Below, in pieces: positions 1 through 64,000 of a DNA stretch of 64,000 nt. How positions within the stretch are numbered: the first letter of the stretch is position 1; each line of letters starts with the position of its first letter. Source of the stretch: Brachybacterium sp. (GTDB taxonomy: Bacteria; Actinomycetota; Actinomycetes; Actinomycetales; Dermabacteraceae); the NCBI RefSeq assembly GCF_036379615.1, contig NZ_DASVGJ010000060.1:105310-169309 (forward strand), read 5' to 3'. Both the position numbers and the translations under genes were made by a program. The notes below the pieces were generated by a model. It did not search any database and had not been told where the DNA came from. It saw only the letters and a list, made by a program, of their open reading frames with translations.

Positions 1-2
1 TC

Positions 3-326
<324 letters not shown>

Positions 327-356
327 TCCGCCGCCGGTCGACGTGCTGCGAGCTAG

Positions 357-465
357 CGAGCGGCAGGAGACCGGTACAGGGATTCCCGCCTCACGGCTGA
401 CTCCTGCCGCTCGTACCCGAGCGCATGACGGGCCCCGATCCTCTCCGGAGGGTCGGGGCCCGTCG
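357..465 (+). terminator. Double hairpin after groEL (also repeat copy 1)
   Basis: 13-bp stem 357-369/401-413, then 17-bp stem 427-443/448-464 (one G-U pair, loop TCCG); lies between convergent groEL and tetR. Confidence 0.8.
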
Positions 466-1104
466 TCATGTCCGGGGGATCGGGGGTCCGGCCGGCCGTT
501 CGTGACGCGCCTGCGCCGTCCAGCCCGCCGCGCGGTCCATGACCGTGCGGTGCAGGTCCTCGAAGGCGGCATCGGCGTGCTCCTCGTCCCCCGTCACGAG
601 CAGCTCGGCCATGAGGCCGCGGAGCGCGCTGAGCACCCAAGCGGACATCGCGGCGGCCTCGTCCGCCGGGCAGCCCGCGCGCGCGACCCCTGCCGCGAGA
701 GCCTGCGCGCGTTCGCCCATCGAGCGCGCGACGGCGGCCCGGACCGCGGTCTCGGAGTACATCGAGATGCCGGTGAGCTCGACGAAGAGCCGCACGTGCT
801 GCCGGCCGTGCGGGGTGCGGGCCCGCTCCCAGATGTCTCGCAGGGGATCGGGGCGATTGTCTGCCTCGAGGTCGGGCAGGCTCAGGGCGCGGGCGATCGC
901 CGCGTCGACGACCTCCGCCACGAGCGCCTCCCGATTCGAGAAGTGGTGCAGCAGCGTCGCATGGCTGATCCCCACCGATCGGGCGAGGGTGCGCAGGGAC
1001 AGCGATCCGACGCCGTGCTCGAGGACGTGTGCGGTCGCCGCGGCGACGATCTCGCCGCGACGGTGCTCGAAACGGCGACGTCGGCCGTCGATGTGATCGG
1101 TCAT
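466..1104 (-). CDS. TetR/AcrR-family transcriptional regulator
   Basis: MTDHIDGRRRRFEHRRGEIVAAATAHVLEHGVGSLSLRTLARSVGISHATLLHHFSNREAL is a TetR N-terminal HTH; ATG at 1104 within track ORF 466..2268. Confidence 0.9.
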   Translation of the reverse strand: MTDHIDGRRRRFEHRRGEIVAAATAHVLEHGVGSLSLRTLARSVGISHATLLHHFSNREALVAEVVDAAIARALSLPDLEADNRPDPLRDIWERARTPHGRQHVRLFVELTGISMYSETAVRAAVARSMGERAQALAAGVARAGCPADEAAAMSAWVLSALRGLMAELLVTGDEEHADAAFEDLHRTVMDRAAGWTAQARHERPAGPPIPRT

Positions 1105-1157
1105 GTCCCCCGTATACCACCGGATGCCGATCGCGGGACACCCCTGGCATCTGCCTA

Positions 1158-1169
1158 TACCGATCGGTA
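1158..1169. promoter_or_regulatory. Perfect 12-bp palindrome, candidate TetR operator
   Basis: TACCGATCGGTA in the divergent tetR/hydrolase intergenic region. Confidence 0.55.
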
Positions 1170-1245
1170 GAGTCACTTCTGGCGCGATGCAGCGCCCCCG
1201 GGACCGCCGGGCCATCCTCCCTCCACGAGCCACCGAGGAGACGTC

Positions 1246-2118
1246 ATGCACACACGCACCCGTCAGGTCAGCGCTCTGCTGGCAACCCTGATCGTCATGC
1301 TGGGAACCCTGTCGCTCACCCAGGCCTCGGCCCTGGCCGACAGCGGGCACCAACGGGGTCCCGATCCCACGCAGCAGAGCATCGAGGCCACGCGCGGCAG
1401 CTTCGACATCGACTCCACCAGGGTGTCCTCGCTGAGGGTCCGCGGCTTCGGCGGCGGCACCATCTATTACCCGACGTCCACGGCGGAGGGGACCTTCGGG
1501 GCGGTCGTCATCTCTCCGGGGTACACGGCGGGCCAGTCGAGCATCGCGTGGATGGGCCCCCGCTTCGCCTCCCAGGGCTTCGTGGTCTTCACGATCGACA
1601 CCAACTCCCGCTACGACCAGCCCTCCTCGCGAGGCGATCAGCTGCTGGCCGCCCTGGACTATCTCACCGACAGCAGCGCCGTCAGCGACCGCATCGACCC
1701 CCAGCGCCTGGCCGTGATCGGGCACTCCATGGGCGGGGGCGGGACCCTCGAGGCCGCGAAGGATCGGCCCGAGCTGAAGGCCGCCGTGGCGATGACCCCG
1801 TGGAACCTCGACAAGTCCTGGCCGGAGATCTCGACCCCCACCCTCGTGGTCGGCGCGCAGAACGACTCGGTCGCCTCCGTGCGCACCCACGCCGTGCCGC
1901 TGTACGAGGGGATCCCGGAATCGACCGACAAGGCCTACCTGGAGCTGCGTGGCGCCTCGCACCTGGCGCCGAACCGTTCGAACACGAGCATCGCGAGCAC
2001 CAGCATCGCCTGGCTCAAGCGATTCGTGGATGACGACGTCCGCTACGATCAGTTCGTCTGCCCCGGACCGCAGACGGGCCTCACCTGGAGCGATGCCAGG
2101 TCCACCTGCCCGTTCTGA
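1246..2118 (+). CDS. Secreted cutinase / PETase-like polyester hydrolase (alpha/beta hydrolase, Streptomyces lipase/Thermobifida cutinase family)
   Basis: Signal peptide; PGYT oxyanion loop; GHSMGGGG nucleophile; TPW; QNDS acid; ASHLAPN His; C-terminal CPGP...STCPF cysteine pair; RBS GAGGAG. Confidence 0.93.
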   Translation: MHTRTRQVSALLATLIVMLGTLSLTQASALADSGHQRGPDPTQQSIEATRGSFDIDSTRVSSLRVRGFGGGTIYYPTSTAEGTFGAVVISPGYTAGQSSIAWMGPRFASQGFVVFTIDTNSRYDQPSSRGDQLLAALDYLTDSSAVSDRIDPQRLAVIGHSMGGGGTLEAAKDRPELKAAVAMTPWNLDKSWPEISTPTLVVGAQNDSVASVRTHAVPLYEGIPESTDKAYLELRGASHLAPNRSNTSIASTSIAWLKRFVDDDVRYDQFVCPGPQTGLTWSDARSTCPF

Positions 2119-2144
2119 CCCCGCGTCAGCCGGCGGTGACGCGC

Positions 2145-2239
2145 GCGGCAGGAGGTGATCCCGCCTCAGGGATGACTCCTGCCGCTCGCCCCGAGCGTTC
2201 GACGGGCCCCGATCCTCTCCGGAGGGTCGGGGCCCGTCG
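2145..2239 (+). repeat. Direct-repeat copy 2 of the post-groEL double hairpin; probable terminator of the hydrolase gene
   Basis: 2201-2239 is identical to 427-465 (39 bp); the upstream GCGGCAGGAG...CTCCTGCCGC stem is also conserved. Confidence 0.85.
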
Positions 2240-2266
2240 CTGTGCTCGACCGGGCACGATGTGTTC

Positions 2267-2725
2267 ATGACCTATGAGCTCCAGGAATCGATCATCGTCC
2301 CCGCCACCACGCAGGAGGTCCACGCGCTGGTCAGCGACGTCACCCGCACGGGGGAGTGGAGTCCGCAGTGCCACCGCTGCGAGTGGGAGGACGAGCGGCG
2401 CGGGAAGGGCGCCCGCTTCGTCGGGCACAACCGCACCCCGCAGCGGGAGTGGGAGACGGTCTCCGAGGTGATCGCGGACGTCCCCGGTGAGCACTTCGCG
2501 TGGTCCGTCGGCCCGGGCCGCGCCGAGTGGGGGTACCGGATGCGTCCGGTCGACGGCGGCACCGAGCTCACCGAGTACACGCGCACCACGCCGTCCTTCG
2601 AGGCGGTCTTCGCCGAGCGGTACGGAGATCGCGCGGAGGAGGAGATCCAGGTGCGCCACGAGGCCGCGCGCACCGGGATCCCCGCCACGCTCGAGGCGAT
2701 CCGGGGCGTGCTCGCGAACGGCTGA
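2267..2725 (+). CDS. SRPBCC (START/polyketide cyclase-like) family protein
   Basis: IIVPATTQEVHALVSDVTRTGEWSPQC...GARFVGHN...FAW...WGY pattern typical of actinobacterial SRPBCC proteins. Confidence 0.85.
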   Translation: MTYELQESIIVPATTQEVHALVSDVTRTGEWSPQCHRCEWEDERRGKGARFVGHNRTPQREWETVSEVIADVPGEHFAWSVGPGRAEWGYRMRPVDGGTELTEYTRTTPSFEAVFAERYGDRAEEEIQVRHEAARTGIPATLEAIRGVLANG

Positions 2726-2993
2726 GTGGCCGCACCCACCCGAGGCCGCCGAGCAGCCGACGACGCCCGTCCACCATGGCTGGACATCTGGATCTACGTA
2801 TTCCGTGAGGGGAGACGGAAGTGGAATGTGGGGCCGCCCTGGGGCGGCGTCGTCGGCGAGGCTTGCGCGTCGACGCGCAGGGAAATCGGCAGTCATTGCA
2901 AAGAGTCGGCTGTCACCTGCGGCGATGGTCGAGAACTGCAGAGGGCGCCCAGGGTTCGACGGTGCTCAAGGATAGTTTCCAGGGCGTCCGGCA

Positions 2994-3022
2994 TTGAGTC
3001 GGAAGGTGACCTGGGTTAGTGT
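2994..3022 (+). promoter_or_regulatory. Sigma-A-type promoter of the hisD-like 1 operon
   Basis: TTGAGT (2994-2999), 17 bp, TAGTGT (3017-3022); an ATG follows at 3029, suggesting a leaderless start. Confidence 0.5.
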
Positions 3023-3033
3023 ATGCGTATGCA
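3020..3033. promoter_or_regulatory. LacI-type operator, site 1
   Basis: TGTATGCGTATGCA matches palindromic consensus TGYATRCGYATRCA fully; overlaps the -10 and start. Confidence 0.7.
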
Positions 3034-4351
3034 CATGAGTTCACTGGACAAAGAGCTGCTCGGAGCGCGCGTCCGCGTCGTCAAGGAATCCGGCGTCCCG
3101 GATCGTTCGGCGCAGTCGGATCCCGAGGTGGAGGCGACCGTCTCCCGGATGCTCTCCGAGATCGAGGCCGAGGGCATGGATGCCGTGCGCCGCTACGCGC
3201 GCGAGCTCGACGGCGACCGCTCCGACAGCTTCCTGATCAGCTCCCCGCAGCTCGAAGCGGCGGGCGAGGAGCTCCCCGAGAGCCTCCGCGAGGCCCTCCG
3301 TGCGGGGGCCGAGCGCACCGGACGGTTCGCGACGTTGCAGCGTGAGCGGCTGCTCGACTTCGAAGAGGAGGTCGTCCCCGGGGTGGTCTGCGGTCAGCGG
3401 CACATCCCGGTCCAGAGCGTGGGCGCGTACCTGCCAGCGGGCCGTTTCCCACTGCTGGCCAGTGCCTTCATGACTGTCGGCGTGGCGGGCGTCGCCGGGG
3501 TGCCGAACCTCGTGGCCTGCACGCCGCCGAGCCGGGACGGCGTTGCGCACCCCGCGGTGCTCTACGCCGCGCACCTCTCCGGGGCCGAGCAGGTCTACGC
3601 GCTCGGAGGGGTCCAGGCGCTCGCCTCGATGGCCTTCGGTCTGCTCGACGCACCGCCGTCGGACCTGATCGTCGGCGCCGGCAACGCCTATGTCGCCGCC
3701 GCGAAGCGGCAGTTGTTCGGCCAGGTCGGGATCGACGTGCTCGCCGGTCCCTCCGAGGTGGCGGTCATCGCCGACGACTCCGCCCCCACCGAGATGGTCG
3801 CCGCCGATCTCCTCGGACAGGCCGAGCACGGACCGACCTCGCCCGCGTGTCTGGTGACCACCTCGGAGCGGATCGCCGCGGAGATCGAGGAGGAGATCGC
3901 ACGCCAGCTGGAGGGGCTCGACACCGCGAGCATCGCCGGTGCCGCCTGGCGGGACTTCGGCTCCGTTTACCTCGCCGAGGACCGGCGTGCCGCCGTCGAC
4001 ATCATGAACCTGCTCGCTCCGGAGCACCTCGAGGTGCTCGCCGAGGACCTCGACTGGTATCTGGAGAACCTCACGAGCTACGGCTCCCTCTTCCTCGGGC
4101 CCTGGTCCACGGTCGCCTATGCGGACAAGGGGATGTCCGGGACCAATCACGTCCTGCCCACCGGCCGCAACGCGCGCTTCACCGGCGGGCTGTCCGTGGC
4201 GGGCTTCATGAAGTGCGTGACCTACCAGCGCGCGACGAAGGAGGCCACGGCGACACAGGCCGAGCCCGTCGTGACCATCTCGGAGTTCGAGGGGATGCCC
4301 GCGCACCGGGACTCCGCCGCGCTCCGCCTCCGCATGCTCCGCTCCGGCTGA
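3029..4351 (+). CDS. Histidinol-dehydrogenase-family NAD-dependent dehydrogenase 1 (HpsN-like, probably non-biosynthetic)
   Basis: GAYLPAG, GAGNAYV, AGPSE, DLLGQAEHG, PEHL, ADKGMSGTNHVLPT motifs; start could be 3023, 3029 or 3035. Confidence 0.9.
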   Translation: MHMSSLDKELLGARVRVVKESGVPDRSAQSDPEVEATVSRMLSEIEAEGMDAVRRYARELDGDRSDSFLISSPQLEAAGEELPESLREALRAGAERTGRFATLQRERLLDFEEEVVPGVVCGQRHIPVQSVGAYLPAGRFPLLASAFMTVGVAGVAGVPNLVACTPPSRDGVAHPAVLYAAHLSGAEQVYALGGVQALASMAFGLLDAPPSDLIVGAGNAYVAAAKRQLFGQVGIDVLAGPSEVAVIADDSAPTEMVAADLLGQAEHGPTSPACLVTTSERIAAEIEEEIARQLEGLDTASIAGAAWRDFGSVYLAEDRRAAVDIMNLLAPEHLEVLAEDLDWYLENLTSYGSLFLGPWSTVAYADKGMSGTNHVLPTGRNARFTGGLSVAGFMKCVTYQRATKEATATQAEPVVTISEFEGMPAHRDSAALRLRMLRSG

Positions 4352-4421
4352 CCGCCGGGCACTCGATGTTCCGGGCCGCACCCGCGGTTCGCCGTCTCAC
4401 AACGCAGTGAAGGACAGCGAC

Positions 4422-5756
4422 ATGACAGTGCACTCCATCCTCCCCTCCGCCACCCGCCGCGCCGCTCTGGCGGGGCTAGGCCTGGCAGGGCTCGCGGGCC
4501 TCACGGCCTGCGGGGCCGGCTCCCGCAACCCTGCCGAGCAGGCGGCGAAGGTCGCCTGCGAGGTGCCGCAGCCGGACTCGGCCGTCACCATCAACGTGCT
4601 CGCCTACAACTCCTCGTCGATCGACCCGTTCACCAATACGCTGGTAAACAGTTGCACGTCGGGGAACATCACGCTTCGGCACGAGCCGATCGACTTCGCG
4701 GGACAAGTGCAGCGCACCCAGGCGACGCTCGCGGGCGAGACAGGCACGTACGACATCATTGAGACGTACAGCTTCGTGATCCCCCAGTTCGGGGACGAGG
4801 GCACTGTCGTCGGCCTGAACCAGTACCTGGAGGAGTTCGGCGAGGCGTACGGTCTCGACGCGCTGAGCGACGCGATGCTCGAGGCGATGACCTACGACGG
4901 CGAGCTCTACGCCCTGCCGATGCAGGCGCAGATGCACCTCATGGCGTACCGCCAGGACATCTTCGATGAGCTGGGCCTCGAGGCGCCCGCCACCTTCGAG
5001 GAGCTGAGAGCGGCGGCAAAGGCGATCCAGGAGGCGGGGGAGATCGAGCACCCGATCGCCATGCCGCTCAAGGCCGATGCCGATCTCGCCACCGCCTACG
5101 ACATGGCGCTGGGCAGCCTTGGGGTGGATATGACCGACGCGGAGGGGACGACGGGGAACTTCGACGCCCCCGAGGCCGCGCAGGCCTTCGAGGAGCTGAT
5201 GTCGCTCATCCCCTACATGGATCCGGAGGTCACGACCTTCGACCAGCCGTCCGTTCAGCAGCAGATGTACAACGGCACAGCCGCCATCGCGATCATGTTC
5301 TCGGGGCGCATGAACGACCTCACCATGGAGTCGAACACCGAGCTCGCTCCGCAGTTCGCGTTTGCCCCGCCGCCCACCGTCGTCGAGGGCGGGCACTACT
5401 TCGCCTCGCTCTCCGTGGACGGCTGGTCGATCCCGACCAACGCGTCGACTGACAAGGCCTCGCTGTTCCAGATGATCGCCTCATCGCTGAGCGAGGAGGC
5501 GTCCCGGGAGGCCGTTCCGGCCGCGTACCCCGCCCGCGAGGGCATGGTCGACGAGGACTCGAGTCCGTACGCCGTCGCCGCGAACACGACGATCGAGGAC
5601 GTCCCGCCCTCGGAGCCGTACCCCTGGACGGCAGAGCTCACGAACGCGATCACGCCGCTCATCGCGAGCGTCTTCCTCGAGCAGGTCTCCGTCGAGGACG
5701 GCCTGTCCCAGATGCAGACCACGAGCGCGGACCTGCTGGCCGCGTACTCGGGCTGA
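4422..5756 (+). CDS. Carbohydrate (CUT1) ABC transporter substrate-binding lipoprotein, Tat-type signal
   Basis: TRRAAL twin-Arg, lipobox LTAC, YALPMQAQMHLMAYRQDIF and APATFEEL motifs. Confidence 0.9.
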   Translation: MTVHSILPSATRRAALAGLGLAGLAGLTACGAGSRNPAEQAAKVACEVPQPDSAVTINVLAYNSSSIDPFTNTLVNSCTSGNITLRHEPIDFAGQVQRTQATLAGETGTYDIIETYSFVIPQFGDEGTVVGLNQYLEEFGEAYGLDALSDAMLEAMTYDGELYALPMQAQMHLMAYRQDIFDELGLEAPATFEELRAAAKAIQEAGEIEHPIAMPLKADADLATAYDMALGSLGVDMTDAEGTTGNFDAPEAAQAFEELMSLIPYMDPEVTTFDQPSVQQQMYNGTAAIAIMFSGRMNDLTMESNTELAPQFAFAPPPTVVEGGHYFASLSVDGWSIPTNASTDKASLFQMIASSLSEEASREAVPAAYPAREGMVDEDSSPYAVAANTTIEDVPPSEPYPWTAELTNAITPLIASVFLEQVSVEDGLSQMQTTSADLLAAYSG

Positions 5757-5792
5757 GCGCCGGAGCGCGACGATGGCGAAGGAAGGTGACGC

Positions 5793-6662
5793 ATGAGGCG
5801 TCGGGAGTACGCAGTGCTCGTCGCACCCAGCATGATCGTAATGTTCGGCCTCCTGGCCCTCCCGCTGCTGCGCACGCTCCAATGGAGCTTCCAGCGCGTG
5901 GACTACGGGCAGCCGGGCACCTGGGTCGGGCTGACGAACTACACCTCCGCGCTGGGGGATCCCCGGTTCCTCCGGGCGATCGGTTTCACGATCGGGCTCA
6001 CGGCGGCCACGTTCGTGGTGGTGGTGCTGATCGCATACGTGCTGGCGGTGCTGGTGAATCAGCTCGGTCGGATCCGTCCGCTGGTGCTGGGAACGCTGCT
6101 GGTGAGCTACGTGGTCCCCCAGGTGATCGGGGCGACGATGTTCGGATGGCTGTTCAACCCCAGCTTCGGCGGGGTCGCGAACCATCTGCTCACGCTGGTG
6201 ACCGGCGAGGACGTCCTATGGCTCACCGAGGCCTGGCCCAACCGTCTGCTGCTGCTCCTGTCCGTGGCCTGGGGCCTGATCCCTTTCGCGATGCTCGTCA
6301 TACTCGCAGGTCTGCAAGGAGTCCCAGAGGAGATGCTCGAGGCCGCGGAGCTCGACGGCGTCTCCACCCTCCAGCTCCATCTGAAAGTCATCGTCCCGAC
6401 CATCCGGGGCGTGCTCGGCTTCGTCTCGCTGATCCTGATCATGGATGTGCTGCGAGTCTTCGATCAGCTCATTCCCCTGTCCCCGCAGGCGGTCCAGATC
6501 GGGAACGAGTCCGCGATGCTTTACATCTACAACATCGCCTTCCGCGACGGCGGCCAGCAGCTGGGGCTGGGCAGCGCCGTCAACATCCTCCTGATCGTCG
6601 TCATCTTCATCCTCCTGCTCCCGTTCCTGCGCGGAACGGCGAAGGAAGGGGCCCGCGCATGA
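5793..6662 (+). CDS. Sugar ABC transporter permease (MalF-like)
   Basis: Multiple TM segments; EAA loop LQGVPEEMLEAAELDG. Confidence 0.93.
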   Translation: MRRREYAVLVAPSMIVMFGLLALPLLRTLQWSFQRVDYGQPGTWVGLTNYTSALGDPRFLRAIGFTIGLTAATFVVVVLIAYVLAVLVNQLGRIRPLVLGTLLVSYVVPQVIGATMFGWLFNPSFGGVANHLLTLVTGEDVLWLTEAWPNRLLLLLSVAWGLIPFAMLVILAGLQGVPEEMLEAAELDGVSTLQLHLKVIVPTIRGVLGFVSLILIMDVLRVFDQLIPLSPQAVQIGNESAMLYIYNIAFRDGGQQLGLGSAVNILLIVVIFILLLPFLRGTAKEGARA

Positions 6663-7543
6663 GCTCGACCCGTCCCGCGAGGCAGAGGAACGCGGCCTCA
6701 GGGCGCCGACGGCGCGCAGGCGGCGCAGGAGGAGTGAAGCGCCTGCTGATCGGCATGTTCCTGCTGCTGTTCTGCCTGATGATGCTGTCCCCGGTGCTGT
6801 GGACGCTGGCGTCGGTCACCAAGCCGACCAACGTCGCCTTCCTGAACCCACCCGTCTTCACCTGGATTCCCACCCTGCAGGCGTTCGTCGACCTGTGGCA
6901 GACGACGAACTTCTACCTCGACCTCCTCAACACCGTCATCGTGGCGGTCGCCTCGACGATCGCCGCGCTGGTGCTCGGGATCCCGGCGGCGTACGCGCTC
7001 TCGCGCTTCCCCGGCTGGATCTCCGCCCTGCTCCTGGTGGTCGCCCTGATCTTCCGCGCGCTGCCGCGGTTCTCGATCCTGCTGCCGATGTATGACCTCG
7101 CACAGCAGCTGGGCATCTACGACACCCGCTTCGCGGTGGGGGCGGCGCTGGTCGCGATCAACCAGCCGTTCTCCATCTGGCTGCTGCGCAACTTCTTCGC
7201 CGAGATCCCGAGCTCCCTCGACGAGGCGGCGATGATCGACGGATGCAGTCGCTTCCAGACCCTGCTGCGCGTGATGATCCCGCTCATGGGGCCGGGGATC
7301 CTCACCGCCGGGATCTTTATGTTCCTGTTCGCGTTCCAGGAGTACCTCACGGCCGTCATCCTCAGCAACGTCGACGCCCGGACCGTCCCGGTGTTCATCG
7401 CGACTCAGCTGGGCCAGACTCTGCCCATGCTCCAGCAGGCGGGGGCGGCGTCGGTGCTGCTCACGCTGCCCGTGATCGCCTTCGCACTGATCGCGCAGAA
7501 GTACATGGTCGCCGGCCTCAACGCCGGATCGGTGAAGGGATGA
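6659..7543 (+). CDS. Sugar ABC transporter permease (MalG-like)
   Basis: ATG 6659 overlaps the previous stop (ATGA); EAA loop FFAEIPSSLDEAAMIDG. Confidence 0.93.
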   Translation: MSSTRPARQRNAASGRRRRAGGAGGVKRLLIGMFLLLFCLMMLSPVLWTLASVTKPTNVAFLNPPVFTWIPTLQAFVDLWQTTNFYLDLLNTVIVAVASTIAALVLGIPAAYALSRFPGWISALLLVVALIFRALPRFSILLPMYDLAQQLGIYDTRFAVGAALVAINQPFSIWLLRNFFAEIPSSLDEAAMIDGCSRFQTLLRVMIPLMGPGILTAGIFMFLFAFQEYLTAVILSNVDARTVPVFIATQLGQTLPMLQQAGAASVLLTLPVIAFALIAQKYMVAGLNAGSVKG

Positions 7544-7568
7544 GGCGTCAGCGGGGGAGGAGCCGACG

Positions 7569-8261
7569 GTGACCGCGGAGATCCCCGTCGTCCTCCTGCC
7601 GGGGATGAACTGCACCCCACGGCTCTGGGCGCCCGTCCTGCCCGCGCTGCGGGGGCGCACCGTCCACCACGGCGAGCTCCTCGGTGCCTCGCTCGAGCAG
7701 TGCGTGGAGAACCTGCTGGCCGTGCTCCCGGAGCGCTTCGCCCTGGCGGGGCTGAGCCTCGGAGGGATCGTCGCCATGGCGCTGCTGCGCACGGCGCCGG
7801 AGCGCGTCGACAGGCTCTGCCTGCTGGACACGAACGCTCGCGCGCCCGAACCCGTGCAGCTCGCGGCCTTCGCGCGTCAGCGCCGGAGGCTGGCGACCGG
7901 CGCCAGCGCTCAGGAGGTGCAGAGGGAGCTGCTGGACGTGCTCGTCCATCCTCGGCATCTGTCCCGGCTCGGGCGCGAGGTGGTCCGGATGGGGGAGGAG
8001 ACCGGCGTCGACAGCCTCGCCCAGCAGTACGCGATCCAGGGCACGCGCCGGGACGAGCGCGATCATCTGCCCGGCATCGGGGTTCCGGTCTCCGTCGTTG
8101 CGGGCCGGGACGATGCGCTCTGTCCGCCGGAGCGGCACGAGGAGATCACGGCCCTGGTGCCCGACGCCACCCTCCGGCTCATCCCGCGCACCGGGCACCT
8201 GTCCCCCCTGGAGAGCCCGACCGAGGTCGCGAAGTCGCTGGTGGCCTGGTTGGAGCGCTGA
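7569..8261 (+). CDS. Alpha/beta-fold hydrolase
   Basis: LLPGMNC, GLSLGG nucleophile elbow, GRDD, GHLSPLE; RBS GGGGAGG. Confidence 0.9.
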   Translation: MTAEIPVVLLPGMNCTPRLWAPVLPALRGRTVHHGELLGASLEQCVENLLAVLPERFALAGLSLGGIVAMALLRTAPERVDRLCLLDTNARAPEPVQLAAFARQRRRLATGASAQEVQRELLDVLVHPRHLSRLGREVVRMGEETGVDSLAQQYAIQGTRRDERDHLPGIGVPVSVVAGRDDALCPPERHEEITALVPDATLRLIPRTGHLSPLESPTEVAKSLVAWLER

Positions 8262-8296
8262 GAGCACCCCTCCGGGCGGCGCTGCCCGCCCTGTTC

Positions 8297-9034
8297 TCAG
8301 CGATCTGACCTGGCCAGTCGGGAGAAGCTCGCCATCATGTGTGCTGCGAGGTTGTGGACGATCAGGCGGCAGCCCTGGGCAGAGGCAGCGTCAGCGCCGC
8401 CGAGGGTGGAGACGATGTCGGTCCGGACCGCGCCGGCCTCCCGACCGGCCCGATGCACCGCGTCCGTCAGCTGCGCGAGCGTACGGGTCTCCGCCTCGTC
8501 GTGGGCCAGGGCGAAGGCGAGGTCCCCGGGCCCGATCATGTACCCGTCGACCCCGGGGGTGGCGAGGATCGCCGGAGCGGCGTCCACGGCGGCGGGGGAC
8601 TCGAGCATCACCAGCAGGAGATGGTCCTCGGCGGCGGCGGCGTGCTCCTCGGCCGAACGGGTGCCGAACCGCCCGGCGCGCGTGTAGGTGGCGATGCCCC
8701 TCTCGCCCTGCGGGGGATAACGGGCCCAGCGCACCGCCTCCGCCGCGCCGGCCGGGTCGTCGATGTGCGGGACCACCGCACCGGCGGCGCCGAGGTCGAG
8801 AGCGCGCTGGATGACGTGGGGGTCGCGCTCACCGGGCCGGACCAGCACCGGCAGGCCGTGCACCTGTGCCAGGGCGAGGTGGTGCTTGAGCGCCGTGGCG
8901 TCGTGCGGGCCGTGCTCGAGGTCCAGCACCAGGAAGTCCAGGCCGGCCACCGCGAGCATCTCCACGGTGTCCTCCGCGGGCATCCTCAGCAGTGCTCCGT
9001 GCAGCGAGGAGGAGATGCTCACCAGCTCCCTCAT
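8297..9034 (-). CDS. HpcH/HpaI-family aldolase
   Basis: DFLVLDLEHG, ALDLGAAGAVVPHI, RYPPQGERG, MLES, IGPGDL; ATG at 9034 coupled to the SDR stop. Confidence 0.9.
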   Translation of the reverse strand: MRELVSISSSLHGALLRMPAEDTVEMLAVAGLDFLVLDLEHGPHDATALKHHLALAQVHGLPVLVRPGERDPHVIQRALDLGAAGAVVPHIDDPAGAAEAVRWARYPPQGERGIATYTRAGRFGTRSAEEHAAAAEDHLLLVMLESPAAVDAAPAILATPGVDGYMIGPGDLAFALAHDEAETRTLAQLTDAVHRAGREAGAVRTDIVSTLGGADAASAQGCRLIVHNLAAHMMASFSRLARSDR

Positions 9035-9825
9035 GCGACCATCCCCGCGGAGAGGTCCACGTCCGCCCCCGTCATCCCAGGCATGCCGAGGATCGAGTGC
9101 ACCGCGCCGGCGACCTCCTCCGGGGTGACCATGCGCCCCAGAGCGGCACGCCCGACGAAGGCCTGACGGGCCTCCTCCGGCGTGATGCCGCGGCGTCTCG
9201 CCTCGGCCCGGTAGTTGTGCTCCATGCGCTCGCTCTCCACGGGGCCGGGGGACAGTGCGTTCACGCGCACACCCCCGCGCCCCGCCTCGAAGGCGAGCGT
9301 GGAGGTCAGGCCCAGCACGGCCATCTTGGAGGCGCAGTACGGGGTGCGACCCTCGAGAGGGCGCTTGCCGGAGACGGAGGCCAGGTTGATGATGTCGCCC
9401 GCGCCGCGGCGCATCATCCCGGGGAGCAGGGCACGGCACATGAGGAACGTGCCCCGCACGTTGACGGCGAAGACCTCGTCCCACTCCTCCGGATCGATGT
9501 CGACGAGATCTGCGACGGGGCCGCCGATCCCGGCGTTGTTGACGAGGATCGAGACGTCCTCGTCCCTGAGCCGCTCGGCAAGCGCTGTGACGTCCTCCGG
9601 GGAGGAGACGTCGCAGGGGGCGGGGAGCACGGCGCCGGGGTGCACGGCGGCGAGCTCTTCGAGCGGTGCCGGCCGACGGCCGACGGCGATCACGCGAGCG
9701 CCCGAGCGCACCAGGCGCGCGGCGATCGCCCGTCCCAGCCCGGTGCCGGCGCCGGTCACCACGGCCGTCCGGTCGGCGAGGTCCTCGGTGCCTGCGTGCT
9801 CGCCCGAATCCGTGCCTGTGACCAT
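9031..9825 (-). CDS. Short-chain dehydrogenase/reductase (SDR)
   Basis: TGAGTGLG Rossmann motif, NNAG, NLAS, YCASK catalytic YxxxK. Confidence 0.95.
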   Translation of the reverse strand: MVTGTDSGEHAGTEDLADRTAVVTGAGTGLGRAIAARLVRSGARVIAVGRRPAPLEELAAVHPGAVLPAPCDVSSPEDVTALAERLRDEDVSILVNNAGIGGPVADLVDIDPEEWDEVFAVNVRGTFLMCRALLPGMMRRGAGDIINLASVSGKRPLEGRTPYCASKMAVLGLTSTLAFEAGRGGVRVNALSPGPVESERMEHNYRAEARRRGITPEEARQAFVGRAALGRMVTPEEVAGAVHSILGMPGMTGADVDLSAGMVA

Positions 9826-9828
9826 GCC

Positions 9829-11148
9829 TCAGCCCTCGGCCTTCGCCGCGGTGATCCAGTCGACGGGGTCTCCGCCGTGCAGGTGGGCGCGCAGGTCCCC
9901 GGAGCGTGCATGGCCCTCGAACCGCTCGACGCGCGCGGCGCGCCCGCACAGCCGTCCGAGCTCGGCGCTGGTCCGCGGAGAGGTGACCTCCTGGTACGTG
10001 ACCGTCTTGAGGTACTTCCCGACCCACAGGCCGCCGGTGTAGCGGGCGGCGCCGCGGGTGGGCAGCACATGGTTGGTGCCGATGACCTTGTCCCCGTAGG
10101 AGACGCACGTGTTCTCACCGAGGAACAGCGCACCGTAGTCGTGCAGGCGCTCCAGTGCCTGTCGCGGCTCGGCGGTCATGACCTGGACGTGCTCGGCGGC
10201 GTTCTGGTCCGCGAGATGCCACAGCTCGTCCATGTCCTCGGCGATCTCGATGCGCCCGTGGTCGCGCCAGGCCGGGCCGGCCATGTCGCGGGTGGGCATG
10301 TCCACCAGGAGCCGCTCGACGATCTCGAGCACCTCTGCGGCCTGGGCCTCGTCCGTGGTGATCAGGACGGCAGGGGAGTCGGGGCCATGCTCTGCCTGGG
10401 AGAGGAGGTCGACGGCGATGGTGAACGGGTCCGCCGTGCCGTCGGCGAGGATGAGCACCTCTGTCGGGCCGGCGAAGAGGTCGATGCCCACCTCGCCGAA
10501 CAGGAGGCGCTTCGCCTCGGCGACGAAGGCGTTCCCGGGGCCCGCCAGCAGATTCACCGGCGCGATGGTCTCGGTGCCCACGGCGAGGGCGGCCACCGCC
10601 TGCACGCCGCCCAGGACGTAGATCTCGTCGGCACCGGCGCTGCGCATGGCGGCGATCGTCGCCGCCGGGATCTCGCCCATGATCGGAGGGGTCGCCGCAG
10701 CCACCCGCTCGACGCCGGCGACCTTCGCGGTCACGATCGTCATGTGCGCGGAGGCGGTGAGCGGATAACGACCTCCCGGGACGTAGGAGCCGGCGCTCCG
10801 GATCGGAACGTGCGTGTGTCCGAGGAGCACCCCGGGCTGGGTCTCGATCTCGAGGTCCGTGAGCGTCCCGCGCTGCGCCTGCGCGAACTGCCTGACGGAG
10901 GCCTGCACAGTGCCGATGTCCTCGAGCGTCTGCGCGCTCAGCGGCGCGATGATCCGCTCGATTTCCTCGTCCCCCAGGCGGAACGAGTCGGGGGACCACG
11001 AATCGAACCGCTCCGAGTACCGGCGGACCGCCTCGTCTCCGTTGCTGCGGATGTCCTCGATGATCTCCTGGACGCGACCGGAGAGCTCGCGGGCCTCCGT
11101 GCGGCCGCTCCCACCCTCACCCGTGGCGGCCTTGAGCACCTTCACCAT
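9829..11148 (-). CDS. Histidinol-dehydrogenase-family dehydrogenase 2 (HpsN-like)
   Basis: YVPGGRYP, GPGNAFV, AGPTE, DLLSQAEHG, AEHV, YGDKVIGTNHVLPT, EGH; RBS AAGGAGG. Confidence 0.92.
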   Translation of the reverse strand: MVKVLKAATGEGGSGRTEARELSGRVQEIIEDIRSNGDEAVRRYSERFDSWSPDSFRLGDEEIERIIAPLSAQTLEDIGTVQASVRQFAQAQRGTLTDLEIETQPGVLLGHTHVPIRSAGSYVPGGRYPLTASAHMTIVTAKVAGVERVAAATPPIMGEIPAATIAAMRSAGADEIYVLGGVQAVAALAVGTETIAPVNLLAGPGNAFVAEAKRLLFGEVGIDLFAGPTEVLILADGTADPFTIAVDLLSQAEHGPDSPAVLITTDEAQAAEVLEIVERLLVDMPTRDMAGPAWRDHGRIEIAEDMDELWHLADQNAAEHVQVMTAEPRQALERLHDYGALFLGENTCVSYGDKVIGTNHVLPTRGAARYTGGLWVGKYLKTVTYQEVTSPRTSAELGRLCGRAARVERFEGHARSGDLRAHLHGGDPVDWITAAKAEG

Positions 11149-11165
11149 CAGTACACTCCTCCTTT

Positions 11166-11179
11166 GGCATGCGCATGCA
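11166..11179. promoter_or_regulatory. LacI-type operator, site 2 (between divergent hisD-like 2 and lacI)
   Basis: GGCATGCGCATGCA, 13/14 match to TGYATRCGYATRCA; core GCATGCGCATGC is a perfect palindrome. Confidence 0.65.
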
Positions 11180-11257
11180 TGAAGTGCGGCAAGTGTGCCC
11201 GAGGTAGGCTCGGGGCGTCAAGGGGGCGGAGGCCTCTCGTTGCGAGGAGCAGGGGTG

Positions 11258-12271
11258 ATGATGGTCAGCAGCAAGGATGTCGCGCGCCTCGCAGGGGTCT
11301 CCCAGCCCACCGTCTCCCGGGCCCTGCGCGGAGACCCTCGCCTGACCGAGGCCACGAAGCAGAAGGTGCGCAGCGCGGCCGAGCAGCTCGGGTACTCGCC
11401 CAACGCCTTCGGTCGCGCCCTGGCGACCGGGCGCTCCACGCGCGTGGGCCTGCTCGTCACGGATCTCGACAACCACTTCTTCATCAACGTCCTCGCGGCG
11501 ATCCATGACGAGCTGGGTGGGAGTGGCCACGAGATGATCCTGCTGACGGAGTCCTCCGGGGCGGACGGGATCGAGGCGCGGGTCTCCTCCTTGGGGCTCG
11601 GTGGCGTCATCCTGGCGACCACGACGACCGCCTCGCTGCTGCCGATCCGGCTCGCGGACCGATCGATCCCGTTCGTCTACTTCAACCGCGTCTCGGAGCT
11701 GGTGGCCGCGGATTCTGTGCAGGTGGATCCCGAGGTCGGCCTCGGCGAGCTCGCGGCCGCCCTGGCGGAGCTCGGGCACGAGCAGGTCGGGGCGGTGCTC
11801 GGCCCCAGCAACACGAGCACGGGCGTGGCCCGGGAGTTCGCGCTGCGGCGGGCGCTCGCCGCTCATGGCCTGACGCTCCGCGATGAGAGCACCCGTCGCG
11901 GCGACTTCTCCGTGGAGTGCGGGAACCTCCTCGCCGGGGAGCTGCTCGACGCAGAGCGGCGCCCGTCGGTGATCGTCTGCGGGAACGACGACGTCGCCCT
12001 GGGGGCCCTGAACGCCGCGGCGGCCCGGGGTCTGAGGGTGCCCGAGGACGTGTCCGTGGTGGGCTTCGATGATCTGCCGACGGCGAGCTGGCCGATCGTG
12101 CAGCTGACGACCGTCCGCTACGACCTCGAGGGGATGGCCCGGGCGGCGGCTCGGGCGATGGTGCGACGGATGGAGAGTGTGCCGGGCGCCGAGGTTGAGC
12201 TCGAAGCCGTCGTGCTTCCCAGCTCGCTGGTGCGCCGACGCAGCCTCGGCGTCGCGCCCACCCGTTCCTGA
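11258..12271 (+). CDS. LacI-family transcriptional regulator
   Basis: SSKDVARLAGVSQPTVSRAL HTH, LGYSPN hinge, CGNDDVALG, SVVGFDD; start 11258 or 11261. Confidence 0.95.
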   Translation: MMVSSKDVARLAGVSQPTVSRALRGDPRLTEATKQKVRSAAEQLGYSPNAFGRALATGRSTRVGLLVTDLDNHFFINVLAAIHDELGGSGHEMILLTESSGADGIEARVSSLGLGGVILATTTTASLLPIRLADRSIPFVYFNRVSELVAADSVQVDPEVGLGELAAALAELGHEQVGAVLGPSNTSTGVAREFALRRALAAHGLTLRDESTRRGDFSVECGNLLAGELLDAERRPSVIVCGNDDVALGALNAAAARGLRVPEDVSVVGFDDLPTASWPIVQLTTVRYDLEGMARAAARAMVRRMESVPGAEVELEAVVLPSSLVRRRSLGVAPTRS

Positions 12272-12378
12272 CCGCGCATCGGCGAGAGTCCCCGTCCGCG
12301 CCCCTGCGCGGCACCCCGGGCGGCCCCCGTGCCCGCTCGACCGTCCGGCCGGCCCCTGCGAGATGAGCTGTCGACATG

Positions 12379-12407
12379 TTGACGAACCGTGTGCATACGC
12401 ATACCCT
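12379..12407 (+). promoter_or_regulatory. Sigma-A-type promoter overlapped by LacI operator site 3
   Basis: TTGACG (12379-12384), 17 bp, TACCCT (12402-12407); operator TGCATACGCATACC at 12392-12405; 12390-12404 is the exact reverse complement of 3021-3035. Confidence 0.7.
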
Positions 12408-12445
12408 CGTGACGAAGCACAGTCGCGACGAGGAGGAGCGAGTCC

Positions 12446-13447
12446 GTGAGTCTGGACCCGATTGCATATCAGCCGTACAGCGATCCCGATGAGTTCATCC
12501 GCGAGGTGACCGACCGGATCTGGGTCGGTCGGGACATCGACCACATCATTGAGAACTACGAAGAGGATTCGATCGTCCACGGGAGCCTGGGGACGACCGT
12601 CGGCCGCCAGGGCGTCATCGACGGCACCACGATGAGGATCGCGACCGTCCCGCAGCACGTCGGGGTCGCCGAGGACGTCATCTGGGAGCAGAGGGGAGAG
12701 GACGCCTTCCTCAGCTCGCACCTGGTCTTCTCCAGTGACGAGCACATCGTCGACGGTCGCCTGCGCCGGGTGCGCTCCCGCACCGTCGCCAACTGCCTCT
12801 ATCGGCGGGGGCGGATGGTGGAGGAGTGGGTGGTCCGCGACTCGCTCGCGGACTGCCTCCAGCGGGGGATCCCTCCGGAGGAGGCCGCTGCGGAGATGCG
12901 ATTCGTCGGCCACGAGGGCTCCTGGACGCAGCAGTCGCCCGCGGACCCGCTGCGCAGCGGCGAGAGCGGACCGCGGCCCAGCACCGCGAACGCCAGCTGC
13001 GCGATGGTGCTGGACATGATCGAGGAGGTGTGGAACAAGCGGCGCCTAGATCAGGTCCACGAGTACATGGTCCGGGACCTCTTCCTCCACACCGTCGGCG
13101 ACTCCACCGTCCTGCGCCCCGAGGGATATCAGAAGGACCTGCTCTCGCTCATCGCCCCGTTCACCGACTGCCGGTTCTCGGTGCGGGACGTCCAGGCCCA
13201 CGACCATCCGGACTACGCGGGCCTGCGGGTCGCCGTGCTCTGGCAGATGACGGGCGTCTACGCCGGCGTCCCCTCGTTCGGCCCGCTCACGAACGCGCCG
13301 GTCGATCTGATGGGCGTCTCCCAGTTCCTTATCCAGAACGGACGGATCGTTCGAGAGATCCGGGTCTATGACGAGATCGCCCTGCGCGCGCAGATCGCCG
13401 TCCACCAGGACGAGAACTCCTCGATGATCGGCACCAACATCTACTGA
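12446..13447 (+). CDS. Tandem SnoaL/NTF2-like (ester cyclase-like) domain protein
   Basis: Two repeated units (..DRIWVGRDIDHIIENY.. and ..EEVWNKRRLDQVHEY..) each ending in MVEEWVVRD / IVREIRVYDE strands; RBS GAGGAGG. Confidence 0.75.
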   Translation: MSLDPIAYQPYSDPDEFIREVTDRIWVGRDIDHIIENYEEDSIVHGSLGTTVGRQGVIDGTTMRIATVPQHVGVAEDVIWEQRGEDAFLSSHLVFSSDEHIVDGRLRRVRSRTVANCLYRRGRMVEEWVVRDSLADCLQRGIPPEEAAAEMRFVGHEGSWTQQSPADPLRSGESGPRPSTANASCAMVLDMIEEVWNKRRLDQVHEYMVRDLFLHTVGDSTVLRPEGYQKDLLSLIAPFTDCRFSVRDVQAHDHPDYAGLRVAVLWQMTGVYAGVPSFGPLTNAPVDLMGVSQFLIQNGRIVREIRVYDEIALRAQIAVHQDENSSMIGTNIY

Positions 13448-13549
13448 CGCCCCACCGGCAGGCCTCCGCCGGCACGCCGCCGGTGGCCCATCGGCCGCAG
13501 CGCCGCACCCCCGCATCCGCACCTCGACACCCGCCACAGGAGCAACGCC

Positions 13550-14698
13550 ATGACCACGACCGCCCCCTCCGGCACCGACGCCGCGAGCCGCACCATCCTC
13601 CGCACCGACTGGGTCCCCTGCAAGACGGCCTTCATCGACACCAGGACGCCGGGCTCGGACCAGAAGGACAACTACTCCTTCATCGGCCCCGGGGTCAGCC
13701 AGAACTCCGACCAGTTCGTGAACATCGCCGAACCCCACGGCTTCAACATGGGCGCCGCCGGCATGCCGCACGGTCTCGTCAACAGCCTTCACCTGCACTT
13801 CACCGCCGAGGTGTTCATCAACTTCGACGGCGACTACCTGCTGCGCTGGGGAGCCGAGGGGGAGCAGGGGACGTACCGGTCCCTGGACGGCGACATCATC
13901 TCGGTGCCGCCGTGGGTCTTCCGCGGCTTCACCAACGAGGGCTCCGGCGACGGCGTCCTGCTCACCGTCCTCGGCCAGGACCGCACCGGAGGCATCATCT
14001 GGGGGCCCAAGGTCATCGAGGAGGCAGGGAAGCACGGCCTGTACCTGTCCTCGGACAACCAGCTCGTGGACACGACACAGGGTGACTCGCTTGAGGGGGT
14101 CGAGCTCATCGAGCCGATGCCGCAGGCGGAGATCGATCGGCTCGACGTCGTGACCGAGGAGCAGTTCGCGACGCGGGTCACCAGGCCGCAGGACCGTGTC
14201 TGGCAGGAGCGGCCGTTCCTCTGCTCGGTGCTGCCGGGCGGTCGTGCCGAGCTGTCCCTCATCATCGGGTACGGCCTCACCGAGCAGGTCCGTGACGTCC
14301 CGCGCCTGCACGATCCGCACTCCTTCACCGTGGCGTGGCTGCGGGCGGCGCAGGGGGAGGGCATGCTCGAGCACACGATCGACCGTCACCAGGTGCTGGT
14401 TGCACGGACCGGGAGCTGGGAGGTCGCCTTCGAGACAGAGGAGGGCCTGCAGACTGTGGAGCTGAACCGGCTCGACGCGGTCTCGATCCCCCCGGGCGCG
14501 CGTCGTTCCCTGAAGGCCCTGGCGGCGGGCGAGGACGGCACCTCTGAGATCCTCGTCGTCGTCGAGGGCGACGGCCGAGCGCATCAGCGGTGGAGCGATG
14601 AGGTGGTCGCCGCGGCGCAGGATGCCGGTTGGGTGCTCGATCCCAACGGTTACGTCGCGCCCTCGGCGCTGCTCGCGAACTCGCCGACCCCGCGCTGA
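13550..14698 (+). CDS. Uncharacterised bicupin-like protein
   Basis: SLHLHFTAEVF (HxH..E cupin motif 1), GDIISVPPWVFRGFTN (motif 2 variant), second degenerate cupin DAVSIPPGARRSL; RBS AGGAG. Confidence 0.65.
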   Translation: MTTTAPSGTDAASRTILRTDWVPCKTAFIDTRTPGSDQKDNYSFIGPGVSQNSDQFVNIAEPHGFNMGAAGMPHGLVNSLHLHFTAEVFINFDGDYLLRWGAEGEQGTYRSLDGDIISVPPWVFRGFTNEGSGDGVLLTVLGQDRTGGIIWGPKVIEEAGKHGLYLSSDNQLVDTTQGDSLEGVELIEPMPQAEIDRLDVVTEEQFATRVTRPQDRVWQERPFLCSVLPGGRAELSLIIGYGLTEQVRDVPRLHDPHSFTVAWLRAAQGEGMLEHTIDRHQVLVARTGSWEVAFETEEGLQTVELNRLDAVSIPPGARRSLKALAAGEDGTSEILVVVEGDGRAHQRWSDEVVAAAQDAGWVLDPNGYVAPSALLANSPTPR

Positions 14699-14705
14699 GC
14701 GCATC

Positions 14706-15548
14706 GTGGACGGTGACCCCGTGCTGCGCGCGGCGGCCTGCCAGCTGCGCATCGACATCGACGCGCCGACACCGTTGGAGGAGATCGAACGGACCGTCGC
14801 GGACGCGGCCGGCGCCGGAGCGCGGCTGATCGTCCTCCCCGAGCTCGCACTGAGCGGATACGTGTTCCGCTCGGGTGACGAGCTGGAGGAGCTCGCGGAG
14901 CGGCCCGACGGACGCACCGCGGCGTTCGCTGCGCGGGTCAGCGCCGAGCACGGCTGCGTCCTCGTCGCGGGGTTCCCGGAGCGGGACGGCGCCCACGTGT
15001 GCAACAGCGCCGTGATCGCCGATCGGGGCGAGGTGCGCGGGATCTACCGGAAGGTGCATCTCTGGGACGAGGAGAAGCTCCTCTTCACGCCCGGGGACGG
15101 GCCGCCCCTGGTGGTGGACACGAGCCTCGGGCGGGTGGGCGTGATGATCTGCTACGACGCGGAGTTCCCCGAATGGGTGCGACGCGCGGCCCAGGATCGG
15201 GTCGACGTCCTCGCCGTGCCGGTCAACTGGCCGCTGATGCCCAGACCGGACGGCCAGGTCGCGGTGGAGGTCGCCAAGATCAGGGCGGCGGCCGCCGCCT
15301 ACCGGGTGCCGATGGTCGTCGCCGACCGCTGCGGCCGCGAGCGCGGCACCGACTGGGTGGGCGGGAGCCTGGTCGCCGACGCCGGCGGATACCTGCTGGC
15401 GGGTCCCGCGACCACTGACGGGACGGCGGCGGCGGCGACGGTCATCGCCGACATCGATCTGCGCGACGGGCGGTGCAAGGCCCTCACGCGGCAGGCGCAC
15501 GTCTGGGGCGACCGGCGGCCGGCGCTCTATGGGGACGACGACCGGTGA
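14706..15548 (+). CDS. Nitrilase-superfamily carbon-nitrogen hydrolase
   Basis: Triad motifs VLPEL (Glu), YRKVHL (Lys), MICYD (Cys); GTG start at 14706 inferred. Confidence 0.9.
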   Translation: MDGDPVLRAAACQLRIDIDAPTPLEEIERTVADAAGAGARLIVLPELALSGYVFRSGDELEELAERPDGRTAAFAARVSAEHGCVLVAGFPERDGAHVCNSAVIADRGEVRGIYRKVHLWDEEKLLFTPGDGPPLVVDTSLGRVGVMICYDAEFPEWVRRAAQDRVDVLAVPVNWPLMPRPDGQVAVEVAKIRAAAAAYRVPMVVADRCGRERGTDWVGGSLVADAGGYLLAGPATTDGTAAAATVIADIDLRDGRCKALTRQAHVWGDRRPALYGDDDR

Positions 15549-15741
15549 CCCGACGACGTCGCGGGAGGACGGGCTCAGCGGGGCGACCTCCGCGGCGGGG
15601 CGTGCTCGCCGGTCGCTGACGATCGGCCGGGAAACCTCCGGCAAGAGCAGGCGCCCTCCCTCCTCCGCGGACATCATGGCTGGTGAAACCCGTCGAGGAG
15701 GCCGCGTGCCGACTCCTCGACGCCTTGAGGAGGAGGAGCGA

Positions 15742-16815
15742 ATGAGGTCGAGGACGACCCCGAGACCACCAGGCCCACGACTCGGACGGCGCACGCTGCT
15801 GACGGGGATCCCGCTGCTCGGCGCCGGAGCGCTCGCGATGGCGGGCTGTGCACCGTCGGACGCCGGCGCGGCCACCGACGTCGAGAACATCCTGACGGTC
15901 TCCCTGAACCAGACCGAGACCCACCCCAGCTATCTCGCGCTGACCTACTTCGGCGAGCAGCTCGCCGAGGCGACGGGCGGCCGCTGGGGCGCCCGCATCT
16001 ACGCCAATGAGGCGCTCGGCGCCCAGCAGGAGGTCGTCCAGCTCGTCTCCGACGGCAGCGTCGACATGGCGATCATCTCCGCTCCGCAGGTCGAGAACCT
16101 CTCGATGGCGTTCCGCCCGCTGAACCTGCCCGGCGCCTTCGTGGACATCGAGCACCAGACCGCCGTGCTGCAGGACGAGTCGATCGTGGGGGAGCTGTTC
16201 TCCTCCCTCGAGGACGAGCGGCGCCTGCGCGTGCTCGGCGGATTCACCCAGGGGTCCCGCCACGTCTACACCGACCGCGGCCCGATCGAGAGCCCCGAGG
16301 ACCTCGCCGGGCTGAAGGTCCGCGTCCAGGAGTCCGACGTGTTCATGGCGCTGACCCGCGCGCTCGGCGCGTCACCCACCCCGATGGCCTACGGCGAGGT
16401 GTACACCGCGCTGCAGGCCGGGGTGCTCAACGGCGCCGAGAACAACGAGGTCAGCTACGTGACCCAGCGCCACTACGAGATCGCTCCGCACTTCACCCTC
16501 ACCAACCACCTGGTGGGGCTCGACTACGTGATGGCGAACGTGGACCGGATCGGGGAGATGGACGGCGCGGACCAGGAGGCCTTCTCTCAGTGCTTCACCG
16601 CCGCGCAGGAGGAGTTCGTGCGCCTGTGGGCGCAGGAGACCGAGTCCAGCACGCAGGCGATGCTCGATGCGGGGGTCGAGATCACCGAACCCGATCCTGA
16701 GGCGTTCACCCCGGCGATCGAGGAGGTGGGGCGCTCCTTCCTGGGCAGCCCTGAGGACGAGGACCTGTACGAGCGCGTGCGCGCGCTCGCTGAGGACATG
16801 GGGGTTCAGCGATGA
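15742..16815 (+). CDS. dctP: TRAP transporter substrate-binding protein (DctP family)
   Basis: Tat/lipoprotein signal (GRRTLL...AGC), GLKVRVQ with conserved Arg, PMAYGEVYTALQAGVLNGAENN; RBS GAGGAGG. Confidence 0.92.
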   Translation: MRSRTTPRPPGPRLGRRTLLTGIPLLGAGALAMAGCAPSDAGAATDVENILTVSLNQTETHPSYLALTYFGEQLAEATGGRWGARIYANEALGAQQEVVQLVSDGSVDMAIISAPQVENLSMAFRPLNLPGAFVDIEHQTAVLQDESIVGELFSSLEDERRLRVLGGFTQGSRHVYTDRGPIESPEDLAGLKVRVQESDVFMALTRALGASPTPMAYGEVYTALQAGVLNGAENNEVSYVTQRHYEIAPHFTLTNHLVGLDYVMANVDRIGEMDGADQEAFSQCFTAAQEEFVRLWAQETESSTQAMLDAGVEITEPDPEAFTPAIEEVGRSFLGSPEDEDLYERVRALAEDMGVQR

Positions 16816-17387
16816 GCGCGCCGCGCAGAAGGATCGTCCAGGGCCTGACCTGGATCAGCATCGCGCTGTTCGTGGTGCTCGTGCTGGTGGTGATGTGGCA
16901 GGTGTTCACCCGCCAAGTGCTGCAGGCCCCGAGCGCCTGGACCACCACCGTCTCCCAGTACCTGTTCATCTGGCTGGTGCTCTTCGCGGTCGCGATGGTG
17001 TTCGGAGAGCGGGGCCATGTGGCGGTGGACTTCCTCGCCCGCCTGCTGCCGCGGCCCGCGCAGCGCGGCACGGCGATGCTCGTCGAGGTCGCGATCCTCG
17101 CCTTCGCCCTCCTGGGCCTGGTCTGGGGAGGGATCCGAGGCATGTCGATCTCCTTCGACCAGGCGATCCCGGGCCTGCCGGTCACGGTCGGGCAGATGTA
17201 CCTGGCCCTGCCGGTAGCGGGCGTGCTCATCGCCCTGTTCGCGCTCGAGGACCTCGTGCGCGCCGCGCGCGGCGAGGACATGCTCGGCGGCGACGACGCC
17301 CAGGCCGAGGCGGCGCTCGAGGCCGCCGGTGCGGACACGACCGACGGCACCTCCCCGACCGGCCCGACCACGCAGAAGGGAGCCTGA
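16812..17387 (+). CDS. dctQ: TRAP transporter small permease
   Basis: 4 TM; QVFTR, WL, HVAVDF motif. Confidence 0.92.
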   Translation: MSAPRRRIVQGLTWISIALFVVLVLVVMWQVFTRQVLQAPSAWTTTVSQYLFIWLVLFAVAMVFGERGHVAVDFLARLLPRPAQRGTAMLVEVAILAFALLGLVWGGIRGMSISFDQAIPGLPVTVGQMYLALPVAGVLIALFALEDLVRAARGEDMLGGDDAQAEAALEAAGADTTDGTSPTGPTTQKGA

Positions 17388-17390
17388 GCC

Positions 17391-18710
17391 GTGGACCCCG
17401 CAACTCTCGCAGGCATCATCCTCATCTCCGGCGTCGTCGTGCTCATCGGCATCGGCGCCCCGATCGCCGTCGCGATCGGCCTGCCCTCGATCGTGGCGCT
17501 CGCCGCGGTGGTAGGCACCGAGCAGGCGGTGTTCGTCGCCTCCCAGCGCATGTTCACGGGGGCGAGCTCCTTCACGCTGCTGGCGATCCCGTTCTTCGTG
17601 CTCGCCGGTTCGCTGATGAACACCGGCGGCATCGCCGAGCGCCTCATCGACGCCGCCAAGGTGCTCGTGGGCCGGATGCCCGGCTCCCTCGCCCAGACGA
17701 ACGTCGTGGGCAACGCCCTGTTCAGCTCCGTCTCCGGGGCGGCCGTGGCCTCGGCCGCGGCGATGGGCTCCACCCTCGGCCCCCGCATGCGCAAGGAGGG
17801 CTACGACCCGGCGTTCTCCGCCGCCGTCAACGCCGCCTCCGCGCCGGCGGGCATGATGATCCCGCCGTCGAACACCCTGATCGTGTACTCACTGGTTTCC
17901 TCGACCTCGGTGGCGACGCTGTTCATGGCGGGCTACGGTCCCGGCATCGTCTGGGTGCTCGCCTGCCTGATCGTCGTCGCGCTCATCGCCCGGCGCCGGC
18001 CCGACATGTTGACGCGCGGCGAGCGCATCCCGCTGGGCCTCGCGCTGCGGACCCTGCTCAAGGCGGTGCCCGCGATCTTCATGATCGTGGTCGTGGTCGG
18101 CGGCCTGCTGGCCGGCTTCTTCACCGCGACCGAGTCCGCGGTGATCGCCGTCGCGTACTCCTTCGTGCTGGGGCTCGTCTACCGGCAGCTCACGCTGAAG
18201 AACCTGCCCTCGGTGGTCGCGGGCGCCGCCCGCACGACCGCGGTCGTGATGCTGCTGGTGGCCGTCTCCTCGGCGCTGAGCTGGGTGCTGTCCTACGCGA
18301 TGATCCCGCAGTCGATCTCCACGGCGCTGCTGGGGCTCGCGGACTCCACGACGGTCATCCTGCTGCTGATGATGCTGATCCTGCTGGCCGTGGGCGCCTT
18401 CATGGACCCCACCCCGGCGATCCTCATCTTCACGCCGATCTTCCTGCCGATCGCCCTCGAGCTCGGGGTGGATCCGATCCACTTCGGCATGATGATCACC
18501 TTCAACCTGTCGCTGGGCACGATCACCCCGCCCGTGGGGAACATCCTGTTCATCAGCGCGAAGGTGGGCGGGGTGCAGGTCGAGCCCGTCATCAAGGCGA
18601 TGCTGCCGTTCTTCCTCGCCCTGTTCATCGGCCTGGTGCTGGTGGTGTTCATCCCGCAGATCTCGATGTTCCTGCCCGATCTGCTGGGCATGACCGGCGA
18701 GGCGGGCTGA
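17391..18710 (+). CDS. dctM: TRAP transporter large permease
   Basis: LLAIPFFVLAG, SGAAVASAAAMG, IPPS, TPPVG motifs. Confidence 0.95.
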   Translation: MDPATLAGIILISGVVVLIGIGAPIAVAIGLPSIVALAAVVGTEQAVFVASQRMFTGASSFTLLAIPFFVLAGSLMNTGGIAERLIDAAKVLVGRMPGSLAQTNVVGNALFSSVSGAAVASAAAMGSTLGPRMRKEGYDPAFSAAVNAASAPAGMMIPPSNTLIVYSLVSSTSVATLFMAGYGPGIVWVLACLIVVALIARRRPDMLTRGERIPLGLALRTLLKAVPAIFMIVVVVGGLLAGFFTATESAVIAVAYSFVLGLVYRQLTLKNLPSVVAGAARTTAVVMLLVAVSSALSWVLSYAMIPQSISTALLGLADSTTVILLLMMLILLAVGAFMDPTPAILIFTPIFLPIALELGVDPIHFGMMITFNLSLGTITPPVGNILFISAKVGGVQVEPVIKAMLPFFLALFIGLVLVVFIPQISMFLPDLLGMTGEAG

Positions 18711-18753
18711 CCCGCCGGCGCGGTCTCACGGCGCGGCCGTTCCGCGCGACCAC

Positions 18754-18796
18754 CGATCCCCGCATCCCTCTGCGGCGCAGAGGGATGCGGGGATCG
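18754..18796. terminator. Bidirectional hairpin terminator between dctM and ecfT
   Basis: Perfect 20-bp inverted repeat 18754-18773/18777-18796 between convergent genes. Confidence 0.8.
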
Positions 18797-18820
18797 TCGT
18801 GCCCGGGGCCTGCACGATGC

Positions 18821-19651
18821 TCAGACGAAGGGGTTCCAGAACCGCCCGCCGTTGACCACCAGCAGCATGAGCGGGATCACCACCAGCACCACGGCGACCG
18901 CGATCAGCACCAGGTCCCGGGCCCGCAGCGACGTGCTGACCAGCCAGGTGCGCCGCCTCCCACGCCCGAAGCCACGCAGCTCCATCGCGGCCGAGACCGA
19001 CTCGATGCGGTCGAAGGTTCCCAGCAGCAGCGGCATCAGCACCGAGGCGAGGTTCCGCACCCGGGTGGAGAGACCGACGCCGCGGCTGGTGTCGAGGCCG
19101 CGCGCCTGCTGCGCCTGGGAGATCGTGCGGAACTCCCGCTGCAGGTCGGGGATGTACCGCAGCGCGAGCGACACGGCGTACGCGATCCGATAGGGCACGC
19201 CGATCCGCGCCAGGGAGGAGGCGAACTCCGGGGGGCGGGTGGTGGCCACGAAGAGGAGCACCGCCGGCAGCACTGCGACGTACTTCAGGGTGACCGCGAG
19301 CTGGTAGAACAGCTGCTCGGCGGTCACATCCCACTGCCAGGGGCCATCGAGCAGCAGGTGCCGGGTGCCGAACAGCTCCGTGCCGTAGCCGGGGGCGAAC
19401 AGGAAGATCCCGATGTTGTTCAGCACCATGAACACCAGGATCAGCCACAGCACCACGGCAAGATCCCGCGGGCGCACCCGCGAGAACCCCCACAGCACGA
19501 GCGAGCCCAGCGACACCGCGGCGAGGTAGCGCACGTCGAAGCCGATCATCGCGCCGAGCACCACCCCGAGGGCGAGCATCAGCTTGGAGACGCCGGCGAG
19601 GGAGTGCAGGGGGCCCGGGCGGTCGATGTAGCCGAGGACGGGAGCGGTCAT
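18821..19651 (-). CDS. ECF transporter transmembrane (T) component
   Basis: ALRYIP, AQQARG and AMELRGF coupling motifs. Confidence 0.92.
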   Translation of the reverse strand: MTAPVLGYIDRPGPLHSLAGVSKLMLALGVVLGAMIGFDVRYLAAVSLGSLVLWGFSRVRPRDLAVVLWLILVFMVLNNIGIFLFAPGYGTELFGTRHLLLDGPWQWDVTAEQLFYQLAVTLKYVAVLPAVLLFVATTRPPEFASSLARIGVPYRIAYAVSLALRYIPDLQREFRTISQAQQARGLDTSRGVGLSTRVRNLASVLMPLLLGTFDRIESVSAAMELRGFGRGRRRTWLVSTSLRARDLVLIAVAVVLVVIPLMLLVVNGGRFWNPFV

Positions 19652-21432
19652 GGCGCCACCTCGCGCGCGGCCCGGTCCACCGCGACGAAGCGGCGGACGA
19701 GCCGGTGGGGTTCCGTGATGCCGCAGCGCCTGGCGAGGTCGTAGAGTCCCGTCGTCACCAGGTCGGCGCGTCGGGTGAGCTCCGGATCGGTGAGCACCAC
19801 GGCCGGATCGTCGTCGGCCAGCAGGTCCCCGCCGGAGAGGACCAGCACCCGATCGGTGTATTCGAGGGCGAGGTGCATGTCGTGGGTGATCAGCACGACG
19901 GTGGTGCCGGCGTCGTTGACCCGGCGCAGGAACTCCATGAACTCGGTGTAGTGGGCGTGGTCCTGCCCGGCCGTGGGCTCGTCCAGGAGCAGCACCTCCG
20001 GCTCCAGGGCGAGGATCGCGGCGATGCTGACGCGCTTCTTCTGGCCGTGGCTGAGCGCCGAGAGCGGCCAGGTGCGGAACGGACGCAGCCCGCAGACCTC
20101 GAGCACGGCGGTCGTGCGCCGTGCGATCTCCTCCGCGTCGAGACCGCGGGTGCGCATCCCGAGCGCGATCTCGTCGGCCACCCGGGGCTGGGAGATCGAC
20201 TGCCCGGGCTCCTGCAGCACGAAGCCCACCCGACGGCCGCGCTCGGCGAGGCTCCAGGAGGCGGCATCGGCCCCTCCGATCAGCACCTGACCGTCGGTCG
20301 TCCTCTCGAACCCGCAGATCACACGGGCGAGGGTCGACTTCCCGGCGCCGTTGGAGCCGAGCACCCCGATCATCTCGCCTCGCGCGATGCGGGCGTCGAC
20401 ACGGGACAGGGCGAGGGTGCTGCGTCCGGGGCCGACGGAGATCTCGCTGCGGACGCCGCGGAGCTCGAGCGCCGCCTCCGCAGCGTCCGGGCCCGCTTCT
20501 GCAGCATCCGTCCCCGCCGCCTCGGGCGCGTCGTCGACCGCCGCGTCCAGGACCCAGGCACGGACGGCGGCGATCTGCTGCGGGGTGAGGTGGATGTCGC
20601 TGCTGCGGGAGGGGCGCTGGCCGGCATGGGCCGGGACCCCGGCGTGGCGCAGGGCCGCGACGTGCAGCGGCGGGCGGATGCCGTGCTGCTCGAGCAGGCC
20701 GGAGGCGATGACCTCGTCCGGGGAGGCGTCGGCGATGATGCGTCCGCGGTCCATGAGCACGATGCGGTCCACGTCCCGGTGCAGGACGTCCTCGAGGCGG
20801 TGCTCGACGATCAGCACAGTGGTGCCGTGGTCCCGGTGCAGTGCGTCCACGAGCTCGACGGCGGCGCGACCGGTTGCCGGGTCGAGGTTCGCCAGCGGCT
20901 CGTCCAGCAGCAGCACCTCGACCTCGTCGACCAGCACGCCCGCGATCGCGACGCGCTGCTTCTGCCCGCCCGAGAGATCGTGCGGGGAGGACTCCAGACG
21001 GTCCTCGATGCCGGCGAGTCGTGCGGCGCTCTCGATCCGGGCGGGCATCTCCTCCCGGGGGACCTGCCGGTTCTCGAGGCTGAAGGCGATGTCCTCGACC
21101 ACCGAGAGGCCCACGAACTGGCTGCTGCTGTCCTGCAGCACCGTGCCGACCACGCCCGAGGTCTCCACCAGCGGGATGCGAGCGGGGTCCTTCCCCTGCA
21201 CGCGCACGGTGCCCGTGGCGGTGCCGCGGTGATGGTGCGGGATCAGTCCGTTCAGGGCGCGCAGCAGCGTGGACTTCCCGGAGCCGGAGGCGCCGACGAC
21301 GGCGACCTTCTCCCCGCGCCGCACCACCAGGTCGATGTCGTGCAGGGTCGGGGCGGACTGCGCCCGGTACTGGAACGAGTACGCGGACAGCTCGATCAGC
21401 GGTTCCCCGGCAGGGCCGCGAGCATCCGGCAT
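19648..21432 (-). CDS. ECF transporter double-NBD ATPase
   Basis: Two Walker A (GASGSGKST, GSNGAGKST), LSGGQ and LSHGQ signatures, two LLLDEP; alternative start GTG 21438. Confidence 0.93.
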   Translation of the reverse strand: MPDARGPAGEPLIELSAYSFQYRAQSAPTLHDIDLVVRRGEKVAVVGASGSGKSTLLRALNGLIPHHHRGTATGTVRVQGKDPARIPLVETSGVVGTVLQDSSSQFVGLSVVEDIAFSLENRQVPREEMPARIESAARLAGIEDRLESSPHDLSGGQKQRVAIAGVLVDEVEVLLLDEPLANLDPATGRAAVELVDALHRDHGTTVLIVEHRLEDVLHRDVDRIVLMDRGRIIADASPDEVIASGLLEQHGIRPPLHVAALRHAGVPAHAGQRPSRSSDIHLTPQQIAAVRAWVLDAAVDDAPEAAGTDAAEAGPDAAEAALELRGVRSEISVGPGRSTLALSRVDARIARGEMIGVLGSNGAGKSTLARVICGFERTTDGQVLIGGADAASWSLAERGRRVGFVLQEPGQSISQPRVADEIALGMRTRGLDAEEIARRTTAVLEVCGLRPFRTWPLSALSHGQKKRVSIAAILALEPEVLLLDEPTAGQDHAHYTEFMEFLRRVNDAGTTVVLITHDMHLALEYTDRVLVLSGGDLLADDDPAVVLTDPELTRRADLVTTGLYDLARRCGITEPHRLVRRFVAVDRAAREVAP

Positions 21433-21434
21433 CG

Positions 21435-21986
21435 TCACTGGTCGTGGCTCAGCGACCCGGTCCTGGTGCGGGTGCGGGCGTAGAGGGAGAGGATCAGCAG
21501 GCCCAGCACCACGGCGGTCACCGAGTTCGACACGAAGGCGAGGGCGCCCTGGGTCCACACCTTGTTCGCCGGCTCCGAGTAGATCAGCACGTCGCCCAGC
21601 GGGGCGATCACCAGCCAGGCCACCAGGTTCGCGAGGACCACGGCCCCCGAGAACCGCAGCGCCGATCCCCGGCCGAACTCTCCGTCTGCCAGAGCATTGC
21701 GCAGCAGGAGCACCCCGACGAGCAGCCCGAAGACCCCGGAGGCCAGCTCCCAGCTGAGCCAGATCCCGTAGCCGGTGGCGTCGATGAGCAGATGGCCGAT
21801 GAACCCGGCCAGCGCACCGACCAGCGGTCCGTAGAGCACGGCGAACACGGCGAGGATCGCGTACTGGATGCTGATCGAGGTGTTCGGGATCGGGGTCGGG
21901 ATCGCGACGAAGCGTCCGAGCACGAAGAAGAGCGCGGCGCCGATGCCGATGGCGACCACCTGGGTCACGGGAGAGGTGCGGGTCAT
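21435..21986 (-). CDS. ECF S-component (UPF0397-like)
   Basis: QVVAIGIGAALFFVLGRFVAIPTPIPNTSISIQYA...IWLSW hydrophobic pattern. Confidence 0.85.
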   Translation of the reverse strand: MTRTSPVTQVVAIGIGAALFFVLGRFVAIPTPIPNTSISIQYAILAVFAVLYGPLVGALAGFIGHLLIDATGYGIWLSWELASGVFGLLVGVLLLRNALADGEFGRGSALRFSGAVVLANLVAWLVIAPLGDVLIYSEPANKVWTQGALAFVSNSVTAVVLGLLILSLYARTRTRTGSLSHDQ

Positions 21987-22016
21987 GACGGGTCCTTGTC
22001 GAGAGGTGGGGGAGGG

Positions 22017-22856
22017 TCAGCGCACGGGGTCGAGGGTCACGTGCCAGGACGCGCCGGTGCCGAGGGAGAAGGCGCGAGCGTAGTGACCACGATTGATCGC
22101 GATCGCCATCCTGTCCAGCGAGTTCACGTACAGCAGCGACTCGCCGATCTCGACGGAGGCGAAGCTGTGGGCATAGGTCACCTGCGCGGCGTGCACGACC
22201 GTGTCGTGGTGATGGACCCGCACCCTCACCCGGTCACCCGGGGCGACGGCGAGCTCGCGGAACAGCTCGCGAGGGATGGAGGTCCACAGGGAGCCGTAGC
22301 GCACGTCGAGGGTGTCGATGATCCCGCGGATCGAGCCGTCGCGCAGTGTCGGTGCGGTGATCGGCAGGCGCACCAGCTCACCGAGGTCCACGGTGCGGCC
22401 GACGTCCTCGAAAGAGGTCGCTGCGGAGGCCAGACGAGCGCCGGTGAAGGCGTAGATGTCCCGGCCGTGGAAGGTGTAGGACTCCTCGGAGCCGGGGCGG
22501 CGGTTGCGGGTCTCGTCGATCTCCCGCAGCTCGGTGATGCCGAAGATGTCCTCGAGGTGGGTGAGGGTGCCGTTGTCGGGGGTGACCACGTAGTGCCCGG
22601 TCGCGGTGCGGGCCACGACCGACAGCCGGTCCGAGCCCACCCCGGGGTCGACCACGGAGACGAACACGGTGCCCTCGGGCCAGTAGGTGAGCACCTGGGC
22701 GAGCCGGTAGGAGCCCTCCCAGATGTCATAGGGCGGGATGTTGTGGGTGACGTCGTGGATCCGCAGGGTGGGGTCGACGCCGACGGCCACGCCGTACATG
22801 GCGCTGACGGCGCCGTCGTCGAGGCCGAAATCTGACTGCAGGACGAGGGAGCTCAT
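22017..22856 (-). CDS. SAM hydroxide adenosyltransferase / SAM hydrolase (DUF62)
   Basis: LQSDFG, DVTH, VVDPGVGS, TFHGRDIY, DVRYGSLWT; ATG at 22856 preceded by a CATACT -10 six nt upstream. Confidence 0.9.
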   Translation of the reverse strand: MSSLVLQSDFGLDDGAVSAMYGVAVGVDPTLRIHDVTHNIPPYDIWEGSYRLAQVLTYWPEGTVFVSVVDPGVGSDRLSVVARTATGHYVVTPDNGTLTHLEDIFGITELREIDETRNRRPGSEESYTFHGRDIYAFTGARLASAATSFEDVGRTVDLGELVRLPITAPTLRDGSIRGIIDTLDVRYGSLWTSIPRELFRELAVAPGDRVRVRVHHHDTVVHAAQVTYAHSFASVEIGESLLYVNSLDRMAIAINRGHYARAFSLGTGASWHVTLDPVR

Positions 22857-22938
22857 GGGGGAAGTATGGGTTCTCCGGCCACGGCCTGCACAGCTGTGAG
22901 ACGCCATGAGACGCCGCCGAGCTCGGCGAGCCCTGTGC

Positions 22939-23805
22939 TCAGACCAGGAAGATCGGGATCAGCCCGGGGTTGTGCGCGTGGACGATCGCGAGGAAGACCA
23001 CCACGTCGAACAGCAGGTGCACGATCAGCACGTACAGCAGGGACCCGGTGCGGGTGAAGAGCCAGCCCTGCAGCAGTGCGAACGGAGCGGTGAGCAGGGG
23101 CCCCCATTCCTGGTAGCCGAGCTCCCACAGGAAGGACACGAAGATGGTCGCCTGCAGGAGGTTGGCCGTCCAGAGCCCGAAGTGGCGGCGCAGCAGCGCG
23201 AAGCAGGTGCAGATGAAGAACAGCTCGTCCCACGTGCCCACGAAGTTCACGCCCACGAAGAAGCGACCCAGCGCCCCGGCGTCGGTGATGTGGGGCCAGT
23301 TCTCGTAGGCGCCCGAGGTGATGAAGTAGTAGGGCAGCAGCAGCCAGCCCAGCACCGGGACGGCGATGAGATATCCCCACTGCCAGCGGTTCCACGGCTG
23401 CCCGGAGAGCCACGGGAAGCGGATCGCCCGGCGTCGCAGGAGCAGGCGGTCCACCAGCAGCGGCAGGGTGACGGCGAGGATCAGCACGGTGCCGATGGTG
23501 AAGAACCGGTCCCAGTCCACGTCCGCCTTCACCGAGGTGACCGAGACGACGGCGATGCCGAGGCCGATCAGGGACAGGTCCTTGCCCAGCTCCCGCGAGA
23601 CCAGGAACGCGCCGAGCAGGCTGAGCGCGAGCAGGCCGTGCCCCCAGCCGGCGAGCTGGAGCCCGAACAGCAGGAAGGCAGAGAGGGACACACCGAGGGC
23701 TGGCAGCAGACCGATCCGCGGGGTGGGCTGCGGAGCGGACGGCGCGGAGGACTGCGGCGGGGTCGATGCGGTCGGTTCAGCGGCGGGAGGGGGCGGCGTC
23801 GCCAT
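22939..23805 (-). CDS. CPBP/Abi-family intramembrane protease-like protein
   Basis: Multi-TM; variant motifs WDELFF, QATIFVSFLWE, HLLFD. Confidence 0.7.
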   Translation of the reverse strand: MATPPPPAAEPTASTPPQSSAPSAPQPTPRIGLLPALGVSLSAFLLFGLQLAGWGHGLLALSLLGAFLVSRELGKDLSLIGLGIAVVSVTSVKADVDWDRFFTIGTVLILAVTLPLLVDRLLLRRRAIRFPWLSGQPWNRWQWGYLIAVPVLGWLLLPYYFITSGAYENWPHITDAGALGRFFVGVNFVGTWDELFFICTCFALLRRHFGLWTANLLQATIFVSFLWELGYQEWGPLLTAPFALLQGWLFTRTGSLLYVLIVHLLFDVVVFLAIVHAHNPGLIPIFLV

Positions 23806-23915
23806 GGGCACAGCATGCCATCCCGGCCGGCCGGTCGTGCGCACTCACATGTCGTTCGCGGCGATCACCAGCTCGGCGGTGTCCTCGCAGAGCACCGCGG
23901 GCGAGGACCTCATCG

Positions 23916-24938
23916 TCAGCGCACCGCCGCTCCGTCCAGCCCCCAGGCCTCGGCCAGCAGCTCGAGTCCGCGCAGCCGGTCCGCGGGATCGAAGTAGTAG
24001 GCGGTGAGGATGAGCTCGTCGGCCTCGGTGGCGGCGACGATCTCCTCGAGCTGGCGCACCACGGTGGCGGGGGAGCCGACGGCCCTGATCGACAGAGTCT
24101 AATCGACCTGGGAGAGCAGGTGCGGGTCGGCGACCTCCTCGATCGGGCGCGGCGGCTGGATCTTCTGTCGCTGACCGGTGACGACCCCCAGGAACATCTG
24201 CTGGAGCGTGGTGAACTGGCGCTGCGCCTCCTCGTCGGTCTCCGAGATCACCAGGTTCACGCCGACCATGGTGCGGGGTGCGGAGATCTGCGCCGAGGGG
24301 GCGCCGGCGTCGAAGTTGTCCCGGTAGGTGTGCAGGGCGTGCAGGTACTGGAAGGGCGCGAAGTGCGAGGCGACGGAGAACGGCATGCCCAGCTGGGCGG
24401 CCAGCCGTGCCCCGTTGGCGGTCGAGCCGAGGATCCACATCGGCACCTCGGTGCCGCGGGCGACGTCCGCCGTGATCGGCATCCCGCCGCTGGTCTCCTC
24501 GCGGGACCAGTCGCGCATCTGCTCGACCGCGGCGATGAACGCCGACGGCTCCGCGGAGGTGCGGGCCAGCAGCTGCGCGGTGAGCTGGTCGGTGCCCGGT
24601 GCGCGCCCCAGGCCCAGGTCGATCCGGTCGCCGTGGAACTGGACCAGGGTGCCGAACTGCTCGATGACGGAGAGCGGGGAGTGGTTGGGCAGCATGATGC
24701 CGCCGGAGCCGACGCGGATCCGCTCGGTGAGCGAGGCGGCGCGATCGATCAGCAGCGCCGTCGCGCTCGAGGCGAGGCTGTTCGTGTTGTGGTGCTCGGC
24801 GTACCAGAGCCGCTCATAGCCGAGGCGATCCGCGGCGCGGGCCCCCTCCATCGACGCGGCGATGGCCTCCCGCGTGGTCATGCCCTCCGAGATGGGGACG
24901 AGATCGAGCAGGGACAGCGGCACGTGAGGAGCGTTCAT
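23916..24938 (-). pseudogene. LLM-class (luciferase-like) flavin-dependent oxidoreductase with one in-frame amber stop
   Basis: WYAEHHN, RVGSGGIMLPNHSP, GLGRAPG; TAG at 24099-24101, then the same frame continues TLSIRAVGSPATVVRQLEEIVAATEADELIL...LELLAEAW to TGA at 23916. Confidence 0.85.
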
Positions 24939-25009
24939 GCGTCTCAGGCTATCCAGGGACCGGTCGCAGCGGACGGCTCGAGGATGAGACCTTGTCGTCC
25001 TCGTCCCGG

Positions 25010-25036
25010 GGAAGGTCTCCGGGCTCTCCCGCGTTG
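25010..25036 (+). promoter_or_regulatory. Candidate SigH/SigR-type promoter
   Basis: GGAAG, 18 bp, GTTG; ATG at 25045 follows with no SD. Confidence 0.45.
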
Positions 25037-25044
25037 ATCACAGC

Positions 25045-26016
25045 ATGAGGCTCTCCCTGCTCGACCGCTCCCGCACGCGCCATGGGCAGGCGGAGACCGC
25101 CGCTCTCACCCACTCCGTGGAGCGGGCCGTCGAGGTCGAAGCCCTGGGCTACGAGCGATTCTGGGTGGCCGAGCACCATACGGTGCCCGGCATCGCCAGC
25201 GGCTCCCCGGCGGTGCTGCTCGCCGCGATCGGGGTCCGCACCGCCCGGATCCGTCTCGGCTCCGGCGGCATCATGCTCCCCAACCATCGTCCGCTCGTGG
25301 TCGCCGAGCAGTTCCGGATGCTGGCGGCGCTGCATCCGGACCGCATCGACCTGGGGCTGGGCCGCTCGCTGGGCTTCACCGAACCGGTGCGGGCCGCTCT
25401 GGGCCGACTCGAGGCGGATCCGGCGTCCTTCGCCCGTGAGATCGCGGAGGTGCGCGGCTACCTCGAGAACTCGGCTCCGCTCACCGCCCGGCCCGCCGAC
25501 GCCGGTGAGGTGCCGCTGTTCGTGCTCGCGACCGGCAGCGGGATCGACACCGCCGCCGAGCTGGGCCTGCCGGTGGTGCTCGGTGGCCAGTTCCTGGACT
25601 CCCCGGAGCTGCCGGAGCGGCTCGACGCCTATCGTCGAGCGTTCCGCCCGCATCGGGGCAGCGCCCCGCAGGTCATCGTCTCCGTGGACGCCCTGGTCGC
25701 GGACACCGACGCCGAGGCCCGGGAGCTCGCGCTGCCGGAGGTCTGGGCGATGGTGCGCTCGCGCACGACGGGGGAGTTCGGACCGCTCGAGCCGGTGGAG
25801 CGGATCCGCGCCGCGGAGATCAGCGAGCGGGAAGGCCGACGGCTCGAGCGCGGCCTCGCCGCGACCGTGGCGGGCTCGGCCTCCACGGTGCGCCTCCGGA
25901 TCGAGCAGCTGCTCGAACGCACCGGTGCTGAGGAGATCCTCGCGACCGGCGCGACCTACGACCGCCGGGCGCTCGCCGCCTCGGATCGCGAGCTCGGACG
26001 ACTGCTGCTGGGGTGA
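25045..26016 (+). CDS. LLM-class flavin-dependent oxidoreductase (second, divergent paralogue)
   Basis: FWVAEHH, RLGSGGIMLPNHRP, DLGLGRS. Confidence 0.92.
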   Translation: MRLSLLDRSRTRHGQAETAALTHSVERAVEVEALGYERFWVAEHHTVPGIASGSPAVLLAAIGVRTARIRLGSGGIMLPNHRPLVVAEQFRMLAALHPDRIDLGLGRSLGFTEPVRAALGRLEADPASFAREIAEVRGYLENSAPLTARPADAGEVPLFVLATGSGIDTAAELGLPVVLGGQFLDSPELPERLDAYRRAFRPHRGSAPQVIVSVDALVADTDAEARELALPEVWAMVRSRTTGEFGPLEPVERIRAAEISEREGRRLERGLAATVAGSASTVRLRIEQLLERTGAEEILATGATYDRRALAASDRELGRLLLG

Positions 26017-26052
26017 GCTGCGGTGACGCCGACGGTCTGCGCCGCCGTCCGC

Positions 26053-26703
26053 TCAGCCGACCTCCACCCCGAGGCTGAGCAGGATGTTCCCCAGCACCAT
26101 GAGGGCGAGCACCACCAGAGCGCCGACCGGCACGGCACGCAGGCGCAGCGGCTCATGGGGCACCTCGGCGACGCTGCGCGCGAAGAGGTGGGACATCGGC
26201 GCGAACACCAGGAGCGCCCTCCCCGCCGCCAGGACCGCGATCTGGGCCGTGGCCGGGATGTCGGCCGGACTGATCGCGAGATACAGGACGCTCAGCAGCA
26301 CCGAGATGATCATCCCGCAGAGCCAGGGGAACAGCGTCATGGCGTTGCGAGGTCGTGCCTCCGCCCCGGCATGGCGCGCCATGTGCGGGGCGAAGGCGCG
26401 CGCATTGAGGAACATCCCGCCCACGCCGGCCGCGAGGGCCACGAACTGGAGCGCGAAGGGGGGCCCGAGCAGCTGGGCCGCCATCCCCGTGTCCCCAGCG
26501 CCGAACGGGGTCAGGCACAGGTACATGATCCCCTCCTGCACCGAGACGAAGGCGAACCACAGCCACACCAGATGCAGGAGGTCACCGCGCGTGCGCAGCG
26601 GGGTCCACAGCTGCATGGCCATGCCCGTGACCAGGCTGAAGGCGGGGCCGGCGAGGAGCATCACCACCTGGTCCGCGTCAGAGGGCGAGTCCAGAGGGGT
26701 CAC
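26053..26703 (-). pseudogene. Multi-TM membrane protein, probably 5'-truncated
   Basis: Hydrophobic helices, LAGPAFSL motif; first usable start GTG 26703 has no RBS, and coding-like frame extends to the upstream gene's stop. Confidence 0.45.
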
Positions 26704-26759
26704 GCCGAAGGAGTACAGGCGATGCGCACGGAGTCCCGCCGACTCCCCGCGGCCTGCTC

Positions 26760-28178
26760 CTACAGGGCGCGGCCCGGGTTCATCAGCCCGTGCGGGTCGA
26801 AGGCCGCCTTCACCCGGCGTTGGAGCTCCCGCGAGACGGGGGAGAGCTCGAGGTCCAGCCATCGCTGCTTCGCGGTCCCGATGCCGTGCTCCCCGCTGAT
26901 GGTGCCGCCGAGGTCGAGCGCCGCACGCACGACCTCGTCGGCGGCTGCGAGGATCTGTGCCGGCAGCGTGCCGGAGGGGTCCTCGGGGACGCCGGGCAGC
27001 GAGAGGGAGGGGTGCAGGTTGCCGTCCCCCGCGTGGGCGACGGCCGAGGTGGCCACGCCGTGGCGTCGGCCGATCTCCTCGATCCGGTCGACCATCTCCG
27101 CCAGGCGGGACTTCGGCACCGCCACGTCCTCGCCGAGCCGGGCCCGACCTCCGCCCGCGGCGCGGCTGGAGCGACGCAGCTCCCACAGGTGCGCCGCCTC
27201 CGCCTCGTCGTCGACGACCCGCACGTCGGCCCCCACCTCCCGGAGCGCGCGGGTGAGATCCGCGGCCTGCTCCTCGATGCCGTACCCGTCGAGCTCGATG
27301 AGCAGCACTGCGCCGGTGGAGCTCGGCACGCCGAGCTCCGGGTCCGCACCGAGGGAGGAGCCGTTGTGGGCGTCGATGTCCGTGACCGCGCCGACGTCCA
27401 GCAGCTCGGTCGCCGCCGGGCGCACCGGGGAGCGCGAGATCGCGTTCACTCCGCCGGTGGCCTGGGCGGTGGTGGTGAAGCGGGCCAGCACCGTGCGGCG
27501 CGCGACCGGCAGCGGCCGGATCCGCACGGTGGCGGCGACGATCACGGCGAGCGTGCCCTCGGAGCCGATCAGCAGCTGGGTGAGGTCGAGCCCGGTGACG
27601 CCCTTGAGGGAGCGGTGGCCGGTGCGCAGCAGTGTCCCGTCGGCCAGCACGACCTCGAGGCCGAGCACCGACTCCCGGGTCACGCCGTACTTCGCGCAGT
27701 GCAGGCCGCCGGCGTTGGTGGCGATGGTGCCCCCGATCGTCGAGATCGCGGCGCTCGCCGGGTCCGGGGCGTAGAAGAAGCCCTGCGGGGACAGGGCTGC
27801 GGAGATGTCGGCGGTGATCACTCCGGCCTCGACCACGGCCACCTCGTCGAGCACGTCGATCTCGCGGATCGCGCTCAGCCGCTCCAGGCCCAGCACGATC
27901 CCGCCGTCGATCGCCACCGCGCCGCCGGAGAGCCCGGAACCGGCGCCGCGCGGCACCACCGGCACGACCGCCTCGTGCGCGATCCGCATCGCGGCCTGCA
28001 CGCCCTCGACGTCGTGGGGGAGCACCAGCACGAATCGCGTTCCCGCGGCGCCGGGGTCGGCCTGGTCGCCTCGGTAGTGCGGCCCGGGCGCCACCACCAC
28101 CGCGTCCTCGCCGAGCGCCTCGCGCAGTCGGGCGGCAAGGGGTTCGAGGTCGCCGTCGGACGGGTCGGTGCCGGTCAT
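26760..28178 (-). CDS. FAD-linked oxidase (GlcD / D-lactate dehydrogenase family)
   Basis: PRGAGSGLSGGA, APDPAS, TNAGG, HAGDGNLH, GEHGIG. Confidence 0.93.
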   Translation of the reverse strand: MTGTDPSDGDLEPLAARLREALGEDAVVVAPGPHYRGDQADPGAAGTRFVLVLPHDVEGVQAAMRIAHEAVVPVVPRGAGSGLSGGAVAIDGGIVLGLERLSAIREIDVLDEVAVVEAGVITADISAALSPQGFFYAPDPASAAISTIGGTIATNAGGLHCAKYGVTRESVLGLEVVLADGTLLRTGHRSLKGVTGLDLTQLLIGSEGTLAVIVAATVRIRPLPVARRTVLARFTTTAQATGGVNAISRSPVRPAATELLDVGAVTDIDAHNGSSLGADPELGVPSSTGAVLLIELDGYGIEEQAADLTRALREVGADVRVVDDEAEAAHLWELRRSSRAAGGGRARLGEDVAVPKSRLAEMVDRIEEIGRRHGVATSAVAHAGDGNLHPSLSLPGVPEDPSGTLPAQILAAADEVVRAALDLGGTISGEHGIGTAKQRWLDLELSPVSRELQRRVKAAFDPHGLMNPGRAL

Positions 28179-28251
28179 GGGGTGCTCCTCGGAGAGGTGG
28201 TGCGCGTTCCGCGGGGGCGAGCCGTCCCCGCGATGTCAGATCCCTGCAGCC

Positions 28252-28833
28252 TCAGAACCCCGCGGGGCCGAATCCCTGTGCGCTCGCCTGCTGCGCGCCG
28301 TACTGCGCGTGCGCGGCGCCGTGCTGCGCGTACTGCCGCTGCACGCGGTCGTTGTGGCCGGAGGCGGCCAGGCAGGACCAGATCATGCTCGCGATCCAGA
28401 TCGGGAGCCCCACCAGCGGAGCCAGCACCACCAGGAGCGCGCCCAGGCCGAAGGTCGCCAGCGAGATCAGCCCGACGAACACGCCGGCTATCACCGAGAC
28501 CACGGCGGTGATGCCCAGCATGACCAGGGCTCCGGTGACGGTCGAGTAGAGCATGCCCAGAGGGCCGAAGAGGAACGTGAGCAGGAAGGCCAGCCCCACG
28601 CTCTTCCGGGGTGGGGGCGGCAGCGGTGCCGGCGCGGCCGCACGCCACGGGTCGTGGGGTGCGGTGCGGAGCTGGACCTCGGCGGGGCGGTGCGGGGGTG
28701 CCGTGCCCGGCCCGGCCAGCGGGTCGTAGCTGCGTCCCCCGGGGGCGACCATCCCGGTCCCGACGAGCTCTCCGGGAATCGTGTGCCCGTCGTCCCTCGC
28801 CGTCGTCCCGCTGTCGTGCGGCCAGTGAACCAT
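28252..28833 (-). CDS. Proline-rich membrane protein of unknown function
   Basis: Pro-rich N-terminus, then KSVGLAFLLTFLFGPLGMLY and further TM helices; ATG 28833 with GGGGG SD. Confidence 0.65.
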   Translation of the reverse strand: MVHWPHDSGTTARDDGHTIPGELVGTGMVAPGGRSYDPLAGPGTAPPHRPAEVQLRTAPHDPWRAAAPAPLPPPPRKSVGLAFLLTFLFGPLGMLYSTVTGALVMLGITAVVSVIAGVFVGLISLATFGLGALLVVLAPLVGLPIWIASMIWSCLAASGHNDRVQRQYAQHGAAHAQYGAQQASAQGFGPAGF

Positions 28834-28924
28834 CGTTCCCCCAGAGCGTTCGTGGTCGATCTGCTCATCGTAGGCAGTGTGCAGACCATCGTGCACGGAC
28901 CTGTGGACGGTCACCGCGGTGGGC

Positions 28925-29887
28925 TCATCCTTCCGGCGGCCGCGTCGGGTCGTGGTCGTCGCCGTGGATCGGAACGTGCTGTTCCGGGATGTCCGCATAG
29001 GAGGCCGGGTCGGAGATCGGCTCGAGGTGGGTGAGCACGGTGAGGTCCGGCAGGCAGCCGCGCAGCTCCTCCTCGAGGCCCTCGATGTAGTCGTGGCCCC
29101 GCTTGACGGTCCATTCATCCGGCACCAGGACGTGCACGTTCATGTACTTCTGCTGCCCGGCCTCGCGGGTCTGCAGCCCGTGGAAGGTGACGGTGCCGTC
29201 GGTGCGGCGGCGCAGCACCTCGGTGATGATCTCGTGGTCCTCGTCCGGCAGCGCCTTGTCCAGCAGGCCGCCGGCGGACTCCTTCAGCAGTCCGATGCCG
29301 GTGACGATGATGTTCACGCCGACCGCGAAGGCCACCAGCGCATCCAGCCGCTCCCAGCCGGTCAGCGCCACCAGGCCCACGCCGATGAGGATCCCCGCGC
29401 TGGTGACCACATCGGTCATCAGGTGCTTGCCGTCGGCGCGCAGGGTGATCGAGTTGTGGGTCCTGCCCGCACGCAGCAGCACGATCGCCACGCCGCCGTT
29501 GATCAGCGAGGCGATCACCACGATGAGCAGCCCGATGCCGAGGTTCTCGAGCGGCCGTGGATTGATGAAGCGCTCGACCGCGGTGATCATGATGACCGCC
29601 GCGGCCACGAAGATCATCAGCCCCTCGACCGCGGCGGAGAAGTACTCGGCCTTCGCGCGGCCGTAGAGGAAGCGCTCGGTCGCGGGCCGGGCGGCGACGG
29701 TCAGCGCGATCAGGGCGACCACCGCGGCGACCAGGTTCACGGTCGACTCGGCCGCGTCGGAGAGCAGGCCGACGGAGCCCGTCATCGCCCAGGCGCCCGT
29801 CTTCAGGGCGATGGTGAGGATCGCGGCGACGATCGACAGCCACGCGAACTTGCGCAGATCGACGCGCTGGTCGGCAGGGGTGCTCAT
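28925..29887 (-). CDS. Cation diffusion facilitator (CDF) metal exporter
   Basis: GSVGLLSDAAES, GRAKAEY, ADGKHLMTDV, HLEP. Confidence 0.93.
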   Translation of the reverse strand: MSTPADQRVDLRKFAWLSIVAAILTIALKTGAWAMTGSVGLLSDAAESTVNLVAAVVALIALTVAARPATERFLYGRAKAEYFSAAVEGLMIFVAAAVIMITAVERFINPRPLENLGIGLLIVVIASLINGGVAIVLLRAGRTHNSITLRADGKHLMTDVVTSAGILIGVGLVALTGWERLDALVAFAVGVNIIVTGIGLLKESAGGLLDKALPDEDHEIITEVLRRRTDGTVTFHGLQTREAGQQKYMNVHVLVPDEWTVKRGHDYIEGLEEELRGCLPDLTVLTHLEPISDPASYADIPEQHVPIHGDDHDPTRPPEG

Positions 29888-30246
29888 GCGGGGGAGTCCT
29901 TCGTGGGGGAGGGTCGGGGCGGATCGGGGGCGAGGGAGCCGTCGGCTGCGATGTGCTCGAAGATCTGCTCCACCAGCTGGACCACGTGCGGATCCTCGAC
30001 GGTGTAGTAGCTGTGCCGTCCCTCCCGGGTCGCCGAGACGATGCCCGTCAGGCGGAGCTTGCGCAGGTGCTGGCTGGTGGTGGGCAGGCTCAGCCCCACC
30101 CGCTCGGCCAGCTCGCCCACGTCGAAGCGGCCCGAGCTCATCAGCCACACCAGCTGGAGCCGTGCGGGGCTGGCGAGCATGGAGAAGGTGTCCGCCGCGG
30201 CGGCGAGCTGCGGCTCGGTGGGCGGCTGGTGAGGGGGTGAGGTCAT
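29884..30246 (-). CDS. ArsR/SmtB-family metalloregulator
   Basis: FSMLASPARLQLV, VGELAERVGLSLPTTSQHLRKLR, REGRHSYY, DPH; alternative start 30255. Confidence 0.9.
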   Translation of the reverse strand: MTSPPHQPPTEPQLAAAADTFSMLASPARLQLVWLMSSGRFDVGELAERVGLSLPTTSQHLRKLRLTGIVSATREGRHSYYTVEDPHVVQLVEQIFEHIAADGSLAPDPPRPSPTKDSPA

Positions 30247-30258
30247 GGGCGGCATCCT

Positions 30259-30300
30259 CCCCCACGATTCGTCATTCGCGCAATCAACGAAGTGTGGGAG
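30259..30300. promoter_or_regulatory. Imperfect inverted repeat, candidate ArsR operator
   Basis: Arms 30259-30272 and 30287-30300 match at 11/14 positions, directly upstream of arsR. Confidence 0.4.
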
Positions 30301-30384
30301 GTGAGGTGGCCGACAGGGGGTCTCTCGGGTCGGAGCGGCTCTATCCTGTGTCCCCCGAGACACCGTCGTCCGGAAAGGACACGC

Positions 30385-31941
30385 ATGTACAACCTCGCCG
30401 TGGTGCTGGAGGACAGCGCCCGTACCGTCCCCGACAGGCCCGCCCTGGTGCTGGGGGAGACCATCCTGACCTACGCCCAGGTGGACGCCGCCGCGAATCG
30501 GGTGGCGCACCTCCTGGTCTCCCTCGGCGTCGAGCCCGGGGACCGGGTCGCGCTGAGCTGCCCCAACCTGCCGCAGTTCCCGATCGTCTACTTCGGGATC
30601 CTCAAGGCCGGAGCGGTGGTGGTGCCGCTGAACGTGCTGAACAAGTCCCGGGAGGTGACCTACTATCTCGAGGACGCCGAGGCCTCTGTGGTCTTCGCCT
30701 TCGAGGGCACCGAGGAGCTCCCCATCGGGCGCTTCGTGGTCGAAGGGGCGCAGGCCGCGGCCCGGCCCCCGCAGGTCGTGCTCATGACGGCCGACCCGCA
30801 GGCCGAGAGCCCCTACGAGGGCGTGCTCACGCTGGCCCGAGCCGTCGCGGAGCTCCCCGACACCTTCGAGACCGTCCTGCGCCGGGAGACGGACACCGCC
30901 GTGGTGCTCTACACCTCCGGCACCACCGGTCACCCCAAGGGTGCCGAGCTCAGCCATTCCAACCAGGTCATGAACGCCCTGACCTGCAACCGCCTGTTCG
31001 GCTCCCTGCCCGGGGAGGACGTCCATCTGGTCGCCCTGCCGCTGTTCCACACCTTCGGCGCCACGGTGAACCTCAACGCCGGCTTCTCCATGGGCGCCAC
31101 CCTCGTGCTGCTGCCGCGCTTCGAACCCCGCCAGGCCCTGGATCTGCTGCTGGCCCACCGGGTGACCCTCTTCGCCGGGGTCCCCACCATGTGGTGGGCT
31201 CTGCTGCGGCTGCTCTCCGAGGGCGGGGCCGAGGTGGGGGACCTCGCCGAGCACCTGCGGCTGGGCGTCTCCGGCGGTTCGGCGCTGCCGATGGAGATCC
31301 TCCGCGGCGTGCACGAGACGCTCGGCATCTCGATCATGGAGGGCTACGGCCTCTCCGAGACCTCACCGGTGGCGAGCTTCTCACGACCCGAGCGGCCGCG
31401 GCCGGGCTCCATCGGCCTGCCGGTCTGGGGCGTCGAGATGGACCTCATCGACCCCACCGACCCGGACTGGGCGCGAGTGCGCGAGCCCGGCGCGATCGGG
31501 GAGATCGTGGTGCGCGGGCACAACATCATGACCGGCTACCTCCGCCGCCCCGAGGAGACCGCCGCCGTGATCCGGGACGGCTGGTTCCGCACCGGCGACC
31601 TGGGGCGCCGGGACGAGGACGGCTTCTACTTCGTGGTGGACCGCTCCAAGGACATGATCGTGCGCGGCGGCTACAACGTGTATCCGCGGGAGGTGGAGGA
31701 GGTGCTGCTCACCCATGAGCAGGTCTCCCTCGCCGCCGTGATCGGGGTGCCGCACGAGCGCCTCGGTGAGGAGATCACTGCCCATGTGATCCTCGAGAAG
31801 GGCGCCACGATCACCGTCGAGGAGCTGCGGGACTGGGCCAAGGAGCAGATGGCGGACTACAAGTACCCGCGGACGATCGTCATCGACGAGGAGCTGCCGA
31901 TGACCTCCACCGGCAAGATCCTCAAGCGCGAGCTGCGCTGA
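30385..31941 (+). CDS. Long-chain fatty-acid--CoA ligase (AMP-binding family)
   Basis: YTSGTTGHPKG, EGYGLSET, WFRTGDLG, DRSKDMI, TGKILK. Confidence 0.95.
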   Translation: MYNLAVVLEDSARTVPDRPALVLGETILTYAQVDAAANRVAHLLVSLGVEPGDRVALSCPNLPQFPIVYFGILKAGAVVVPLNVLNKSREVTYYLEDAEASVVFAFEGTEELPIGRFVVEGAQAAARPPQVVLMTADPQAESPYEGVLTLARAVAELPDTFETVLRRETDTAVVLYTSGTTGHPKGAELSHSNQVMNALTCNRLFGSLPGEDVHLVALPLFHTFGATVNLNAGFSMGATLVLLPRFEPRQALDLLLAHRVTLFAGVPTMWWALLRLLSEGGAEVGDLAEHLRLGVSGGSALPMEILRGVHETLGISIMEGYGLSETSPVASFSRPERPRPGSIGLPVWGVEMDLIDPTDPDWARVREPGAIGEIVVRGHNIMTGYLRRPEETAAVIRDGWFRTGDLGRRDEDGFYFVVDRSKDMIVRGGYNVYPREVEEVLLTHEQVSLAAVIGVPHERLGEEITAHVILEKGATITVEELRDWAKEQMADYKYPRTIVIDEELPMTSTGKILKRELR

Positions 31942-31970
31942 GGGACCCGCTCCGGGTCCACCCGGATCGC

Positions 31971-32387
31971 TCAGTCCACGTATCGCGTGGGGGCTCCCGC
32001 GACCGGCAGGCCCAGCCGGTGGTACGCGCGGAACCCGCCGCGCAGGTCCGTCGCGCGGTGGAAGCCGAGGTCGCGCAGGTCGCGGGCGGCGAGCGTGGAG
32101 TGGTAGCCCTCGTTGCACAGCACGACCACCTCGTCGTCGAGCGCGGGGCCGTCCTCCATGCGCCAGGGGGCGCTCGGGTCCAGTCGCCACTCCAGCACCA
32201 GGCGTTCGATCACCACTGCGCCGGGCACGTGCCCTTCGACGTCGCGGGTGACGGCCGAGCGCACGTCGATCAGGTGCGCACCGCGGGCGAGGGCCGCCGG
32301 CACCTCGGCCGGTTCCAGCTGGGCCACGCCGTCCCGGGCCTGCGCGAGGATCTCGTCGATGCGGGGTGAGGGCGGGGGAGCGGACAT
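31971..32387 (-). CDS. Rhodanese-like domain protein
   Basis: LIDVRS, HVPGA, active loop CNEGYHS, DLRGGF. Confidence 0.9.
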   Translation of the reverse strand: MSAPPPSPRIDEILAQARDGVAQLEPAEVPAALARGAHLIDVRSAVTRDVEGHVPGAVVIERLVLEWRLDPSAPWRMEDGPALDDEVVVLCNEGYHSTLAARDLRDLGFHRATDLRGGFRAYHRLGLPVAGAPTRYVD

Positions 32388-32479
32388 GGTCCCAGTATGG
32401 CGCGCTGGTCCGTCGACGGGACGGCCCCGCCGGACGTGATGTCCGTCGGGGCCGCCCCGGTGCTCGCGAGGAGCGCTGC

Positions 32480-34018
32480 TCAGCGGCCGCGCCCCGAGGA
32501 GAACGCGGCGAGACCGCCCGAGCGGCCGTCCGAGCTCGAGGTCGAGTAGCTGGTGGAGGAGCCGCCCTGGCGACCGCCGGAACGGCCCTGGCCGGAGCGT
32601 CCGCGGCCGCCGGAGCGGGAACCGCCGCCGGCGCCACCCTGCTCGCGACGACCCGACTGGCCGTCCTGGCCGCCACGACGCCCGCCGCGGGAGCCCTGGC
32701 CCTCGCCGCCCTGGCTGTCACGACCGCCCTGGCCGCCGCGACCCTGTCCGCCGCGACCCTGGCCACCGCGCCCGCGGCCGCCGCCGCGCTCACCCTTCAG
32801 CCGCGCCTCGTCGAGCGGGGCCTCGGGCTGCTTCGGCTCGTGGGTCTCGACCCGCTCGCCGGGGGCGAGCTCGGCGAGCACCGGGCTCAGCGCCGTCACC
32901 GAGGCGTGGTGCGTGGCCGTGATCCCGGCCTTGCGCATCAGGTCGCTGACGTCGCGCTTCTGGTCCGGGGTCTGCACGGTGATCACGGTGCCGGACTCGC
33001 CGGCGCGGGCGGTGCGGCCGCTGCGGTGCAGGTACGCCTTGTGCTCGACGGGCGGATCGGCGTGGACCACCAGGGCCACCTCGTCGACGTGGATGCCGCG
33101 CGCGGCGATGTCGGTGCAGACCATGGTGGTCGCGGTCCCGGAGCCGAAGGCCTCGAGGTTCCGGGTGCGGGCGTTCTGGGAGAGGTTGCCGTGGAGGTCC
33201 ACCGCGTCCACGCCGCGGGCGGAGAGCTTGCGGGCCAGGTTCTTCGCGCCGTACTTGGTGCGGGTGAACATGATCGTGCGCCCCGGTGCGGCGGCCAGGT
33301 CGCGCAGCACGTCGAAGCGGGCTGCGGAGTGCACCTCGAGCACGTGGTGCTCCATGGTGCCCACGGGGCTCGTGGCCGGATCCGCCGAGTGGGTGACGGG
33401 CTCGTGCAGGAACTCCTTGACGAGCTTGTTCACCCCGGAGTCGAGGGTTGCGGAGAAGAGCATCCGCTGGCCCTTGGGCGGGGTCTTCACGAGGATCTTG
33501 CGCACCATCGGCAGGAAGCCCATGTCGGCCATGTGGTCGGCCTCGTCGATGACGGTGATCTCGATCGCGCTGAGATCCACATGGCCCTGGTTCATGAGGT
33601 CCAGGAGTCGGCCGGGGCAGGCCACGAGCACGTCGACGCCCCGTGCCAGGGCATTCACCTGCGGGTTCTGGCCCACGCCGCCGAACACCACGGTGCTGCG
33701 CAGTCCTGCGGCGGCCTCCAGCGGCTTCAGCGACTCGGCGATCTGCGAGGCCAGCTCGCGGGTGGGGGCGAGCACCAGGGAACGGGGCCGACGGGCCACG
33801 CGCTTGCGCGGCTGCTCGATGAGGCGGGCCACCAGCGGCAGCAGGAAGGCGAAGGTCTTCCCCGAGCCGGTGCGGCCCCGGCCCAGCACGTCCCGGCCGG
33901 ACAGCGAGTCCGGCAGGGTGGCGGCCTGGATGGGGGTGGGCTCGGTGATGCCCATCGGCGCGAGCGCGTCGGTCAGGGCGGACGGCACGCCGAGGCGTGC
34001 GAAGTCAGGGGTGGTCAC
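32480..34018 (-). CDS. DEAD-box RNA helicase with RGG-rich C-terminal tail
   Basis: PTPIQ, GRTGSGKT, PTRELA, DEAD, FSAT, ARGIH, HRSGRTARAG. Confidence 0.97.
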   Translation of the reverse strand: MTTPDFARLGVPSALTDALAPMGITEPTPIQAATLPDSLSGRDVLGRGRTGSGKTFAFLLPLVARLIEQPRKRVARRPRSLVLAPTRELASQIAESLKPLEAAAGLRSTVVFGGVGQNPQVNALARGVDVLVACPGRLLDLMNQGHVDLSAIEITVIDEADHMADMGFLPMVRKILVKTPPKGQRMLFSATLDSGVNKLVKEFLHEPVTHSADPATSPVGTMEHHVLEVHSAARFDVLRDLAAAPGRTIMFTRTKYGAKNLARKLSARGVDAVDLHGNLSQNARTRNLEAFGSGTATTMVCTDIAARGIHVDEVALVVHADPPVEHKAYLHRSGRTARAGESGTVITVQTPDQKRDVSDLMRKAGITATHHASVTALSPVLAELAPGERVETHEPKQPEAPLDEARLKGERGGGRGRGGQGRGGQGRGGQGGRDSQGGEGQGSRGGRRGGQDGQSGRREQGGAGGGSRSGGRGRSGQGRSGGRQGGSSTSYSTSSSDGRSGGLAAFSSGRGR

Positions 34019-34330
34019 GTGAGGTGATCCGTTCTGTGTGGTGCAATCCCGCCCGGGGCGTCGTCATGCGGCGCTGCGCGGAGCAGCGATCCTCGGCCGA
34101 AGCTGTCACCGGGACGGAGCCTGCCGATCTCGGGGTCCGACGCGGGGCGTCGGACCGGATCGGGGCTGTCCGTCCGGGACCTGTGCCGCGGCGGGAGGAC
34201 GGCACTGCTGCTCACAGTACGCGCCGGTCACCTGCGTGGCGATGAACCGGCACGTCGGTGTGAGATACCACCGCCCGGCCGGGGCCGCTCGGGCGCTCAC
34301 CCGGGGAGGTCCGGGAGGCGGGGCCGATGT

Positions 34331-34342
34331 TCCCACGTGGGA
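34331..34342. promoter_or_regulatory. LacI-type operator upstream of the second lacI
   Basis: Perfect palindrome TCCCACGTGGGA with central CG. Confidence 0.5.
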
Positions 34343-34414
34343 GGAGGGGTGGTCCCGTATCCTCGTCCCCACCGGCCGCTGTGCCGGCCCCGAGACCGAC
34401 CTGAGGAAGGGCCC

Positions 34415-35458
34415 ATGGCGCGACGTGTGAGCATCAAGGACGTCGCCCTGCGGGCCGGGGTCTCCTGGAAGACCGTCTCCAACGTGGTCAACGACCGGCC
34501 GGTGGTGCGGGAGGAGACGCGGGTCCGCGTGGAGCAGGCGATCGAGGAGCTCGGCTACGTGCCCAACCGTGCCGGCCGCGAGCTGCGAGGCGGACCCACC
34601 CACGCCCTGGCACTGGTGGTGCCGGAGCTGCAGAACCCCTACTTCGCCCGCCTCGCCGAGCGCATGCAGGTCGCCGCTCGGGAGCGCGGGTACATGGTGA
34701 GCGTCGAGGTCTCGCTCGGCGTCGCGGAGACCGAGCGCGCCCATCTGCGCGGGAACACCCCGCGCCCCGTCGACGCGGTGATCATCTCGCCCTCGGCGCT
34801 GACCCCGCCGGACCTCCAGGTCTCCGGGGGGCCGCGGGTGGTCCTGCTGGGCGAGATGCTGCCGGCCGCACCGGAGATCTCCCATGTGGCGATCGACAAC
34901 GTCGCCTCCGCGGCGGACGTGGTGCGCCTCCTGGTCGCCCAGGGGCGGAGGCACCCGCTGTTCCTGGGAGGCGACGGGGCCGTGCGCTCGACCGCCACCG
35001 ATCGACTGGCCGGCATCCGGGCGGCGCTGCGCTTCGCCGACCTCCCCCTCGAGGCGCAGCGGGTGCGCACCGTCGCGGGCTGGGACCGGGAATCCGGCCG
35101 CGAGGAGATGGAGCAGGTGCTCGCCTCGGGTCTCGAGGTCGACGCCGTGGTGGCCGGGAACGACCTGCTCGCCCTCGGTGCGATGTCTGCGCTGATCGAG
35201 CACGGGGTGGACGTTCCCGGAGAGGTGGCGGTGGTGGGCTGGGACGACATCCCCGAGGCGGCCTGGTCGCGGCCCGGGCTGACCACCATCGCCCCGGACC
35301 TCGAGGCCCTGGTCGCGGCCGCGCTGGACGCCGCCCTCGCGGACTCGACGCGGAAGGCCGGTGGTGACGGCGGCGCCTCCGTCGTCGGCGGGGTCGAGAC
35401 AGTCGTCGGCCACCGACTCATCGAGCGCGGATCGACGTCCGCGGCCGCCGACCGCTGA
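34415..35458 (+). CDS. LacI-family transcriptional regulator
   Basis: VSIKDVALRAGVSWKTVSNVVN, LGYVPN, GNDLLALG, VVGWDD; RBS GAGGAAGG. Confidence 0.95.
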   Translation: MARRVSIKDVALRAGVSWKTVSNVVNDRPVVREETRVRVEQAIEELGYVPNRAGRELRGGPTHALALVVPELQNPYFARLAERMQVAARERGYMVSVEVSLGVAETERAHLRGNTPRPVDAVIISPSALTPPDLQVSGGPRVVLLGEMLPAAPEISHVAIDNVASAADVVRLLVAQGRRHPLFLGGDGAVRSTATDRLAGIRAALRFADLPLEAQRVRTVAGWDRESGREEMEQVLASGLEVDAVVAGNDLLALGAMSALIEHGVDVPGEVAVVGWDDIPEAAWSRPGLTTIAPDLEALVAAALDAALADSTRKAGGDGGASVVGGVETVVGHRLIERGSTSAAADR

Positions 35459-35490
35459 GGGCAGGCGGTCCGGGCGGACCGCCGGCGTGA

Positions 35491-35504
35491 TTCCCACGTT
35501 GCAA
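35491..35504. promoter_or_regulatory. LacI-type operator upstream of GH2
   Basis: TTCCCACGTTGCAA shares TTCCCACGT with the site at 34330. Confidence 0.5.
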
Positions 35505-35571
35505 TGCTGGCCGGGATGCGATGGAATGGTGCTGTCCGATCAGCGCAGATCCCGATCACAGGAGCCGCCCC

Positions 35572-37539
35572 GTGGCCTCACCCTCAGCCGACCACTCTGC
35601 AGACCATCTCCCCGCGAGCCTCTCGGCCCTCTTCGCCCGGGCCGGTGAGCTCGCCGACCTCCTCGATGCCCCGCTGTCGGCCGTCGCCGACGTGCCCCGG
35701 CCCGAGCACCCGCGCCCTCAGCTGCACCGGCCCACATGGCTCACCCTCAACGGGACCTGGCAGTTCGAGATCGACCAGGGCGACTCGGGCCGCGACCGCG
35801 GCCTGCTCGAGCGCGAGCTCGGCTCCGAGATCCTGGTGCCCTTCGCGCCGGAGACCGAGGCCTCCGGGATCGGCAACCGCGACTATCTCGAGGCCGTCTG
35901 GTACCGGCGCACCCCCACGATCCCTGCCGACTGGGAGGGCCTGCGCCCGATCCTGCGCTTCGAAGCCGTGGACCAGGATGCGACCGTCTGGGTGAACGGT
36001 CAGGAGGTCGCCCGTCACCGAGGCGGCTTCACCCCGTTCGCCGCCGATCTCTCGGGCGTCCCCGGCACCGGCCCCGGCGAGGAGGTCGAGATCGTCGTGC
36101 GCGCCCGGGACCCCCACGGCGTCCCGCAGGCCCGCGGCAAGCAGTCGCACGAGTTCCGACCCACCGCCGCGAACTACCACCGCACCACCGGGATCTGGCA
36201 GAGCGTCTGGCTCGAGGGGGTCCCCGCCGACGAGATCCGCTCGCTGCGGATCCTGCCCTCGCTGGGCGGGCGGTCCTTCGCGCTCGACGTGCCGCTGTCC
36301 CGGGCCACGCCGGGCACCCGTCTCGAGGTCGTCGCCTCCGTGCCGGGAGGCGAGGAGGTGGCGCGGGCCGCGGTGCGCGCCGATATCGACCTCGCCCCGC
36401 ACCTCGAGCTCGTGATCCCCGAGGACGCGGTGCGGGTATGGGGCCCCGGCGCGCCCGAGCTCTACGCCCTCACTGTGCGCCTGCTCGACGGCGCGGGCGC
36501 GGTGCTCGACGAGGTGCGCTCCTACGCGGGGCTCCGCTCGACCTCCCTGCGGGACCACGAGTTCCGGATCAACGGCGAGAAGGTCTTCCAGCGGCTCGTC
36601 CTCGACCAGGGGTACTGGGAGGAGTCGTTCATGACCGCCCCCACGGATGCGGCGATCACCACCGACATCCGTCTCGCTCTCGAGGCCGGCTTCAACGGCG
36701 CCCGCCTGCACCAGAAGGTCTTCGAGCAGCGCATGCACTTCTGGTCGGACCTGCACGGCTACCTCACCTGGGGGGAGTTCGGCGACTGGGGCGTCCACGG
36801 CTTCGGCCCGGACGGGGACAACCAGCAGCCGCCGGCGACGTTCGTCGGCCAATGGATCGAGGCGGTCCAGCGCGATCTGAACCACCCCTCGATCGTCGGC
36901 TGGTGCCCGCTGAACGAGACCCACCAGCTCCTGCACGACCGCATCACACAGCTCGATGCGGTGACCCAGGCGATGTACGACGCGACCAAGCTCGCCGATC
37001 CCACCCGGCCGGTGCTGGATGCCTCGGGGTACTCCCATCGGGTGCGCGGGGCGGACATCTACGACTCCCACTCCTACGAGCAGGATCCGGAGCGCTTCCG
37101 CGAGGAGCAGTCCGGCCTCGCCGCCGGCGAGCCCTTCGTGAACCGTCGGGATCTGGGCCCCGACGACTTCCCCTTCGCCGACGGCGCCTTCTCCCTGCCC
37201 TTCGCCGGCCAGCCCTACTTCGTCTCGGAGTACGGCGGTATCTGGTGGAACGAGGAGGAGGCGCGCCGAGCCGAGGAGGCCGACCGCGCCGGCAACAACG
37301 CCGCCGAGTCCTGGGGCTACGGCCAGCGGATCCGCAGTGAGGAGGAGCTCTACGAGCGCTTCGAGGGCCTCACCCGGGTGCTGCTCGAGGACCCGCTGAT
37401 GTTCGCCTACTGCTACACCCAGATGACGGACGTCTTCCAGGAGAAGAACGGCGTGGTCGACTTCGCGCGCGGTCGCAAGCTCGATCTCGCCCGCCTGCGC
37501 GCCGTGCAGGAGCGCACCGCCGCCTACGAACAGGACTGA
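35572..37539 (+). CDS. Glycoside hydrolase family 2 (beta-galactosidase/glucuronidase-like), cytoplasmic
   Basis: PRPEHPRPQ, LNGTWQF, FEAVD, HRGGFTPF, GFNGARLHQK, acid/base PLNE, nucleophile VSEYGG; GTG 35572 has an AGGAG SD (track start 35521). Confidence 0.92.
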   Translation: MASPSADHSADHLPASLSALFARAGELADLLDAPLSAVADVPRPEHPRPQLHRPTWLTLNGTWQFEIDQGDSGRDRGLLERELGSEILVPFAPETEASGIGNRDYLEAVWYRRTPTIPADWEGLRPILRFEAVDQDATVWVNGQEVARHRGGFTPFAADLSGVPGTGPGEEVEIVVRARDPHGVPQARGKQSHEFRPTAANYHRTTGIWQSVWLEGVPADEIRSLRILPSLGGRSFALDVPLSRATPGTRLEVVASVPGGEEVARAAVRADIDLAPHLELVIPEDAVRVWGPGAPELYALTVRLLDGAGAVLDEVRSYAGLRSTSLRDHEFRINGEKVFQRLVLDQGYWEESFMTAPTDAAITTDIRLALEAGFNGARLHQKVFEQRMHFWSDLHGYLTWGEFGDWGVHGFGPDGDNQQPPATFVGQWIEAVQRDLNHPSIVGWCPLNETHQLLHDRITQLDAVTQAMYDATKLADPTRPVLDASGYSHRVRGADIYDSHSYEQDPERFREEQSGLAAGEPFVNRRDLGPDDFPFADGAFSLPFAGQPYFVSEYGGIWWNEEEARRAEEADRAGNNAAESWGYGQRIRSEEELYERFEGLTRVLLEDPLMFAYCYTQMTDVFQEKNGVVDFARGRKLDLARLRAVQERTAAYEQD

Positions 37540-37618
37540 GCGCGGGCCTGAGCGCGAGGGCCCGGCCGGCGAGGAGTAATCGCTGGCCGGGCCCTCGCCA
37601 TGGAGGCACGATGAGCCC

Positions 37619-38371
37619 ATGGTCGATCAATCGCGCCTCTGGGACGCCCACGCCGCCGCCGAGTACGACACCCCCGGGCAGGGGATGTTCGCCCCCGAGG
37701 TGCTCGGGCCGACGGTCGAGGTCCTGGCCGGACTCGCCGCCGGCGGCCGCGCCCTCGAGCTCGCGATCGGCACCGGGCGGGTCGCGCTCCCGCTGCGCGA
37801 GGCGGGAGTCGCGGTGAGCGGCATCGAGCTCTCGGAGCCGATGCTCGCGCGCCTGCGGGAGAAGGCGGGGGCCGACGAGATCCCCGTCGTGCACGGGGAC
37901 ATGACCACCGCGAGCGCGGGGGAGGGGTTCTCGCTCGCCTATCTGGTGTTCAACACGATCAGCAATCTGCTCACCCAGGAGGAGCAGGTCGAGTGCTTCC
38001 GCAATGCGGCTCGGCACCTCGCGCCGGGCGGCTGCTTCGTCATCGAGCTGTGGGTGCCGCAGCTGCGGGCGCTCGCCCCCGGTCATGGCGGCACGGTCGA
38101 GGTCTCCGAGCCGGGCTATCTGCTCGTGGACACCTATGATCTCCTCCGCCAGCAGGTCGTCTCCCATCACGTGCGCTTCGAGGCCCGGGTGGACGGGGCC
38201 CGCGGGGCGCGTCTGAATCGCACCCCGCACCGCTTCATCTGGCCCGCCGAGCTGGATCTCATGGCGCAGCTCGCCGGCTTCCAGCTGGAGAGCCGCTGGG
38301 CGGACTGGGACCGCTCGGAGTTCACCGCGGACTCCGCCAGCCATGTGAGCGTCTACCGGCTCCCTCGCTGA
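37619..38371 (+). CDS. Class I SAM-dependent methyltransferase
   Basis: ALELAIGTGRV motif I, GIELS, GDMT, HLAPGG. Confidence 0.9.
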   Translation: MVDQSRLWDAHAAAEYDTPGQGMFAPEVLGPTVEVLAGLAAGGRALELAIGTGRVALPLREAGVAVSGIELSEPMLARLREKAGADEIPVVHGDMTTASAGEGFSLAYLVFNTISNLLTQEEQVECFRNAARHLAPGGCFVIELWVPQLRALAPGHGGTVEVSEPGYLLVDTYDLLRQQVVSHHVRFEARVDGARGARLNRTPHRFIWPAELDLMAQLAGFQLESRWADWDRSEFTADSASHVSVYRLPR

Positions 38372-38418
38372 GCCAGTCTCCGCAGAGCCCGTCCCCGGGA
38401 TCCGATTACGCTGGTGCG

Positions 38419-39444
38419 GTGACCTCCACCGACACCACGCACGCCGGCACGGCGACAGCCCGTCCTCCCCTGACCCTCGACGACGTCCCCGCCGTCACCG
38501 CGCTGCTGAACCGCATCGATGCGGCCGACGATCTCGGCGAACCCGCCGAGGAGCCCAGCATCCGCGAAGCGCTCGGCATGCCGGGGCTCGACCTGGAGCG
38601 CGACACCCTCGCAGTCCGTGCGGGGGAGGAGCTGCTCGGCTTCTCCGTGGTCGACGTCCACGACTCCCTGGATCGCGATGGCCGGGTGCGCTGTCAGCTG
38701 ATGGGTGGGGTGGATCCCGACCACCGCCGCCGGGGATTGGGGACGGGCCTGTTCGACTGGGCCGAGGCCCGCGCCGCGCAGCTCGCCGCCGAGCGCCACC
38801 AGGAGGAGGTCGACGCCGTCTTCCGCGCCTCCGGCGGCCGCGACCCGGACCTCGACGCGGCGGAGGACGCCCCGCTGACCGGCGGCGCCGACGTGCGCCC
38901 CCTGCTGGAGCGGCGCGGCTACTCCCGGGCCCGCAGCTGGCTGGTGATGCGCCGCGAGCTGCCCGGTGCCGCACTCCCCGAGATCGCTCGTGACGGGGTG
39001 CAGGTGATCGCCCCCGAGGACTCCCGGGCCGAGCCCACTCGCCTCGCCCATCTCGCCGCCTTCGCCGACCATTGGGGCTCGGCGCCGGTCCCGCCCGAGC
39101 GCTGGGCGATCTGGTGGTCCTCCCACACCTCGCGTCGCGCACTCTCCAGCATCGCGCTCGACGCGGACGGCACCGTCCTCGCCTACGTGCTCACCTCGGA
39201 GGACAAGCCCGGCGTGCTCCACATCGCCCTGGTGGGCACCCGCCCGGAGGCCCGCGGTCGGGGGCTGGCGCGCGCCGTCATCGCCCGCAGCCTCGCCGCC
39301 GCCGCGGAGGCAGGGTATGCGAGCGCCGAGCTCGAGGTCGACGCCGAGTCCCTCACCGGTGCGACGCGGCTGTACGAAGCGCTCGGCTTCGCCCGTGAGG
39401 CCGTCTACGGCACCTACGAGAAGCCCGTCGGCCGACTGGTCTGA
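38419..39444 (+). CDS. Tandem-GNAT N-acetyltransferase
   Basis: Two acetyl-CoA motifs VDPDHRRRGLG and TRPEARGRGLA; LYEALGF. Confidence 0.9.
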   Translation: MTSTDTTHAGTATARPPLTLDDVPAVTALLNRIDAADDLGEPAEEPSIREALGMPGLDLERDTLAVRAGEELLGFSVVDVHDSLDRDGRVRCQLMGGVDPDHRRRGLGTGLFDWAEARAAQLAAERHQEEVDAVFRASGGRDPDLDAAEDAPLTGGADVRPLLERRGYSRARSWLVMRRELPGAALPEIARDGVQVIAPEDSRAEPTRLAHLAAFADHWGSAPVPPERWAIWWSSHTSRRALSSIALDADGTVLAYVLTSEDKPGVLHIALVGTRPEARGRGLARAVIARSLAAAAEAGYASAELEVDAESLTGATRLYEALGFAREAVYGTYEKPVGRLV

Positions 39445-39454
39445 GGGGCAGCCG

Positions 39455-40489
39455 ATGAGAGCAGTGCGCTTCGCGTCCTTCGGGACCCCGCCCGAGATGG
39501 TCGAGATGCCGGCCCCGGCGTGCCCGCCCCGGGGCGCGGTCGTCACCGTGCATGCCACCGGGGTGTGCCGCAGCGACTGGCACGCCTGGCAGGGGCACGA
39601 CGACTCGGTGACGCTGCCGCACGTGCCTGGGCACGAGTTCGCAGGTGTCGTCGCGGAGGTGGGGGAGGAGGTCACAGGGTTCTCCGTGGGGGACCGGGTC
39701 ACCGCACCGTTCATCCTGGCCTGCGGTCGCTGCGCGCAGTGCCTCGCAGGAGCTCCGCAGGTGTGCCCCGATCAGCAGCAGCCCGGCTTCGACCAGCAGG
39801 GCGCCTGGGCGGAGCAGGTGGTCGTGACGGAGGCCGCCCACAACCTCGTGGCGCTGCCGGACGGGATCGACATGACCCTCGCAGCGGGGCTCGGCTGCCG
39901 CGTGGGCACCGCGCACCATGCCGTGCGTGCGCAGGCCGCGGTGCTCCCCGGTGAGACCGTGGCGGTGTTCGGCTGCGGTGGGCTGGGGCTGGCCTGCGTG
40001 ATGATCGCGCTGGCCGCCGGTGCCGAGGTGCTGGCGATCGACGTCTCCCCGACCGCCCTCGCCGCCGCCGAGGCGCTCGGCGCGCGAGCACTCCTCTCCG
40101 CGCCGGACATCGCGGAGCGGGTGGCCGAGACGACCGGCGGCGGCGCCCACGTCACCGTCGATGCGCTCGGCGCGGCGGCGACCGCGCGCGCCGCGATCTC
40201 CTCGCTGCGCCCCCGCGGCCGGCACGTGCAGGTGGGGCTGCTGCTCGGGGAGGATGCTGACCCGGCCCTGCCGATGGGGCGCGTGATCGCCCAGGAGCTC
40301 CAGATCCTGGGCAGCCATGGACTCGCCGTCGCCGAGTACGCCGAGCTGCTGGCGGACATCGCGGCGGGGCGACTGGACCTGGCACGGACCGTCGGCCGCA
40401 TCATCGATGCGGACGATCTGCCCGCCGCGATGCTCGCGATGGATCACCCGCCCACCGCTGCCGGGATGACGGTGGCCCGCTGGGTCTGA
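39455..40489 (+). CDS. Zinc-dependent medium-chain alcohol dehydrogenase
   Basis: GVCRSDWH, GHEFAG, CGRCAQC..C structural Zn, FGCGGLG. Confidence 0.95.
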   Translation: MRAVRFASFGTPPEMVEMPAPACPPRGAVVTVHATGVCRSDWHAWQGHDDSVTLPHVPGHEFAGVVAEVGEEVTGFSVGDRVTAPFILACGRCAQCLAGAPQVCPDQQQPGFDQQGAWAEQVVVTEAAHNLVALPDGIDMTLAAGLGCRVGTAHHAVRAQAAVLPGETVAVFGCGGLGLACVMIALAAGAEVLAIDVSPTALAAAEALGARALLSAPDIAERVAETTGGGAHVTVDALGAAATARAAISSLRPRGRHVQVGLLLGEDADPALPMGRVIAQELQILGSHGLAVAEYAELLADIAAGRLDLARTVGRIIDADDLPAAMLAMDHPPTAAGMTVARWV

Positions 40490-40535
40490 ACTGACCGGTC
40501 CGGTGCGCGCCTTCTGCTGTGGAAGCATTGAGCCC

Positions 40536-41546
40536 ATGAGCATCACTGCAGCGGCCGACGGCTCCGCCCTCGGCAACCCCGGCCCGGCCGGCTGGGCCTG
40601 GTACATCGATGAGGACACCTGGCGCGCGGGCGGCTGGCCCCACGGCACCAACAACATGGGCGAGCTGAAGGCCGTGCTCGACCTACTCGAGGCCACAGCC
40701 GTCGACGCCGATCAGCACCTGCACATCCTGTGCGACAGCCAGTACGTCATCAACTCGGTCACCAAGTGGATGCCGGGATGGAAGCGCAAGGGCTGGCGCA
40801 AGAAGGACGGCAAGCCGGTGCTGAACGTCGAGCTGCTGAAGGACATCGATCGCGCGCTCGCCGGGCGCAGCGTCGAGTTCGAGTGGGTCAAGGGGCATTC
40901 CGGCCACGCGATGAATGAGGCGGCGGACAAGCGCGCCAACGCCGCCGCCACCGCCTTCCAGAGGAAGCAGGACCCGGACGTGGGGCCCGGCTATCGAGGG
41001 CGCGGGGGAGCGGTCGCAGCGCCTCCAGCCACCACGGCCACCGCCACCACAGCGCCCGCCGCTGCGGCTCCCGGCGTCGCGGCTCCCGGCCCAGCCTCCG
41101 AGTCGGCCGACGACCTCTTCAGCATGTTCGACCAGGTCGAGGAGGCTTCCGCTGCGAGCTGCAGCACCGCCGTGGAGGAGACCGCTCTGGTGGCCGATGG
41201 CCCGGGGACCACCGACTTCGAGCAGGTCACGGCCCGTGAGCAGGCGCTGCTGGGAGACCGTCTGCGCGCCGATCCGCCGAGCGCCGCCGAGCTGCTGCAT
41301 CCCGCGTTCACCGAGATCGGCGCGAGCGGCCGACGCTATGACCGCGAGGAGATCCTCGCCCATCTCGCCCCGCTGGGGGACCTCGATGCCGCGGAGTTCG
41401 TCGCCGATGAGGTCGCGCCCGGTGTGGTGCTGCTGCGGTATGTGACCACAGGTCCCGCGGGGGCGGCCGAGCGCTCCTCTCTCTGGGTGCGCGAGAACGG
41501 CCGTTGGCTGCTGCGCCACCACCAGGGCACTCCGCTCGGCAGCTGA
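40536..41546 (+). CDS. rnhA: Ribonuclease HI fused to a C-terminal NTF2-like (DUF4440-type) domain
   Basis: AADGSALGNPGPAGW, TNNMGEL, CDSQY, WVKGHSGHAMNEAAD; Ala/Pro linker; LLHPAFTEIGASGR...SSLW...WLLRHHQGT. Confidence 0.88.
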   Translation: MSITAAADGSALGNPGPAGWAWYIDEDTWRAGGWPHGTNNMGELKAVLDLLEATAVDADQHLHILCDSQYVINSVTKWMPGWKRKGWRKKDGKPVLNVELLKDIDRALAGRSVEFEWVKGHSGHAMNEAADKRANAAATAFQRKQDPDVGPGYRGRGGAVAAPPATTATATTAPAAAAPGVAAPGPASESADDLFSMFDQVEEASAASCSTAVEETALVADGPGTTDFEQVTAREQALLGDRLRADPPSAAELLHPAFTEIGASGRRYDREEILAHLAPLGDLDAAEFVADEVAPGVVLLRYVTTGPAGAAERSSLWVRENGRWLLRHHQGTPLGS

Positions 41547-41640
41547 CGCTGTCGCTCTCGCTGACGTGTGGGCGGGAGCTGGTCAAGGCGCCGGCCAGGG
41601 TGTCGAGGGGACCTCGGCAGGGCTGCGCGCCTCGAGAGGG

Positions 41641-43314
41641 CTACGGGGCGGATGATTCCCCTGGTGGCGCCAGATCTTCGTGGCCTTCCGCTGCGGGCGG
41701 CGGATCCGACGGCGCGGGCGGTGACTCCGTCGGCCCTGGCGGTGGATCCGGCCAAGGATTGATGAGCGGAGGAGTGGGGGATGCGCCGAGGGCTCCGTGC
41801 GGACTCACCCAGAGCCATCCCGCCGGCGGGATCGAGGAGTCGGAGGGTGACTGGTCGGTGCTGTCTGCTCTCGATCCCTGGTGCGACGCGGCATCCTCAC
41901 CACGGGTCCGCGAGCGGCTCAGCGGACTGAGGATCCACAGTCCGTGCTCCTTGAGCAGGTTGCAGCGCGCGCACAGCCCTTGGCCATTCGCGAGGCTGGT
42001 CTCTCCGCCTCGATGGTGAGGGACGACGTGATCGCTGTGGCGGATCCTCGCATTGCACCAGGGGGTGCGACAGGTGGTGTCGCGCCAGAGGATCATCCGC
42101 GCCAGCCCCGCGGGGAAGGCGCGGGCCCGGGACTCCATCGCGACCAGCTCGCCGGTGCGCGGGCTCCGGTACAGCCGACGGAAGAACGCTGAGACCTCCT
42201 GGTCAGGGTGCATCTCCTCGTCGGCCCTCAGGTGGCCCGGCGGACTGCCGAGCAGGTTGTCGCGGACGATGTGCGCGGGAATCGTGCCGTAGCCCGCGAG
42301 CTCGGCGGTCTCGGCGTCGTCGTCCCGTCCCAGCAGCGCCGTGTCGGTGAGGACGATCCCGATGTCCAGGCCGGGGCGGAGGCGAGGCCGATCGGGACTC
42401 GGTGTCGCCTCGCCTGCGCCCCGGAGGACGTCCTCGACGAGCAGGTCCGCCTCCAGGGCGGGAAGGGAGGTCTTCGCGCCGGCGGCGCGGAGCGACTCGG
42501 CGCGCGTGTGCAGGGATTGCATCAGAGCGACGGCGTCGATCCCGCGCAGCACGGCGGTCATCCGGGCCATGCCGTCGGCCAGAGGGGTCATCCTCACGTG
42601 CCGGGCACGGGCGGCGCGCTCCGCTCGCTCGCGGGACGTCTCGGGTTCGAGCTTCTGGACCAGGTCCCGGACATCGGCCTGCAGACGCCTGCTGCCCTTG
42701 CCCTCGAAGAACTCGGGGTGCTCACGGAGGTGGTCGTCGATCCTGCGACAGGTGTCCGCACCGGCACCGTCGAGCGCGCCGGAGATCGCGGAGGCCTGGT
42801 GATCCGTCATGGCACCGGACCAGAGGCCGTCCACCGCACCGGGCATGTTCTGCACGAGCCGACGAGCCTTCGCCTGGGAGAGAGAGGAGGCGGACGGGGA
42901 GATCCGGCGCGCGAGCGCGATCTCCTGCCCGGCGCCGCGGCCCTGCCGGGAGGACGGCACGCCCTGCGCGGAATCATCGCGGCGGATCCGATCCTCGGCC
43001 GTGACCTGCCAGATCGCGCCGACCGCGGCGAGGGAGGCGCGCAGATGGTCGATCCCGGCGAGGACGGCGAGAGCCTCCTCGGCGCTCCCGGGGGTGGTGT
43101 CCGGCAGCGGATCGCGCACCGAGCGGGTCTGGGTGAACGCCAGCAGGGTTGCGGCGAGGACCTGAGCGAGCAGCGCGCGGGCCGGGGGACCGGCCTCGAC
43201 CTCGCCGAAGCGAGCCAGCACCTCTTCGAGGACGTCCCCCGACGGAGCGATCACGTCCCGGCGAGGAGCGTCCTCGCCGGGGCGGTCCCCGCTGTGCATC
43301 GGTGTCGACATCAT
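41641..43314 (-). CDS. DUF222 / HNH endonuclease (13E12-repeat-like) protein
   Basis: RDTTCRTPWC...DHVVPHHRGGETSLANGQGLCARCN HNH module; ATG 43314 or 43311. Confidence 0.9.
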   Translation of the reverse strand: MMSTPMHSGDRPGEDAPRRDVIAPSGDVLEEVLARFGEVEAGPPARALLAQVLAATLLAFTQTRSVRDPLPDTTPGSAEEALAVLAGIDHLRASLAAVGAIWQVTAEDRIRRDDSAQGVPSSRQGRGAGQEIALARRISPSASSLSQAKARRLVQNMPGAVDGLWSGAMTDHQASAISGALDGAGADTCRRIDDHLREHPEFFEGKGSRRLQADVRDLVQKLEPETSRERAERAARARHVRMTPLADGMARMTAVLRGIDAVALMQSLHTRAESLRAAGAKTSLPALEADLLVEDVLRGAGEATPSPDRPRLRPGLDIGIVLTDTALLGRDDDAETAELAGYGTIPAHIVRDNLLGSPPGHLRADEEMHPDQEVSAFFRRLYRSPRTGELVAMESRARAFPAGLARMILWRDTTCRTPWCNARIRHSDHVVPHHRGGETSLANGQGLCARCNLLKEHGLWILSPLSRSRTRGEDAASHQGSRADSTDQSPSDSSIPPAGWLWVSPHGALGASPTPPLINPWPDPPPGPTESPPAPSDPPPAAEGHEDLAPPGESSAP

Positions 43315-43321
43315 GCCGTCA

Positions 43322-43337
43322 TCGTATGCAGGTTCGA
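43322..43337. promoter_or_regulatory. Candidate actinobacterial LexA (SOS) box overlapping a -10
   Basis: TCGTATGCAGGTTCGA vs TCGAAC-N4-GTTCGA (2 mismatches); minus-strand TACGAT lies 6 nt before the ATG. Confidence 0.5.
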
Positions 43338-43490
43338 AACAGGTCGCCACCCCGTGGGGAAATCTGTGGATGACACCCTGAGAATGTGGATGAAAATGTG
43401 CATGAGTGGTCACTGTGGAGGAAAGGTCGTCAACTCATGGCTCGCAGCCTCCGATGGCTCGTCGCCTGAGGCCCGCGATCCGCAAGGAGT

Positions 43491-43538
43491 GCAGAAATAC
43501 AGAAACTCAGAAATGCAGAAATGCAGAAATGTCGAAAA
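43491..43538 (+). repeat. Tandem 8-bp repeat array (NCAGAAAT)
   Basis: GCAGAAAT ACAGAAAC TCAGAAAT GCAGAAAT GCAGAAAT GTCGAAAA. Confidence 0.85.
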
Positions 43539-43685
43539 GGCGGGAAGCGGCGAGGGGAAGAAGGGGGATGTGTCAAGGTCGCCCGGAGAATGTGGACGAA
43601 TACCGCACCCTGTGTACTGAGCAGTCCCGAGCGCCAGCTTGGGTGAAGGGTGTCGCCGCCCCGAGTGTTGACGCCGTCGGACCCC

Positions 43686-43712
43686 TACTGTCTATGCTGT
43701 CTATAGACAGTA
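43686..43712. promoter_or_regulatory. YtrA/GntR operator palindrome
   Basis: TACTGTCTAT-N7-ATAGACAGTA; also a perfect 14-mer CTGTCTATAGACAG at 43697-43710. Confidence 0.7.
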
Positions 43713-43749
43713 AGTTCACTCGGTGGGGAAGCGCGAAGGAGGGGGAGCG

Positions 43750-44127
43750 ATGCACATCCCGATCGACCCCTCCGCCTCCGCGCCGATCTACGAGCAGATC
43801 CGCGAAGGCATCACCGCCGCGATCCTCACCGGTGACCTCGCCCCGGGCCAGGCACTCCCCTCGATCCGCTCCCTCGCCCGTGACCTGCGGGTCAGCGTCA
43901 TCACCACCACCCGTGCCTACAACGAACTGGTCGCCGACGACCTCGTCGACGCCGTGCGGGGCAAGGGCGTGTTCGTCCGTGCCCAGGACCCGGACCAGCT
44001 GCGCCACCGGGCACTCGAGCAGATCGACGAAGCGCTCGATGCGGCGGTGCGCGTCGCCCGCAGCGCGGGGATCGAGGACCGGGAGCTGAGCAGCCGCCTC
44101 ACGCAGAGACTCGAGGGGGAACGATGA
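43750..44127 (+). CDS. GntR-family regulator, YtrA subfamily
   Basis: PIYEQI, LPSIRSLARDLRVSVITTTRAYNEL, RGKGVFV; short C-domain; precedes ABC genes. Confidence 0.92.
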   Translation: MHIPIDPSASAPIYEQIREGITAAILTGDLAPGQALPSIRSLARDLRVSVITTTRAYNELVADDLVDAVRGKGVFVRAQDPDQLRHRALEQIDEALDAAVRVARSAGIEDRELSSRLTQRLEGER

Positions 44128-45050
44128 ACCACCACCGCAGCGACGCCGTGATCGTCCGCGGCCTGGACGTGCGCCTCCCTCCAGGGGAGCGGCCCTACGC
44201 CGAGGCGCTGCCCGCCGTGCGCGGGCTGGACCTCACGGTCCCGAGCGGCCAGGTCACCGTGATGGTCGGCGCCAACGGCGCCGGCAAGAGCACCACCCTG
44301 CGGGCGATCACCGGAGCGCATCCGTTCTCGGCCGGGTCGATCGAGGTGCTCGGCACCGCGCTCGGCCCGGCACGCGTCCCACCCCCGCAGGGCGTCGCCA
44401 GCGTCCCGGGTCTTTCCGCTCATCCGCGGCGTTGGACCCCGCGGCACGTGGCCCGACTGCGCCAGGACGCGCTCCCCGGCTTCGACACCGCGCGCTTCGA
44501 GGAGCTCCTGACCGCCTTCCGCGTCCCGCACGGGCAGGAGCTGAGGCGCCTGTCCCAGGGACAGGCCACCCAGCTGGGTCTCGCCGCCGCCCTGGCGCAG
44601 GACCCCCAGCTGCTCCTCCTCGACGAGCCCTTCGCCCCTCTCGATCCGCTGGCCCGCACCGAGCTCGTCGACGTGCTGCGGGACTTCATGACCGGTGAGG
44701 AGCGCACACTGCTGCTGGCCACCCACGACCTCGACGGCATCGAGCGCTTCGCGGACCATCTTGTGGTTCTCGCCCGGGGTGCCGATGTGCTCAGCGGTGA
44801 TGTCGAGTCGCTGCGCGACGAGTTCCTGCTGTGCGAGCTCGAGCGGTCCGAGACCGTCGACCCGACAGATCAGGCCCTCGTGGGCGCGGTCACCACGGGG
44901 ACGGGCACACGTGCCCTGATCGCCGTCGATGACGCCGTCGGCCTGCCGAGAATCGCCTCGCTGCGCCGGCCCGACGTGCATGAGATCGTCACCCACCTGC
45001 TGCGCGCCGCCCGCCACGAGGCCGAGCCTCCGAGGAGGACCGCACGATGA
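44124..45050 (+). CDS. ABC exporter ATP-binding protein 1
   Basis: GANGAGKST, LSQGQ, LLLLDEP, ATHD. Confidence 0.9.
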   Translation: MNHHRSDAVIVRGLDVRLPPGERPYAEALPAVRGLDLTVPSGQVTVMVGANGAGKSTTLRAITGAHPFSAGSIEVLGTALGPARVPPPQGVASVPGLSAHPRRWTPRHVARLRQDALPGFDTARFEELLTAFRVPHGQELRRLSQGQATQLGLAAALAQDPQLLLLDEPFAPLDPLARTELVDVLRDFMTGEERTLLLATHDLDGIERFADHLVVLARGADVLSGDVESLRDEFLLCELERSETVDPTDQALVGAVTTGTGTRALIAVDDAVGLPRIASLRRPDVHEIVTHLLRAARHEAEPPRRTAR

Positions 45051-45808
45051 CCAGCACCGACACCTCCCGCGCCTCTGCCATGCGGCCCGGTGACGTACAG
45101 CGGCCGGGCCTCGCCCTCCGCACCGAGCTGCGGCTGAACGCCGGCCGGGCAGCCATCACGCTTCTCGCCTGCGCCGTTGCGCTGGTCTGGGCGGCGATCT
45201 CCACCGACCAGTTCTCGGGGGTCCTCACCCTGTGGGCGGCGGTCGCCTGGTACCGCTACGGCCGCGCCGACACCATCGAGCGCGAGGAGCTGCGCGCGAG
45301 CCTCGGACTCAGCCGCGCGGACCGGGTGCGGGCCCGGGTGGTGCTGGTCCTCGCGGAGCAGGCCACGGTGGTCACCACGGTCGCCGCGTGCGCCGTGCTC
45401 TCCGTACGTCTGGGCAGGGCGAGCACCGGGGGAGCGGCCCCGTTCTCCTTCAGCGGCGACCCGTCGGGCCCGCAGCTGTGGATCGTCCTCGCCGGGGCGC
45501 TGTTCTCGGCGATCTCTCTGCTCGGTACGGGCATCGTGGTGGGCGGCGACTGCACGACGCGCCGACCCGCCCGGAGCATGGCGGTGCTGAGCCTTCTGAC
45601 CTACTTCCTCGTCGGGCTGCTGCTGACGATCCCCCTGCTGCTCGTGACGATCGTGATGAACATCGACCCCTGGGACGGCACGCTCGGCACCCCGGTGGTC
45701 GCGGGTCTGCTCGCGGTGGCGGTCGTCGCGCTCGTGCTCGCGCTGCGCGCCAGGGCGCGCCGCTGGATCCGCGAGCTGGACTCCTCGCCGGAGGCGGTCG
45801 GCCGATGA
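45047..45808 (+). CDS. ABC-2-type permease 1
   Basis: About 6 TM; SLGLSRADRVRAR motif; coupled to ATPase. Confidence 0.7.
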   Translation: MTSTDTSRASAMRPGDVQRPGLALRTELRLNAGRAAITLLACAVALVWAAISTDQFSGVLTLWAAVAWYRYGRADTIEREELRASLGLSRADRVRARVVLVLAEQATVVTTVAACAVLSVRLGRASTGGAAPFSFSGDPSGPQLWIVLAGALFSAISLLGTGIVVGGDCTTRRPARSMAVLSLLTYFLVGLLLTIPLLLVTIVMNIDPWDGTLGTPVVAGLLAVAVVALVLALRARARRWIRELDSSPEAVGR

Positions 45809-46719
45809 CTCCCCTCGACAGCGCCCTCGAGTCCTCCCTCGACACAGCCGTCTCCGTGCGCGGGCTCGAGGTGGATCTCCCCGACCCGAAGCGCTGGACC
45901 CGGCCGCTGCGCCACGTGCTGCGGGGCATCTCCTTCGACGTGCACCGCGGGCAGGTCACCGCCCTCGTCGGCACCAACGGCGCGGGCAAGACCACCCTGC
46001 TGCGCACCCTCTCCGGAGCGCTCGCGCCGAGCTCAGGAAGGGTCGAGGTCGAGGGAGCACCGATCGGCGGCCCCGAGGACGCCCTGCCCGCCGGGATCGG
46101 CATCGTGCCGGATGCCCCCTTCCAGCCCGAGCACTGGAGCGCCGACGACCTCGTGATCGCCCAGCGCCGGGCCGAACCCGACTACGACGCGCGCCTGGTC
46201 GGTCGCCTGCTGCGACAGGGCCGCATCACACCGTCGGCGCAGCTGCGCCGCCTCTCCGCGGGGCAGCGCACCCGGTTGCTGCTCGCCGTCGCCCTCGGCA
46301 TCCGGCCCACTCTCCTGATGCTCGACGAGCCCTTCGCCCATCTGGACCCTCTTGCCCGCAGCGAGGTTCTCGATCAGCTGCGCGAGCACCTCGCCGGCGG
46401 TGAGGACCGCACGATCCTGCTGTCCACCCACGACCTCGGCGAGATCGACCGCTTCGTCGACCACGTCGTGCTCCTGCACGAGGGGAGAGTGGTGCTCGAG
46501 GGCAGTGCGCTCGACCTGCTCGAGGACCACGTGTTGGTCACCATAGAAGCCTCCGCCGCCCCGCCTGCCGCGATGCTGCAGGGCGCCCGCCGCAGCGGGG
46601 AGCTGCTCGAGGCGCTGGTCCGGGCCGAGGACGCCGTGGGGCTGGCAGGACTGATGGACCTGCGCCGCCCCACGCTCCAGGACGTCCTCACCTTCACCCT
46701 CCGGGAGGTCTCACGATGA
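45805..46719 (+). CDS. ABC exporter ATP-binding protein 2
   Basis: GTNGAGKTT, LSAGQ, LLMLDEP, STHD; ATG 45805 overlaps the previous stop. Confidence 0.9.
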   Translation: MTPLDSALESSLDTAVSVRGLEVDLPDPKRWTRPLRHVLRGISFDVHRGQVTALVGTNGAGKTTLLRTLSGALAPSSGRVEVEGAPIGGPEDALPAGIGIVPDAPFQPEHWSADDLVIAQRRAEPDYDARLVGRLLRQGRITPSAQLRRLSAGQRTRLLLAVALGIRPTLLMLDEPFAHLDPLARSEVLDQLREHLAGGEDRTILLSTHDLGEIDRFVDHVVLLHEGRVVLEGSALDLLEDHVLVTIEASAAPPAAMLQGARRSGELLEALVRAEDAVGLAGLMDLRRPTLQDVLTFTLREVSR

Positions 46720-47495
46720 CCGGACGCACCGCGAACACCGTGCCGCAGCGCCCGTCGACCCCGCAGCGCCCTTCGACCCCGCTGCGCCGCGCGCTCGGCC
46801 ATGAGCTGCGACGGCACCGGGACCTGTTCGCCGTGTACGGCACGTTCATGACGGTGACCCTGCTGTGTGCGGACCTCCTCGATCTGCGGCTCGGGTTCGT
46901 GCTGATCCTGCTCGCCGTGCGGCTCCCGGCCGATCTCGCCGATCCGGTGCTCGAGAACGGTGCACAGCTGCGCAGCGCCCTGGGGATCTCCCGCGCCGAC
47001 GCAGTGCGGGCGCGCACTGTGCTGATCAGCGCCGGACAGCTGCTGCTCGTCCTGGGCACGGCCGGGGTGATCCTGCTCAGCGACTGGGCGCCCGGCACGC
47101 AGCACTGGAGCACGATTCAGGTGGCCACCTCGCAGAACCCCGGCCCCACATCCCCCACCCTGCGGGACCACCTCGTGGACATCGGGATGTTCAGCGGGGC
47201 GATCGCCTGGACCCATGCACTCATCGGCGGGGACGCGTTCCGGCCCGGGGCGGGACTGACCGGGCGCAGGGCGGTCTCGGTCTACCTCGGAGTCTGCCTC
47301 CTCCTCGGCATCGTGCTCTCCCTGAGCGGGATGCTGGCCGCTGAACTGCAGCTGCGCAGCGGCGCCGACGACGACCCCTACGCCCACCTCCGGTTCAGCA
47401 AGGATGCCGCGCAAGCGATCGCCCTGAGCCTCGCCCTCGGCGGCGGGATCACCGCCCTGGTGCTCCGCTGCCGGCGCTGGGTGCGCCGCGCCTGA
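46716..47495 (+). CDS. ABC-2-type permease 2
   Basis: Multi-TM; ALGISRADAVRAR, paralogous to permease 1. Confidence 0.7.
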   Translation: MTGRTANTVPQRPSTPQRPSTPLRRALGHELRRHRDLFAVYGTFMTVTLLCADLLDLRLGFVLILLAVRLPADLADPVLENGAQLRSALGISRADAVRARTVLISAGQLLLVLGTAGVILLSDWAPGTQHWSTIQVATSQNPGPTSPTLRDHLVDIGMFSGAIAWTHALIGGDAFRPGAGLTGRRAVSVYLGVCLLLGIVLSLSGMLAAELQLRSGADDDPYAHLRFSKDAAQAIALSLALGGGITALVLRCRRWVRRA

Positions 47496-47575
47496 CCTGC
47501 ACCCTGTGGGACCATGGCGCGCATGAGCCCCCGCCCTGCCGGCAGCGCCGCGCACCCCCTGCCGCGGCGGGCGCG

Positions 47576-48814
47576 GTGATGAGCTCCGTCCCCCTCGCGC
47601 AGCGCGCCGGTGGCCCGGATCTCGCCCGCGGGCTCTCGCTGCTGGGCATCGCCCTGGCCAACATGGTGGGCTGGCTGCACGGGCGGGAGTGGACCGTGCT
47701 GCTGAAGCAGCGCGAGGGAACGGGCCTGGATCGCACGGTCGACGTGCTCATCGCCCTGCTGGCCGACAACCGTGGCTTCCCGCTGTTCGCGCTGCTGTTC
47801 GGCTACGGCATCGGGGTGCTGTACCGCCGGTCCCGGGAGCGCGGGGAGGACGCACGACGGTTCATCCTGCGGATGGGCCGACGCCATCTGGTGCTGCTCG
47901 GCATCGGCCTCGCCCACGCGATCCTGCTGTTCTCCGGGGACATCCTGGTCGCCTACGCCATCATCGGCATGGTCGTGGTGCTGCTGGTCCCCCGGCACCG
48001 CGTCGCGCTGCCGCTGGCCGGGGTGATCGCCCTGCCAGCGCTCGGGGTGTGGGGCTGGACGGACGGCGTCATCGCTCTGAGCGGGCAGAGCGGGTACGCC
48101 GAAGCCTCCGCCCCCAGCTATCTCGCCGGAGTCGGGATCCGCTCGGGAGGTGTCCTGCGTGAGCTCGCCCTCGCGGTCCTCTACGACGCGGCTCTGCTCG
48201 CCCCGATGGCGCTCGGTGCTCTGCTGGCGCGCATCCATCTGCTCGAACGGGTCGAGGCGCACCGTGACCTGCTGCTGCCGCTGGCCCGCTGGGGGCTGGG
48301 GATCGGCCTGCTCGGGGCGGTGCCCCTCGCCTCCGTGCTCGTGCTCGATCCCGGCCACGCCCACCTCGACAGCCCGACGCTGCTGGGCGTGCTGGGCCTG
48401 CTGCATCAGTACTCGGGCCTGGCCGGTGCGCTCGGCCTCGCCGCGGCCGCGGCCCTGCTGGCCGAGCGGGTGCGCGGCGGCGGGACCCGCCCGACGAGGG
48501 CAGCCGGCGCCGCCGTGCGCGGCATCAAGGCGCTGGGCACCGTCTCGCTGAGCGCCTACCTCGCCCAGTCGGTGCTGTACATGGCGCTGTTCCCGCCGTA
48601 CACGCTCGACCTCGGCGCACGGCTCGGCAGCGCCGGCACGGCCGTCATCGTGGTCGCGGGCTGGCTGGCCATGATCCCGCTCGCATCTCTGCTGCACCGT
48701 CGGGGCCGTCGCGGACCGCTCGAGGTGCTGCTGCGGCGCCTGGCCGGCCCCACCACCGCGGATCCGCGCCGAGCGCGCCCCTCAGTCCCCACCCCGAAGG
48801 GATCCCGATCGTGA
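47576..48814 (+). CDS. DUF418 (YeiB-like) membrane protein
   Basis: DLARGLSLLGI, FALLFGYG, SLSAYLAQS, RGPLE. Confidence 0.85.
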   Translation: MMSSVPLAQRAGGPDLARGLSLLGIALANMVGWLHGREWTVLLKQREGTGLDRTVDVLIALLADNRGFPLFALLFGYGIGVLYRRSRERGEDARRFILRMGRRHLVLLGIGLAHAILLFSGDILVAYAIIGMVVVLLVPRHRVALPLAGVIALPALGVWGWTDGVIALSGQSGYAEASAPSYLAGVGIRSGGVLRELALAVLYDAALLAPMALGALLARIHLLERVEAHRDLLLPLARWGLGIGLLGAVPLASVLVLDPGHAHLDSPTLLGVLGLLHQYSGLAGALGLAAAAALLAERVRGGGTRPTRAAGAAVRGIKALGTVSLSAYLAQSVLYMALFPPYTLDLGARLGSAGTAVIVVAGWLAMIPLASLLHRRGRRGPLEVLLRRLAGPTTADPRRARPSVPTPKGSRS

Positions 48815-49365
48815 CCGTCTTCGCCGACACCCCGCGCTGGCCCCGCCACGGACTGCTGTGGGGGCATCTGATCTCCGACACCTCGCTCGAGGAGCTGCAC
48901 GAGGTCGCCGACCGGGCGGGCCTGCCCCCGCGCTCCTTCGACCTGGACCATTACGACTGGCCCACCTCCGCGCGGGACGCCCTGGCGGCGGTGGGCGTGA
49001 GGTTCGTGGCCGACGGGGAGCTCACCCGGATCCTCATCGCCTCCGGCCTGCGGATCAGGCTCCGGGACCGCGCGGCGGCCCGTGCCCGGCGCAGCGCCGA
49101 GCATGCCGCCTCGCTCGGTGTGGAGCCGGTGCCGCGGGACCTCATCGTCGGCCTGCGCGGCCATGTCGATCCGCTGCCCGACGAGCCCGGCGCGTTCCGG
49201 CTCACGCGGGACCACCCGGAGGGTGCCCCGCGGATCGAAGCGCATGACGCGGACGGCCGCCGCGCAGCCGCAGCGCTGCTGGCCCGGCTCGAGGACCTCG
49301 CTCGCGCTCGCACCGGGTCCGGCTTCGTGGGCCAGGTGATGGACGGCCCGACGCCGGCCCCCTGA
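48811..49365 (+). CDS. DUF4031-domain protein with C-terminal extension
   Basis: WGHLISDTSLEELHEVA..G...FD.DHYD N-terminal pattern. Confidence 0.75.
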   Translation: MTVFADTPRWPRHGLLWGHLISDTSLEELHEVADRAGLPPRSFDLDHYDWPTSARDALAAVGVRFVADGELTRILIASGLRIRLRDRAAARARRSAEHAASLGVEPVPRDLIVGLRGHVDPLPDEPGAFRLTRDHPEGAPRIEAHDADGRRAAAALLARLEDLARARTGSGFVGQVMDGPTPAP

Positions 49366-49368
49366 CGC

Positions 49369-50934
49369 TCACGGCTCCCCAGGGGTGGTCTCCTCGCCCA
49401 GGGCCCGGCGCTGATCGGGCTCGACCTGCTGCTCCGGGGTGATCTCGGTGCCCTGCAGCTCGACCCAGAAGGTGGCGCCCCCGCCCGTGGTCCCGGTCAC
49501 CCCGATCTCGCCGCGGTGCTGCTGCACGATCGAGGCGGCGATCGAGAGGCCGAGCCCTGCCCCGCCGCCCTGGCTCGCCGAGCGCACCCGGGAGGAGTCG
49601 GTGCGGTAGAAGCGCTCGAACACCTTCTCGCGCTGGTCGTCGTCGATGCCCTCGCCGTGATCGCGGACCTCGATGCGCACGGTCTCTGCGGAGGTGTAGC
49701 CCACCGCGATCTCGACCGGGGAGCCCTTGGGGGTGTGTCGGCTGGCGTTGCCCACCAGGTTCAGGATCACCTGGCGCAGCGAGGCCTCATCGCCCAGCAC
49801 CCCGATCGCGAGGTGCGGCTGCACCGACAGCGGGGTCCCGGACAGCGAGGTCACCATCACCTGACGCCCCGGATCCAGGGCCCGCAGGTCCTGGGCCGCG
49901 TCGAAGAGGGCATCGGTGAAGTCCACCGGTTCGAGATCCAGCTCCGGCTTCTCGTCCAGCCGGGCCAGTCGCAGCAGGTTCTCCACCAGGGAGCCCATCC
50001 GTCGGGACTCGTCCTCGATGCGCCGCATCGCGGAGGCGACGTCCTCGTCATGGGGCAGCGCCCCCATCCGGTACAGCTCGCCGAAGCCGCGGATCGCCGC
50101 CAGCGGGGTGCGCAGCTCGTGCGAGGCGTCGCCCACGAAGCGCCGCATCCTCGCCTCGGACCGCGTGGCCCTCTCCTCCGAGGCGGACTGGGCGGCGAAG
50201 GACTGCTCGATGCGCACCAGCATCTCGTTCAGGGACAGCGCGAGCTCCTGCACCTCGAGGCTGGTCTCCGTCACCGGGACACGGCGCGAGAGATCGCCGC
50301 CGGCGATCTGGGAGGCGGTGGATTCGACATCCCGCAGCGGCTCGAGCGCCCGATGGGTGACGTATCCGCCGAGCCCCATCCCCACCAGCACCACGAGCGT
50401 GCCGACCAGCACGATGATCAGTGCCATCTCGTGCATCGTGCGGTCCACCCCGGTCAGCGGGAGGGCGACGAAGACGCTGCCGCCCTCCGGGGCGGAGTTC
50501 ACCATCGCGACCACGCGCCAGCGGTTCTCCGAGGAGTCCAGCACGGTGAAGGGCCGGCCGCCGCGCTGGAGGATCTGCTCGTCGGTGAGGTCGGGGAAGG
50601 GGAGGGTGACGTGCCCGGGCCCGTAGTGCACCACCGCGTTCTCGATCGTGCGGCCGTGTCGATCCCGGACCTCGACCGCGTACTCGACCGGGGTGTAGGT
50701 GCTGTTCTGGATCGCTGCGTCGTCCCCCGCCAGCTCATGCTGGGCCAGGCTCAGCATGTCGCCCATCCCGGACTGCAGGTTGTTGTCGACCGACTGGATC
50801 AGGGTGCGGTTCAGCAGGAACAGCGACAGGCTCCCGGTGACGACGGTGCCGAGCACCAGCAGCAGCGAGATGAGGGCGACGATCCGTGTCCACAGCGACA
50901 CGGGCCGTTCTGCTCGCAGGCTCGGCAGGGCCAA
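49369..50934 (-). CDS. HAMP sensor histidine kinase (mycobacterial PhoR-like)
   Basis: Two TM, HAMP, ASHELRTP, NLVGNA, DHGEG, FERFYR, GLGLSI. Confidence 0.95.
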   Translation of the reverse strand: MALPSLRAERPVSLWTRIVALISLLLVLGTVVTGSLSLFLLNRTLIQSVDNNLQSGMGDMLSLAQHELAGDDAAIQNSTYTPVEYAVEVRDRHGRTIENAVVHYGPGHVTLPFPDLTDEQILQRGGRPFTVLDSSENRWRVVAMVNSAPEGGSVFVALPLTGVDRTMHEMALIIVLVGTLVVLVGMGLGGYVTHRALEPLRDVESTASQIAGGDLSRRVPVTETSLEVQELALSLNEMLVRIEQSFAAQSASEERATRSEARMRRFVGDASHELRTPLAAIRGFGELYRMGALPHDEDVASAMRRIEDESRRMGSLVENLLRLARLDEKPELDLEPVDFTDALFDAAQDLRALDPGRQVMVTSLSGTPLSVQPHLAIGVLGDEASLRQVILNLVGNASRHTPKGSPVEIAVGYTSAETVRIEVRDHGEGIDDDQREKVFERFYRTDSSRVRSASQGGGAGLGLSIAASIVQQHRGEIGVTGTTGGGATFWVELQGTEITPEQQVEPDQRRALGEETTPGEP

Positions 50935-50937
50935 TCC

Positions 50938-51657
50938 TCAGGAGCCTTCGGGAGCGCGCAGCACGTAGCCGATGCCTCGCTTGGTGTGGATCATCGGGTC
51001 GCCGATCACGTCGATCTTGCGCCGCAGGTAGGAGATGTAGGACTCCACGATCCCCACCTCGCCGGACCAGTCGTAGTCCCAGACGTGATCGAGGATCTGC
51101 GTCTTGGAGACCACACGACCGGCGTTGAGCATCAGGTACCGCAGCAGCTTGAACTCGGTGGGGGACAGCTCGATGTTCACGTCCGCACGGTGGACCTCGT
51201 GCGAGTCCTCGTCCAGGCGCAGGTCCGCGACCACCAGGGCGCTGTCCACCGTGGACTCCGTCCCGCCGTGTGTGCGGCGCAGCACGGCGCGGATGCGGGC
51301 CACGACCTCCTCGAGGCTGAACGGCTTGGTGACATAGTCGTCGCCGCCGACGGTGAGGCCGGCGACCTTGTCCTGGGTCTCGTCCTTGGCGGTGAGGAAG
51401 AGGATCGGGTACTGCTCGCCCCGGTCGCGCAGGCGGCGGGTGACGGTGAAGCCGTCCATGTCCGGCAGCATCACGTCCAGCACCACCAGATCGGGCTGGT
51501 TCTCGGTGGCCTCCCGGATCGCCTCGTTGCCGGTCGAGGCGGTGAACACCTCGAAGCCGGCGAAGCGGAGCGAGGTGGCGAGCAGGTCGCGGATGTTGGG
51601 TTCGTCGTCGACGACGAGGAGTCGTGCCTCGAAGTCCTGTTCCTCATGCGAAGTCAT
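50938..51657 (-). CDS. OmpR-family response regulator, closely resembling mycobacterial PhoP
   Basis: VVDDEPN, LDVMLP, FLTAK, GGDDYVTKPFSLEEV, LSPTEF, VESYISYLRRKID. Confidence 0.95.
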   Translation of the reverse strand: MTSHEEQDFEARLLVVDDEPNIRDLLATSLRFAGFEVFTASTGNEAIREATENQPDLVVLDVMLPDMDGFTVTRRLRDRGEQYPILFLTAKDETQDKVAGLTVGGDDYVTKPFSLEEVVARIRAVLRRTHGGTESTVDSALVVADLRLDEDSHEVHRADVNIELSPTEFKLLRYLMLNAGRVVSKTQILDHVWDYDWSGEVGIVESYISYLRRKIDVIGDPMIHTKRGIGYVLRAPEGS

Positions 51658-51711
51658 GCGACCACCGTCCTCCTCGAGGTTGGGAATCTGCTGGACGTCT
51701 GCTGGACGGGT

Positions 51712-52212
51712 TCAGCGGGTGGCGCGGTGGATCCTCTCCTGCTGCTTGCGCAGCTTGCGGATCGTGAGGCTCATCTGGAGCATCCGCACCGACCCGACCA
51801 GCGCCATCACCAGAGCGCCGGCGATCGCGGCGAGCAGCATCGCCACCCCGAGCGGGAGATCGAACTGTGCGCCGAAGTACTGGAACCCGGCGGTCACGTT
51901 GTTCTGGATCACGAAGATGAGCAGCAGCACGAGGATGATCGCGCCGAGGATCAGGCCGATCCACATGCCGGCCGTCTTGCCGCCGCTCGAGGTGTCCGGG
52001 ACGTCCGCGGCGGGGTCGTCCTTCCGGGGCCGGTCCGTCCCGCGCCGGTCCGTCATGTGCCCGTCGGGATCGCGCCGGTCGGCGTCGGTCCGGCCGACCT
52101 CGCCGGGAGCCGTCGTGCTGCGGCGGTCGGTCGCCGGGGTCTCGAGGCGCTCGCCCGCGCGCTTCGCGTCGTCGCCTGCGGTGGGACGGGTGGGATCGTC
52201 GGATGAGCTCAT
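51712..52212 (-). CDS. LapA/DUF1049-like small membrane protein
   Basis: Charged N-terminus; LLLIFVIQN...LPLGVAMLLAAIAG; C-terminal coiled segment. Confidence 0.75.
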   Translation of the reverse strand: MSSSDDPTRPTAGDDAKRAGERLETPATDRRSTTAPGEVGRTDADRRDPDGHMTDRRGTDRPRKDDPAADVPDTSSGGKTAGMWIGLILGAIILVLLLIFVIQNNVTAGFQYFGAQFDLPLGVAMLLAAIAGALVMALVGSVRMLQMSLTIRKLRKQQERIHRATR

Positions 52213-52305
52213 GTCGATCTCCTGAGGGGATGGCCGACGGTGCGGCGGGGAGGGGTGTGCAGCGCCCACTCTAGCCAGGGCGGTGCGGCTCGGCGCGGAC
52301 CGGCC

Positions 52306-53970
52306 TCAGCGCTCGTCGGCCGGACGCTCCTGCTGCGTGAGCTCCTCGGCGTCCACGATCGTGTACGCATACCCCTGCTCGGCGAGGAAGCGCTGGCGAT
52401 GCGCCGCGTAGTCCTGGTCCTGGGTGTCCCGCATGACCACGGTGTAGAAGTGGGCGCTGCGGCCGTCGGTCTTCGGCCGCAGCAGCCGACCCAGACGCTG
52501 CGCCTCCTCCTGGCGGGAGCCGAACGCGCCGCTCACCTGCACCGCGACCGAGGCCTCCGGCAGATCGATGGAGAAGTTCGCGACCTTGGAGACGACCAGC
52601 CGGTCGATGGTGCCGGCGCGGAAGGCGTCGAACAGCTCCTGGCGGCGCCTGACCGGCGTCTGGCCGGTGATGAGATCCGCGCCGAGCCGCTCCGCGATCT
52701 CCTCGAGCTGATCGATGTACTGGCCGATCACGAGCATCGGCTCGCCCTGATGGCGCTGCGTGATCTTCTGGACCACGTCGATCTTGGCGGGATGGGCGGC
52801 GCCCAGGCGGGGCCGGTCCGAGGCCTCCGCCATCGCATAGGCCATGCGGTCCGAGGCCGGCATGGTCGCGCGCACCTCCGTGCAGACGGCGGGCGCGATG
52901 TAGCCCTGGGCCTCGATGTCCTTCCACGGGGCGTCGTAGCGCTTGGGGCCGATCAGGGAGAACACCTCGCCCTCGCGGCCGTCCTCGCGCACCAGGGTGG
53001 CCGTCAGCCCCAGCCGGCGCCTGGCCTGCAGGTCCGCGGTCATGCGGAACACCGGGGCGGGCAGCAGGTGCACCTCGTCGTAGACGATCAGGCCCCAGTC
53101 CCGGGCGCTCATCAGCTCCAGGTGGGGATGGACCCCGCCGCGCTTCATGGTGAGCACCTGGTAGGTCGCGATCGTCACCGGGCGCACCTCCTTGGAGGCG
53201 CCGGAGTACTCGCCGATCTCCTCCTCGGTGAGCGTGGTGCGGGCCAGCAGCTCGGTCTTCCACTGCCGCGCCGAGACCGTCGAGGTCACCAGGATCAGCG
53301 TGGTGCGCTGCATCGCGGCCATCGCCCCGGCGCCGACGAGGGTCTTGCCCGCGCCGCAGGGCAGCACCACCACTCCGCTGCCGCCGTGGCGGAAGCCGTC
53401 GACCGCCTCCTGCTGGTAGGGCCGCAGGGACCAGCCGTCCTCGGCGAGCGTGATCGGGTGCGCCTCGCCGTCGACGTAGCCGGCGTGGTCCTCGGCGGGC
53501 CAGCCGAGCTTCAGCAGCGCCTGCTTGAGGGCGCCGCGCTCGGAGGGGTGGACGGCGACCGTCGACTCGTCGATCCGGGCGCCGAGCATGCCCTGGATCC
53601 GCTTGGCCCGGGAGACCTCCTCGAGCACCGGCCGGTCCAGGGCGTGCAGCACCAGGCCGTGGGTGGGGTCCGAGCGCAGCTGCAAGCGGCCATAGCGGTC
53701 CATGGTGTCCGCGACGTCGATCAGCAGGGAGTGGGGGACCGGATAGCGGGAGTGGTCCACCAGCGCGGCGACCACGCTCTCGGCGTCGTAGCCGGCGGCC
53801 CGGGCGTTCCACAGGCCCAGATCGGTGATGCGGTAGGTGTGCACGTGCTCCGGGGCGCGCTCGAGCTCCGCGAAGGCGGCGATCGCGATCCGCGCGGTCT
53901 GCGCGGCCGGGTGGTCGACCTCGAGCAGGAGGGACTTGTCGCTCTGGACGATGAGAGGGCCGTCGGTCAT
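52306..53970 (-). CDS. XPB/Rad25 (ERCC3-like) DNA repair helicase
   Basis: LRPYQ, LPCGAGKT, YDEVH, LGLTAT, QRLGRLLR. Confidence 0.95.
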   Translation of the reverse strand: MTDGPLIVQSDKSLLLEVDHPAAQTARIAIAAFAELERAPEHVHTYRITDLGLWNARAAGYDAESVVAALVDHSRYPVPHSLLIDVADTMDRYGRLQLRSDPTHGLVLHALDRPVLEEVSRAKRIQGMLGARIDESTVAVHPSERGALKQALLKLGWPAEDHAGYVDGEAHPITLAEDGWSLRPYQQEAVDGFRHGGSGVVVLPCGAGKTLVGAGAMAAMQRTTLILVTSTVSARQWKTELLARTTLTEEEIGEYSGASKEVRPVTIATYQVLTMKRGGVHPHLELMSARDWGLIVYDEVHLLPAPVFRMTADLQARRRLGLTATLVREDGREGEVFSLIGPKRYDAPWKDIEAQGYIAPAVCTEVRATMPASDRMAYAMAEASDRPRLGAAHPAKIDVVQKITQRHQGEPMLVIGQYIDQLEEIAERLGADLITGQTPVRRRQELFDAFRAGTIDRLVVSKVANFSIDLPEASVAVQVSGAFGSRQEEAQRLGRLLRPKTDGRSAHFYTVVMRDTQDQDYAAHRQRFLAEQGYAYTIVDAEELTQQERPADER

Positions 53971-53991
53971 CCCCTCAGGCTACGTCCCCGC

Positions 53992-54693
53992 TCAGGCCTC
54001 GGCGGGCTCGACGAGCGCGTTCCCCGTCACCCGCTGGTGCACGCCGAGCACCAGCAGCTGCACGATCGGGATCACGGCGACAGCGAGGATCGGGAGGATC
54101 AGGGTCAGACAGATCGCGACGGCGAGCAGCGTGGTGACGATGACCGTCCCGATGTTCTTCCCCACGAGACGCGCGCTGGCGGAGATCGCCTCACCGAAGC
54201 CTGCGTTGCGGGCGGCCTCGACGGTGGCGAAGTAGAGCAGGAAGGAGACGGCGATCGCCGGGAGATGGAACACGAAGCTCACGCCCTGTCCGAGCTGGTT
54301 CAGGACGCTGCTGAGGAGCGCGACCACGAACGCCATGGCGATGGTGGTCCCGTTGCCGAGGAAGCCCTCCTTGATCGTCGGCCGACGGCCGGCGAGGACT
54401 GCGGTGCCGGCACGGAGGATGCCCGAGGCCCACAGGGCGCCGACGAGCGCCATGAGGACCGAGATGATCAGGCCGCCGACGGTGACCGCCGGCGCCTCGG
54501 CGCCGTATGCCGGGGCTCCGCCGGTGCGGTAGGAGGTCATCGCGACCATGACGCTGATGGACACGAAGACGATGATCCCTGCGATCATCACCGCGCCGTA
54601 GACCAGCGCCGGCACCAGGAAGGCGCCGAGGTTGCGGGTGAGGGCGCTCCAGGCCCAGCGGATGGCGGCGGCCACCGGGCCGCCGGCGATCAT
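53992..54693 (-). CDS. Integral membrane protein (paralogue of the next gene)
   Basis: AAIRWAWSALTRN...SARLVGKN; multi-TM. Confidence 0.7.
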   Translation of the reverse strand: MIAGGPVAAAIRWAWSALTRNLGAFLVPALVYGAVMIAGIIVFVSISVMVAMTSYRTGGAPAYGAEAPAVTVGGLIISVLMALVGALWASGILRAGTAVLAGRRPTIKEGFLGNGTTIAMAFVVALLSSVLNQLGQGVSFVFHLPAIAVSFLLYFATVEAARNAGFGEAISASARLVGKNIGTVIVTTLLAVAICLTLILPILAVAVIPIVQLLVLGVHQRVTGNALVEPAEA

Positions 54694-54742
54694 CGGGGCG
54701 TTCGGGGAGGAGGACGGGCCGCCCTCGCGGGGCGCAGCGAGC

Positions 54743-55552
54743 TCAGGCCCGGGCCGGCTCCGGCAGCTCGCGGCCGTTGAGCCGTTCGAACATGCCGAGC
54801 TCGAAGAGCAGCAGGAAGGGGACCAGGGCGAGGACGGTGACGACGAGCGATCCGGCGATCGAGCCGATGATGCCGATCACGAGGTAGGTCACGATCGAGT
54901 TCGCGAGGTTGTTCCTGACCAGCGAGACGCTCTGCCGGAGCGCGGCGACCGGGGAGGCCCCGCGGGCGGCGGCCGGGACCGCGAAGATCAGCAGCACGGA
55001 GGCGATGAGGCCCGGGATGTACAGCAGCAGCATGCCCACCAGCGTGATCGCTCCGACCAGGAGGGCGGTGAGGATGATGCGCAGCGGTCCCACGAAGGCC
55101 TGGCCGAGGCGCGGGCGACCTCCCTCGAGGACCACCTCGGCCGCGCGGGCGGACCCGGACTGCCACAGCAGGAAGAAGGGGGCGCTGAGCAGAGCCGCAC
55201 CGTAGAAGATCGCGAGGAACAGCAGCGTCGCCTCCAGCGGGGGCTCCTCGGAGGGGCCCAGCTCGGCGAGCATCGGGAACATCGCGACGACGCCGCCCAC
55301 GAAGCCGCCGACCAGGAGCACGGTGATGACGAGGCAGTAGACGAGGCCGACGACCAGGAAGGACACCCAGTTGCGCAGCAGGGCGCTGCCGGCGAACCGG
55401 AGGGCGGCACCGAGATCCGCGCCCAGATCCTGGCCGGGCCCGGGACGGGGCGGGGTCGCGCCGACGGGCCCTGGCATGCCGGAGCCGTCGGGAACAGGGG
55501 TGCCGTCGGGAACAGGGGCCGAAGCCGGGTACGGCGACGGGGGAACGGTCAT
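54743..55552 (-). CDS. Pro/Gly-rich integral membrane protein
   Basis: Pro-rich N-terminus; AALRFAGSALLRN...SVSLVRNN; multi-TM. Confidence 0.75.
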   Translation of the reverse strand: MTVPPSPYPASAPVPDGTPVPDGSGMPGPVGATPPRPGPGQDLGADLGAALRFAGSALLRNWVSFLVVGLVYCLVITVLLVGGFVGGVVAMFPMLAELGPSEEPPLEATLLFLAIFYGAALLSAPFFLLWQSGSARAAEVVLEGGRPRLGQAFVGPLRIILTALLVGAITLVGMLLLYIPGLIASVLLIFAVPAAARGASPVAALRQSVSLVRNNLANSIVTYLVIGIIGSIAGSLVVTVLALVPFLLLFELGMFERLNGRELPEPARA

Positions 55553-55818
55553 CGGGAGGGCTCTCTCGTGGCGCGTGAGCCGGTGCGTGCCGGCGGTCCT
55601 GGGCTGTCCCGCCCACAGTACGTGCCCGGAACCGTGGGACGGTGTCGTCCCACAGGAGGTGAGCGGTGCGCCACGGCAAGGCTCGGCACTCCGACGCAGT
55701 GTCGGGCCGAGGTCCCTAAGATGGACGCCGAAGGACCGGGACGCCCAGCGCCGCCGACCACCCCGTCGGCCGCCGCGGTCCCGCCCGGCTCGACTGTCAC
55801 CCGACCTGAGGAGAACAC

Positions 55819-57279
55819 ATGGCTAGCTTCGCTCCGTCCCCCGCCGATGTCGCGGACATCGGCGTCACCGGAATGGCGGTGATGGGCTCCAACCTGGCCC
55901 GCAACTTCGCCCGGAACGGCTTCAAGGTCGCGATCCACAACCGCTCCGTCCCCAAGACCGAGAAGGTCATCGCCGATCACGGCACGGACGGCGAGTTCTA
56001 CCCCTCGGAGTCCATGGCCGACTTCGTCGCCTCGCTGCAGAAGCCGCGCGTCGCGATCATCATGGTCAAGGCCGGCAAGCCCACCGACGCCGTCATCGAC
56101 GAGCTCGCCTCCCTCATGGAGGAGGGGGACATCATCGTCGACGCCGGCAATGCGCTGTTCGGCGACACCCGCCGCCGCGAGGCCGCGCTGCGCGAGAAGG
56201 GCCTGCACTTCGTGGGCTCCGGCGTCTCCGGTGGTGAGGAGGGCGCGCTGAACGGCCCCTCGATCATGCCCGGCGGCACCAAGGAGTCCTACGACCGCCT
56301 CGGCCCGATGTTCGAGAAGATCTCCGCCCATGTCGACGGCGTGCCCTGCTGCACCCACGTCGGCGCCGATGGTGCCGGCCACTTCGTGAAGATGGTCCAC
56401 AACGGCATCGAGTACGCGGACATGCAGGTCATCTCCGAGGCGTACGACCTGATGTCGAAGGCCCTCGGCATGGACGCCCCGGCCATCGGCGACGTCTTCG
56501 CCGAGTGGAACAAGGGCGACCTGGAGTCCTTCCTCATCGAGATCACCGCGGAGGTGCTCCACCACACCGACGCCACCTCCGGCAAGCCGTTCGTGGACGT
56601 CATCCTCGACCGCGCCGCCCAGAAGGGCACCGGCGCCTGGACCGTCCAGACGGCCCTGGACCTCGGCGTCCCGGTCACCGGTATCGCCGAGGCGACCTTC
56701 GCCCGCTCCACCTCGGGCTCGACCCCGCAGCGCGAGGCCGGCCGCAAGGTCCTGCCGGCCGAGGCGCAGACCCTCGAGATCGCCGACCCGGCGCAGTTCA
56801 TCGACGACCTCCAGAAGGCGCTCTACGCCGCGAAGCTGGTCTCGTACTCGCAGGGCTTCGACGAGATCGCCGCCGGTGCGGAGGAGTTCGGCTGGGACAT
56901 CGACCTGGGTGCGATGGCTCGGATCTGGCGCGGCGGCTGCATCATCCGCGCCCGCTTCCTCAACCGCATCACGGAGGCCTACGAGCGCGACGCGAAGCTC
57001 CCGCTGCTGCTGGCGGACGAGTACTTCACCACCGAGATCGCCAAGTGCATCCCGGCCTGGCGTCGGATCGTGGCCTTCGCCGCCTCGAGCGGCTACCCGG
57101 TCCCGGTGTTCTCCTCGACCCTGTCTTACTACGACGCGGTCCGCGCCGAGCGCCTCCCGGCCGCCCTGGTCCAGGCGCAGCGCGACTACTTCGGTGCGCA
57201 CACCTACCAGCGCGTCGACGCCGAGGGCACCTTCCACGTGGAGTGGAGCGAGGACCGCCGCGAGACCACGCAGGACTGA
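55819..57279 (+). CDS. gnd: NADP-dependent 6-phosphogluconate dehydrogenase (decarboxylating)
   Basis: GMAVMG, GVSGGEEGA, VKMVHNGIEY, QKGTG, QAQRDYFGAHTY; RBS GAGGAG. Confidence 0.97.
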   Translation: MASFAPSPADVADIGVTGMAVMGSNLARNFARNGFKVAIHNRSVPKTEKVIADHGTDGEFYPSESMADFVASLQKPRVAIIMVKAGKPTDAVIDELASLMEEGDIIVDAGNALFGDTRRREAALREKGLHFVGSGVSGGEEGALNGPSIMPGGTKESYDRLGPMFEKISAHVDGVPCCTHVGADGAGHFVKMVHNGIEYADMQVISEAYDLMSKALGMDAPAIGDVFAEWNKGDLESFLIEITAEVLHHTDATSGKPFVDVILDRAAQKGTGAWTVQTALDLGVPVTGIAEATFARSTSGSTPQREAGRKVLPAEAQTLEIADPAQFIDDLQKALYAAKLVSYSQGFDEIAAGAEEFGWDIDLGAMARIWRGGCIIRARFLNRITEAYERDAKLPLLLADEYFTTEIAKCIPAWRRIVAFAASSGYPVPVFSSTLSYYDAVRAERLPAALVQAQRDYFGAHTYQRVDAEGTFHVEWSEDRRETTQD

Positions 57280-57286
57280 TCGCTCA

Positions 57287-57362
57287 GGGCGGGGTGCTCG
57301 CCCGCACCCCGCCCCGCGGACGACGAAGGCCCCGGACCAGCAGGTCCGGGGCCTTCGCCGTC
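57287..57362. terminator. Double hairpin terminator after gnd
   Basis: Stems 57287-57297/57304-57314 (11 bp) and 57324-57338/57343-57357 (15 bp). Confidence 0.8.
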
Positions 57363-57374
57363 TGGAGCGGCTCG

Positions 57375-57638
57375 TCACATACCGCTGGACGCGGCGACGC
57401 CGATGAGCACTGCGTAGAGGATGCCGACGATCACGTACAGCACGACGACGACGATCGTGATGATCATGGCGATCTTGGTGAACTTCTTCGCCGTCTCCGG
57501 CTCCTGGTCCGCCTTGAGGTAGCCGAGCAGGCCGAACACGCCGGCGATGACGCCACCGCAGATGAAGCCGACGATCGTCCAGATCAGTGCCTTCTTCTTG
57601 ATGGCCTCGATGTCGTGGCCCGAGGTGGGTACGGTCAT
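57375..57638 (-). CDS. Small two-TM membrane protein (DUF4190/CD225-like)
   Basis: 87 aa; IWTIVGFICGGVIAGVFG...AKKFTKIAMII; SD GAAGGGGA. Confidence 0.7.
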   Translation of the reverse strand: MTVPTSGHDIEAIKKKALIWTIVGFICGGVIAGVFGLLGYLKADQEPETAKKFTKIAMIITIVVVVLYVIVGILYAVLIGVAASSGM

Positions 57639-57801
57639 GGGAATCCCCTTCTTCCTGATGATCGAGCTCCGAGGGCGCTGGTGCCCCCGAACCCAGGTCG
57701 GGTGTTCTCGTGTGTCCGGTCCTGGCGTGCCGAATCATATCCCGATCCAGGGGGATCCACGCCATGGGGAGCACTCCCCATGACCGATGTGCATCAAGAG
57801 G

Positions 57802-59961
57802 TCAGCCCAGCGTCACCCGGTGGACCAGCACGGTGAACTCCTCGTCGCCCGCGGCGTCGCGGGCGCGCAGCCGCCCGCCCTCGAGGGAGAGGGGAAGGGC
57901 CCGCTTGACCACCACGCCTCCGCGACCGTCGACGATCCCCAGCGGGATCTCCTCGCCACGGGCGATCGCGTCGAGCAGGCGGTCGGTGACGGAGAGGTCG
58001 GCCCCGCCCTCCTCGGCGGCGCGCAGTCGAGCGACGGCCTCGGCGGCGGGTACGCGCAGCTCCGGCCCGTCGATGGTGACCAGGTCGGGCTCCACGGGAC
58101 CGCCGCGCAGCGCATGGGTGAGCTCCTCCGCGACTGGCTTCCCGTCGGCTCCCACCGCCTGCGGGGACAGCCCGGCCAGGCGGGCGGTCTGGAGGGCGAA
58201 GCCGGGATCGGTGAGGGTGACGGCGACGGTGGGGGCCAGGCGGTGCAGGCCCAGAGCGGCCGCCTCGGGGGCGGCCTGCAGCAGATCGAGGACCTCGGCC
58301 TCGGCAGTCAGCACGGTGGTGGCACGGGAGACCTGGACCCGGCCGTGGCGTCGCTGCTCATCCCGCAGCAGATAGGTGAGCGACTGCGGGACGGGGGAGC
58401 GGGAGACCTCCGCCAGCAGGGACAGCAGCGCTTCGCCGTCACGTCCGTCGGCCAGGGCGCGGCGCACCGAGGCCGCGGTGAAGCGCAGGGTGAGCGCCCC
58501 GCCGCGGGAGACCGGCTCCGTCCAGTCCAGCAGCACCAGCAGGCGCTCCGCGGGCCGGCCGGGGATCACCACCGTGAGGTCCGCATCCAGCAGCACCTCC
58601 TGGACCGGTGGCGGGGCGGCCGCCTCGAGCGCGGCCGCGAGACGGTCATCGGCACTGGTGACATCCTCGTCCAGGGCGAGCACCAGCTCCTGGCCGAGCA
58701 CGCTGAGAGCCCCGCCGTCGAGCACTCCCAGCACCTCGCCCTCGGCGAGCAGCGCGGAGGTCTCCTCCTGGATCACCTCCGCCGGGACCAGGGGAAACGC
58801 CCAGGCGAGCGCCGCAGCGAGGGAGTCCTCGGTGGCGTCGACGGAGGGGGAGGTGCGCAGCACGCGCAGCAGGCTGCCGCGGCGGGTGCGCACCCCGTCC
58901 CGGCGGGTGAGGTCCGAGAGCAGGGAACGGCCGGCGCCGGAGGAGTCCGGGGTGCCGACCACCGCGGCCAGGTGGTGCCCGCGCGCCCAGGCGAGGACGA
59001 GCTCCGCCCAGCGTCTCTCCGCGGGCAGCCGACGATGCGAGTCCCAGTCCCGGGTGGGGCGCCACTCCTGGCCGTCGTGCCCGATCAGCCCCGCCTGCCA
59101 GGCGGACTGCAGCACGGTCGCCAGGGAGATCACGGGGGTGCCGGCACGGTCGGCCATCCGCCGCAGATCCCGCTGGGGCAGCCCGCCGCGGCGCAGCACC
59201 CCGGGCGGGTCCTCGTCGAACCCCCGGACGGTGCCCAGCAGGCGCAGCGCCTCGAAGGCGCGCTCGACCGCCTGGGCGGTGCGCGAGCCGGGGATCCGCT
59301 CGGTGCGGTCGGGACCGGTGGGGAGCGGCCGCTGGGCCGCGTGGCTCCGCCGCACCCGTCCATCGCGCAGGGCGAGGTGGAGCGGGCGGGGGAGGTGCAG
59401 CGCCTCGCCGTCGGCCACCACGATCCCGGCGTCCAGCAGCTCCGCGGCGAGCCGGCCGGTGCCGGTGACCGTCGCGGGCCCCCAGGTGAGCGCCTCGAGC
59501 GCCTCCGCATGCGTGCGGCGGGCTCGCTCCACACGGCGGGCGGACTCCTCGGCCGACGGGTCCTCGGGGGAGGGTGCGGCCAGGCCCGCCGGGGTGCGCA
59601 GCCCGTCCCGCAGCGGACGGATCAGGGACATCTCGTCCTCGCCCCACACCAGGGCGAGGGTGATCAGACGTTCGAGCGCCGGAGCGATCGTGGCCGGGTC
59701 GGAGGAGACGGCGGCCGCCAGCTGAGCGGGGGAGCTGCGATCCTCGAGCACCGCGAGGGCCTCCACGAGGTGCAGCTCGGGCAGGGTCAGCGCCTCCAGG
59801 GCCCGCCGGGCGGAGGTGGCACCGCCGGCGCGGGCCGCGAGCGGTCCGATCCCGCGGGGCAGGGGCGAGGCGAGGTCCGGTCGGGCGACGAACAGGGCCT
59901 CGAGCCGGTCGTCGCCGAACCGTCGCAGGGAGTCCGCGAGGGACCGGATCACAGCGGTCAT
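57802..59961 (-). CDS. XPB-associated helicase-domain protein (Rv0862c-like)
   Basis: LFVARPDL, GVLRRGGL, LLDADLTVVIPG, FTAASVRRAL, VPQSLTYLLRDEQRRHG; start could be 59976. Confidence 0.85.
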   Translation of the reverse strand: MTAVIRSLADSLRRFGDDRLEALFVARPDLASPLPRGIGPLAARAGGATSARRALEALTLPELHLVEALAVLEDRSSPAQLAAAVSSDPATIAPALERLITLALVWGEDEMSLIRPLRDGLRTPAGLAAPSPEDPSAEESARRVERARRTHAEALEALTWGPATVTGTGRLAAELLDAGIVVADGEALHLPRPLHLALRDGRVRRSHAAQRPLPTGPDRTERIPGSRTAQAVERAFEALRLLGTVRGFDEDPPGVLRRGGLPQRDLRRMADRAGTPVISLATVLQSAWQAGLIGHDGQEWRPTRDWDSHRRLPAERRWAELVLAWARGHHLAAVVGTPDSSGAGRSLLSDLTRRDGVRTRRGSLLRVLRTSPSVDATEDSLAAALAWAFPLVPAEVIQEETSALLAEGEVLGVLDGGALSVLGQELVLALDEDVTSADDRLAAALEAAAPPPVQEVLLDADLTVVIPGRPAERLLVLLDWTEPVSRGGALTLRFTAASVRRALADGRDGEALLSLLAEVSRSPVPQSLTYLLRDEQRRHGRVQVSRATTVLTAEAEVLDLLQAAPEAAALGLHRLAPTVAVTLTDPGFALQTARLAGLSPQAVGADGKPVAEELTHALRGGPVEPDLVTIDGPELRVPAAEAVARLRAAEEGGADLSVTDRLLDAIARGEEIPLGIVDGRGGVVVKRALPLSLEGGRLRARDAAGDEEFTVLVHRVTLG

Positions 59962-60022
59962 GATGCCTTCCAGCATAGGGTGATCCGCTGTGAGGTCCCG
60001 GAGCGCATCCGCCCCGCTCCTC

Positions 60023-60096
60023 GCCCCCATAGCCCAATCGGCAGAGGCGGCCGACTTAAAATCGGCACAGTCCGGGTTCGAGTCCCGGTGGGGGCA
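60023..60096 (+). tRNA. tRNA-Leu (anticodon UAA), 74 nt, short variable loop, CCA not encoded
   Basis: Acceptor GCCCCCA/TGGGGGC plus discriminator A; anticodon stem GCCGA/TCGGC with loop CTTAAAA; T-arm CCGGG-TTCGAGT-CCCGG. Confidence 0.93.
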
Positions 60097-60124
60097 CGGC
60101 GGCAGGTCGGCCACAATGGTGGCC

Positions 60125-60919
60125 ATGACCTCCTCCGCCGACGACACGATCCCGATGAGCTCTGATGGCTCGACCGGCCCAGCCGGCCCAGCTGCTGACC
60201 CGCGCCCGCAGCTCGCCGCCCGACTCGACGAGGTGCTCGCCCGACTCGATGCCGCCGCCGAGCGCGTCGGCCGAGACAGCCGGGAGATCGCCGTGCTGCT
60301 GGCCACCAAGACCCGCACCCCGGAGGAGATCGCCGCGGCGGTGGAGCTGCTGCGCGCGCGGGATCGACGGATCGCGGTCGGCGAGAACCGGGCTCAGGAG
60401 ATCGCCAAGCACGCCGATCCGCTGCTGGTGGACAACGGCGTGCCCCGCCACTTCATCGGCCGGCTGCAGACTAACAAGGCCCGAGACGTGGTCGCCTTCG
60501 CCGAGATGATCCAGAGCGTGGATCGTGAGGGGATCGCCGACGCGCTCGAGCGCCGCGCCGAGGCGGCGGGCGTGCGGCGGGACGTGCTGGTCCAGGTCAA
60601 CACCTCCGGCGAGGAGTCCAAAGGCGGATTCGCTCCCACCGTGGAGGAGCTCGCCCCGATCGTGGAGCGGCTGCGGGGCAGCGAGGTGCTGCGGCCCGTC
60701 GGCCTGATGACGATCGGCGCCAACACCAGCGACGCCACCGCCGTGCGCGCCTCCCTGCGCCGGCTGCGGGAGCTGCGTGACGCCCTGCGCGAGCAGCTCG
60801 GGGCTCCCGAGCTCACCGAGCTGTCGATGGGCATGAGCGGAGACCTCGAGATTGCGGTGGAGGAGGGAGCGAGCATCGTCCGGCTCGGCTCGGCCGTCTT
60901 CGGCGCCCGCCCCAGCTGA
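60125..60919 (+). CDS. yggS: YggS-family pyridoxal phosphate homeostasis protein (PLPBP)
   Basis: LLATKT, GENRAQE, HFIGRLQTNK, QVNTSGEESKGG, GLMTI, LSMGMSGD, VRLGSAVFG. Confidence 0.95.
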   Translation: MTSSADDTIPMSSDGSTGPAGPAADPRPQLAARLDEVLARLDAAAERVGRDSREIAVLLATKTRTPEEIAAAVELLRARDRRIAVGENRAQEIAKHADPLLVDNGVPRHFIGRLQTNKARDVVAFAEMIQSVDREGIADALERRAEAAGVRRDVLVQVNTSGEESKGGFAPTVEELAPIVERLRGSEVLRPVGLMTIGANTSDATAVRASLRRLRELRDALREQLGAPELTELSMGMSGDLEIAVEEGASIVRLGSAVFGARPS

Positions 60920-60933
60920 GCTCTGCCCGAGGC

Positions 60934-62043
60934 CTATCCCGCGCCGGGGCCCACCAGCGCGGTCGGCAGGCCGTATTCGTCCTCGAGCACCTGGCAGGCG
61001 GCGCCGGCGGCGATCAGGTCCACGCCGCGGGTGGACAGCAGCACCTCGACGTGCCCCCGTGCCTCGGCCCGCAGGCCGTCGTCCAGCGCCCGGCGCACAG
61101 CCTCCATCGTCACCTGATGGTGGGCGTAGACGGAACGGCCGCCGAGCACCACCCGATCCACGTCGACCAGGCGCACCAGGTCCAGCACCACGGTGGCGAG
61201 CACCCTCGCGGCGCGCTCGGGGTCCTCATGGGCGAGCGCGGCGAGGTACTCGCTCTGCGCGCAGCCTCGCCGGCCGCACTCGCAGGGCAGGCCGTCCATC
61301 TGCACGACCATGTGCCCGGCCTCCCCGGCCTGGGCGTGCGCGCCCCGCACGATCGACCCGTCCAGGCGCAGGCTCGCCCCCAGCCCCTCCTCGGCGAGCA
61401 CCAGAGCGGCGTTGTCGAGCAGCCCCGGCTGGGACCAGCTCTCGCCCACCAGCGCCGCCCGGGAGTCGTGGTCCAGGTGCACGGGCAGGCCGAGCTCCTC
61501 GAGCAGCAGATCGCGCAGCGGAGCCCCGCGCCAGGCGGTGACGGGGGAGAGGGACCCCAGGTAGACGCCCTCGACGGGATCGACGGGTCCCGGCATCCCG
61601 ACCCCCACGCCCAGCAGCTCCCCGGGCCCGTGCCGGGAGAGCTCCCGGGCGGAGCGTGCGAGGGTGGTGATGAGGCTCGGCACCGGCTGCTCGTGGTCGA
61701 TCTCCACGGTGTGCCGTGCGAGCACCTGGCCCGTGAGGTCGGCCACCACCCCGTGCAGTCGGGAGCGGGTCAGATGCAGTCCGATCGCACGGCGCGACTC
61801 GGGGACGATCCGGTACAGGGTGGTGGGCTTGCCCGGCCCGGAGGAGAAGGACCCGACCTCCGCCATCAGACCGCGGTCGATCAGCCGGGTGAGGATCTTC
61901 GAGATCGCCTGGGGCGTGACCTGCAGGGCTGCGGCGAGGCCCGTGCGTGCCACCGGCTCCCCGCGACGGGCGACGGCGAGCAGAGCGGCGTCATGGGCGC
62001 CTGCCACGCGGTCGAGGGGTCCGGTCGGTCTCACGGCGCTCAT
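60934..62043 (-). CDS. ROK-family transcriptional repressor
   Basis: N-terminal HTH, GVGMPG, GEAGHM, CECGRRGC; SD GGGAGG. Confidence 0.92.
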   Translation of the reverse strand: MSAVRPTGPLDRVAGAHDAALLAVARRGEPVARTGLAAALQVTPQAISKILTRLIDRGLMAEVGSFSSGPGKPTTLYRIVPESRRAIGLHLTRSRLHGVVADLTGQVLARHTVEIDHEQPVPSLITTLARSARELSRHGPGELLGVGVGMPGPVDPVEGVYLGSLSPVTAWRGAPLRDLLLEELGLPVHLDHDSRAALVGESWSQPGLLDNAALVLAEEGLGASLRLDGSIVRGAHAQAGEAGHMVVQMDGLPCECGRRGCAQSEYLAALAHEDPERAARVLATVVLDLVRLVDVDRVVLGGRSVYAHHQVTMEAVRRALDDGLRAEARGHVEVLLSTRGVDLIAAGAACQVLEDEYGLPTALVGPGAG

Positions 62044-62203
62044 CCTCCCACGGCCGCCCACGGCCGCTCGCTCAGCAGCGCATGCTCCCTGTGACACGGA
62101 TCGTCCCACCCGCCCTTGACGTATCGCAACAGCGTTGTCTTATCGTGGTCCCTCGGTCGATGACGCCCTCCTGACACTGACTCCCGATCATCGAGGACCC
62201 TTC

Positions 62204-63625
62204 ATGATCCGCACCGTCCGATTCCGCCCGCTCCCGCCCCCGGAGCCGGCCGCCGCCGCGGCCGACGACTCCGCGCCCCACCAGCTCTCCGCGCGCCGCC
62301 GCACCTTCGCCCTGCTCGCTCTCGCCCTCGGCGGCATGGGCATCGGCGCCTCCGAGTTCGCGACCATGGGCCTGCTGCCGGGCATCGCGGACGGACTGCT
62401 CAGCACCCAGATGGACACCGATCCGGAAGCAGGCATCGCCCGCGCCGGTGGGCTGATCACCGCCTACGCGCTCGGCGTGGTGGTCGGAGCACCCGTCCTC
62501 GCCCTGCTGTCGGTGCGCTGGAGCCGCACCACGATGATCACGGCCCTGGCCATCGCCCTCGCGGCCGGGACCGTGCTGTCCGCGGCGATGCCCACCTTCG
62601 AGCTCACCGTGCTCGCCCGCTTCCTCGCCGGAGTGCCCCACGGCGCCTACTTCGGGGTCGCCTCGTTGCTGGCCGCCTCCCTCATGGGACCGGGCAGTCA
62701 GGGCAAGGGCGTCGCCGTGGCGCTGTCGGGGCTGACCGTCGCGAACCTCGTCGGCGTGCCGCTCATGACGGCGCTCGGGCAGGTCGCCGGCTGGCGCGTG
62801 GTCTACCTGGTGATCGCCGGGATCTTCCTGGTCACCGTGTTCGCCCTCCGCTGGGCCGTCCCTGCCCAGCCCGCGGTCCCCGGCCGTCGTGCCGTCGACG
62901 AGATCGTGGCCCTGCGCCGGGTGCAGCTGTGGGTGGTCATGGGCATCGCGGCGGTGGGATTCGCCGGCGGTTTCGCCGTGTTCAGCTACGTCGCCGACAT
63001 CACCACCCAGGTCTCCGGCGCCTCCGCCTCCCTGGTCCCGTGGGTGCTCGCCTCGGCGGGCCTCGGCATGACCCTGGGCAACATCCTGGGCGGCGTGACC
63101 ACCGACCGCTCCCTGCGCGGCACCCTGCTGGTGGGCTTCCCGCTCTACATCGCGGCGCTGGTGGGCCTGTTCCTCGCCGCTCCGGGATCGCTGGCCGGCC
63201 TGCTGATCGGCTTCTTCGCGGTCAACGTCGGCAGCTCCGCGCTCGGCCCCGCGCTGCAGACCTGGCTGATCCGAGTGGCCCATCGCTCCGAGGTGCTCGG
63301 CGCCTCGCTGAACCATGCCGCGTTCAACGTCGCCAACGCGCTCGGCGCGGCCCTCGGCGGGGCTGTGATCGCCGGCGGGCTCGGCTTCCGGGCGCCGATG
63401 GTGGTCGCGATCATGCTGGCGAGCATGGGCTTCCTCCTCGTCGTCGGGGCTCTGCTGGCGCTGCAGCTGCGCGCACGGCGCACCCGGGCCGTGCTGCGCG
63501 AGCACGAGGAGACCTACACCGGGCAGATCCCCGCGGTCGACCCGGAGCTGGCCGAGGCTGATCGCACCACTTCCGCCCCCAGCACCAGCACCACCGGCTC
63601 GATGCCCGTGCTGATCGTCTCCTGA
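62204..63625 (+). CDS. MFS transporter (DHA1 / arabinose-efflux-like)
   Basis: GASEF..MGLLP, TAYALG, ARFLAG, AFNVANALG; ATG 62204 with GAGGA SD. Confidence 0.93.
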   Translation: MIRTVRFRPLPPPEPAAAAADDSAPHQLSARRRTFALLALALGGMGIGASEFATMGLLPGIADGLLSTQMDTDPEAGIARAGGLITAYALGVVVGAPVLALLSVRWSRTTMITALAIALAAGTVLSAAMPTFELTVLARFLAGVPHGAYFGVASLLAASLMGPGSQGKGVAVALSGLTVANLVGVPLMTALGQVAGWRVVYLVIAGIFLVTVFALRWAVPAQPAVPGRRAVDEIVALRRVQLWVVMGIAAVGFAGGFAVFSYVADITTQVSGASASLVPWVLASAGLGMTLGNILGGVTTDRSLRGTLLVGFPLYIAALVGLFLAAPGSLAGLLIGFFAVNVGSSALGPALQTWLIRVAHRSEVLGASLNHAAFNVANALGAALGGAVIAGGLGFRAPMVVAIMLASMGFLLVVGALLALQLRARRTRAVLREHEETYTGQIPAVDPELAEADRTTSAPSTSTTGSMPVLIVS

Positions 63626-63745
63626 GTCCCGGGCGGGTCGGTCGCGCCGCGTGAGCCGCCGCCGTCATAAACGGTCATGGGCCTTCGGGGTACGGCGTGG
63701 GGCGGTCCTACTGTGGTGGGGACGCCACCGACCCCAGGAGAGCCC

Positions 63746-64000
63746 GTGCACATCCAGACCGCCGCCGTGCATACCCTGAAGGACCTCGCGCACGGCGCCG
63801 TGGTCCCTCCGGTGCACCTCTCCTCGACCTTCGAGCTGGACCGCGCGAGCGAGGACGGTCAGTACGCCTATCAGCGCGGCGCCAATCCCACCCGTGCGCA
63901 GCTCGAGACGGTGCTCGCCGCCCTCGAGGGCGCCGCGCACGGTTTCGCCTTCGCCTCCGGGATGGCCGCGACCGCCGCCTCGCTGTCCACCCTGAGCGTC
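63746..64000 (+). CDS. PLP-dependent trans-sulfuration enzyme (cystathionine gamma-synthase/lyase), 5' part
   Basis: Manual translation from GTG 63746 (SD AGGAG): MHIQTAAVH...PPVHLSSTF...YQRGANPTRAQLE..LAALEG...FASGMAA; absent from the ORF track because it runs off the window. Confidence 0.9.
   Translation, partial: MHIQTAAVHTLKDLAHGAVVPPVHLSSTFELDRASEDGQYAYQRGANPTRAQLETVLAALEGAAHGFAFASGMAATAASLSTLSV

What the first reader, a model, noticed from the sequence alone, without database searches (positions are those of the whole stretch)
357..2239. TetR-polyesterase cassette bracketed by ~100-bp direct repeats of the groEL terminator
Seen: a double-hairpin element at 357-465 recurs in the same orientation at 2145-2239, with a 39-bp core identical (427-465 = 2201-2239). 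Only tetR and the cutinase gene lie between them, and I saw no other copy in the window. Inference: the cassette was inserted at, or amplified from, the groEL 3' region with the terminator duplicated. It could be excised or amplified by recombination between the copies, giving a recombinase-free route for gain, loss or copy-number change of a polyester hydrolase.
Basis: partly seen in the sequence, partly recalled or inferred. Interest (0 to 1): 0.62.

Follow-up and report, generated by a model that had tools for sequence, protein, structure and literature searches.

The report
Duplicated groEL2 terminator flanking polyesterase genes
In this Brachybacterium genome a regulator-plus-polyesterase gene pair sits just behind the chaperonin gene groEL2, between two copies of that gene's 3' hairpin region; this is a real but old and fairly ordinary insertion scar, not a demonstrably active mobile cassette.

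Summary
Copy A (356-465) and copy B (2141-2239) are co-oriented, share an identical 39-mer, and are the only two copies in the 4.26-Mb genome.

- **Hairpin:** the shared core is the very stable 3' hairpin of groEL2 (-42.6 kcal/mol, no U tract). It is single-copy behind groEL2 in about 30 of 55 Brachybacterium species.
- **Cargo:** a divergent tetR plus secreted PETase-like polyesterase, 87% identical to the B. ginsengisoli-type enzyme BgP. The same pair with a conserved operator occurs in other actinobacterial genera.
- **Distribution:** only 5 of 55 species carry the module, four of them at this site with both hairpin copies. Sister species show clean empty sites (groEL2, one hairpin, SRPBCC).
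- **Origin of copy B:** it aligns without gaps to the ancestral groEL2 stop region, 3' UTR and hairpin, so it is the displaced native 3' end.
- **Age:** the module has diverged in step with rpoB and is decaying in one lineage, so the insertion is old.
- **Second case:** another species has a TRAP transporter bracketed the same way.
- **Recombination:** exchange between the copies is plausible but not shown.

The left arm of copy A's first hairpin belongs to a separate, genus-wide MIRU-like repeat.

The parts
3..326 (+). 3' end of groEL2 (cpn60 with GGM-repeat tail); stop codon TGA at 324-326
   Evidence: Pfam Cpn60_TCP1, E 9.7e-14 on the 107-aa fragment. The full 547-aa ORF lies on contig C60. 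It is conserved at 83-96% nt in all 55 genus genomes.
334..374 (+). One unit of a genus-wide MIRU-like structured repeat ('DR56'), inserted in the groEL2 3' UTR. Its 3' half (356-369) forms the left arm of hairpin 1 of copy A.
   Evidence: It is absent from the 3' UTR of most species and present in G000, G047, G059, G021 and G069. The own genome holds about 13 copies, mostly as tandem pairs with a 55-56-nt period abutting stop codons. Covariation supports two stems: 92.7% of cells paired, 15 double changes vs 5.9±2.0 in shuffles, 0/500. There is no Rfam match.
356..465 (+). Repeat copy A. It comprises hairpin 1 (356-369 pairing with 400-413), a small hairpin (408-413 / 418-423) and the groEL2 terminator-like hairpin T_A (425-466, 19-bp stem, loop 444-447).
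   Evidence: T_A is -42.6 kcal/mol on the + strand and -35.2 on the - strand. The single G.U wobble exists only on the + strand.
466..1104 (-). TetR-family regulator. Its stop codon abuts T_A, so T_A closes two convergent units (groEL2 and tetR).
   Evidence: Pfam TetR_N, E 1.2e-9. Orthologues lie divergent from the polyesterase in G047, G062, G056, Promicromonospora, Microbacterium, Nocardioides and Kineococcus.
1155..1172 (.). Probable TetR operator CTATACCGATCGGTAGAG (core palindrome TACC-N4-GGTA) in the divergent promoter region
   Evidence: Inverted repeat I20. The same ACC-N4-GGT palindrome occurs at the same place in G047, G056 and five other genera.
1246..2118 (+). Secreted PETase-like / cutinase-like polyesterase (290 aa; signal peptide, GHSMG motif, C-terminal Cys pair); orthologue of BgP
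   Evidence: Pfam PF12740, E 6.9e-116. Best solved relatives are PET hydrolases, cutinases and 1JFR, at about E 1e-114. It is 87% identical to the G047 protein, which carries the BgP primer sequences and the AFA-AD cleavage site described in PMC9039725.
2141..2239 (+). Repeat copy B. It comprises hairpin 1 (2141-2154 / 2176-2189), a small hairpin and T_B (2200-2239). It is a relic of the native groEL2 stop region, 3' UTR and hairpin, contiguous with the native right flank.
   Evidence: It aligns gap-free (apart from two 1-nt indels) to the unit-less groEL2 3' end of G070, starting 14 nt before the stop codon (GCGGCAGGAGGTGATCC vs GCGGCATGATGTGATCC) and running into the flank CGCTGTGC. The score is 152 versus 136 against copy A with three gaps. 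Extension further into the ORF is not significant.
2267..2725 (+). SRPBCC / polyketide-cyclase-like gene, the native right neighbour of the groEL2 hairpin
   Evidence: Pfam Polyketide_cyc2, E 8.9e-13. It lies directly behind the single hairpin in G070, G064, G043, G065, G010 and G055.

Best explanation
**What it is.** This is an old insertion scar at a recombination-prone spot just behind groEL2.

- An ancestor of a group of Brachybacterium species acquired a self-contained two-gene module: a TetR repressor, its operator and promoter, and a secreted polyesterase.
- The event duplicated about 100 nt of the target, running from the groEL2 stop-codon region through its 3' UTR and strong stem-loop.
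- Copy B is the displaced native 3' end, still joined to the native downstream gene. Copy A completes groEL2.

**What the copies do now (inferred).**
- They act as U-tract-less ('I-shaped') terminators or 3'-end stabilisers.
- Copy A would close the convergent groEL2 and tetR transcripts.
- Copy B would close the polyesterase transcript and insulate SRPBCC.
- This role would explain why the 39-nt hairpin core stays identical while the rest of the repeat has drifted to about 85%.

**How it arose (inferred).** The duplication is the signature of a single-crossover (Campbell-type) or homology-anchored insertion, not of a transposase.

**Later history (inferred).** The two copies are a substrate for RecA-type deletion. 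That would account for some of the clean single-hairpin sites in sister species.

**Shown versus inferred.** Shown: the repeat anatomy, the copy number, the empty sites, the old age, and the gene identities. Inferred: terminator function, insertion mechanism, and loss through the repeats.
For: **Copy number.** There are only two copies in the genome. The hairpin is single-copy behind groEL2 in about 30 of 55 species. It is doubled only in the module carriers G000, G047, G062 and G009, in G041, and in the fragmented MAG G001.

**Empty sites.** Clean empty sites exist for both right-flank contexts.

**Copy B.** It aligns gap-free to the ancestral stop region, UTR, hairpin and right flank.

**Module identity and distribution.**
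- It is present in 5 of 55 species.
- The same tetR-polyesterase pair with a conserved operator occurs in other genera, so it is a portable unit.
- In G056 it sits elsewhere, without hairpin copies.

**Second case.** G041 has hairpin-TRAP (DctP/DctM)-hairpin followed by the ECF transporter that directly follows the single hairpin in G006.

**Age.**
- Four-fold-site divergence of the polyesterase is 0.40 (G000-G047) and 0.55 (G000-G062). For rpoB it is 0.168 and 0.228, a ratio of 0.74 in both cases.
- Flank genes of G000 vs G047 are 80-89% identical, like the polyesterase at 86%.
- GC and GC3 are host-like.

**Carriers are not one clade.** rpoB rejects their monophyly (p-AU 5e-49) and needs at least 3 state changes. 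Several clean gains or losses therefore occurred.

**Hairpin properties.** The hairpin is very stable and has a strand-specific G.U wobble. G047's two copies share the compensatory GAGCCCC/GGGGCTC variant.
Against: - No U tract follows either hairpin, and the simple terminator scan finds nothing. Termination is therefore assumed, not shown, and no RNA data were available.
- No deletion, circle or tandem junction was seen in public contigs of four runs. Those are assembled contigs, which cannot show rare forms.
- The identity of the two cores needs no exchange between copies, because the core is nearly invariant across species anyway.
- Empty sites may simply be ancestral.
- In G062 and G009 the module is being lost by an internal ~290-bp deletion, not through the repeats.
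- A metagenomic relative (L233) has the module next to the HisD-like cluster with no hairpin copy and no SRPBCC. The history of the locus is therefore more tangled than one insertion.
- The source of the first hairpin-bearing donor molecule is unexplained.
Confidence: 0.6

Rival explanations
1. The cassette, together with its downstream hairpin copy, has moved repeatedly between Brachybacterium species by homologous recombination. The conserved groEL2 gene would serve as one arm and the ~40-100-bp hairpin region as the other. The scattered carriers would then reflect several gains, not losses, and the duplicated hairpin would be what makes the module portable between genomes with different right-hand neighbours.
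For: - Carriers are not monophyletic on rpoB.
- The same module with both hairpin copies sits in two different right-flank contexts: SRPBCC in G000 and G047, and a CPBP protease in G062 and G009. A matching empty site exists for each.
- Both G047 copies carry that species' own hairpin variant.
Against: - Cassette divergence scales with rpoB divergence, at a ratio of 0.74 in both.
- It equals flank-gene divergence between G000 and G047.
- The groEL2 3' ends of carriers are not unusually alike: G000-G062 is 90%, compared with 95% to the non-carriers G070 and G020.

Any transfers would have to be ancient.
Confidence: 0.2
2. The hairpin region is an attachment site for a site-specific, hairpin-recognising recombinase or integrative element. 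That element would target the 3' end of groEL2 and rebuild it on integration. The tetR-polyesterase and TRAP segments would be cargo left after the mobility genes were lost, or cassettes captured in trans.
For: - The direct repeats begin at or inside the 3' end of a conserved gene, and the displaced native end lies on the far side. This is the layout of integrase-made islands.
- Two different cargoes are bracketed by the same site.
- Repeat length (40-100 nt) is in the range I recall for actinomycete integrative elements. This is recollection, not a test.
Against: - No integrase, transposase or any other gene lies between the copies in G000, G047, G062 or G041.
- None of the 55 species has a larger element bounded by this hairpin.
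- Junction positions differ between cases: the B copy is about 100 nt in G000, 85 in G062, 55 in G047 and 60 in G041. This does not suggest a fixed crossover site.
Confidence: 0.07
3. The two copies are unrelated G+C-rich terminators that converged on a similar sequence, or the arrangement is an assembly artefact created by a shared k-mer.
For: - Similar GACGGGCCCCGA...TCGGGGCCCGTC hairpins end unrelated genes in other species, for example G022:C3 and G018:C26.
- De Bruijn assemblers break exactly at these repeats.
Against: - Homology covers loops, unpaired spacers and about 60 nt upstream of the hairpin.
- The same layout is present in complete single-contig genomes (G047, G062) and in several independent metagenome assemblies.
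Confidence: 0.02

Closest known systems
Insertion-duplication (Campbell-type single crossover), and genomic islets at hotspots next to core genes flanked by direct repeats
   Same: - The acquired genes are flanked by co-oriented copies of the target segment.
- The native copy remains joined to the native flank.
- Clean empty sites exist in relatives.
- The same spot is used repeatedly by different cargo: TRAP, DUF222, ECF, SRPBCC and the polyesterase module.
   Different: - The duplicated segment is a gene's 3' UTR and terminator hairpin of only about 100 nt.
- No vector, integrase or IS is present.
- The donor molecule is unknown.
attL/attR of integrase-mediated islands inserted in the 3' end of tRNA or protein genes
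   Same: - The direct repeats start at the 3' end of a conserved gene.
- The gene stays intact, and a displaced partial copy lies at the far end.
   Different: - No integrase is present in any of the 55 species at this site.
- The cargo is 1.7 kb with no mobility genes.
- Repeat boundaries vary between species.
U-tract-less ('I-shaped') intrinsic terminators and 3' stabilising stem-loops of high-G+C actinobacteria
   Same: - A long G+C-rich perfect stem lies directly after stop codons and between convergent genes.
- It is strongly conserved across species.
   Different: - Function was not measured here.
- Unusually, the whole hairpin with its upstream UTR is duplicated as a unit.
BgP, cutinase-like polyesterase of Brachybacterium ginsengisoli B129SM11 (PMC9039725)
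   Same: - The window's enzyme is 87% identical to the G047 protein that matches BgP's primers, length and signal-peptide cleavage site.
- It has the same GHSMG motif and C-terminal Cys pair.
   Different: - That paper holds none of the terms TetR (outside its reference list), GroEL, upstream, downstream, horizontal, genomic context or gene neighbourhood. The TetR partner, operator, groEL2 linkage and flanking repeats therefore appear not to be described there.
- Activity of the window's own enzyme is untested.
MIRUs (mycobacterial interspersed repetitive units); applies to the separate DR56 repeat only
   Same: - Short (53-56 nt) intergenic units occur in tandem, co-oriented with the flanking genes.
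- Unit borders coincide with stop or start codons, and the units contain an SD-like AGGAG.
- PMC12548453 describes MIRUs as apparently mobile and translationally coupled to the adjoining gene.
   Different: - It occurs in a different genus and has a different sequence.
- It has a covarying two-stem structure.
- It mostly abuts stop codons (TGA is part of the unit), not start codons.
- Mobility and coupling were not tested.

Membership tests
Canonical Rho-independent terminator | G+C-rich stem-loop directly downstream of a stop codon | tested here: met
   The stem is 19 bp, at -42.6 kcal/mol with z -7.0. T_A starts 99 nt after the groEL2 stop and abuts the tetR stop. T_B starts 82 nt after the polyesterase stop.
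Canonical Rho-independent terminator | Run of U/T immediately after the stem | tested here: not met
   The tails are GTCATGTCC and CTGTGCTCG, and the scan finds 0 terminator-like sites in 1-3100. It can therefore only be filed as a U-tract-less hairpin.
Canonical Rho-independent terminator | Transcripts end at the hairpin | not testable with these tools
   No run in the list was labelled RNA, and all were kept as assembled contigs.
Dispersed REP / MITE / generic repeated terminator | Many copies scattered over the genome | tested here: not met
   The own genome has two copies. All 55 species have one or two. Weak hits elsewhere are different hairpins.
Integrase-made island (attL/attR) | Direct repeats, one overlapping the 3' end of the target gene | tested here: inconclusive
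   Copy B matches from 14 nt before the groEL2 stop (12/14) onward. Extension further into the ORF is not significant: score 19, reached by 11% of shuffles.
Integrase-made island (attL/attR) | Integrase or recombinase gene inside the island | tested here: not met
   Only tetR and the polyesterase lie between the copies. Only DctP, DctQ and DctM do so in G041.
IS / composite transposon | Transposase, terminal inverted repeats, short target-site duplication | tested here: not met
   There is no transposase ORF. The repeats are direct and about 100 nt long.
PETase-like / cutinase-like polyesterase (Pfam PF12740) | Full-length match above the curated cut-off, with GxSxG nucleophile motif and signal peptide | tested here: met
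   The score is 386.7 bits against a cut-off of 28, covering profile positions 3-263 of 263. GHSMG and the N-terminal signal are visible in the translation. The protein matches PET hydrolase and cutinase structures at about 1e-114.
PETase-like / cutinase-like polyesterase (Pfam PF12740) | Polyester hydrolysis by the protein itself | not testable with these tools
   Activity was shown only for BgP (tributyrin, PCD, PCL; PMC9039725).
TetR-family repressor with divergent target | TetR_N helix-turn-helix domain plus a palindromic operator in the shared promoter region | tested here: met
   PF00440 scores 38.2 bits against a cut-off of 24. The ACC-N4-GGT palindrome is conserved across six genera. 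Binding was not tested.

The most novel reading that the evidence does not exclude
The groEL2 3' hairpin of this Brachybacterium clade could be a dedicated, structure-recognised capture site. A trans-acting hairpin-specific recombinase, or a hairpin-stalled replication template switch, would insert different gene cassettes there (tetR-polyesterase, TRAP transporter, possibly an ECF operon in G001). Each cassette would end up bounded by a fresh copy of the hairpin, in an integron-like arrangement without a linked integrase.
Probability: 0.07. Interest if true: 0.7.

Novelty: new member of a known kind. Interest (0 to 1): 0.3.

Why it matters
**Context for a known enzyme.** The finding supplies genomic context for an experimentally studied polyesterase family member (BgP).
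- The enzyme is part of a portable TetR-controlled module with a conserved operator.
- The module was acquired by a few Brachybacterium lineages and is now being lost in some.
- The operator and repressor are directly testable handles for finding the natural inducer of actinobacterial polyesterases.

**Duplicated terminator.** This is a tidy natural example of an insertion that rebuilds the 3' end of an essential, highly expressed gene. It leaves a recombination substrate behind, and it has happened at least twice at the same spot with different cargo. It does not reveal a new mobility mechanism.

Tried and rejected
- **Generic dispersed repeat:** rejected for the hairpin. It is true only for the separate DR56 unit that supplies one arm of hairpin 1 in copy A.
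- **Known RNA family:** Rfam gave no relevant hit for window 1-6000 or for five DR56 arrays.
- **Direct evidence of excision or amplification:** Logan contigs of four runs showed no groEL2-hairpin-SRPBCC junction, no circle junction and no excess depth. They showed only assembler breaks at the repeats and a G047-like allele in a chicken-gut sample.
- **Exact-protein look-up of SRPBCC for strain-level presence or absence:** nothing on record.
- **Copy B reaching deep into the groEL2 ORF:** not significant beyond about 14 nt.
- **Cassette more diverged than its flanks:** this would have indicated allelic replacement at the hairpins. It was not supported once ordinary flank genes were compared, which are 80-89% identical against 86% for the polyesterase. 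Only tetR is more diverged.
- **Gene conversion as the reason for 39/39 identity:** weakened, because the core is almost invariant across species. The shared compensatory variant in G047 remains the only hint.
- **A third hairpin after the TRAP operon of G062:** absent. That operon has its own U-tract terminator.
Full report
**1. Observation.**

The window starts inside a chaperonin gene whose ORF ends at 326 (Pfam Cpn60). Behind it lies a 110-nt element at 356-465 that recurs in the same orientation at 2141-2239.

- The blocks match at 93-94% identity, with a ~10-nt gap in copy B.
- The 39-mer core 427-465 = 2201-2239 is identical.
- The 39-mer occurs twice in the window, against none in 100 shuffles.
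- The whole 4.26-Mb assembly holds no third copy.
- Both copies fold into two hairpins, far better than shuffled sequence. The second has a 19-bp stem at -42.6 kcal/mol on the + strand and -35.2 on the - strand, where the G.U wobble becomes a mismatch.
- Between the copies lie only a TetR-family gene (466-1104, minus strand) and a PETase-like hydrolase gene (1246-2118; PF12740, E 7e-116).

**2. What the repeated sequence is.**

The genus is Brachybacterium. G056 is B. phenoliresistens JCM 15157. The chaperonin is the stand-alone paralogue with a GGM tail. A second, more distant groEL copy exists elsewhere in each genome.

I fetched the groEL2 3' flank from about 50 of the 55 species genomes. 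In the clade that contains the window, the flank has a conserved form:

TGATCCAGCCTCACGGCTGA..CTGCCGCTCG.ACCCGAGCG..GACGGGCCCCGATCCTCTCCGGAGGGTCGGGGCCCG

The repeat is therefore the groEL2 3' UTR plus its terminal hairpin, here called T.

A genus-wide search with the T region found it as follows:
- once, behind groEL2, in most species that have it;
- twice in G000, G047, G062, G009, G041 and the fragmented MAG G001;
- a few weak hits elsewhere, which are different hairpins of the same G+C-rich style ending other genes.

No U tract follows T, and the consensus terminator scan finds nothing. T can therefore be called only a U-tract-less terminator-like or 3'-stabilising hairpin. Its function is inferred from position, stability, strand asymmetry and conservation.

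**3. The cargo.**

The hydrolase has a signal peptide, the GHSMG motif and a C-terminal cysteine pair. It matches solved PET hydrolases, cutinases and the Streptomyces exfoliatus lipase 1JFR at about 1e-114.

It is 87% identical to the G047 protein. The G047 gene carries the published BgP primer sequences, and its protein has the same 290-aa length and AFA-AD cleavage site. BgP is the cutinase-like polyesterase of B. ginsengisoli, shown to clear tributyrin, polycaprolactone diol and PCL (PMC9039725). That paper holds none of the gene-context terms I searched for.

The divergent tetR-hydrolase pair recurs in Promicromonospora, Microbacterium karelineae, Nocardioides flavescens, Kineococcus and a Kineosporiaceae MAG. 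A palindrome of the form ACC-N4-GGT sits at the same place in the shared promoter region in all of them. In the window it is CTATACCGATCGGTAGAG at 1155-1172.

The cargo is thus a self-contained regulatory module. Its base composition is host-like.

**4. Distribution and empty sites.**

Only 5 of 55 species have the hydrolase.

- G047 has the same layout as the window: groEL2, T, tetR, hydrolase, T, SRPBCC.
- G062 (Brachybacterium sp. Z12) has groEL2, T, tetR, hydrolase, T, followed by a CPBP-protease gene and a TRAP operon.
- The MAG G009 holds the same B-side sequence as G062, at 99.6% identity.
- G056 carries the module at another locus, behind a sequence that by eye resembles the 3' end of 5S rRNA (not tested), with no T copy.

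Clean empty sites exist for both contexts:
- groEL2, one T, SRPBCC in G070, G064, G043, G065, G010 and G055;
- groEL2, one T, CPBP protease in G052.

**5. Which copy is native.**

Copy B aligns almost without gaps to the 3' end of the empty-site species G070.

- The match starts at GCGGCAGGAGGTGATCC (G070: GCGGCATGATGTGATCC). That covers the last codons and the stop codon of groEL2.
- It continues through the UTR and T into the right flank CGCTGTGC.
- It scores higher than the alignment to copy A, which needs three gaps.
- Extension further into the ORF is not significant.

Copy B is therefore the displaced native 3' end, still attached to the native neighbour. Copy A completes groEL2.

The same holds in G041. 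Its second T carries the right flank that follows the single T in G006.

A target duplication of about 100 nt that starts at the end of the target gene is the mark of a single-crossover or homology-anchored insertion, or of an integrase-type event. It is not the mark of a transposase.

No mobility gene lies between the copies in any carrier. The left boundary of copy B also differs between species: about 100 nt in G000, 85 in G062 and 55 in G047.

**6. Age and history.**

On an rpoB tree, the carriers G000, G047 and G062 lie inside one 13-species clade with ten non-carriers. G062 is nested (support 99) among the non-carriers G052, G017, G068 and G055.

- Holding the three carriers together is rejected (p-AU 5e-49).
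- At least three changes of state are needed.

Divergence figures point to an old cassette:
- Four-fold-site divergence of the hydrolase is 0.40 (G000-G047) and 0.55 (G000-G062).
- For rpoB the values are 0.168 and 0.228, the same ratio of 0.74.
- Ordinary genes upstream of groEL2 are 80-89% identical between G000 and G047, like the hydrolase at 86%. tetR is lower, at 75%.

In G062 and G009 a deletion of about 290 bp has removed the tetR start, the operator and promoter, and the first 45 codons of the hydrolase. The module is decaying there.

A metagenomic relative (L233) has an intact module directly beside the HisD-like catabolic cluster that follows SRPBCC in the window. It has neither T nor SRPBCC.

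Taken together, the cassette is old. It has mostly been inherited with its hosts, and it has been gained or lost cleanly several times.

I cannot tell losses through T x T recombination from ancient transfers anchored in groEL2 and T. I favour one early gain with later losses, at about 0.6 against 0.2.

**7. Do the copies still interact?**

The 39/39 identity is not evidence by itself, because the core is almost invariant across species. The 60 nt upstream have drifted to about 85%, each copy having private changes relative to the G070-like consensus.

The one hint of exchange is G047. Both of its copies share the compensatory GAGCCCC/GGGGCTC variant.

Public contigs from four runs show no deletion or circle junction and no excess depth. 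The cassette contig has depth 9.3 against 11.8 for the flank. These are assemblies and cannot show rare molecules.

**8. A second, independent case.**

G041 has groEL2, T1, a TRAP transporter (DctP, DctQ, DctM; 3.5 kb), T2, then an ECF transporter.

- In G063 and G058 the TRAP operon follows the single T with no second copy.
- In G062 the TRAP operon ends in its own U-tract terminator.
- Other species have other cargo between T and SRPBCC, such as a DUF222 gene in G020.

The spot behind groEL2 is thus a recurrent insertion site. In at least two separate events the hairpin region was duplicated.

**9. The first hairpin of copy A.**

Its left arm (356-369) is the 3' half of a 41-nt unit at 334-374 that most species lack at this site. 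This unit belongs to a genus-wide family.

- The own genome has about 13 copies.
- Relatives have arrays of 2-5 units with a 53-56-nt period.
- The arrays begin exactly at the TGA of the upstream gene and end in a truncated unit.
- In two own-genome cases the unit sits directly before a start codon.

Two stems covary around the conserved unpaired GACG and AGGAG. In 25 units, 92.7% of cells are paired, and there are 15 double changes against 5.9±2.0 in shuffles (0/500).

Rfam has no match.

The conserved groEL2 UTR piece CTGA.CTCCTGCCGCTCG looks like the truncated terminal unit of such an array. That explains its complementarity to the inserted unit.

The closest described thing is the mycobacterial MIRU (PMC12548453).

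**10. Verdict.**

It is an old, mostly vertically inherited scar of a known general kind. The proposed recombination-driven gain, loss or amplification remains a reasonable but untested possibility. Interest is modest. The MIRU-like repeat noticed in passing may deserve its own look.

Noticed in passing
window 334-374; own genome C10:17974/18030, C36:138331/138387, C42:26474/26529, C49:10539/10595, C70:74215, C78:79291/79347, C79:23854; relatives L213-L232: This is a genus-wide 53-56-nt tandem intergenic repeat ('DR56'). Its consensus is CTGATCGACGTGCTGCGAGC..GCGAGCGG(C/T)AGGAGATCAG followed by a ~15-nt spacer. Arrays of 2-5 units start exactly at the TGA of the upstream gene, or sit just before a start codon, and end in a truncated unit. 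Two stems covary (92.7% paired; 15 double changes vs 5.9±2.0; 0/500). There is no Rfam match. It is MIRU-like; its function and mobility are unknown.
   Followed up: partly
window 1155-1172: A palindrome, CTATACCGATCGGTAGAG, lies between tetR and the polyesterase gene. The same ACC-N4-GGT inverted repeat is conserved at this position in G047, G056, Promicromonospora, Microbacterium, Nocardioides, Kineococcus and a Kineosporiaceae MAG. It is a probable TetR operator overlapping the -35 region.
   Followed up: partly
L063 (G041:C5:164432-170760) 365-401 and 3957-3994: This is a second case of the groEL2 hairpin bracketing cargo. A 3.5-kb TRAP transporter operon (DctP/Q/M) lies between two hairpin copies. 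The second copy carries the flank that follows the single hairpin in G006.
   Followed up: yes
L042 (G062, Brachybacterium sp. Z12) 6677-7977; L044 (G009): The tetR-polyesterase module is degraded here. A deletion of about 290 bp removes the tetR start, the operator and promoter, and the first ~45 codons (signal peptide) of the hydrolase. The public annotation calls a 280-aa fusion ORF.
   Followed up: partly
L233 (Logan contig SRR25400071_31069) 98-3768: A metagenomic relative has an intact tetR-polyesterase module directly beside the HisD-like catabolic cluster that follows SRPBCC in the window (84% aa). About 700 nt of unrelated spacer takes the place of hairpin copy B and SRPBCC. The contig ends in GGGAGCA heptamer repeats behind tetR.
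   Followed up: partly
L093 (B. phenoliresistens NZ_BAAAOW010000005.1) 1-2110; L057 (G056 groEL2 flank): In this species the module lies at another locus, directly behind a sequence that by eye resembles the 3' end of 5S rRNA (not tested), with no hairpin copy. Its groEL2 hairpin is instead followed by long GGGGCGT heptamer tandem repeats that contain an assembly gap.
   Followed up: no
L047 (G020) 3446-5026 minus strand: A 527-aa DUF222 protein gene is inserted between the groEL2 hairpin and SRPBCC, without hairpin duplication. By recollection, DUF222 is the family of the mycobacterial REP13E12 / HNH-associated repeats. This is a further sign that the site is an insertion hotspot.
   Followed up: no
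groEL2 flanks of G009 (L045 ~1215-1240), G068, G001 (L052), G018: A small conserved hairpin, GATGGGGACTTCTCCCCATC, follows the groEL2 hairpin in several species. It marks yet another alternative right-hand segment.
   Followed up: no
G001: L051 (C171) 1178-1245 and L052 (C215) 4957-5011: This MAG has two copies of the hairpin on two contigs. One follows groEL2 and precedes an ECF transporter operon. The other lies at a contig end, 1.3 kb before SRPBCC. This is either a third bracketed cargo or a mixture of strains.
   Followed up: no

What the first reader, a model, noticed from the sequence alone, without database searches (positions are those of the whole stretch)
1246..2118. Secreted PETase/cutinase-type enzyme with Leu at two substrate-cleft positions
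Seen: complete Ser-Asp-His triad, PGY oxyanion Tyr, GHSMG Met, TPW Trp and one C-terminal disulfide pair. Established: this is the type I polyester hydrolase architecture of Thermobifida cutinases and LCC. From recall, those carry HFAPN after the catalytic His and HAxPFY upstream; here the motifs are SHLAPN and THAVPLY. Leu after the His resembles the highly active PHL7/PES-H1 and the F243 site engineered in LCC. Inference: a natural PET/PCL hydrolase variant worth assaying. A Brachybacterium polyesterase has been reported, so it may be an orthologue rather than new.
Basis: partly seen in the sequence, partly recalled or inferred. Interest (0 to 1): 0.68.

Follow-up and report, generated by a model that had tools for sequence, protein, structure and literature searches.

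The report
Secreted cutinase-type polyesterase, BgP orthologue
The gene encodes an ordinary secreted cutinase-like polyester hydrolase, 87% identical to a sequence that matches the published Brachybacterium enzyme BgP; it naturally carries two Phe-to-Leu changes at sites that engineers mutate to speed up PET breakdown, and it sits with its own TetR regulator in a small inserted cassette.

Summary
Window 1246-2118 (+) is an intact 290-aa ORF. It has a Sec-type signal peptide, the triad Ser161/Asp207/His239, Tyr93 and Met162 for the oxyanion hole, Trp186 and one C-terminal Cys pair.

It matches Pfam PETase (PF12740) at 387 bits, and its model superposes on solved type I polyester hydrolases (TM 0.96).

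An alignment with PDB-verified sequences shows:
- Leu240 = TfCut2 F209 = LCC F243 = PHL7 L210.
- Leu219 = TfCut2 F188 = LCC F222 = IsPETase I218, the second-shell residue behind the "wobbling" Trp.

The enzyme is not new in kind. It is 87% identical to P0002, which matches every published residue of BgP (Brachybacterium ginsengisoli) and has both Leu. BgP was tested only on tributyrin, PCD and PCL plates.

The His-Leu/Leu combination occurs in 5 of the 120 closest homologues. Both positions vary across the wider family.

New here:
- A divergent TetR gene and an ACC-N4-GGT palindrome are conserved next to the gene in several actinobacterial genera.
- The 1.8-kb pair is an insertion between groEL and an SRPBCC gene, bracketed by a duplicated groEL terminator hairpin.

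PET activity remains untested. Interest is modest.

The parts
1246..2118 (+). Coding sequence of the secreted type I cutinase-like polyesterase (290 aa, stop codon included)
   Evidence: ORF. Pfam PF12740 at 386.7 bits. PDB hits at E = 1e-114. AlphaFold model with pLDDT 88.8. Foldseek TM 0.96.
1246..1338 (+). Sec/SPI-type signal peptide, residues 1-31 (MHTRTRQ / VSALLATLIVMLGTLSL / TQASALA, then DSG)
   Evidence: A basic n-region, a 17-residue hydrophobic core and Ala-Leu-Ala at positions -3 to -1 are read from the sequence. There is no Cys lipobox and no twin arginine. Residues 1-31 have pLDDT below 50. SignalP placed the cleavage at 31/32 in BgP (PMC9039725). No predictor was run here.
1235..1240 (+). 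Shine-Dalgarno-like GAGGAG, 5 nt before the ATG
   Evidence: Read from the sequence.
1726..1731 (+). Codons for nucleophile Ser161 and oxyanion Met162 (GHSMG)
   Evidence: They align with TfCut2 S130/M131.
1864..1866 (+). Codon for catalytic Asp207
   Evidence: It aligns with TfCut2 D176.
1900..1902 (+). Codon CTG for Leu219, the second-shell residue behind Trp186 (TfCut2 F188, LCC F222, PHL7 F189, IsPETase I218)
   Evidence: Alignment. The role of this position is described in PMC10076380 and PMC10080609 and PMC12767270.
1960..1965 (+). Codons for catalytic His239 and Leu240 (TfCut2 H208/F209, PHL7 H209/L210, LCC H242/F243)
   Evidence: Alignment.
466..1104 (-). Divergent TetR-family regulator (212 aa), the probable repressor of the polyesterase gene
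   Evidence: Pfam TetR_N at 38.2 bits. Homologues lie in the same divergent position in 10 other loci from at least 6 genera. The gap between the two start codons is 141 bp.
1155..1172 (.). Candidate TetR operator CTATACC-GATC-GGTAGAG. Its right half overlaps a TAGAGT hexamer that resembles a -10 element.
   Evidence: Palindrome found. An ACC-N4-GGT core is conserved in every TetR-polyesterase intergenic region examined. TACC-N4-GGTA occurs only once in the 64 kb.
384..465 (+). Upstream copy of the 82-nt direct repeat. It holds the groEL/TetR terminator hairpin at 426-465.
   Evidence: RNA fold of 380-470: -59.4 kcal/mol, z = -6.0 on the + strand, and z = -4.7 on the - strand.
2159..2239 (+). 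Downstream copy of the direct repeat. It holds the hairpin at 2200-2239, the probable terminator of the polyesterase gene. A degenerate remnant of the groEL 3' end precedes it.
   Evidence: RNA fold of 2137-2245: -81.3 kcal/mol, z = -7.7.
1..326 (+). 3' end of groEL (GGM-repeat tail), the left border of the insertion site
   Evidence: Translation. Cpn60 occupies the same position in L082-L084 (Pfam PF00118). In L086 a 547-aa product with no Pfam hit on record holds that position, and its 3' end carries the same GGCATGATGTGA tail.
2267..2725 (+). SRPBCC (Polyketide_cyc2) gene, the right border of the insertion site. It is not part of the module.
   Evidence: Pfam. It lies directly after groEL in relatives that lack the module.

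Best explanation
The gene encodes a Sec-secreted, mesophilic, type I cutinase-like polyester hydrolase of the PETase family (PF12740). It is the orthologue, in another Brachybacterium lineage, of the published polyesterase BgP.

After cleavage behind Ala31, the 259-residue mature enzyme (about 27.8 kDa, calculated pI 5.2) is predicted to work as follows:
- It uses the triad Ser161-Asp207-His239.
- The backbone amides of Tyr93 and Met162 form the oxyanion hole.
- Tyr93 and Trp186 clamp the acyl or aromatic part of the substrate in subsite I.
- A Cys272-Cys288 disulfide ties down the C-terminus.

Two positions that are Phe in most relatives are Leu here:
- Leu240, next to the catalytic His, lines subsite II as L210 does in PHL7. 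By analogy it should loosen substrate binding and speed turnover.
- Leu219 packs behind Trp186 together with His215. It should give that Trp somewhat more freedom at some cost in thermal stability.

The natural substrates are most likely plant cutin or suberin and other aliphatic esters. Hydrolysis of PCL and tributyrin is expected. PET hydrolysis at moderate temperature is plausible but unproven.

Expression is probably repressed by the divergent TetR protein, which would bind the palindrome at 1155-1172. The two genes form a 1.8-kb accessory cassette inserted between groEL and an SRPBCC gene.

What is shown: the sequence, the fold, the residue mapping, the synteny and the insertion. What is inferred: the substrates, the effect of the two Leu, and the repression.
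For: Family and fold:
- Pfam PETase at 386.7 bits against a cut-off of 28.
- 190 PDB sequences match, the best at E = 1e-114.
- The AF2 model has pLDDT above 90 for 229 residues.
- Foldseek gives TM 0.96 and rmsd 1.3-1.5 A to 1jfr, 8xho, 7qjo and 7nei.

Residue mapping:
- All catalytic and subsite residues map onto PDB-verified TfCut2, PHL7, LCC and IsPETase.
- Type I features are present: His160 rather than Trp, Ala204/Ala241 in place of the second IsPETase disulfide, and no 3-residue loop insertion.

Orthology to BgP:
- 87% identity to P0002, which matches 20 of 20 published BgP residues and the AFA-AD cleavage site. The window protein matches 19 of 20.
- P0002's contig starts and ends in the same hairpin repeat.
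- BgP cleared tributyrin, PCD and PCL (PMC9039725).

Effect of the Leu residues, from the literature:
- PHL7 L210 is the main contributor to activity, and L210F halves it.
- LCC F243 substitutions, including F243L in combination, are beneficial.
- H184S/F188I boosts TfCut2, and the His/Phe pair restrains the Trp and supports stability above 60 C.

Regulation:
- TetR_N domain.
- The divergent arrangement has a 141-bp gap, within the under-200-bp rule (PMC3511530).
- The TetR neighbour is conserved in Brachybacterium, Promicromonospora, Kineococcus, a Kineosporiaceae MAG, Nocardioides and Microbacterium.
- The ACC-N4-GGT palindrome is conserved.

Insertion:
- An 82-nt direct repeat brackets the pair.
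- Empty sites, with groEL, one hairpin and then SRPBCC, occur in L082-84 and L086.
Against: - No activity data exist for this protein, and PET hydrolysis has not been reported even for BgP.
- The host is a mesophile. Asn187 replaces the His of thermophilic enzymes, and there is no extra disulfide. The enzyme may therefore unfold well below the PET glass transition and perform poorly on PET.
- His215 is retained, so Leu219 alone may not free Trp186. The published gain came from the Ser/Ile double change, and the H185S single change harmed PHL7.
- The NCBIfam BHET-hydrolase equivalog score is below its cut-off.
- No sigma-70-type promoter or T-rich terminator was detected by the simple scans.
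- Transcription is not demonstrated. There is only one 161-nt contig in one run that was guessed to be RNA.
- P0002 is identified as BgP from the published residue list, not from the deposited sequence ON000823.1, which was not available here.
Confidence: 0.85

Rival explanations
1. It is simply a secreted lipase or cutinase for natural lipids, with no useful activity on aromatic polyesters. On this reading the two Leu are neutral drift in a mesophilic lineage and have no functional meaning.
For: - The best structural match is the Streptomyces exfoliatus lipase 1JFR (67% identity, TM 0.96).
- Database names for the homologues are generic: lipase, dienelactone hydrolase, alpha/beta hydrolase.
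- Both positions vary widely among 128 family representatives. Position 219 is F in 71, L in 14, I in 12 and M in 10. Position 240 is F in 47, G in 15, L in 12 and S in 9.
- BgP was shown only on aliphatic substrates.
Against: - Most characterised members of this clade with the same subsite residues show at least some PET or BHET hydrolysis. Examples are MtCut, PET40, Cut190, TfCut2 and ScLipA (titles; PMC11169514).
- Mutational data show that the residue after the catalytic His directly controls the PET rate.
- The His-Leu/Leu state is fixed in four related sequences that differ by 13-18% elsewhere.
Confidence: 0.3
2. It is a dedicated BHET or oligomer esterase of the Streptomyces LipA/BdeA type rather than a polymer-active enzyme.
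For: The best NCBIfam hit is NF051441, bis(hydroxyethyl) terephthalate hydrolase, at 477.8 bits over nearly the full length. Many homologues carry that name in UniRef.
Against: - The score is below the curated equivalog cut-off of 520.
- ScLipA has a Tat signal (PMC11169514), whereas this protein has a Sec-type signal without a twin arginine.
- The BdeA name itself rests on a promiscuous activity.
- PCL clearing by BgP shows activity on a polymer.
Confidence: 0.1
3. The flanking repeat is not the footprint of an insertion. On this reading the ancestral state held two hairpins, and relatives lost the TetR-polyesterase pair by recombination between them.
For: - Recombination between two 82-nt direct repeats would regenerate exactly the single-hairpin empty site seen in L082-84 and L086.
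- The BgP-like lineage shares the two-hairpin structure.
Against: - The downstream copy carries a degenerate remnant of the groEL 3' end. This is what a duplication at insertion would leave.
- B. phenoliresistens and the non-Brachybacterium genera carry the pair in other contexts without the hairpin.
- No read or contig skipping about 1774 nt was seen in four metagenome runs.
- Either way the pair is an accessory unit, so this rival changes the direction of the event but not the description.
Confidence: 0.3

Closest known systems
BgP, cutinase-like polyesterase of Brachybacterium ginsengisoli B129SM11 (PMC9039725; GenBank ON000823.1)
   Same: - Same genus-level clade.
- 290 aa with signal-peptide cleavage at 31/32 and identical mature numbering.
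- Shared residues: Tyr62, Ser130, Met131, Trp155, Val178, His208, Leu209, Cys241 and Cys257, plus Leu188, which the paper did not remark on.
- 87% identity to the BgP-like sequence P0002.
- The same TetR neighbour and the same flanking hairpin.
   Different: - About 13% of residues differ. Examples are Ser in place of Thr160 and a cleavage site of ALA-DS in place of AFA-AD.
- The window sequence turns up in soil, phyllosphere, compost and chicken-gut metagenomes, whereas BgP came from a deep-sea sponge isolate.
- The deposited BgP sequence itself could not be fetched here.
PHL7 / PES-H1 (PDB 7NEI, 7CUV)
   Same: Type I fold, with TM 0.96, rmsd 1.5 A and 61% identity. Leu follows the catalytic His directly (L210 = Leu240). 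This residue was shown to be the main reason for PHL7's high PET activity.
   Different: - PHL7 keeps Phe189 where this enzyme has Leu219.
- It has Phe63 rather than Tyr93, Leu93 rather than Tyr123, and His157 rather than Asn187.
- Its motif is HLVSN rather than HLAPN.
- PHL7 is thermostable (Tm 79 C), whereas this enzyme comes from a mesophile and its stability is unknown.
TfCut2 and LCC (PDB 4CG1, 4EB0)
   Same: Same architecture and identical numbering of the triad after removal of the signal peptide (S130/D176/H208). There is one C-terminal disulfide, and 56% and 53% identity respectively.
   Different: Both have Phe at the two positions (F188/F209 and F222/F243). Engineering replaces them (F243I/T/L, F222I, H184S/F188I) to raise activity. 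This enzyme has aliphatic residues there naturally.
IsPETase (type IIb; PDB 5XJH, 6EQE)
   Same: An aliphatic residue sits at the position behind the wobbling Trp (Ile218 versus Leu219), and the residue after the catalytic His is not aromatic (Ser238 versus Leu240).
   Different: This enzyme lacks Ser214 (it has His215), Trp159 (it has His160), the second disulfide C203-C239 and the extended loop. Identity is 47%.
MtCut (Marinactinospora thermotolerans; 7QJO, 8XHO, 9J8I) and Streptomyces exfoliatus lipase (1JFR)
   Same: These are the closest solved structures by sequence (E = 1e-114 to 1e-113, 64-67% identity) and by fold (TM 0.96).
   Different: 7QJO and the engineered MtCutM9 (9J8I), whose alignments were printed, have Phe at both positions: THSIPFY and THAIRFY, then SHFAPN and DHFAPN. 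The residues of 1JFR and 8XHO at these positions were not read here.

Membership tests
PETase family (Pfam PF12740), type I bacterial cutinase-like polyester hydrolases | Family profile matched above the curated threshold over the full length | tested here: met
   386.7 bits against a cut-off of 28. Residues 31-289 match profile positions 3-263 of 263.
PETase family (Pfam PF12740), type I bacterial cutinase-like polyester hydrolases | Alpha/beta-hydrolase fold superposable on solved members | tested here: met
   AF2 model with pLDDT 88.8. Foldseek TM(target) is 0.93-0.97 and rmsd 1.3-1.6 A to 1jfr, 7qjo, 7nei and 4cg1.
PETase family (Pfam PF12740), type I bacterial cutinase-like polyester hydrolases | Ser-Asp-His triad within GHSMG, oxyanion Tyr/Phe plus Met, and the clamp Trp | tested here: met
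   Ser161, Asp207, His239, Tyr93, Met162 and Trp186 all align with the reference residues. These columns are nearly invariant in the 120 closest homologues.
PETase family (Pfam PF12740), type I bacterial cutinase-like polyester hydrolases | Type I rather than type II: a single C-terminal disulfide, His before the nucleophile, and no extended beta8-alpha6 loop | tested here: met
   Cys272 and Cys288 are the only Cys pair. His160 is present. Ala204 and Ala241 stand where IsPETase has C203 and C239. There is a 3-residue gap opposite the IsPETase loop.
PETase family (Pfam PF12740), type I bacterial cutinase-like polyester hydrolases | Secretion signal | tested here: met
   The n, h and c regions and the ALA-DS site were found by inspection. 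Residues 1-31 are disordered in the model. SignalP was reported for the orthologue BgP. No signal-peptide predictor was available here.
PETase family (Pfam PF12740), type I bacterial cutinase-like polyester hydrolases | Measured hydrolysis of PET or other polyesters | not testable with these tools
   This needs expression and assay. Only BgP plate assays on tributyrin, PCD and PCL exist (PMC9039725).
BgP orthologue group (Brachybacterium) | High identity and shared diagnostic residues with BgP | tested here: met
   86.9% identity to P0002. P0002 fits 20 of 20 published BgP residues and the AFA-AD site, and the window protein fits 19 of 20.
BgP orthologue group (Brachybacterium) | Same genomic position | tested here: inconclusive
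   The P0002 contig holds TetR plus the polyesterase, and it begins and ends in the same hairpin. It is only 1731 bp long, so the outer neighbours are unseen.
NCBIfam NF051441, bis(hydroxyethyl) terephthalate hydrolase BdeA (equivalog) | Score at or above the curated equivalog cut-off | tested here: not met
   477.8 bits against a cut-off of 520. The protein is therefore not filed as BdeA.
PHL7/PES-H1-like enzymes (Leu after the catalytic His) | Leu at the PHL7 L210 position | tested here: met
   Leu240 aligns with L210 in an ungapped column.
PHL7/PES-H1-like enzymes (Leu after the catalytic His) | Close kinship with PHL7 and its thermostability | tested here: not met
   Identity is 61%. Neighbouring residues differ (HLAPN versus HLVSN, Tyr93 versus Phe63, Asn187 versus His157). 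Thermostability is not testable here.
IsPETase-like (type IIb) enzymes | Ser214/Ile218 pair, Trp159, second disulfide and extended loop | tested here: not met
   The equivalents are His215, Leu219 and His160, with no second Cys pair and no loop insertion. Only the aliphatic residue at the 218 position is shared.
TetR-type divergent repressor and target pair | TetR_N helix-turn-helix protein, divergent orientation, and an intergenic gap under 200 bp | tested here: met
   TetR_N at 38.2 bits. The start codons at 1104 and 1246 are 141 bp apart. The rule comes from PMC3511530.
TetR-type divergent repressor and target pair | Conserved palindromic operator in the intergenic region | tested here: met
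   An ACC-N4-GGT core lies within CTNTACC-N4-GGTAGAG or TTGACC-N4-GGTAGAG in all 12 intergenic regions examined. This is evidence from sequence only.
TetR-type divergent repressor and target pair | Binding of the protein to the operator and release by a ligand | not testable with these tools
   This needs EMSA or a reporter assay.

The most novel reading that the evidence does not exclude
The natural combination of His215/Leu219 (a half-step towards the Ser/Ile pair of IsPETase) and Leu240 (as in PHL7) may make this Brachybacterium clade unusually fast on amorphous PET at 30-50 C without any engineering. The enzyme may also travel with a TetR sensor that responds to polyester or cutin breakdown products, as a small self-contained inducible cassette that moves between actinobacterial genomes without a recombinase of its own.
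Probability: 0.1. Interest if true: 0.6.

Novelty: new member of a known kind. Interest (0 to 1): 0.3.

Why it matters
For enzyme engineers, this clade is a natural experiment. It carries aliphatic residues at two positions that have so far been changed mainly by design (LCC F243 and F222, TfCut2 F188), in a mesophilic scaffold that keeps the stabilising His.

Back-mutation of L219F and L240F would separate the contribution of the second-shell residue from that of the neighbouring His. Published double mutants have not done this.

The family survey also corrects a statement in the literature that His/Phe is strictly conserved outside IsPETase (PMC10080609). Phe is replaced in 14 of the 120 close homologues and in 57 of 128 family representatives.

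For microbial ecology, the conserved TetR partner and operator offer a route to the still unknown natural inducers of these enzymes. The insertion footprint shows that the enzyme is an accessory trait in Brachybacterium.

None of this changes the basic picture: it is an ordinary member of a heavily studied family.

Tried and rejected
- Promoter and terminator scans of 900-2400 found nothing. These consensus models suit high-GC actinobacteria poorly, so the result was not used as evidence against expression.
- The first attempt to align the 150 representatives timed out. It was replaced by hmmalign.
- My first TetR translation was out of frame and was corrected.
- Exact look-ups of the SRPBCC product with either start codon, and of P0004, found no record.
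- I looked for an empty-site or excision joint in four metagenome runs. No contig skipped about 1774 nt. The groEL part is swamped by other organisms. Run X6 shows flank depth of 50-99 against module depth of 1-10, which is suggestive but cannot be resolved with short unitigs.
- For transcription evidence, one run guessed to be RNA gave a single 161-nt contig at 1243-1403. This is not conclusive.
- A literature search for Phe-to-Leu at the second-shell site (F188L, F222L, F189L) found no PET-hydrolase paper. Only F243L in LCC turned up.
The absence of other Brachybacterium species from its list is therefore not evidence that they lack the gene, and the window's own genome was not identified.
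- The model's coordinates are not exposed, so distances from Leu219 to Trp186 and from Leu240 to the ligand could not be measured. Placement of these residues rests on alignment to solved structures.
- Base composition gives no sign of foreign origin. GC is about 0.71 throughout, and the gene's GC3 of 0.90 matches its neighbours.
Full report
**1. The observation**

Window 1246-2118 (+) is an uninterrupted 290-codon ORF. It starts at an ATG 5 nt after GAGGAG. Its third-position GC is 0.90, like the surrounding genes.

- PGY at residues 91-93.
- GHSMG at 159-163.
- TPW at 184-186.
- NDS, with Asp207.
- THAVPLY at 214-220.
- SHLAPN at 238-243.
- Cys272 and Cys288.

The N-terminus reads MHTRTRQ-VSALLATLIVMLGTLSL-TQASALA, followed by DSG. 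This is a classical Sec signal with Ala-x-Ala, no lipobox Cys and no twin arginine. The structure model leaves residues 1-31 disordered.

**2. What it is**

The protein matches Pfam PETase (PF12740) end to end at 386.7 bits. It also matches 190 PDB sequences. The best are MtCut variants, cutinase 606 (7QJO), the Streptomyces exfoliatus lipase 1JFR and PET40, followed by PHL7/PES-H1, Cut190, TfCut2 and LCC.

An AlphaFold2 model built on 49 homologues has pLDDT above 90 for 229 residues. It superposes on these structures with TM 0.93-0.97 and rmsd 1.3-1.6 A.

I recalled the TfCut2, PHL7, IsPETase and LCC sequences from memory and used them only after the PDB search printed the deposited chains. 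One residue of my TfCut2 recall was wrong and was corrected.

In the resulting alignment the published numbering of every reference enzyme is reproduced. The window protein minus 31 residues has exactly the TfCut2 numbering: S130, D176, H208, W155, C241.

The enzyme is type I:
- His160 precedes the nucleophile.
- There is a single Cys pair.
- Ala stands where IsPETase has its second disulfide.
- The IsPETase loop insertion is absent.

**3. The two leucines**

Leu240 aligns with TfCut2 F209, LCC F243, PHL7 L210 and IsPETase S238. Leu219 aligns with TfCut2 F188, LCC F222, PHL7 F189 and IsPETase I218.

The literature gives the meaning of the two sites:
- In LCC, F243 is the site of the ICCG F243I change, and F243L/T/S/A have been explored (PMC12767270).
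- The other position is not a cleft-lining residue. The PHL7 authors place F189, together with H185, in a "second interaction sphere". The LCC study calls F222 "buried".
- It is the partner of the His that restrains the clamp Trp. IsPETase has Ser214/Ile218 there, which lets Trp185 wobble. H184S/F188I raises TfCut2 activity, while the His/Phe pair supports stability above 60 C.
- The window enzyme has His215/Leu219, which is half of that change.

Three other differences from thermophilic references are worth noting:
- Asn187 replaces His next to the Trp. IsPETase has Asp there.
- Tyr123 stands where PHL7 has L93 and LCC has F125.
- Val209 is shared with LCC V212.

**4. How unusual is it?**

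Among the 120 closest database homologues the state at positions 215, 219 and 240 is as follows:

| State (215-219 / 240) | Count |
|---|---|
| His-Phe / Phe | 103 |
| His-Leu / Phe | 9 |
| His-Leu / Leu | 5 |
| His-Phe / Leu | 1 |
| His-Phe / Tyr | 2 |

The five His-Leu/Leu sequences are:
- The window protein.
- Three relatives at 82-87% identity. One is named Brachybacterium sp. Z12. The other two are unnamed Logan sequences, one of which is the BgP match.
- One sequence at 68% identity.

Among 128 representatives at 50% identity with an aligned triad, the residues are:

| Position | Residue counts |
|---|---|
| 219 | F 71, L 14, I 12, M 10 |
| 240 | F 47, G 15, L 12, S 9 |

Each Leu is thus a normal minority state. 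The exact combination is confined to a small clade. The statement in PMC10080609 that His/Phe is strictly conserved outside IsPETase holds only for the characterised enzymes.

**5. Relation to the published Brachybacterium enzyme**

Carr et al. 2022 (PMC9039725) described BgP from B. ginsengisoli B129SM11. They reported:
- Signal-peptide cleavage AFA-AD at 31/32.
- The residues Tyr62, Ser130, Met131, Trp155, Val178, His208, Leu209, Thr160, Cys241 and Cys257.
- Clearing of tributyrin, PCD and PCL by recombinant E. coli.
- No PET assay. A 2023 review adds none.

Database protein P0002 fits all 20 published residues and the AFA-AD site. The window protein fits 19 and has ALA-DS at the cleavage site. 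The two are 86.9% identical.

The window therefore encodes an orthologue from a different lineage, not BgP itself. BgP (as P0002) has both Leu, but the paper remarks only on Leu209.

The NCBIfam equivalog for the Streptomyces BHET esterase BdeA is the best hit but falls below its cut-off (477.8 against 520). The protein should not be given that name.

**6. Surroundings**

The gene order is:
1. groEL 3' end, up to 326.
2. TetR-family gene, 466-1104 (-).
3. The polyesterase.
4. An SRPBCC gene, 2267-2725.
5. A block with two HisD-family genes, an ABC transporter, another alpha/beta hydrolase, an SDR and a LacI regulator.
6. DctPQM and an ECF transporter.

The TetR gene is divergent from the polyesterase, with 141 bp between the start codons. 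This falls within the "under 200 bp" rule for TetR repressors and their targets (PMC3511530).

A homologue of this TetR lies in the same position next to the polyesterase homologue in the following:
- B. phenoliresistens.
- Four Promicromonospora genomes.
- A Kineosporiaceae MAG.
- Kineococcus.
- Nocardioides flavescens.
- Microbacterium karelineae.

It was not detected (tblastn, E <= 1e-3) at that position in the Streptomyces loci fetched.

All these intergenic regions contain a palindrome with an ACC-N4-GGT core:
- Window: CTATACC-GATC-GGTAGAG at 1155-1172.
- Other Brachybacterium loci: CTCTACC-ACTC-GGTAGAG.
- Promicromonospora: TTGACC-ACTT-GGTAGAG.

TACC-N4-GGTA occurs once in the 64 kb. 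In Promicromonospora the left half coincides with a TTGACC hexamer that resembles a -35 element. In Brachybacterium the right half overlaps TAGAGT, which resembles a -10 element. I read this as the operator of a repressor that occludes the polyesterase promoter. This is an inference.

**7. An insertion footprint**

A Logan contig carrying the identical gene ends exactly at window 436 and 2239, which led me to check the flanks.

Window 384-465 and 2159-2239 are an 82-nt direct repeat. Its two ungapped segments are 93% and 94% identical, and a single gapped alignment gives 91.5%.

Each copy holds an 18-bp-stem hairpin. These are the only two copies in the window. The folding z-scores are -7.7 and -6.0.

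In related Brachybacterium contigs that lack the pair, groEL is followed by one copy of this hairpin and then directly by the SRPBCC gene. These contigs are L082-84 and L086; L086 carries the SRPBCC protein that NCBI assigns to B. vulturis.

The downstream copy in the window is preceded by a degenerate remnant of the last bases of groEL. The BgP-like contig L091 begins and ends inside the same hairpin. B. phenoliresistens carries the pair elsewhere, without the hairpin.

The 1.8-kb TetR-polyesterase pair is therefore an accessory cassette. It was inserted into the groEL-SRPBCC spacer with duplication of the terminator. Alternatively, and less likely, it was lost elsewhere by recombination between the repeats. 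Base composition is not deviant.

**8. Mechanism and verdict**

Shown:
- Family membership, fold and residue mapping.
- Orthology to a BgP-like sequence.
- The conserved regulator and palindrome.
- The insertion structure.

Inferred:
- Secretion via Sec.
- Activity on cutin-like and aliphatic polyesters.
- Measurable but probably modest PET hydrolysis at moderate temperature.
- A rate-enhancing role for Leu240.
- A flexibility-for-stability trade at Leu219.
- TetR repression relieved by a hydrophobic ligand.

The sequence occurs in soil, phyllosphere, compost and chicken-gut metagenomes, which fits a plant-litter lifestyle.

The finding is real and correctly read, but it is a new member of a well-known kind. 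It is worth an assay for people already working on PET hydrolases, and is otherwise ordinary.

Noticed in passing
window 384-465 and 2159-2239: An 82-nt direct repeat (two ungapped segments 93-94% identical; 91.5% as one gapped alignment) brackets the TetR-polyesterase pair. Each copy holds an 18-bp-stem hairpin. Relatives without the pair have groEL, one hairpin and then the SRPBCC gene. This is the footprint of a 1.8-kb insertion with duplication of the groEL terminator.
   Followed up: yes
window 1155-1172, and 1111-1121: The palindrome CTATACC-GATC-GGTAGAG has an ACC-N4-GGT core that is conserved in TetR-polyesterase intergenic regions of at least 6 genera. A second box, CGTATACCACC, lies next to the TetR start and is conserved in the four Brachybacterium-type loci. 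These are candidate operator and promoter elements.
   Followed up: partly
protein P0004 (Brachybacterium sp. Z12), compared with window 343-1400: The N-terminal 40 or so residues of this 280-aa homologue resemble the translation of the strand opposite the TetR gene. They are fused to the polyesterase from about residue 47, and the C-terminus ends in CSS rather than CPF. This looks like a deletion that removed the promoter and signal peptide, so the copy may be decaying. The contig could not be retrieved.
   Followed up: no
window 3023-12271: Two paralogous histidinol-dehydrogenase-family genes (3023-4351 + and 9829-11148 -) flank several other genes: an ABC transporter (binding protein plus two permeases), a further alpha/beta hydrolase (7569-8261), an SDR (9031-9825) and a LacI regulator (11195-12271). 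This looks like a catabolic cluster for an unidentified alcohol or sugar-like substrate, not histidine biosynthesis.
   Followed up: no
window 2726-22938, against L085, L082 and L086: The region downstream of groEL-SRPBCC is variable among relatives. In L086 the SRPBCC gene is followed directly by Rce1-like and luciferase-like genes, in L085 by DctPQM, and in L082 by an ECF transporter. The window holds all of these plus the HisD-type cluster, about 20 kb in total, before the Rce1-like gene at 22939-23844. This is a hot spot of nested insertions.
   Followed up: partly
window 60023-60097: tRNA-Leu (anticodon TAA) is the only RNA gene found in the window. Two long high-GC3 ORFs (57802-60318 - and 59990-60919 +) overlap it and are probably over-extended calls.
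   Followed up: no
window 267-320: A 9-nt tandem repeat encodes the (GGM)n C-terminal tail of GroEL. This is an ordinary feature, but it attracts reads from many organisms when metagenome runs are laid on the window.
   Followed up: no
window 1100-2300, in public runs: Near-identical sequence is present in soil, phyllosphere, compost and chicken-gut metagenomes. In run X6 the flanks are 5-50 times deeper than the cassette, which hints at co-occurring strains without it.
   Followed up: partly

Follow-up and report, generated by a model that had tools for sequence, protein, structure and literature searches.

The locus described here lies in a 64-kb stretch of Brachybacterium sp. DNA (hereafter the window) and raises the question of whether catabolic and transport genes scattered over several operons belong to one regulated system, and which regulator would control them. 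A 14-bp palindrome with the consensus TGYATRCGYATRCA is located at the predicted promoters of three adjacent operons. The putative operators O1 (TGTATGCGTATGCA, 3020-3033; no mismatch to the consensus), O2 (GGCATGCGCATGCA, 11166-11179; one mismatch) and O3 (TGCATACGCATACC, 12392-12405; one mismatch) read exactly as the first-pass annotation had given them, at the same coordinates, and positions 3021-3035 are, as also claimed there, the exact reverse complement of 12390-12404 over 15 bp (GTATGCGTATGCACA). The 15 bp that O1 and O3 have in common do not amount to a wider conserved palindrome; a motif wider than 14 bp was ruled out, and in 29 non-redundant sites the information is limited to positions within ±7. 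The palindromes are very probably binding sites of the LacI-type repressor encoded between O2 and O3 (11258-12271, plus strand), as judged from sequence comparison. The broader model, in which this protein binds O1 to O3, represses the three operons as a local regulon and is released by a small molecule, is one we consider highly likely.

The first unit, on the plus strand, begins with hisD1 (3029-4351), which encodes an HpsN-like dehydrogenase of the HisD family (Pfam Histidinol_dh, 1e-130), followed by Pfam-assigned genes for an ABC solute-binding protein (4407-5756), two permeases (5793-6662 and about 6660-7543) and an alpha/beta hydrolase (7569-8261). The 55-bp spacer between hisD1 and the solute-binding protein gene contains no operator in the window. 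The second unit, on the minus strand and assigned by Pfam and NCBIfam, comprises hisD2 (9829-11148), a short-chain dehydrogenase/reductase (SDR) gene (9031-9825) and an HpcH/HpaI aldolase gene (8297-9034), the ATG of which overlaps the SDR stop codon as ATGA. Downstream of lacI, the third unit (plus strand, Pfam) encodes a tandem-SnoaL protein (12446-13447), a bicupin (13550-14698), a CN-hydrolase (about 14598-15548) and the TRAP transporter components DctP (15529-16815), DctQ (16812-17387) and DctM (17391-18710). The palindrome precedes three operons, as had been proposed; the total of three transcription units has to be raised to four, since lacI is a unit of its own. The hisD1 start was also revised: the ATG at 3029, inside the operator, is more likely than the start previously placed at 3023, and it is the sole start conserved in all orthologues, the equivalent of position 3023 being ATA in two of them (L007 and L009). 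From this start at 3029, hisD1 is probably translated from a leaderless mRNA.

The 337-residue regulator combines an N-terminal HTH_LacI domain (PF00356, 3e-16, residues 6-49) with a periplasmic-binding-protein-like effector domain (Peripla_BP_3, PF13377, 1e-29; Peripla_BP_1, PF00532, 2.5e-23) and aligns over its full length with the structures of CcpA and PurR. Its recognition helix is VSQPTVSR, and the helix ARLAGVSQPTVSRALR is invariant in eight aligned orthologues with overall identities of 46-69%. The hinge NAFGRALAT aligns with NAVARGLAS of CcpA (1zvv) with retention of the hinge leucine, and this residue, L55, is likewise invariant in the eight orthologues. In PurR and LacI, the leucine of the hinge helix inserts at the central CpG of the operator. 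The view that even palindromes with a central CG are typical of LacI operators is borne out by the 1173 of 1303 LacI-family regulators for which such a motif has been reported (PMC4052901). In its HTH_LacI domain fused to a periplasmic-binding-protein-like sensor, its leucine-bearing hinge helix, its even central-CG palindrome, the location of the operators at or near promoters of adjacent catabolic and transport operons and the presence of the regulator gene within the cluster, the system resembles the local regulons of the LacI/GalR family, such as E. coli LacI-lacO, PurR and CcpA-cre (RegPrecise; Ravcheev et al. 2014, PMC4052901). It differs from them in its recognition helix (VSQPTVSR), in the extension of one putative operator over the start codon of an mRNA that is probably leaderless, and in the length of the regulator, which falls about 20 residues short of E. 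coli LacI (360 aa).

Both promoter-like hexamer pairs that had been described, TTGAGT-17-TAGTGT and TTGACG-17-TACCCT, are present, and O1 and O3 overlap the respective hexamers. The putative hisD1 promoter (2994-3022, plus strand) consists of TTGAGT (2994-2999), a 17-nt spacer and TAGTGT (3017-3022), and O1 takes in the final 3 nt of the -10 box as well as the predicted transcription start and the hisD1 start codon. In the putative snoaL promoter (12379-12407, plus strand; TTGACG at 12379-12384, 17 nt, TACCCT at 12402-12407), O3 occupies the -35/-10 spacer, with its right half contributing to the -10 box. O2 is situated between the divergent hisD2 and lacI genes, upstream of both, at a distance of 18 nt from the hisD2 ATG and 79 nt from that of lacI, and adjoins the GGAGGAG ribosome-binding site of hisD2. 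It overlaps no evident promoter; a conserved TTGACG (11216-11221, minus strand), the putative -35 box of hisD2, precedes it by about 42 nt and would place it at about +6 to +19 of the hisD2 transcript, in the early transcribed region. The promoter and transcription-start assignments are predictions from hexamer reading. A consensus promoter and terminator scan of 2800-12600 flagged none of the proposed promoters and no terminators; the hisD1 promoter went unflagged because the scan demands 9/12 matches to E. coli hexamers, a threshold too strict for these hexamers, so that the promoter calls rest on reading and conservation. A search for public RNA-seq data from which transcription starts could be mapped yielded no run labelled RNA, all hits being DNA, metagenome or untyped contig-level runs.

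The promoter layout is retained in relatives. At hisD1, the -10 box is TAATGT in the congeneric genome G007, and three further loci (L007, L009, L010) have TTGTCA-17-TACGGT or TTGTCA-17-TACTGT; at snoaL, the hexamers are identical in G007, and TTGTCA-18-TACACT occurs in L006-L010. The element TTGAC(G/C) is found upstream of the operator in the window and in L017, L018, L006, L009, L010, L024-L026, L028, L030 and L063, with the operator starting 6 to 44 nt downstream of the hexamer start. The overlap of operator and promoter is kept between lineages even though the spacing varies, and the site positions fit repression by promoter occlusion. We propose that a LacI dimer would bind each site through its helix-turn-helix (VSQPTVSR), with the hinge helices at the central CG. 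At O1, the repressor would cover the end of the -10 box together with the transcription start and start codon of hisD1; at O3, it would occupy the spacer of the snoaL promoter, where the operator itself supplies part of the -10 box; at O2, it would sit just downstream of the hisD2 promoter, possibly with an effect on lacI as well. Since each site would act at a promoter, bound repressor would block RNA polymerase at the hisD1-ABC transporter-hydrolase, hisD2-SDR-aldolase and snoaL-bicupin-CN hydrolase-TRAP transporter operons, until it is freed from the DNA by a small molecule, whether the transported compound itself or an early pathway intermediate. The alternative that LacI binds these sites as an activator or dual regulator, or requires a co-repressor as PurR does, appears improbable. 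PurR and CcpA do bind DNA together with a ligand (PMC4052901), and O2 precedes a possible lacI start by about 44 nt, an activator-like position for that gene; however, at O1 and O3 the overlap is with the -10 box and the start region, from which a bound protein excludes polymerase, and the targets are catabolic and transport genes, which in LacI regulons of this kind are typically repressed until induced (PMC4052901).

The assignment of the sites to this particular LacI draws on comparison with related loci. The motif was found at the orthologous spacers of every related locus that covers those spacers, and 13 loci that encode a LacI orthologue (37-69% identity) have it in the corresponding spacers. 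Sites orthologous to O1 were located at L105:1368, L007:489, L009:557, L010:3281 and L106:16471; all orthologous loci have the O2 core CATRCGYATG in the same spacer; and the counterpart of O3, TGCATACGCATAC(A/C), occupies the same spacer in L006-L010, L017, L022-L024 and L105. All three sites are conserved in G007, and the motif persists at the same spacers in Propionibacteriaceae and metagenome loci whose LacI is 37-57% identical. In G048, where the gene order is rearranged, the cupin gene, hisD2 and hisD1 each retain a site. The first unit, downstream of hisD1, is syntenic in G007, L007, L009 and L010; hisD2 and the SDR gene adjoining the LacI gene form a conserved core in 24 loci; and snoaL, cupin and CN-hydrolase genes are syntenic downstream of lacI in L006-L010, L022-L024 and L105. 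A tblastn search detected no TRAP genes in L007, L009 or L010, which extend 3.6-10 kb beyond lacI.

Among 90 LacI loci, the motif occurs in 22 of the 28 whose regulator has a VSQ helix and in none of the 62 with other helices (Fisher 7e-16, with loci that are not phylogenetically independent), corresponding to 33 sites in 188 kb as opposed to none in 342 kb. The locus counts overstate independence because close kinship is frequent among the related loci. The six VSQ-helix loci lacking a site at ≤1 mismatch are L025 and L026, which retain the core with three rim mismatches, and L019, L038, L046 and L070, which have no site at ≤2 mismatches either. It is very unlikely that the palindromes are instead bound by another transcription factor encoded elsewhere, with the neighbouring LacI recognising a different sequence. 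Although central-CG palindromes are not exclusive to one family, here the motif correlates with the recognition helix of the LacI encoded next to it and travels with the LacI gene into proteobacterial plasmids, the spacers contain no other conserved palindrome, and the genome offers no further credible sites, unlike what would be seen for a global regulator. The proposal of the first-pass annotation that one palindromic LacI operator defines the regulon is thus supported by the orthologous spacers, the helix association and the conserved promoter overlap.

O1, O2 and O3 are the sole matches to the consensus at ≤2 mismatches in the 64-kb window. Shuffled sequence yields a mean of 0.48 such matches and none of 100 shuffles reaches three, a test that is partly circular because the pattern was derived from the same three sites. 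At ≤1 mismatch, the 4.26-Mb genome contains six sites, three of them within this 9.4-kb stretch; a total of six is unremarkable, as 11% of palindromes of the same composition reach it, and the notable features are the clustering and non-coding placement of the sites rather than their number. The whole genome was also scanned, as the earlier annotation had suggested, with a weight matrix built exclusively from sites in other genomes; this matrix ranked O1 first, O3 second and O2 fourth, the last tied with a match inside the cox1 coding sequence. O2 alone would therefore lack significance, scoring no better than this chance match; what gives it weight is its conserved position in the hisD2-lacI spacer. 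The matrix scan revealed no further credible sites outside the cluster, and the regulon is local, confined to this cluster. Four candidate members elsewhere were rejected: C51:38506 falls within cox1, C67:123978 lacks the central CG, C56:75207 is surrounded by AT-rich non-coding sequence, and C1:7124, next to the housekeeping hisD, is assigned to a different LacI with the helix VSIATVSR and TGTAAGCGCTTACA-type sites. Least likely of all is that the repeats arose by chance or function as RNA hairpins or as elements other than operators: folding is possible for a 14-nt palindrome, the O3 region beats most shuffles in this respect (z = -2.2) and six near-matches per genome are not rare at this composition, but chance is excluded by the conserved orthologous spacers and the ranks from the independent matrix, and the hairpin reading was rejected because the folding of the O1 and O2 regions does not surpass that of shuffled sequence (z = 0.57 and 0.18) and no Rfam family matches in 1-20000, while most of O3 and the first part of O1 would lie in untranscribed DNA according to the predicted promoters.

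One of the closest characterised arrangements is that of the DHPS catabolism cluster hpsRNOUPsuyAB of Cupriavidus pinatubonensis (PMC11382572); in Ruegeria pomeroyi, hpsR is SPO0590 (PMC4334477). As in HpsR-hpsN-hpsO of C. pinatubonensis, a LacI-family regulator gene is divergent from a gene for a HisD-family four-electron dehydrogenase followed by an SDR gene, central-CG palindromes are present in the spacer (C. pinatubonensis L104), and a TRAP or other carboxylate/sulfonate-type transporter is encoded. HisD1 scores 384 bits against CpHpsN (8v35) compared with 264 bits against HisD. However, the HpsN signature GRY(A/S)H, which includes the sulfonate-binding His126 (PMC11382572), is replaced: where HpsN has GRYAH, HisD1 has GRFPL and HisD2 has GRYPL, so both lack this histidine. 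G(R/K)(Y/F)P(L/M) occurs in all 24 LacI-linked dehydrogenase homologues. By their sequences, both HisD paralogues resemble the DHPS dehydrogenase HpsN minus its sulfonate-binding histidine. HpsR is only 31% identical to the LacI of the window, its helix is VSMATVSR instead of VSQPTVSR, and its spacer palindromes TGAAAGCGCTTTCA and TGAAAGCGCTTACA differ from the operator described here. Furthermore, the cluster contains tandem-SnoaL, bicupin and CN-hydrolase genes in place of suyAB, xsc and cuyA, none of which are among the Pfam assignments of the genes at 3029-18710. Orthology to HpsR and a DHPS regulon are ruled out by the 31% identity, the different helix and palindrome, and the missing GRY(A/S)H.

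The operator word TGCATACGTATGCA, of which TGYATRCGYATRCA is the form in the window, returned no relevant match in the searchable literature. A sister clade of proteobacterial LacI regulators with the helix VSQSAVSR(T/V)FT, encoded on plasmids and chromids of Roseibium, Ruegeria, Sinorhizobium and Variovorax, has the identical operator TGCATACGTATGCA upstream of a hisD2-like gene (52-54% identity) accompanied by an SDR gene, often with SnoaL, cupin, alpha/beta hydrolase and aldolase genes close by. These regulators are 31-38% identical to the LacI of the window; their clusters differ from it in gene order, with the regulator gene usually within the operon, and in their transporters (TTT, ABC). 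The Ruegeria cluster contains additional methyltransferase and MetE-like genes, and the Ruegeria locus L102 has no operator site in 15 kb. Somewhat short of probable, in our judgement, is the wider proposal that the clade of VSQ-helix LacI proteins, with its operator TGCATACGTATGCA, marks one regulon in Actinomycetota and in Alpha- and Betaproteobacteria, built around a third HisD/HpsN branch, marked by G(R/K)(Y/F)P(L/M) and devoid of the sulfonate-binding histidine, together with SDR, tandem-SnoaL, bicupin, hydrolase and aldolase genes.

In summary, the operator common to the operons and the comparative tests support the earlier suggestion that the scattered genes form one system. The regulatory mechanism itself would be an ordinary, textbook switch. 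The operator provides independent, sequence-level evidence that 15 genes in three divergent or convergent operons constitute one regulated system, tying together two HpsN-like dehydrogenases, ABC and TRAP transporters, SnoaL, bicupin, CN-hydrolase, SDR, aldolase and hydrolase. Since the regulator clade, the operator and the hisD2-like core recur across phyla, the motif can delimit this orphan pathway elsewhere. A further use is to tell these dehydrogenases apart from genuine hisD and genuine hpsN, a distinction of consequence wherever sulfonate degradation is gauged by counting hpsN, and release of the repressor in vitro would be usable as a screen for the inducer. If the two-phylum regulon holds true, it would represent a widespread catabolic pathway for a compound not yet assigned, genes that bear a hisD annotation or enter counts of hpsN markers would be something else, and the operator-repressor pair would offer a practical handle on the inducer.

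The three 14-bp palindromes that the first-pass annotation had read as LacI operators are all present in the window, as O1 (TGTATGCGTATGCA, 3020-3033) where unit 1 begins, O2 (GGCATGCGCATGCA, 11166-11179) between the divergent genes hisD2 and lacI, and O3 (TGCATACGCATACC, 12392-12405) in the lacI-snoaL spacer. The exact 15-bp reverse complementarity of 3021-3035 and 12390-12404 was confirmed, and both hexamer pairs, TTGAGT-17-TAGTGT (2994-3022) and TTGACG-17-TACCCT (12379-12407), were found as described. With up to two mismatches to the motif, O1-O3 are the sole matches in the 64 kb, and shuffled windows give a mean of 0.48 with none of 100 reaching three; with three mismatches allowed, the count is at background (8 vs 6.6). 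At most one mismatch leaves six sites in the whole genome, three of them within the 9.4-kb stretch of the cluster, and a total of six is unremarkable alone, being attained by 11% of 2520 palindrome controls of the same composition. Because the original pattern came from O1-O3 themselves, we built a matrix from 20 sites taken exclusively from other genomes. In the genome scan that the annotation had called for, run over 4.26 Mb, this matrix ranks O1 first (23.6 bits), O3 second (20.3 bits) and O2 fourth (15.9 bits), level with a match inside cox1. The other genome matches fall within coding sequence, have no central CG or are sites of a different regulator, and the regulon is therefore local. 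One good match (TGCATACGTATAGG, 16 bits) lies at position 75207 of contig C56 in an unusually AT-rich non-coding stretch. Judged by conservation across genomes and by the independent-matrix ranks, a chance origin of the palindromes is excluded.

Pfam and NCBIfam mapping places the operators at three transcription units, as had been proposed; lacI (11258-12271, + strand) forms a unit of its own, which brings the total to four. Unit 1 (+) comprises a hisD-like gene (hisD1, 3029-4351) and genes for an ABC solute-binding protein (4407-5756), two permeases (5793-7543) and an alpha/beta hydrolase (7569-8261). Unit 2 (-) consists of a second hisD-like gene (hisD2, 11148-9829), an SDR-family dehydrogenase gene (9825-9031) and an HpcH/HpaI aldolase gene (9034-8297), whose start overlaps the SDR stop. 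Unit 3 (+) encodes a tandem-SnoaL protein (12446-13447), a bicupin (13550-14698), a CN-hydrolase (ending at 15548) and a DctPQM TRAP transporter (ending at 18710); TRAP genes were not detected by tblastn in L007, L009 or L010, three related loci that reach past the CN-hydrolase gene. The window has a G+C content of 71% and an actinobacterial character, and the nearest relatives of its LacI come from the same genus and from Propionibacteriaceae MAGs. Of 37 genomes of the genus, only 2 carry a LacI orthologue, and the cluster (3029-18710) is thus an accessory island.

The motif is conserved across LacI-orthologue loci drawn from reference genomes and metagenomes. In a genome of the same genus (G007; LacI identity 69%), the whole cluster is syntenic with the window and all three operators are kept in the corresponding spacers (1368, 9478 and 10658 of locus L105). 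Propionibacteriaceae-type loci (LacI identity 53-57%) carry TGCATACGCATACA in every lacI-snoaL spacer, (G/T)GTATACGTATGCA at the hisD1 start, one additional site upstream of the solute-binding protein gene and, in the hisD2-lacI spacer, (G/A)ACATACGTATGCT, whose core is intact and whose three mismatches all lie at the rim. A genome from another family (LacI identity 46%) has a rearranged gene order, and there too a site precedes each of cupin, hisD2 and hisD1. Together, 29 non-redundant sites define a 14-bp motif with A and T invariant at ±3 and ±2, a central CG conserved at 98% and zero information beyond ±7. In one metagenome locus (L028, 2939-2965), two operator copies sharing one base, TGCATACGTATGCTGCATACGTATGCA, lie between hisD and lacI.

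The proposed overlap with putative promoters is seen for O1 and O3; O2 would lie past its promoter, at about +6 to +19. O1 starts at the final three bases of the hisD1 -10 hexamer, an overlap repeated in G007 (TAATGT) and in L007, L009 and L010 (TACGGT or TACTGT). ATG 3029 is the only hisD1 start codon conserved across relatives, as is the encoded N-terminus (MH..), whereas the position equivalent to ATG 3023 is ATA in L007 and L009. Because the conserved ATG is situated 7 nt past the -10 box and within the right half-site of O1, hisD1 probably has a leaderless mRNA, the first codon of which belongs to the operator. O3 fills the gap between the -35 and -10 hexamers, and its right half-site supplies TAC to the -10 box. 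The site is asymmetric and nearly invariant across lineages, in keeping with a dual operator and promoter constraint. On the hisD2 strand, TTGAC(G/C) is conserved, and the operator start follows that of the hexamer by 6 to 44 nt, depending on lineage. In L030 and L063 the operator falls within the spacer; L018 and L028 have it on top of the -10 box, L006-L010 have it at the start site, and the window and G007 share the downstream position. An E. coli-type promoter scanner, which needs 9 of 12 matches to the E. coli hexamers, flagged none of the proposed promoters, and we infer the start sites at the three operons from sequence. Operator placement in each of these arrangements would suit steric repression by LacI. 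O2 may also serve autoregulation of lacI, a feature of 72% of LacI-family members (PMC4052901).

A reading of the repeats as RNA structure finds little in its favour: an Rfam search of window positions 1-20000 gave zero family matches, folding around O1 and O2 is no better than for shuffled sequence, the O3 region alone folds somewhat better (z = -2.2), and transcripts from the inferred promoters would exclude most of O3 and the initial portion of O1. For the operator reading, the question is which protein recognises the motif. The helix-turn-helix of the window LacI (337 aa; recognition helix VSQPTVSR), ARLAGVSQPTVSRALR, is invariant across eight orthologues whose overall identity is 46-69%. 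Many paralogous LacI loci from the same metagenome scan served as the control set, giving 90 loci in total. A site with at most one mismatch occurs at 22 of 28 loci whose LacI has a VSQ helix vs none of 62 with other helices (Fisher 7e-16, the loci being phylogenetically non-independent), or 33 sites in 188 kb vs 0 in 342 kb. The VSQ set takes in a second clade (VSQSAVSR(T/V)FT, 31-38% identical) on alpha- and betaproteobacterial plasmids, in which the regulator adjoins a hisD2-like gene (52-54% identity) and an SDR gene, with TGCATACGTATGCA immediately upstream of the hisD2-like gene. As helix and operator vary together, the likely binding protein is the adjacent LacI. The hinge leucine, which the LacI family places at the central CpG, is kept in the window LacI and its orthologues. 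The view of central-CG palindromes as typical LacI operators is upheld by a survey in which 1173 of 1303 LacI regulators have even palindromes with a central CG (PMC4052901).

HpsR, the LacI-family regulator of the characterised DHPS catabolism cluster of Cupriavidus pinatubonensis (PMC11382572), shows the same divergent layout beside hpsN-hpsO but has the helix VSMATVSR and spacer palindromes unlike the window motif. In the hpsR-hpsN spacer on plasmid p2 (4849-4916 of locus L104), TGAAAGCGCTTTCA is a perfect palindrome with a second copy, TGAAAGCGCTTACA, at 54 bp; both are candidate HpsR operators, and we found no published description of these palindromes between hpsR and hpsN. On contig C1 of the window's own genome (5701-8300; 78-2669 of locus L002), a further LacI-family gene, with the helix VSIATVSR, comes after the housekeeping hisD (GDY motif). 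Two palindromes, TGTAAGCGC(A/T)T(A/C)CA, precede this regulator gene and form an unrelated LacI operator pair, of which one is a single mismatch from the window motif.

Both HisD paralogues of the cluster score 355-384 bits against the DHPS 3-dehydrogenase HpsN (8v35, 8wwe) vs about 262 against histidinol dehydrogenases, and both retain the Asp-Lys pair. In contrast to GRY(A/S)H of HpsN, they read GR(Y/F)PL, with the sulfonate-binding His126 replaced by Leu, and loss of this His is common to all 24 LacI-linked HisD homologues. They appear to form a third branch within the family, one that might be miscounted as hisD or hpsN. The gene map shows no desulfonation genes in the cluster; no solved or named relative was found for the tandem-SnoaL protein and no named family for the bicupin. 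Our guess at the substrate or inducer is a hydroxyalkyl compound bearing an anionic group other than sulfonate. Proteobacterial versions exist: the same set (ABC transporter, SnoaL, hisD, SDR, LacI, cupin, alpha/beta hydrolase and the aldolase-type RraA) occurs on a plasmid of Ruegeria sp. AD91A (L102), where ABC transporter, SnoaL, hisD, SnoaL, SDR and LacI are followed by SnoaL, cupin, SAM methyltransferase, MetE-like, alpha/beta hydrolase and RraA genes; no operator was seen in that stretch. A Variovorax paradoxus plasmid (L103) carries hisD, SDR, LacI, TTT binding proteins, RraA, aldolase and lactonases; hisD there is preceded by a pair of operators 26 bp apart.

In summary, the finding is real, and its interpretation as one palindromic LacI operator defining a regulon is essentially right, given conservation, the independent matrix and the helix-operator association, with binding itself predicted. 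The system would be of a well-known regulatory kind, a LacI repressor that acts locally through an operator word of its own. Its value lies in the operator as a marker that unifies, and gives access to, an uncharacterised catabolic cluster spanning phyla.
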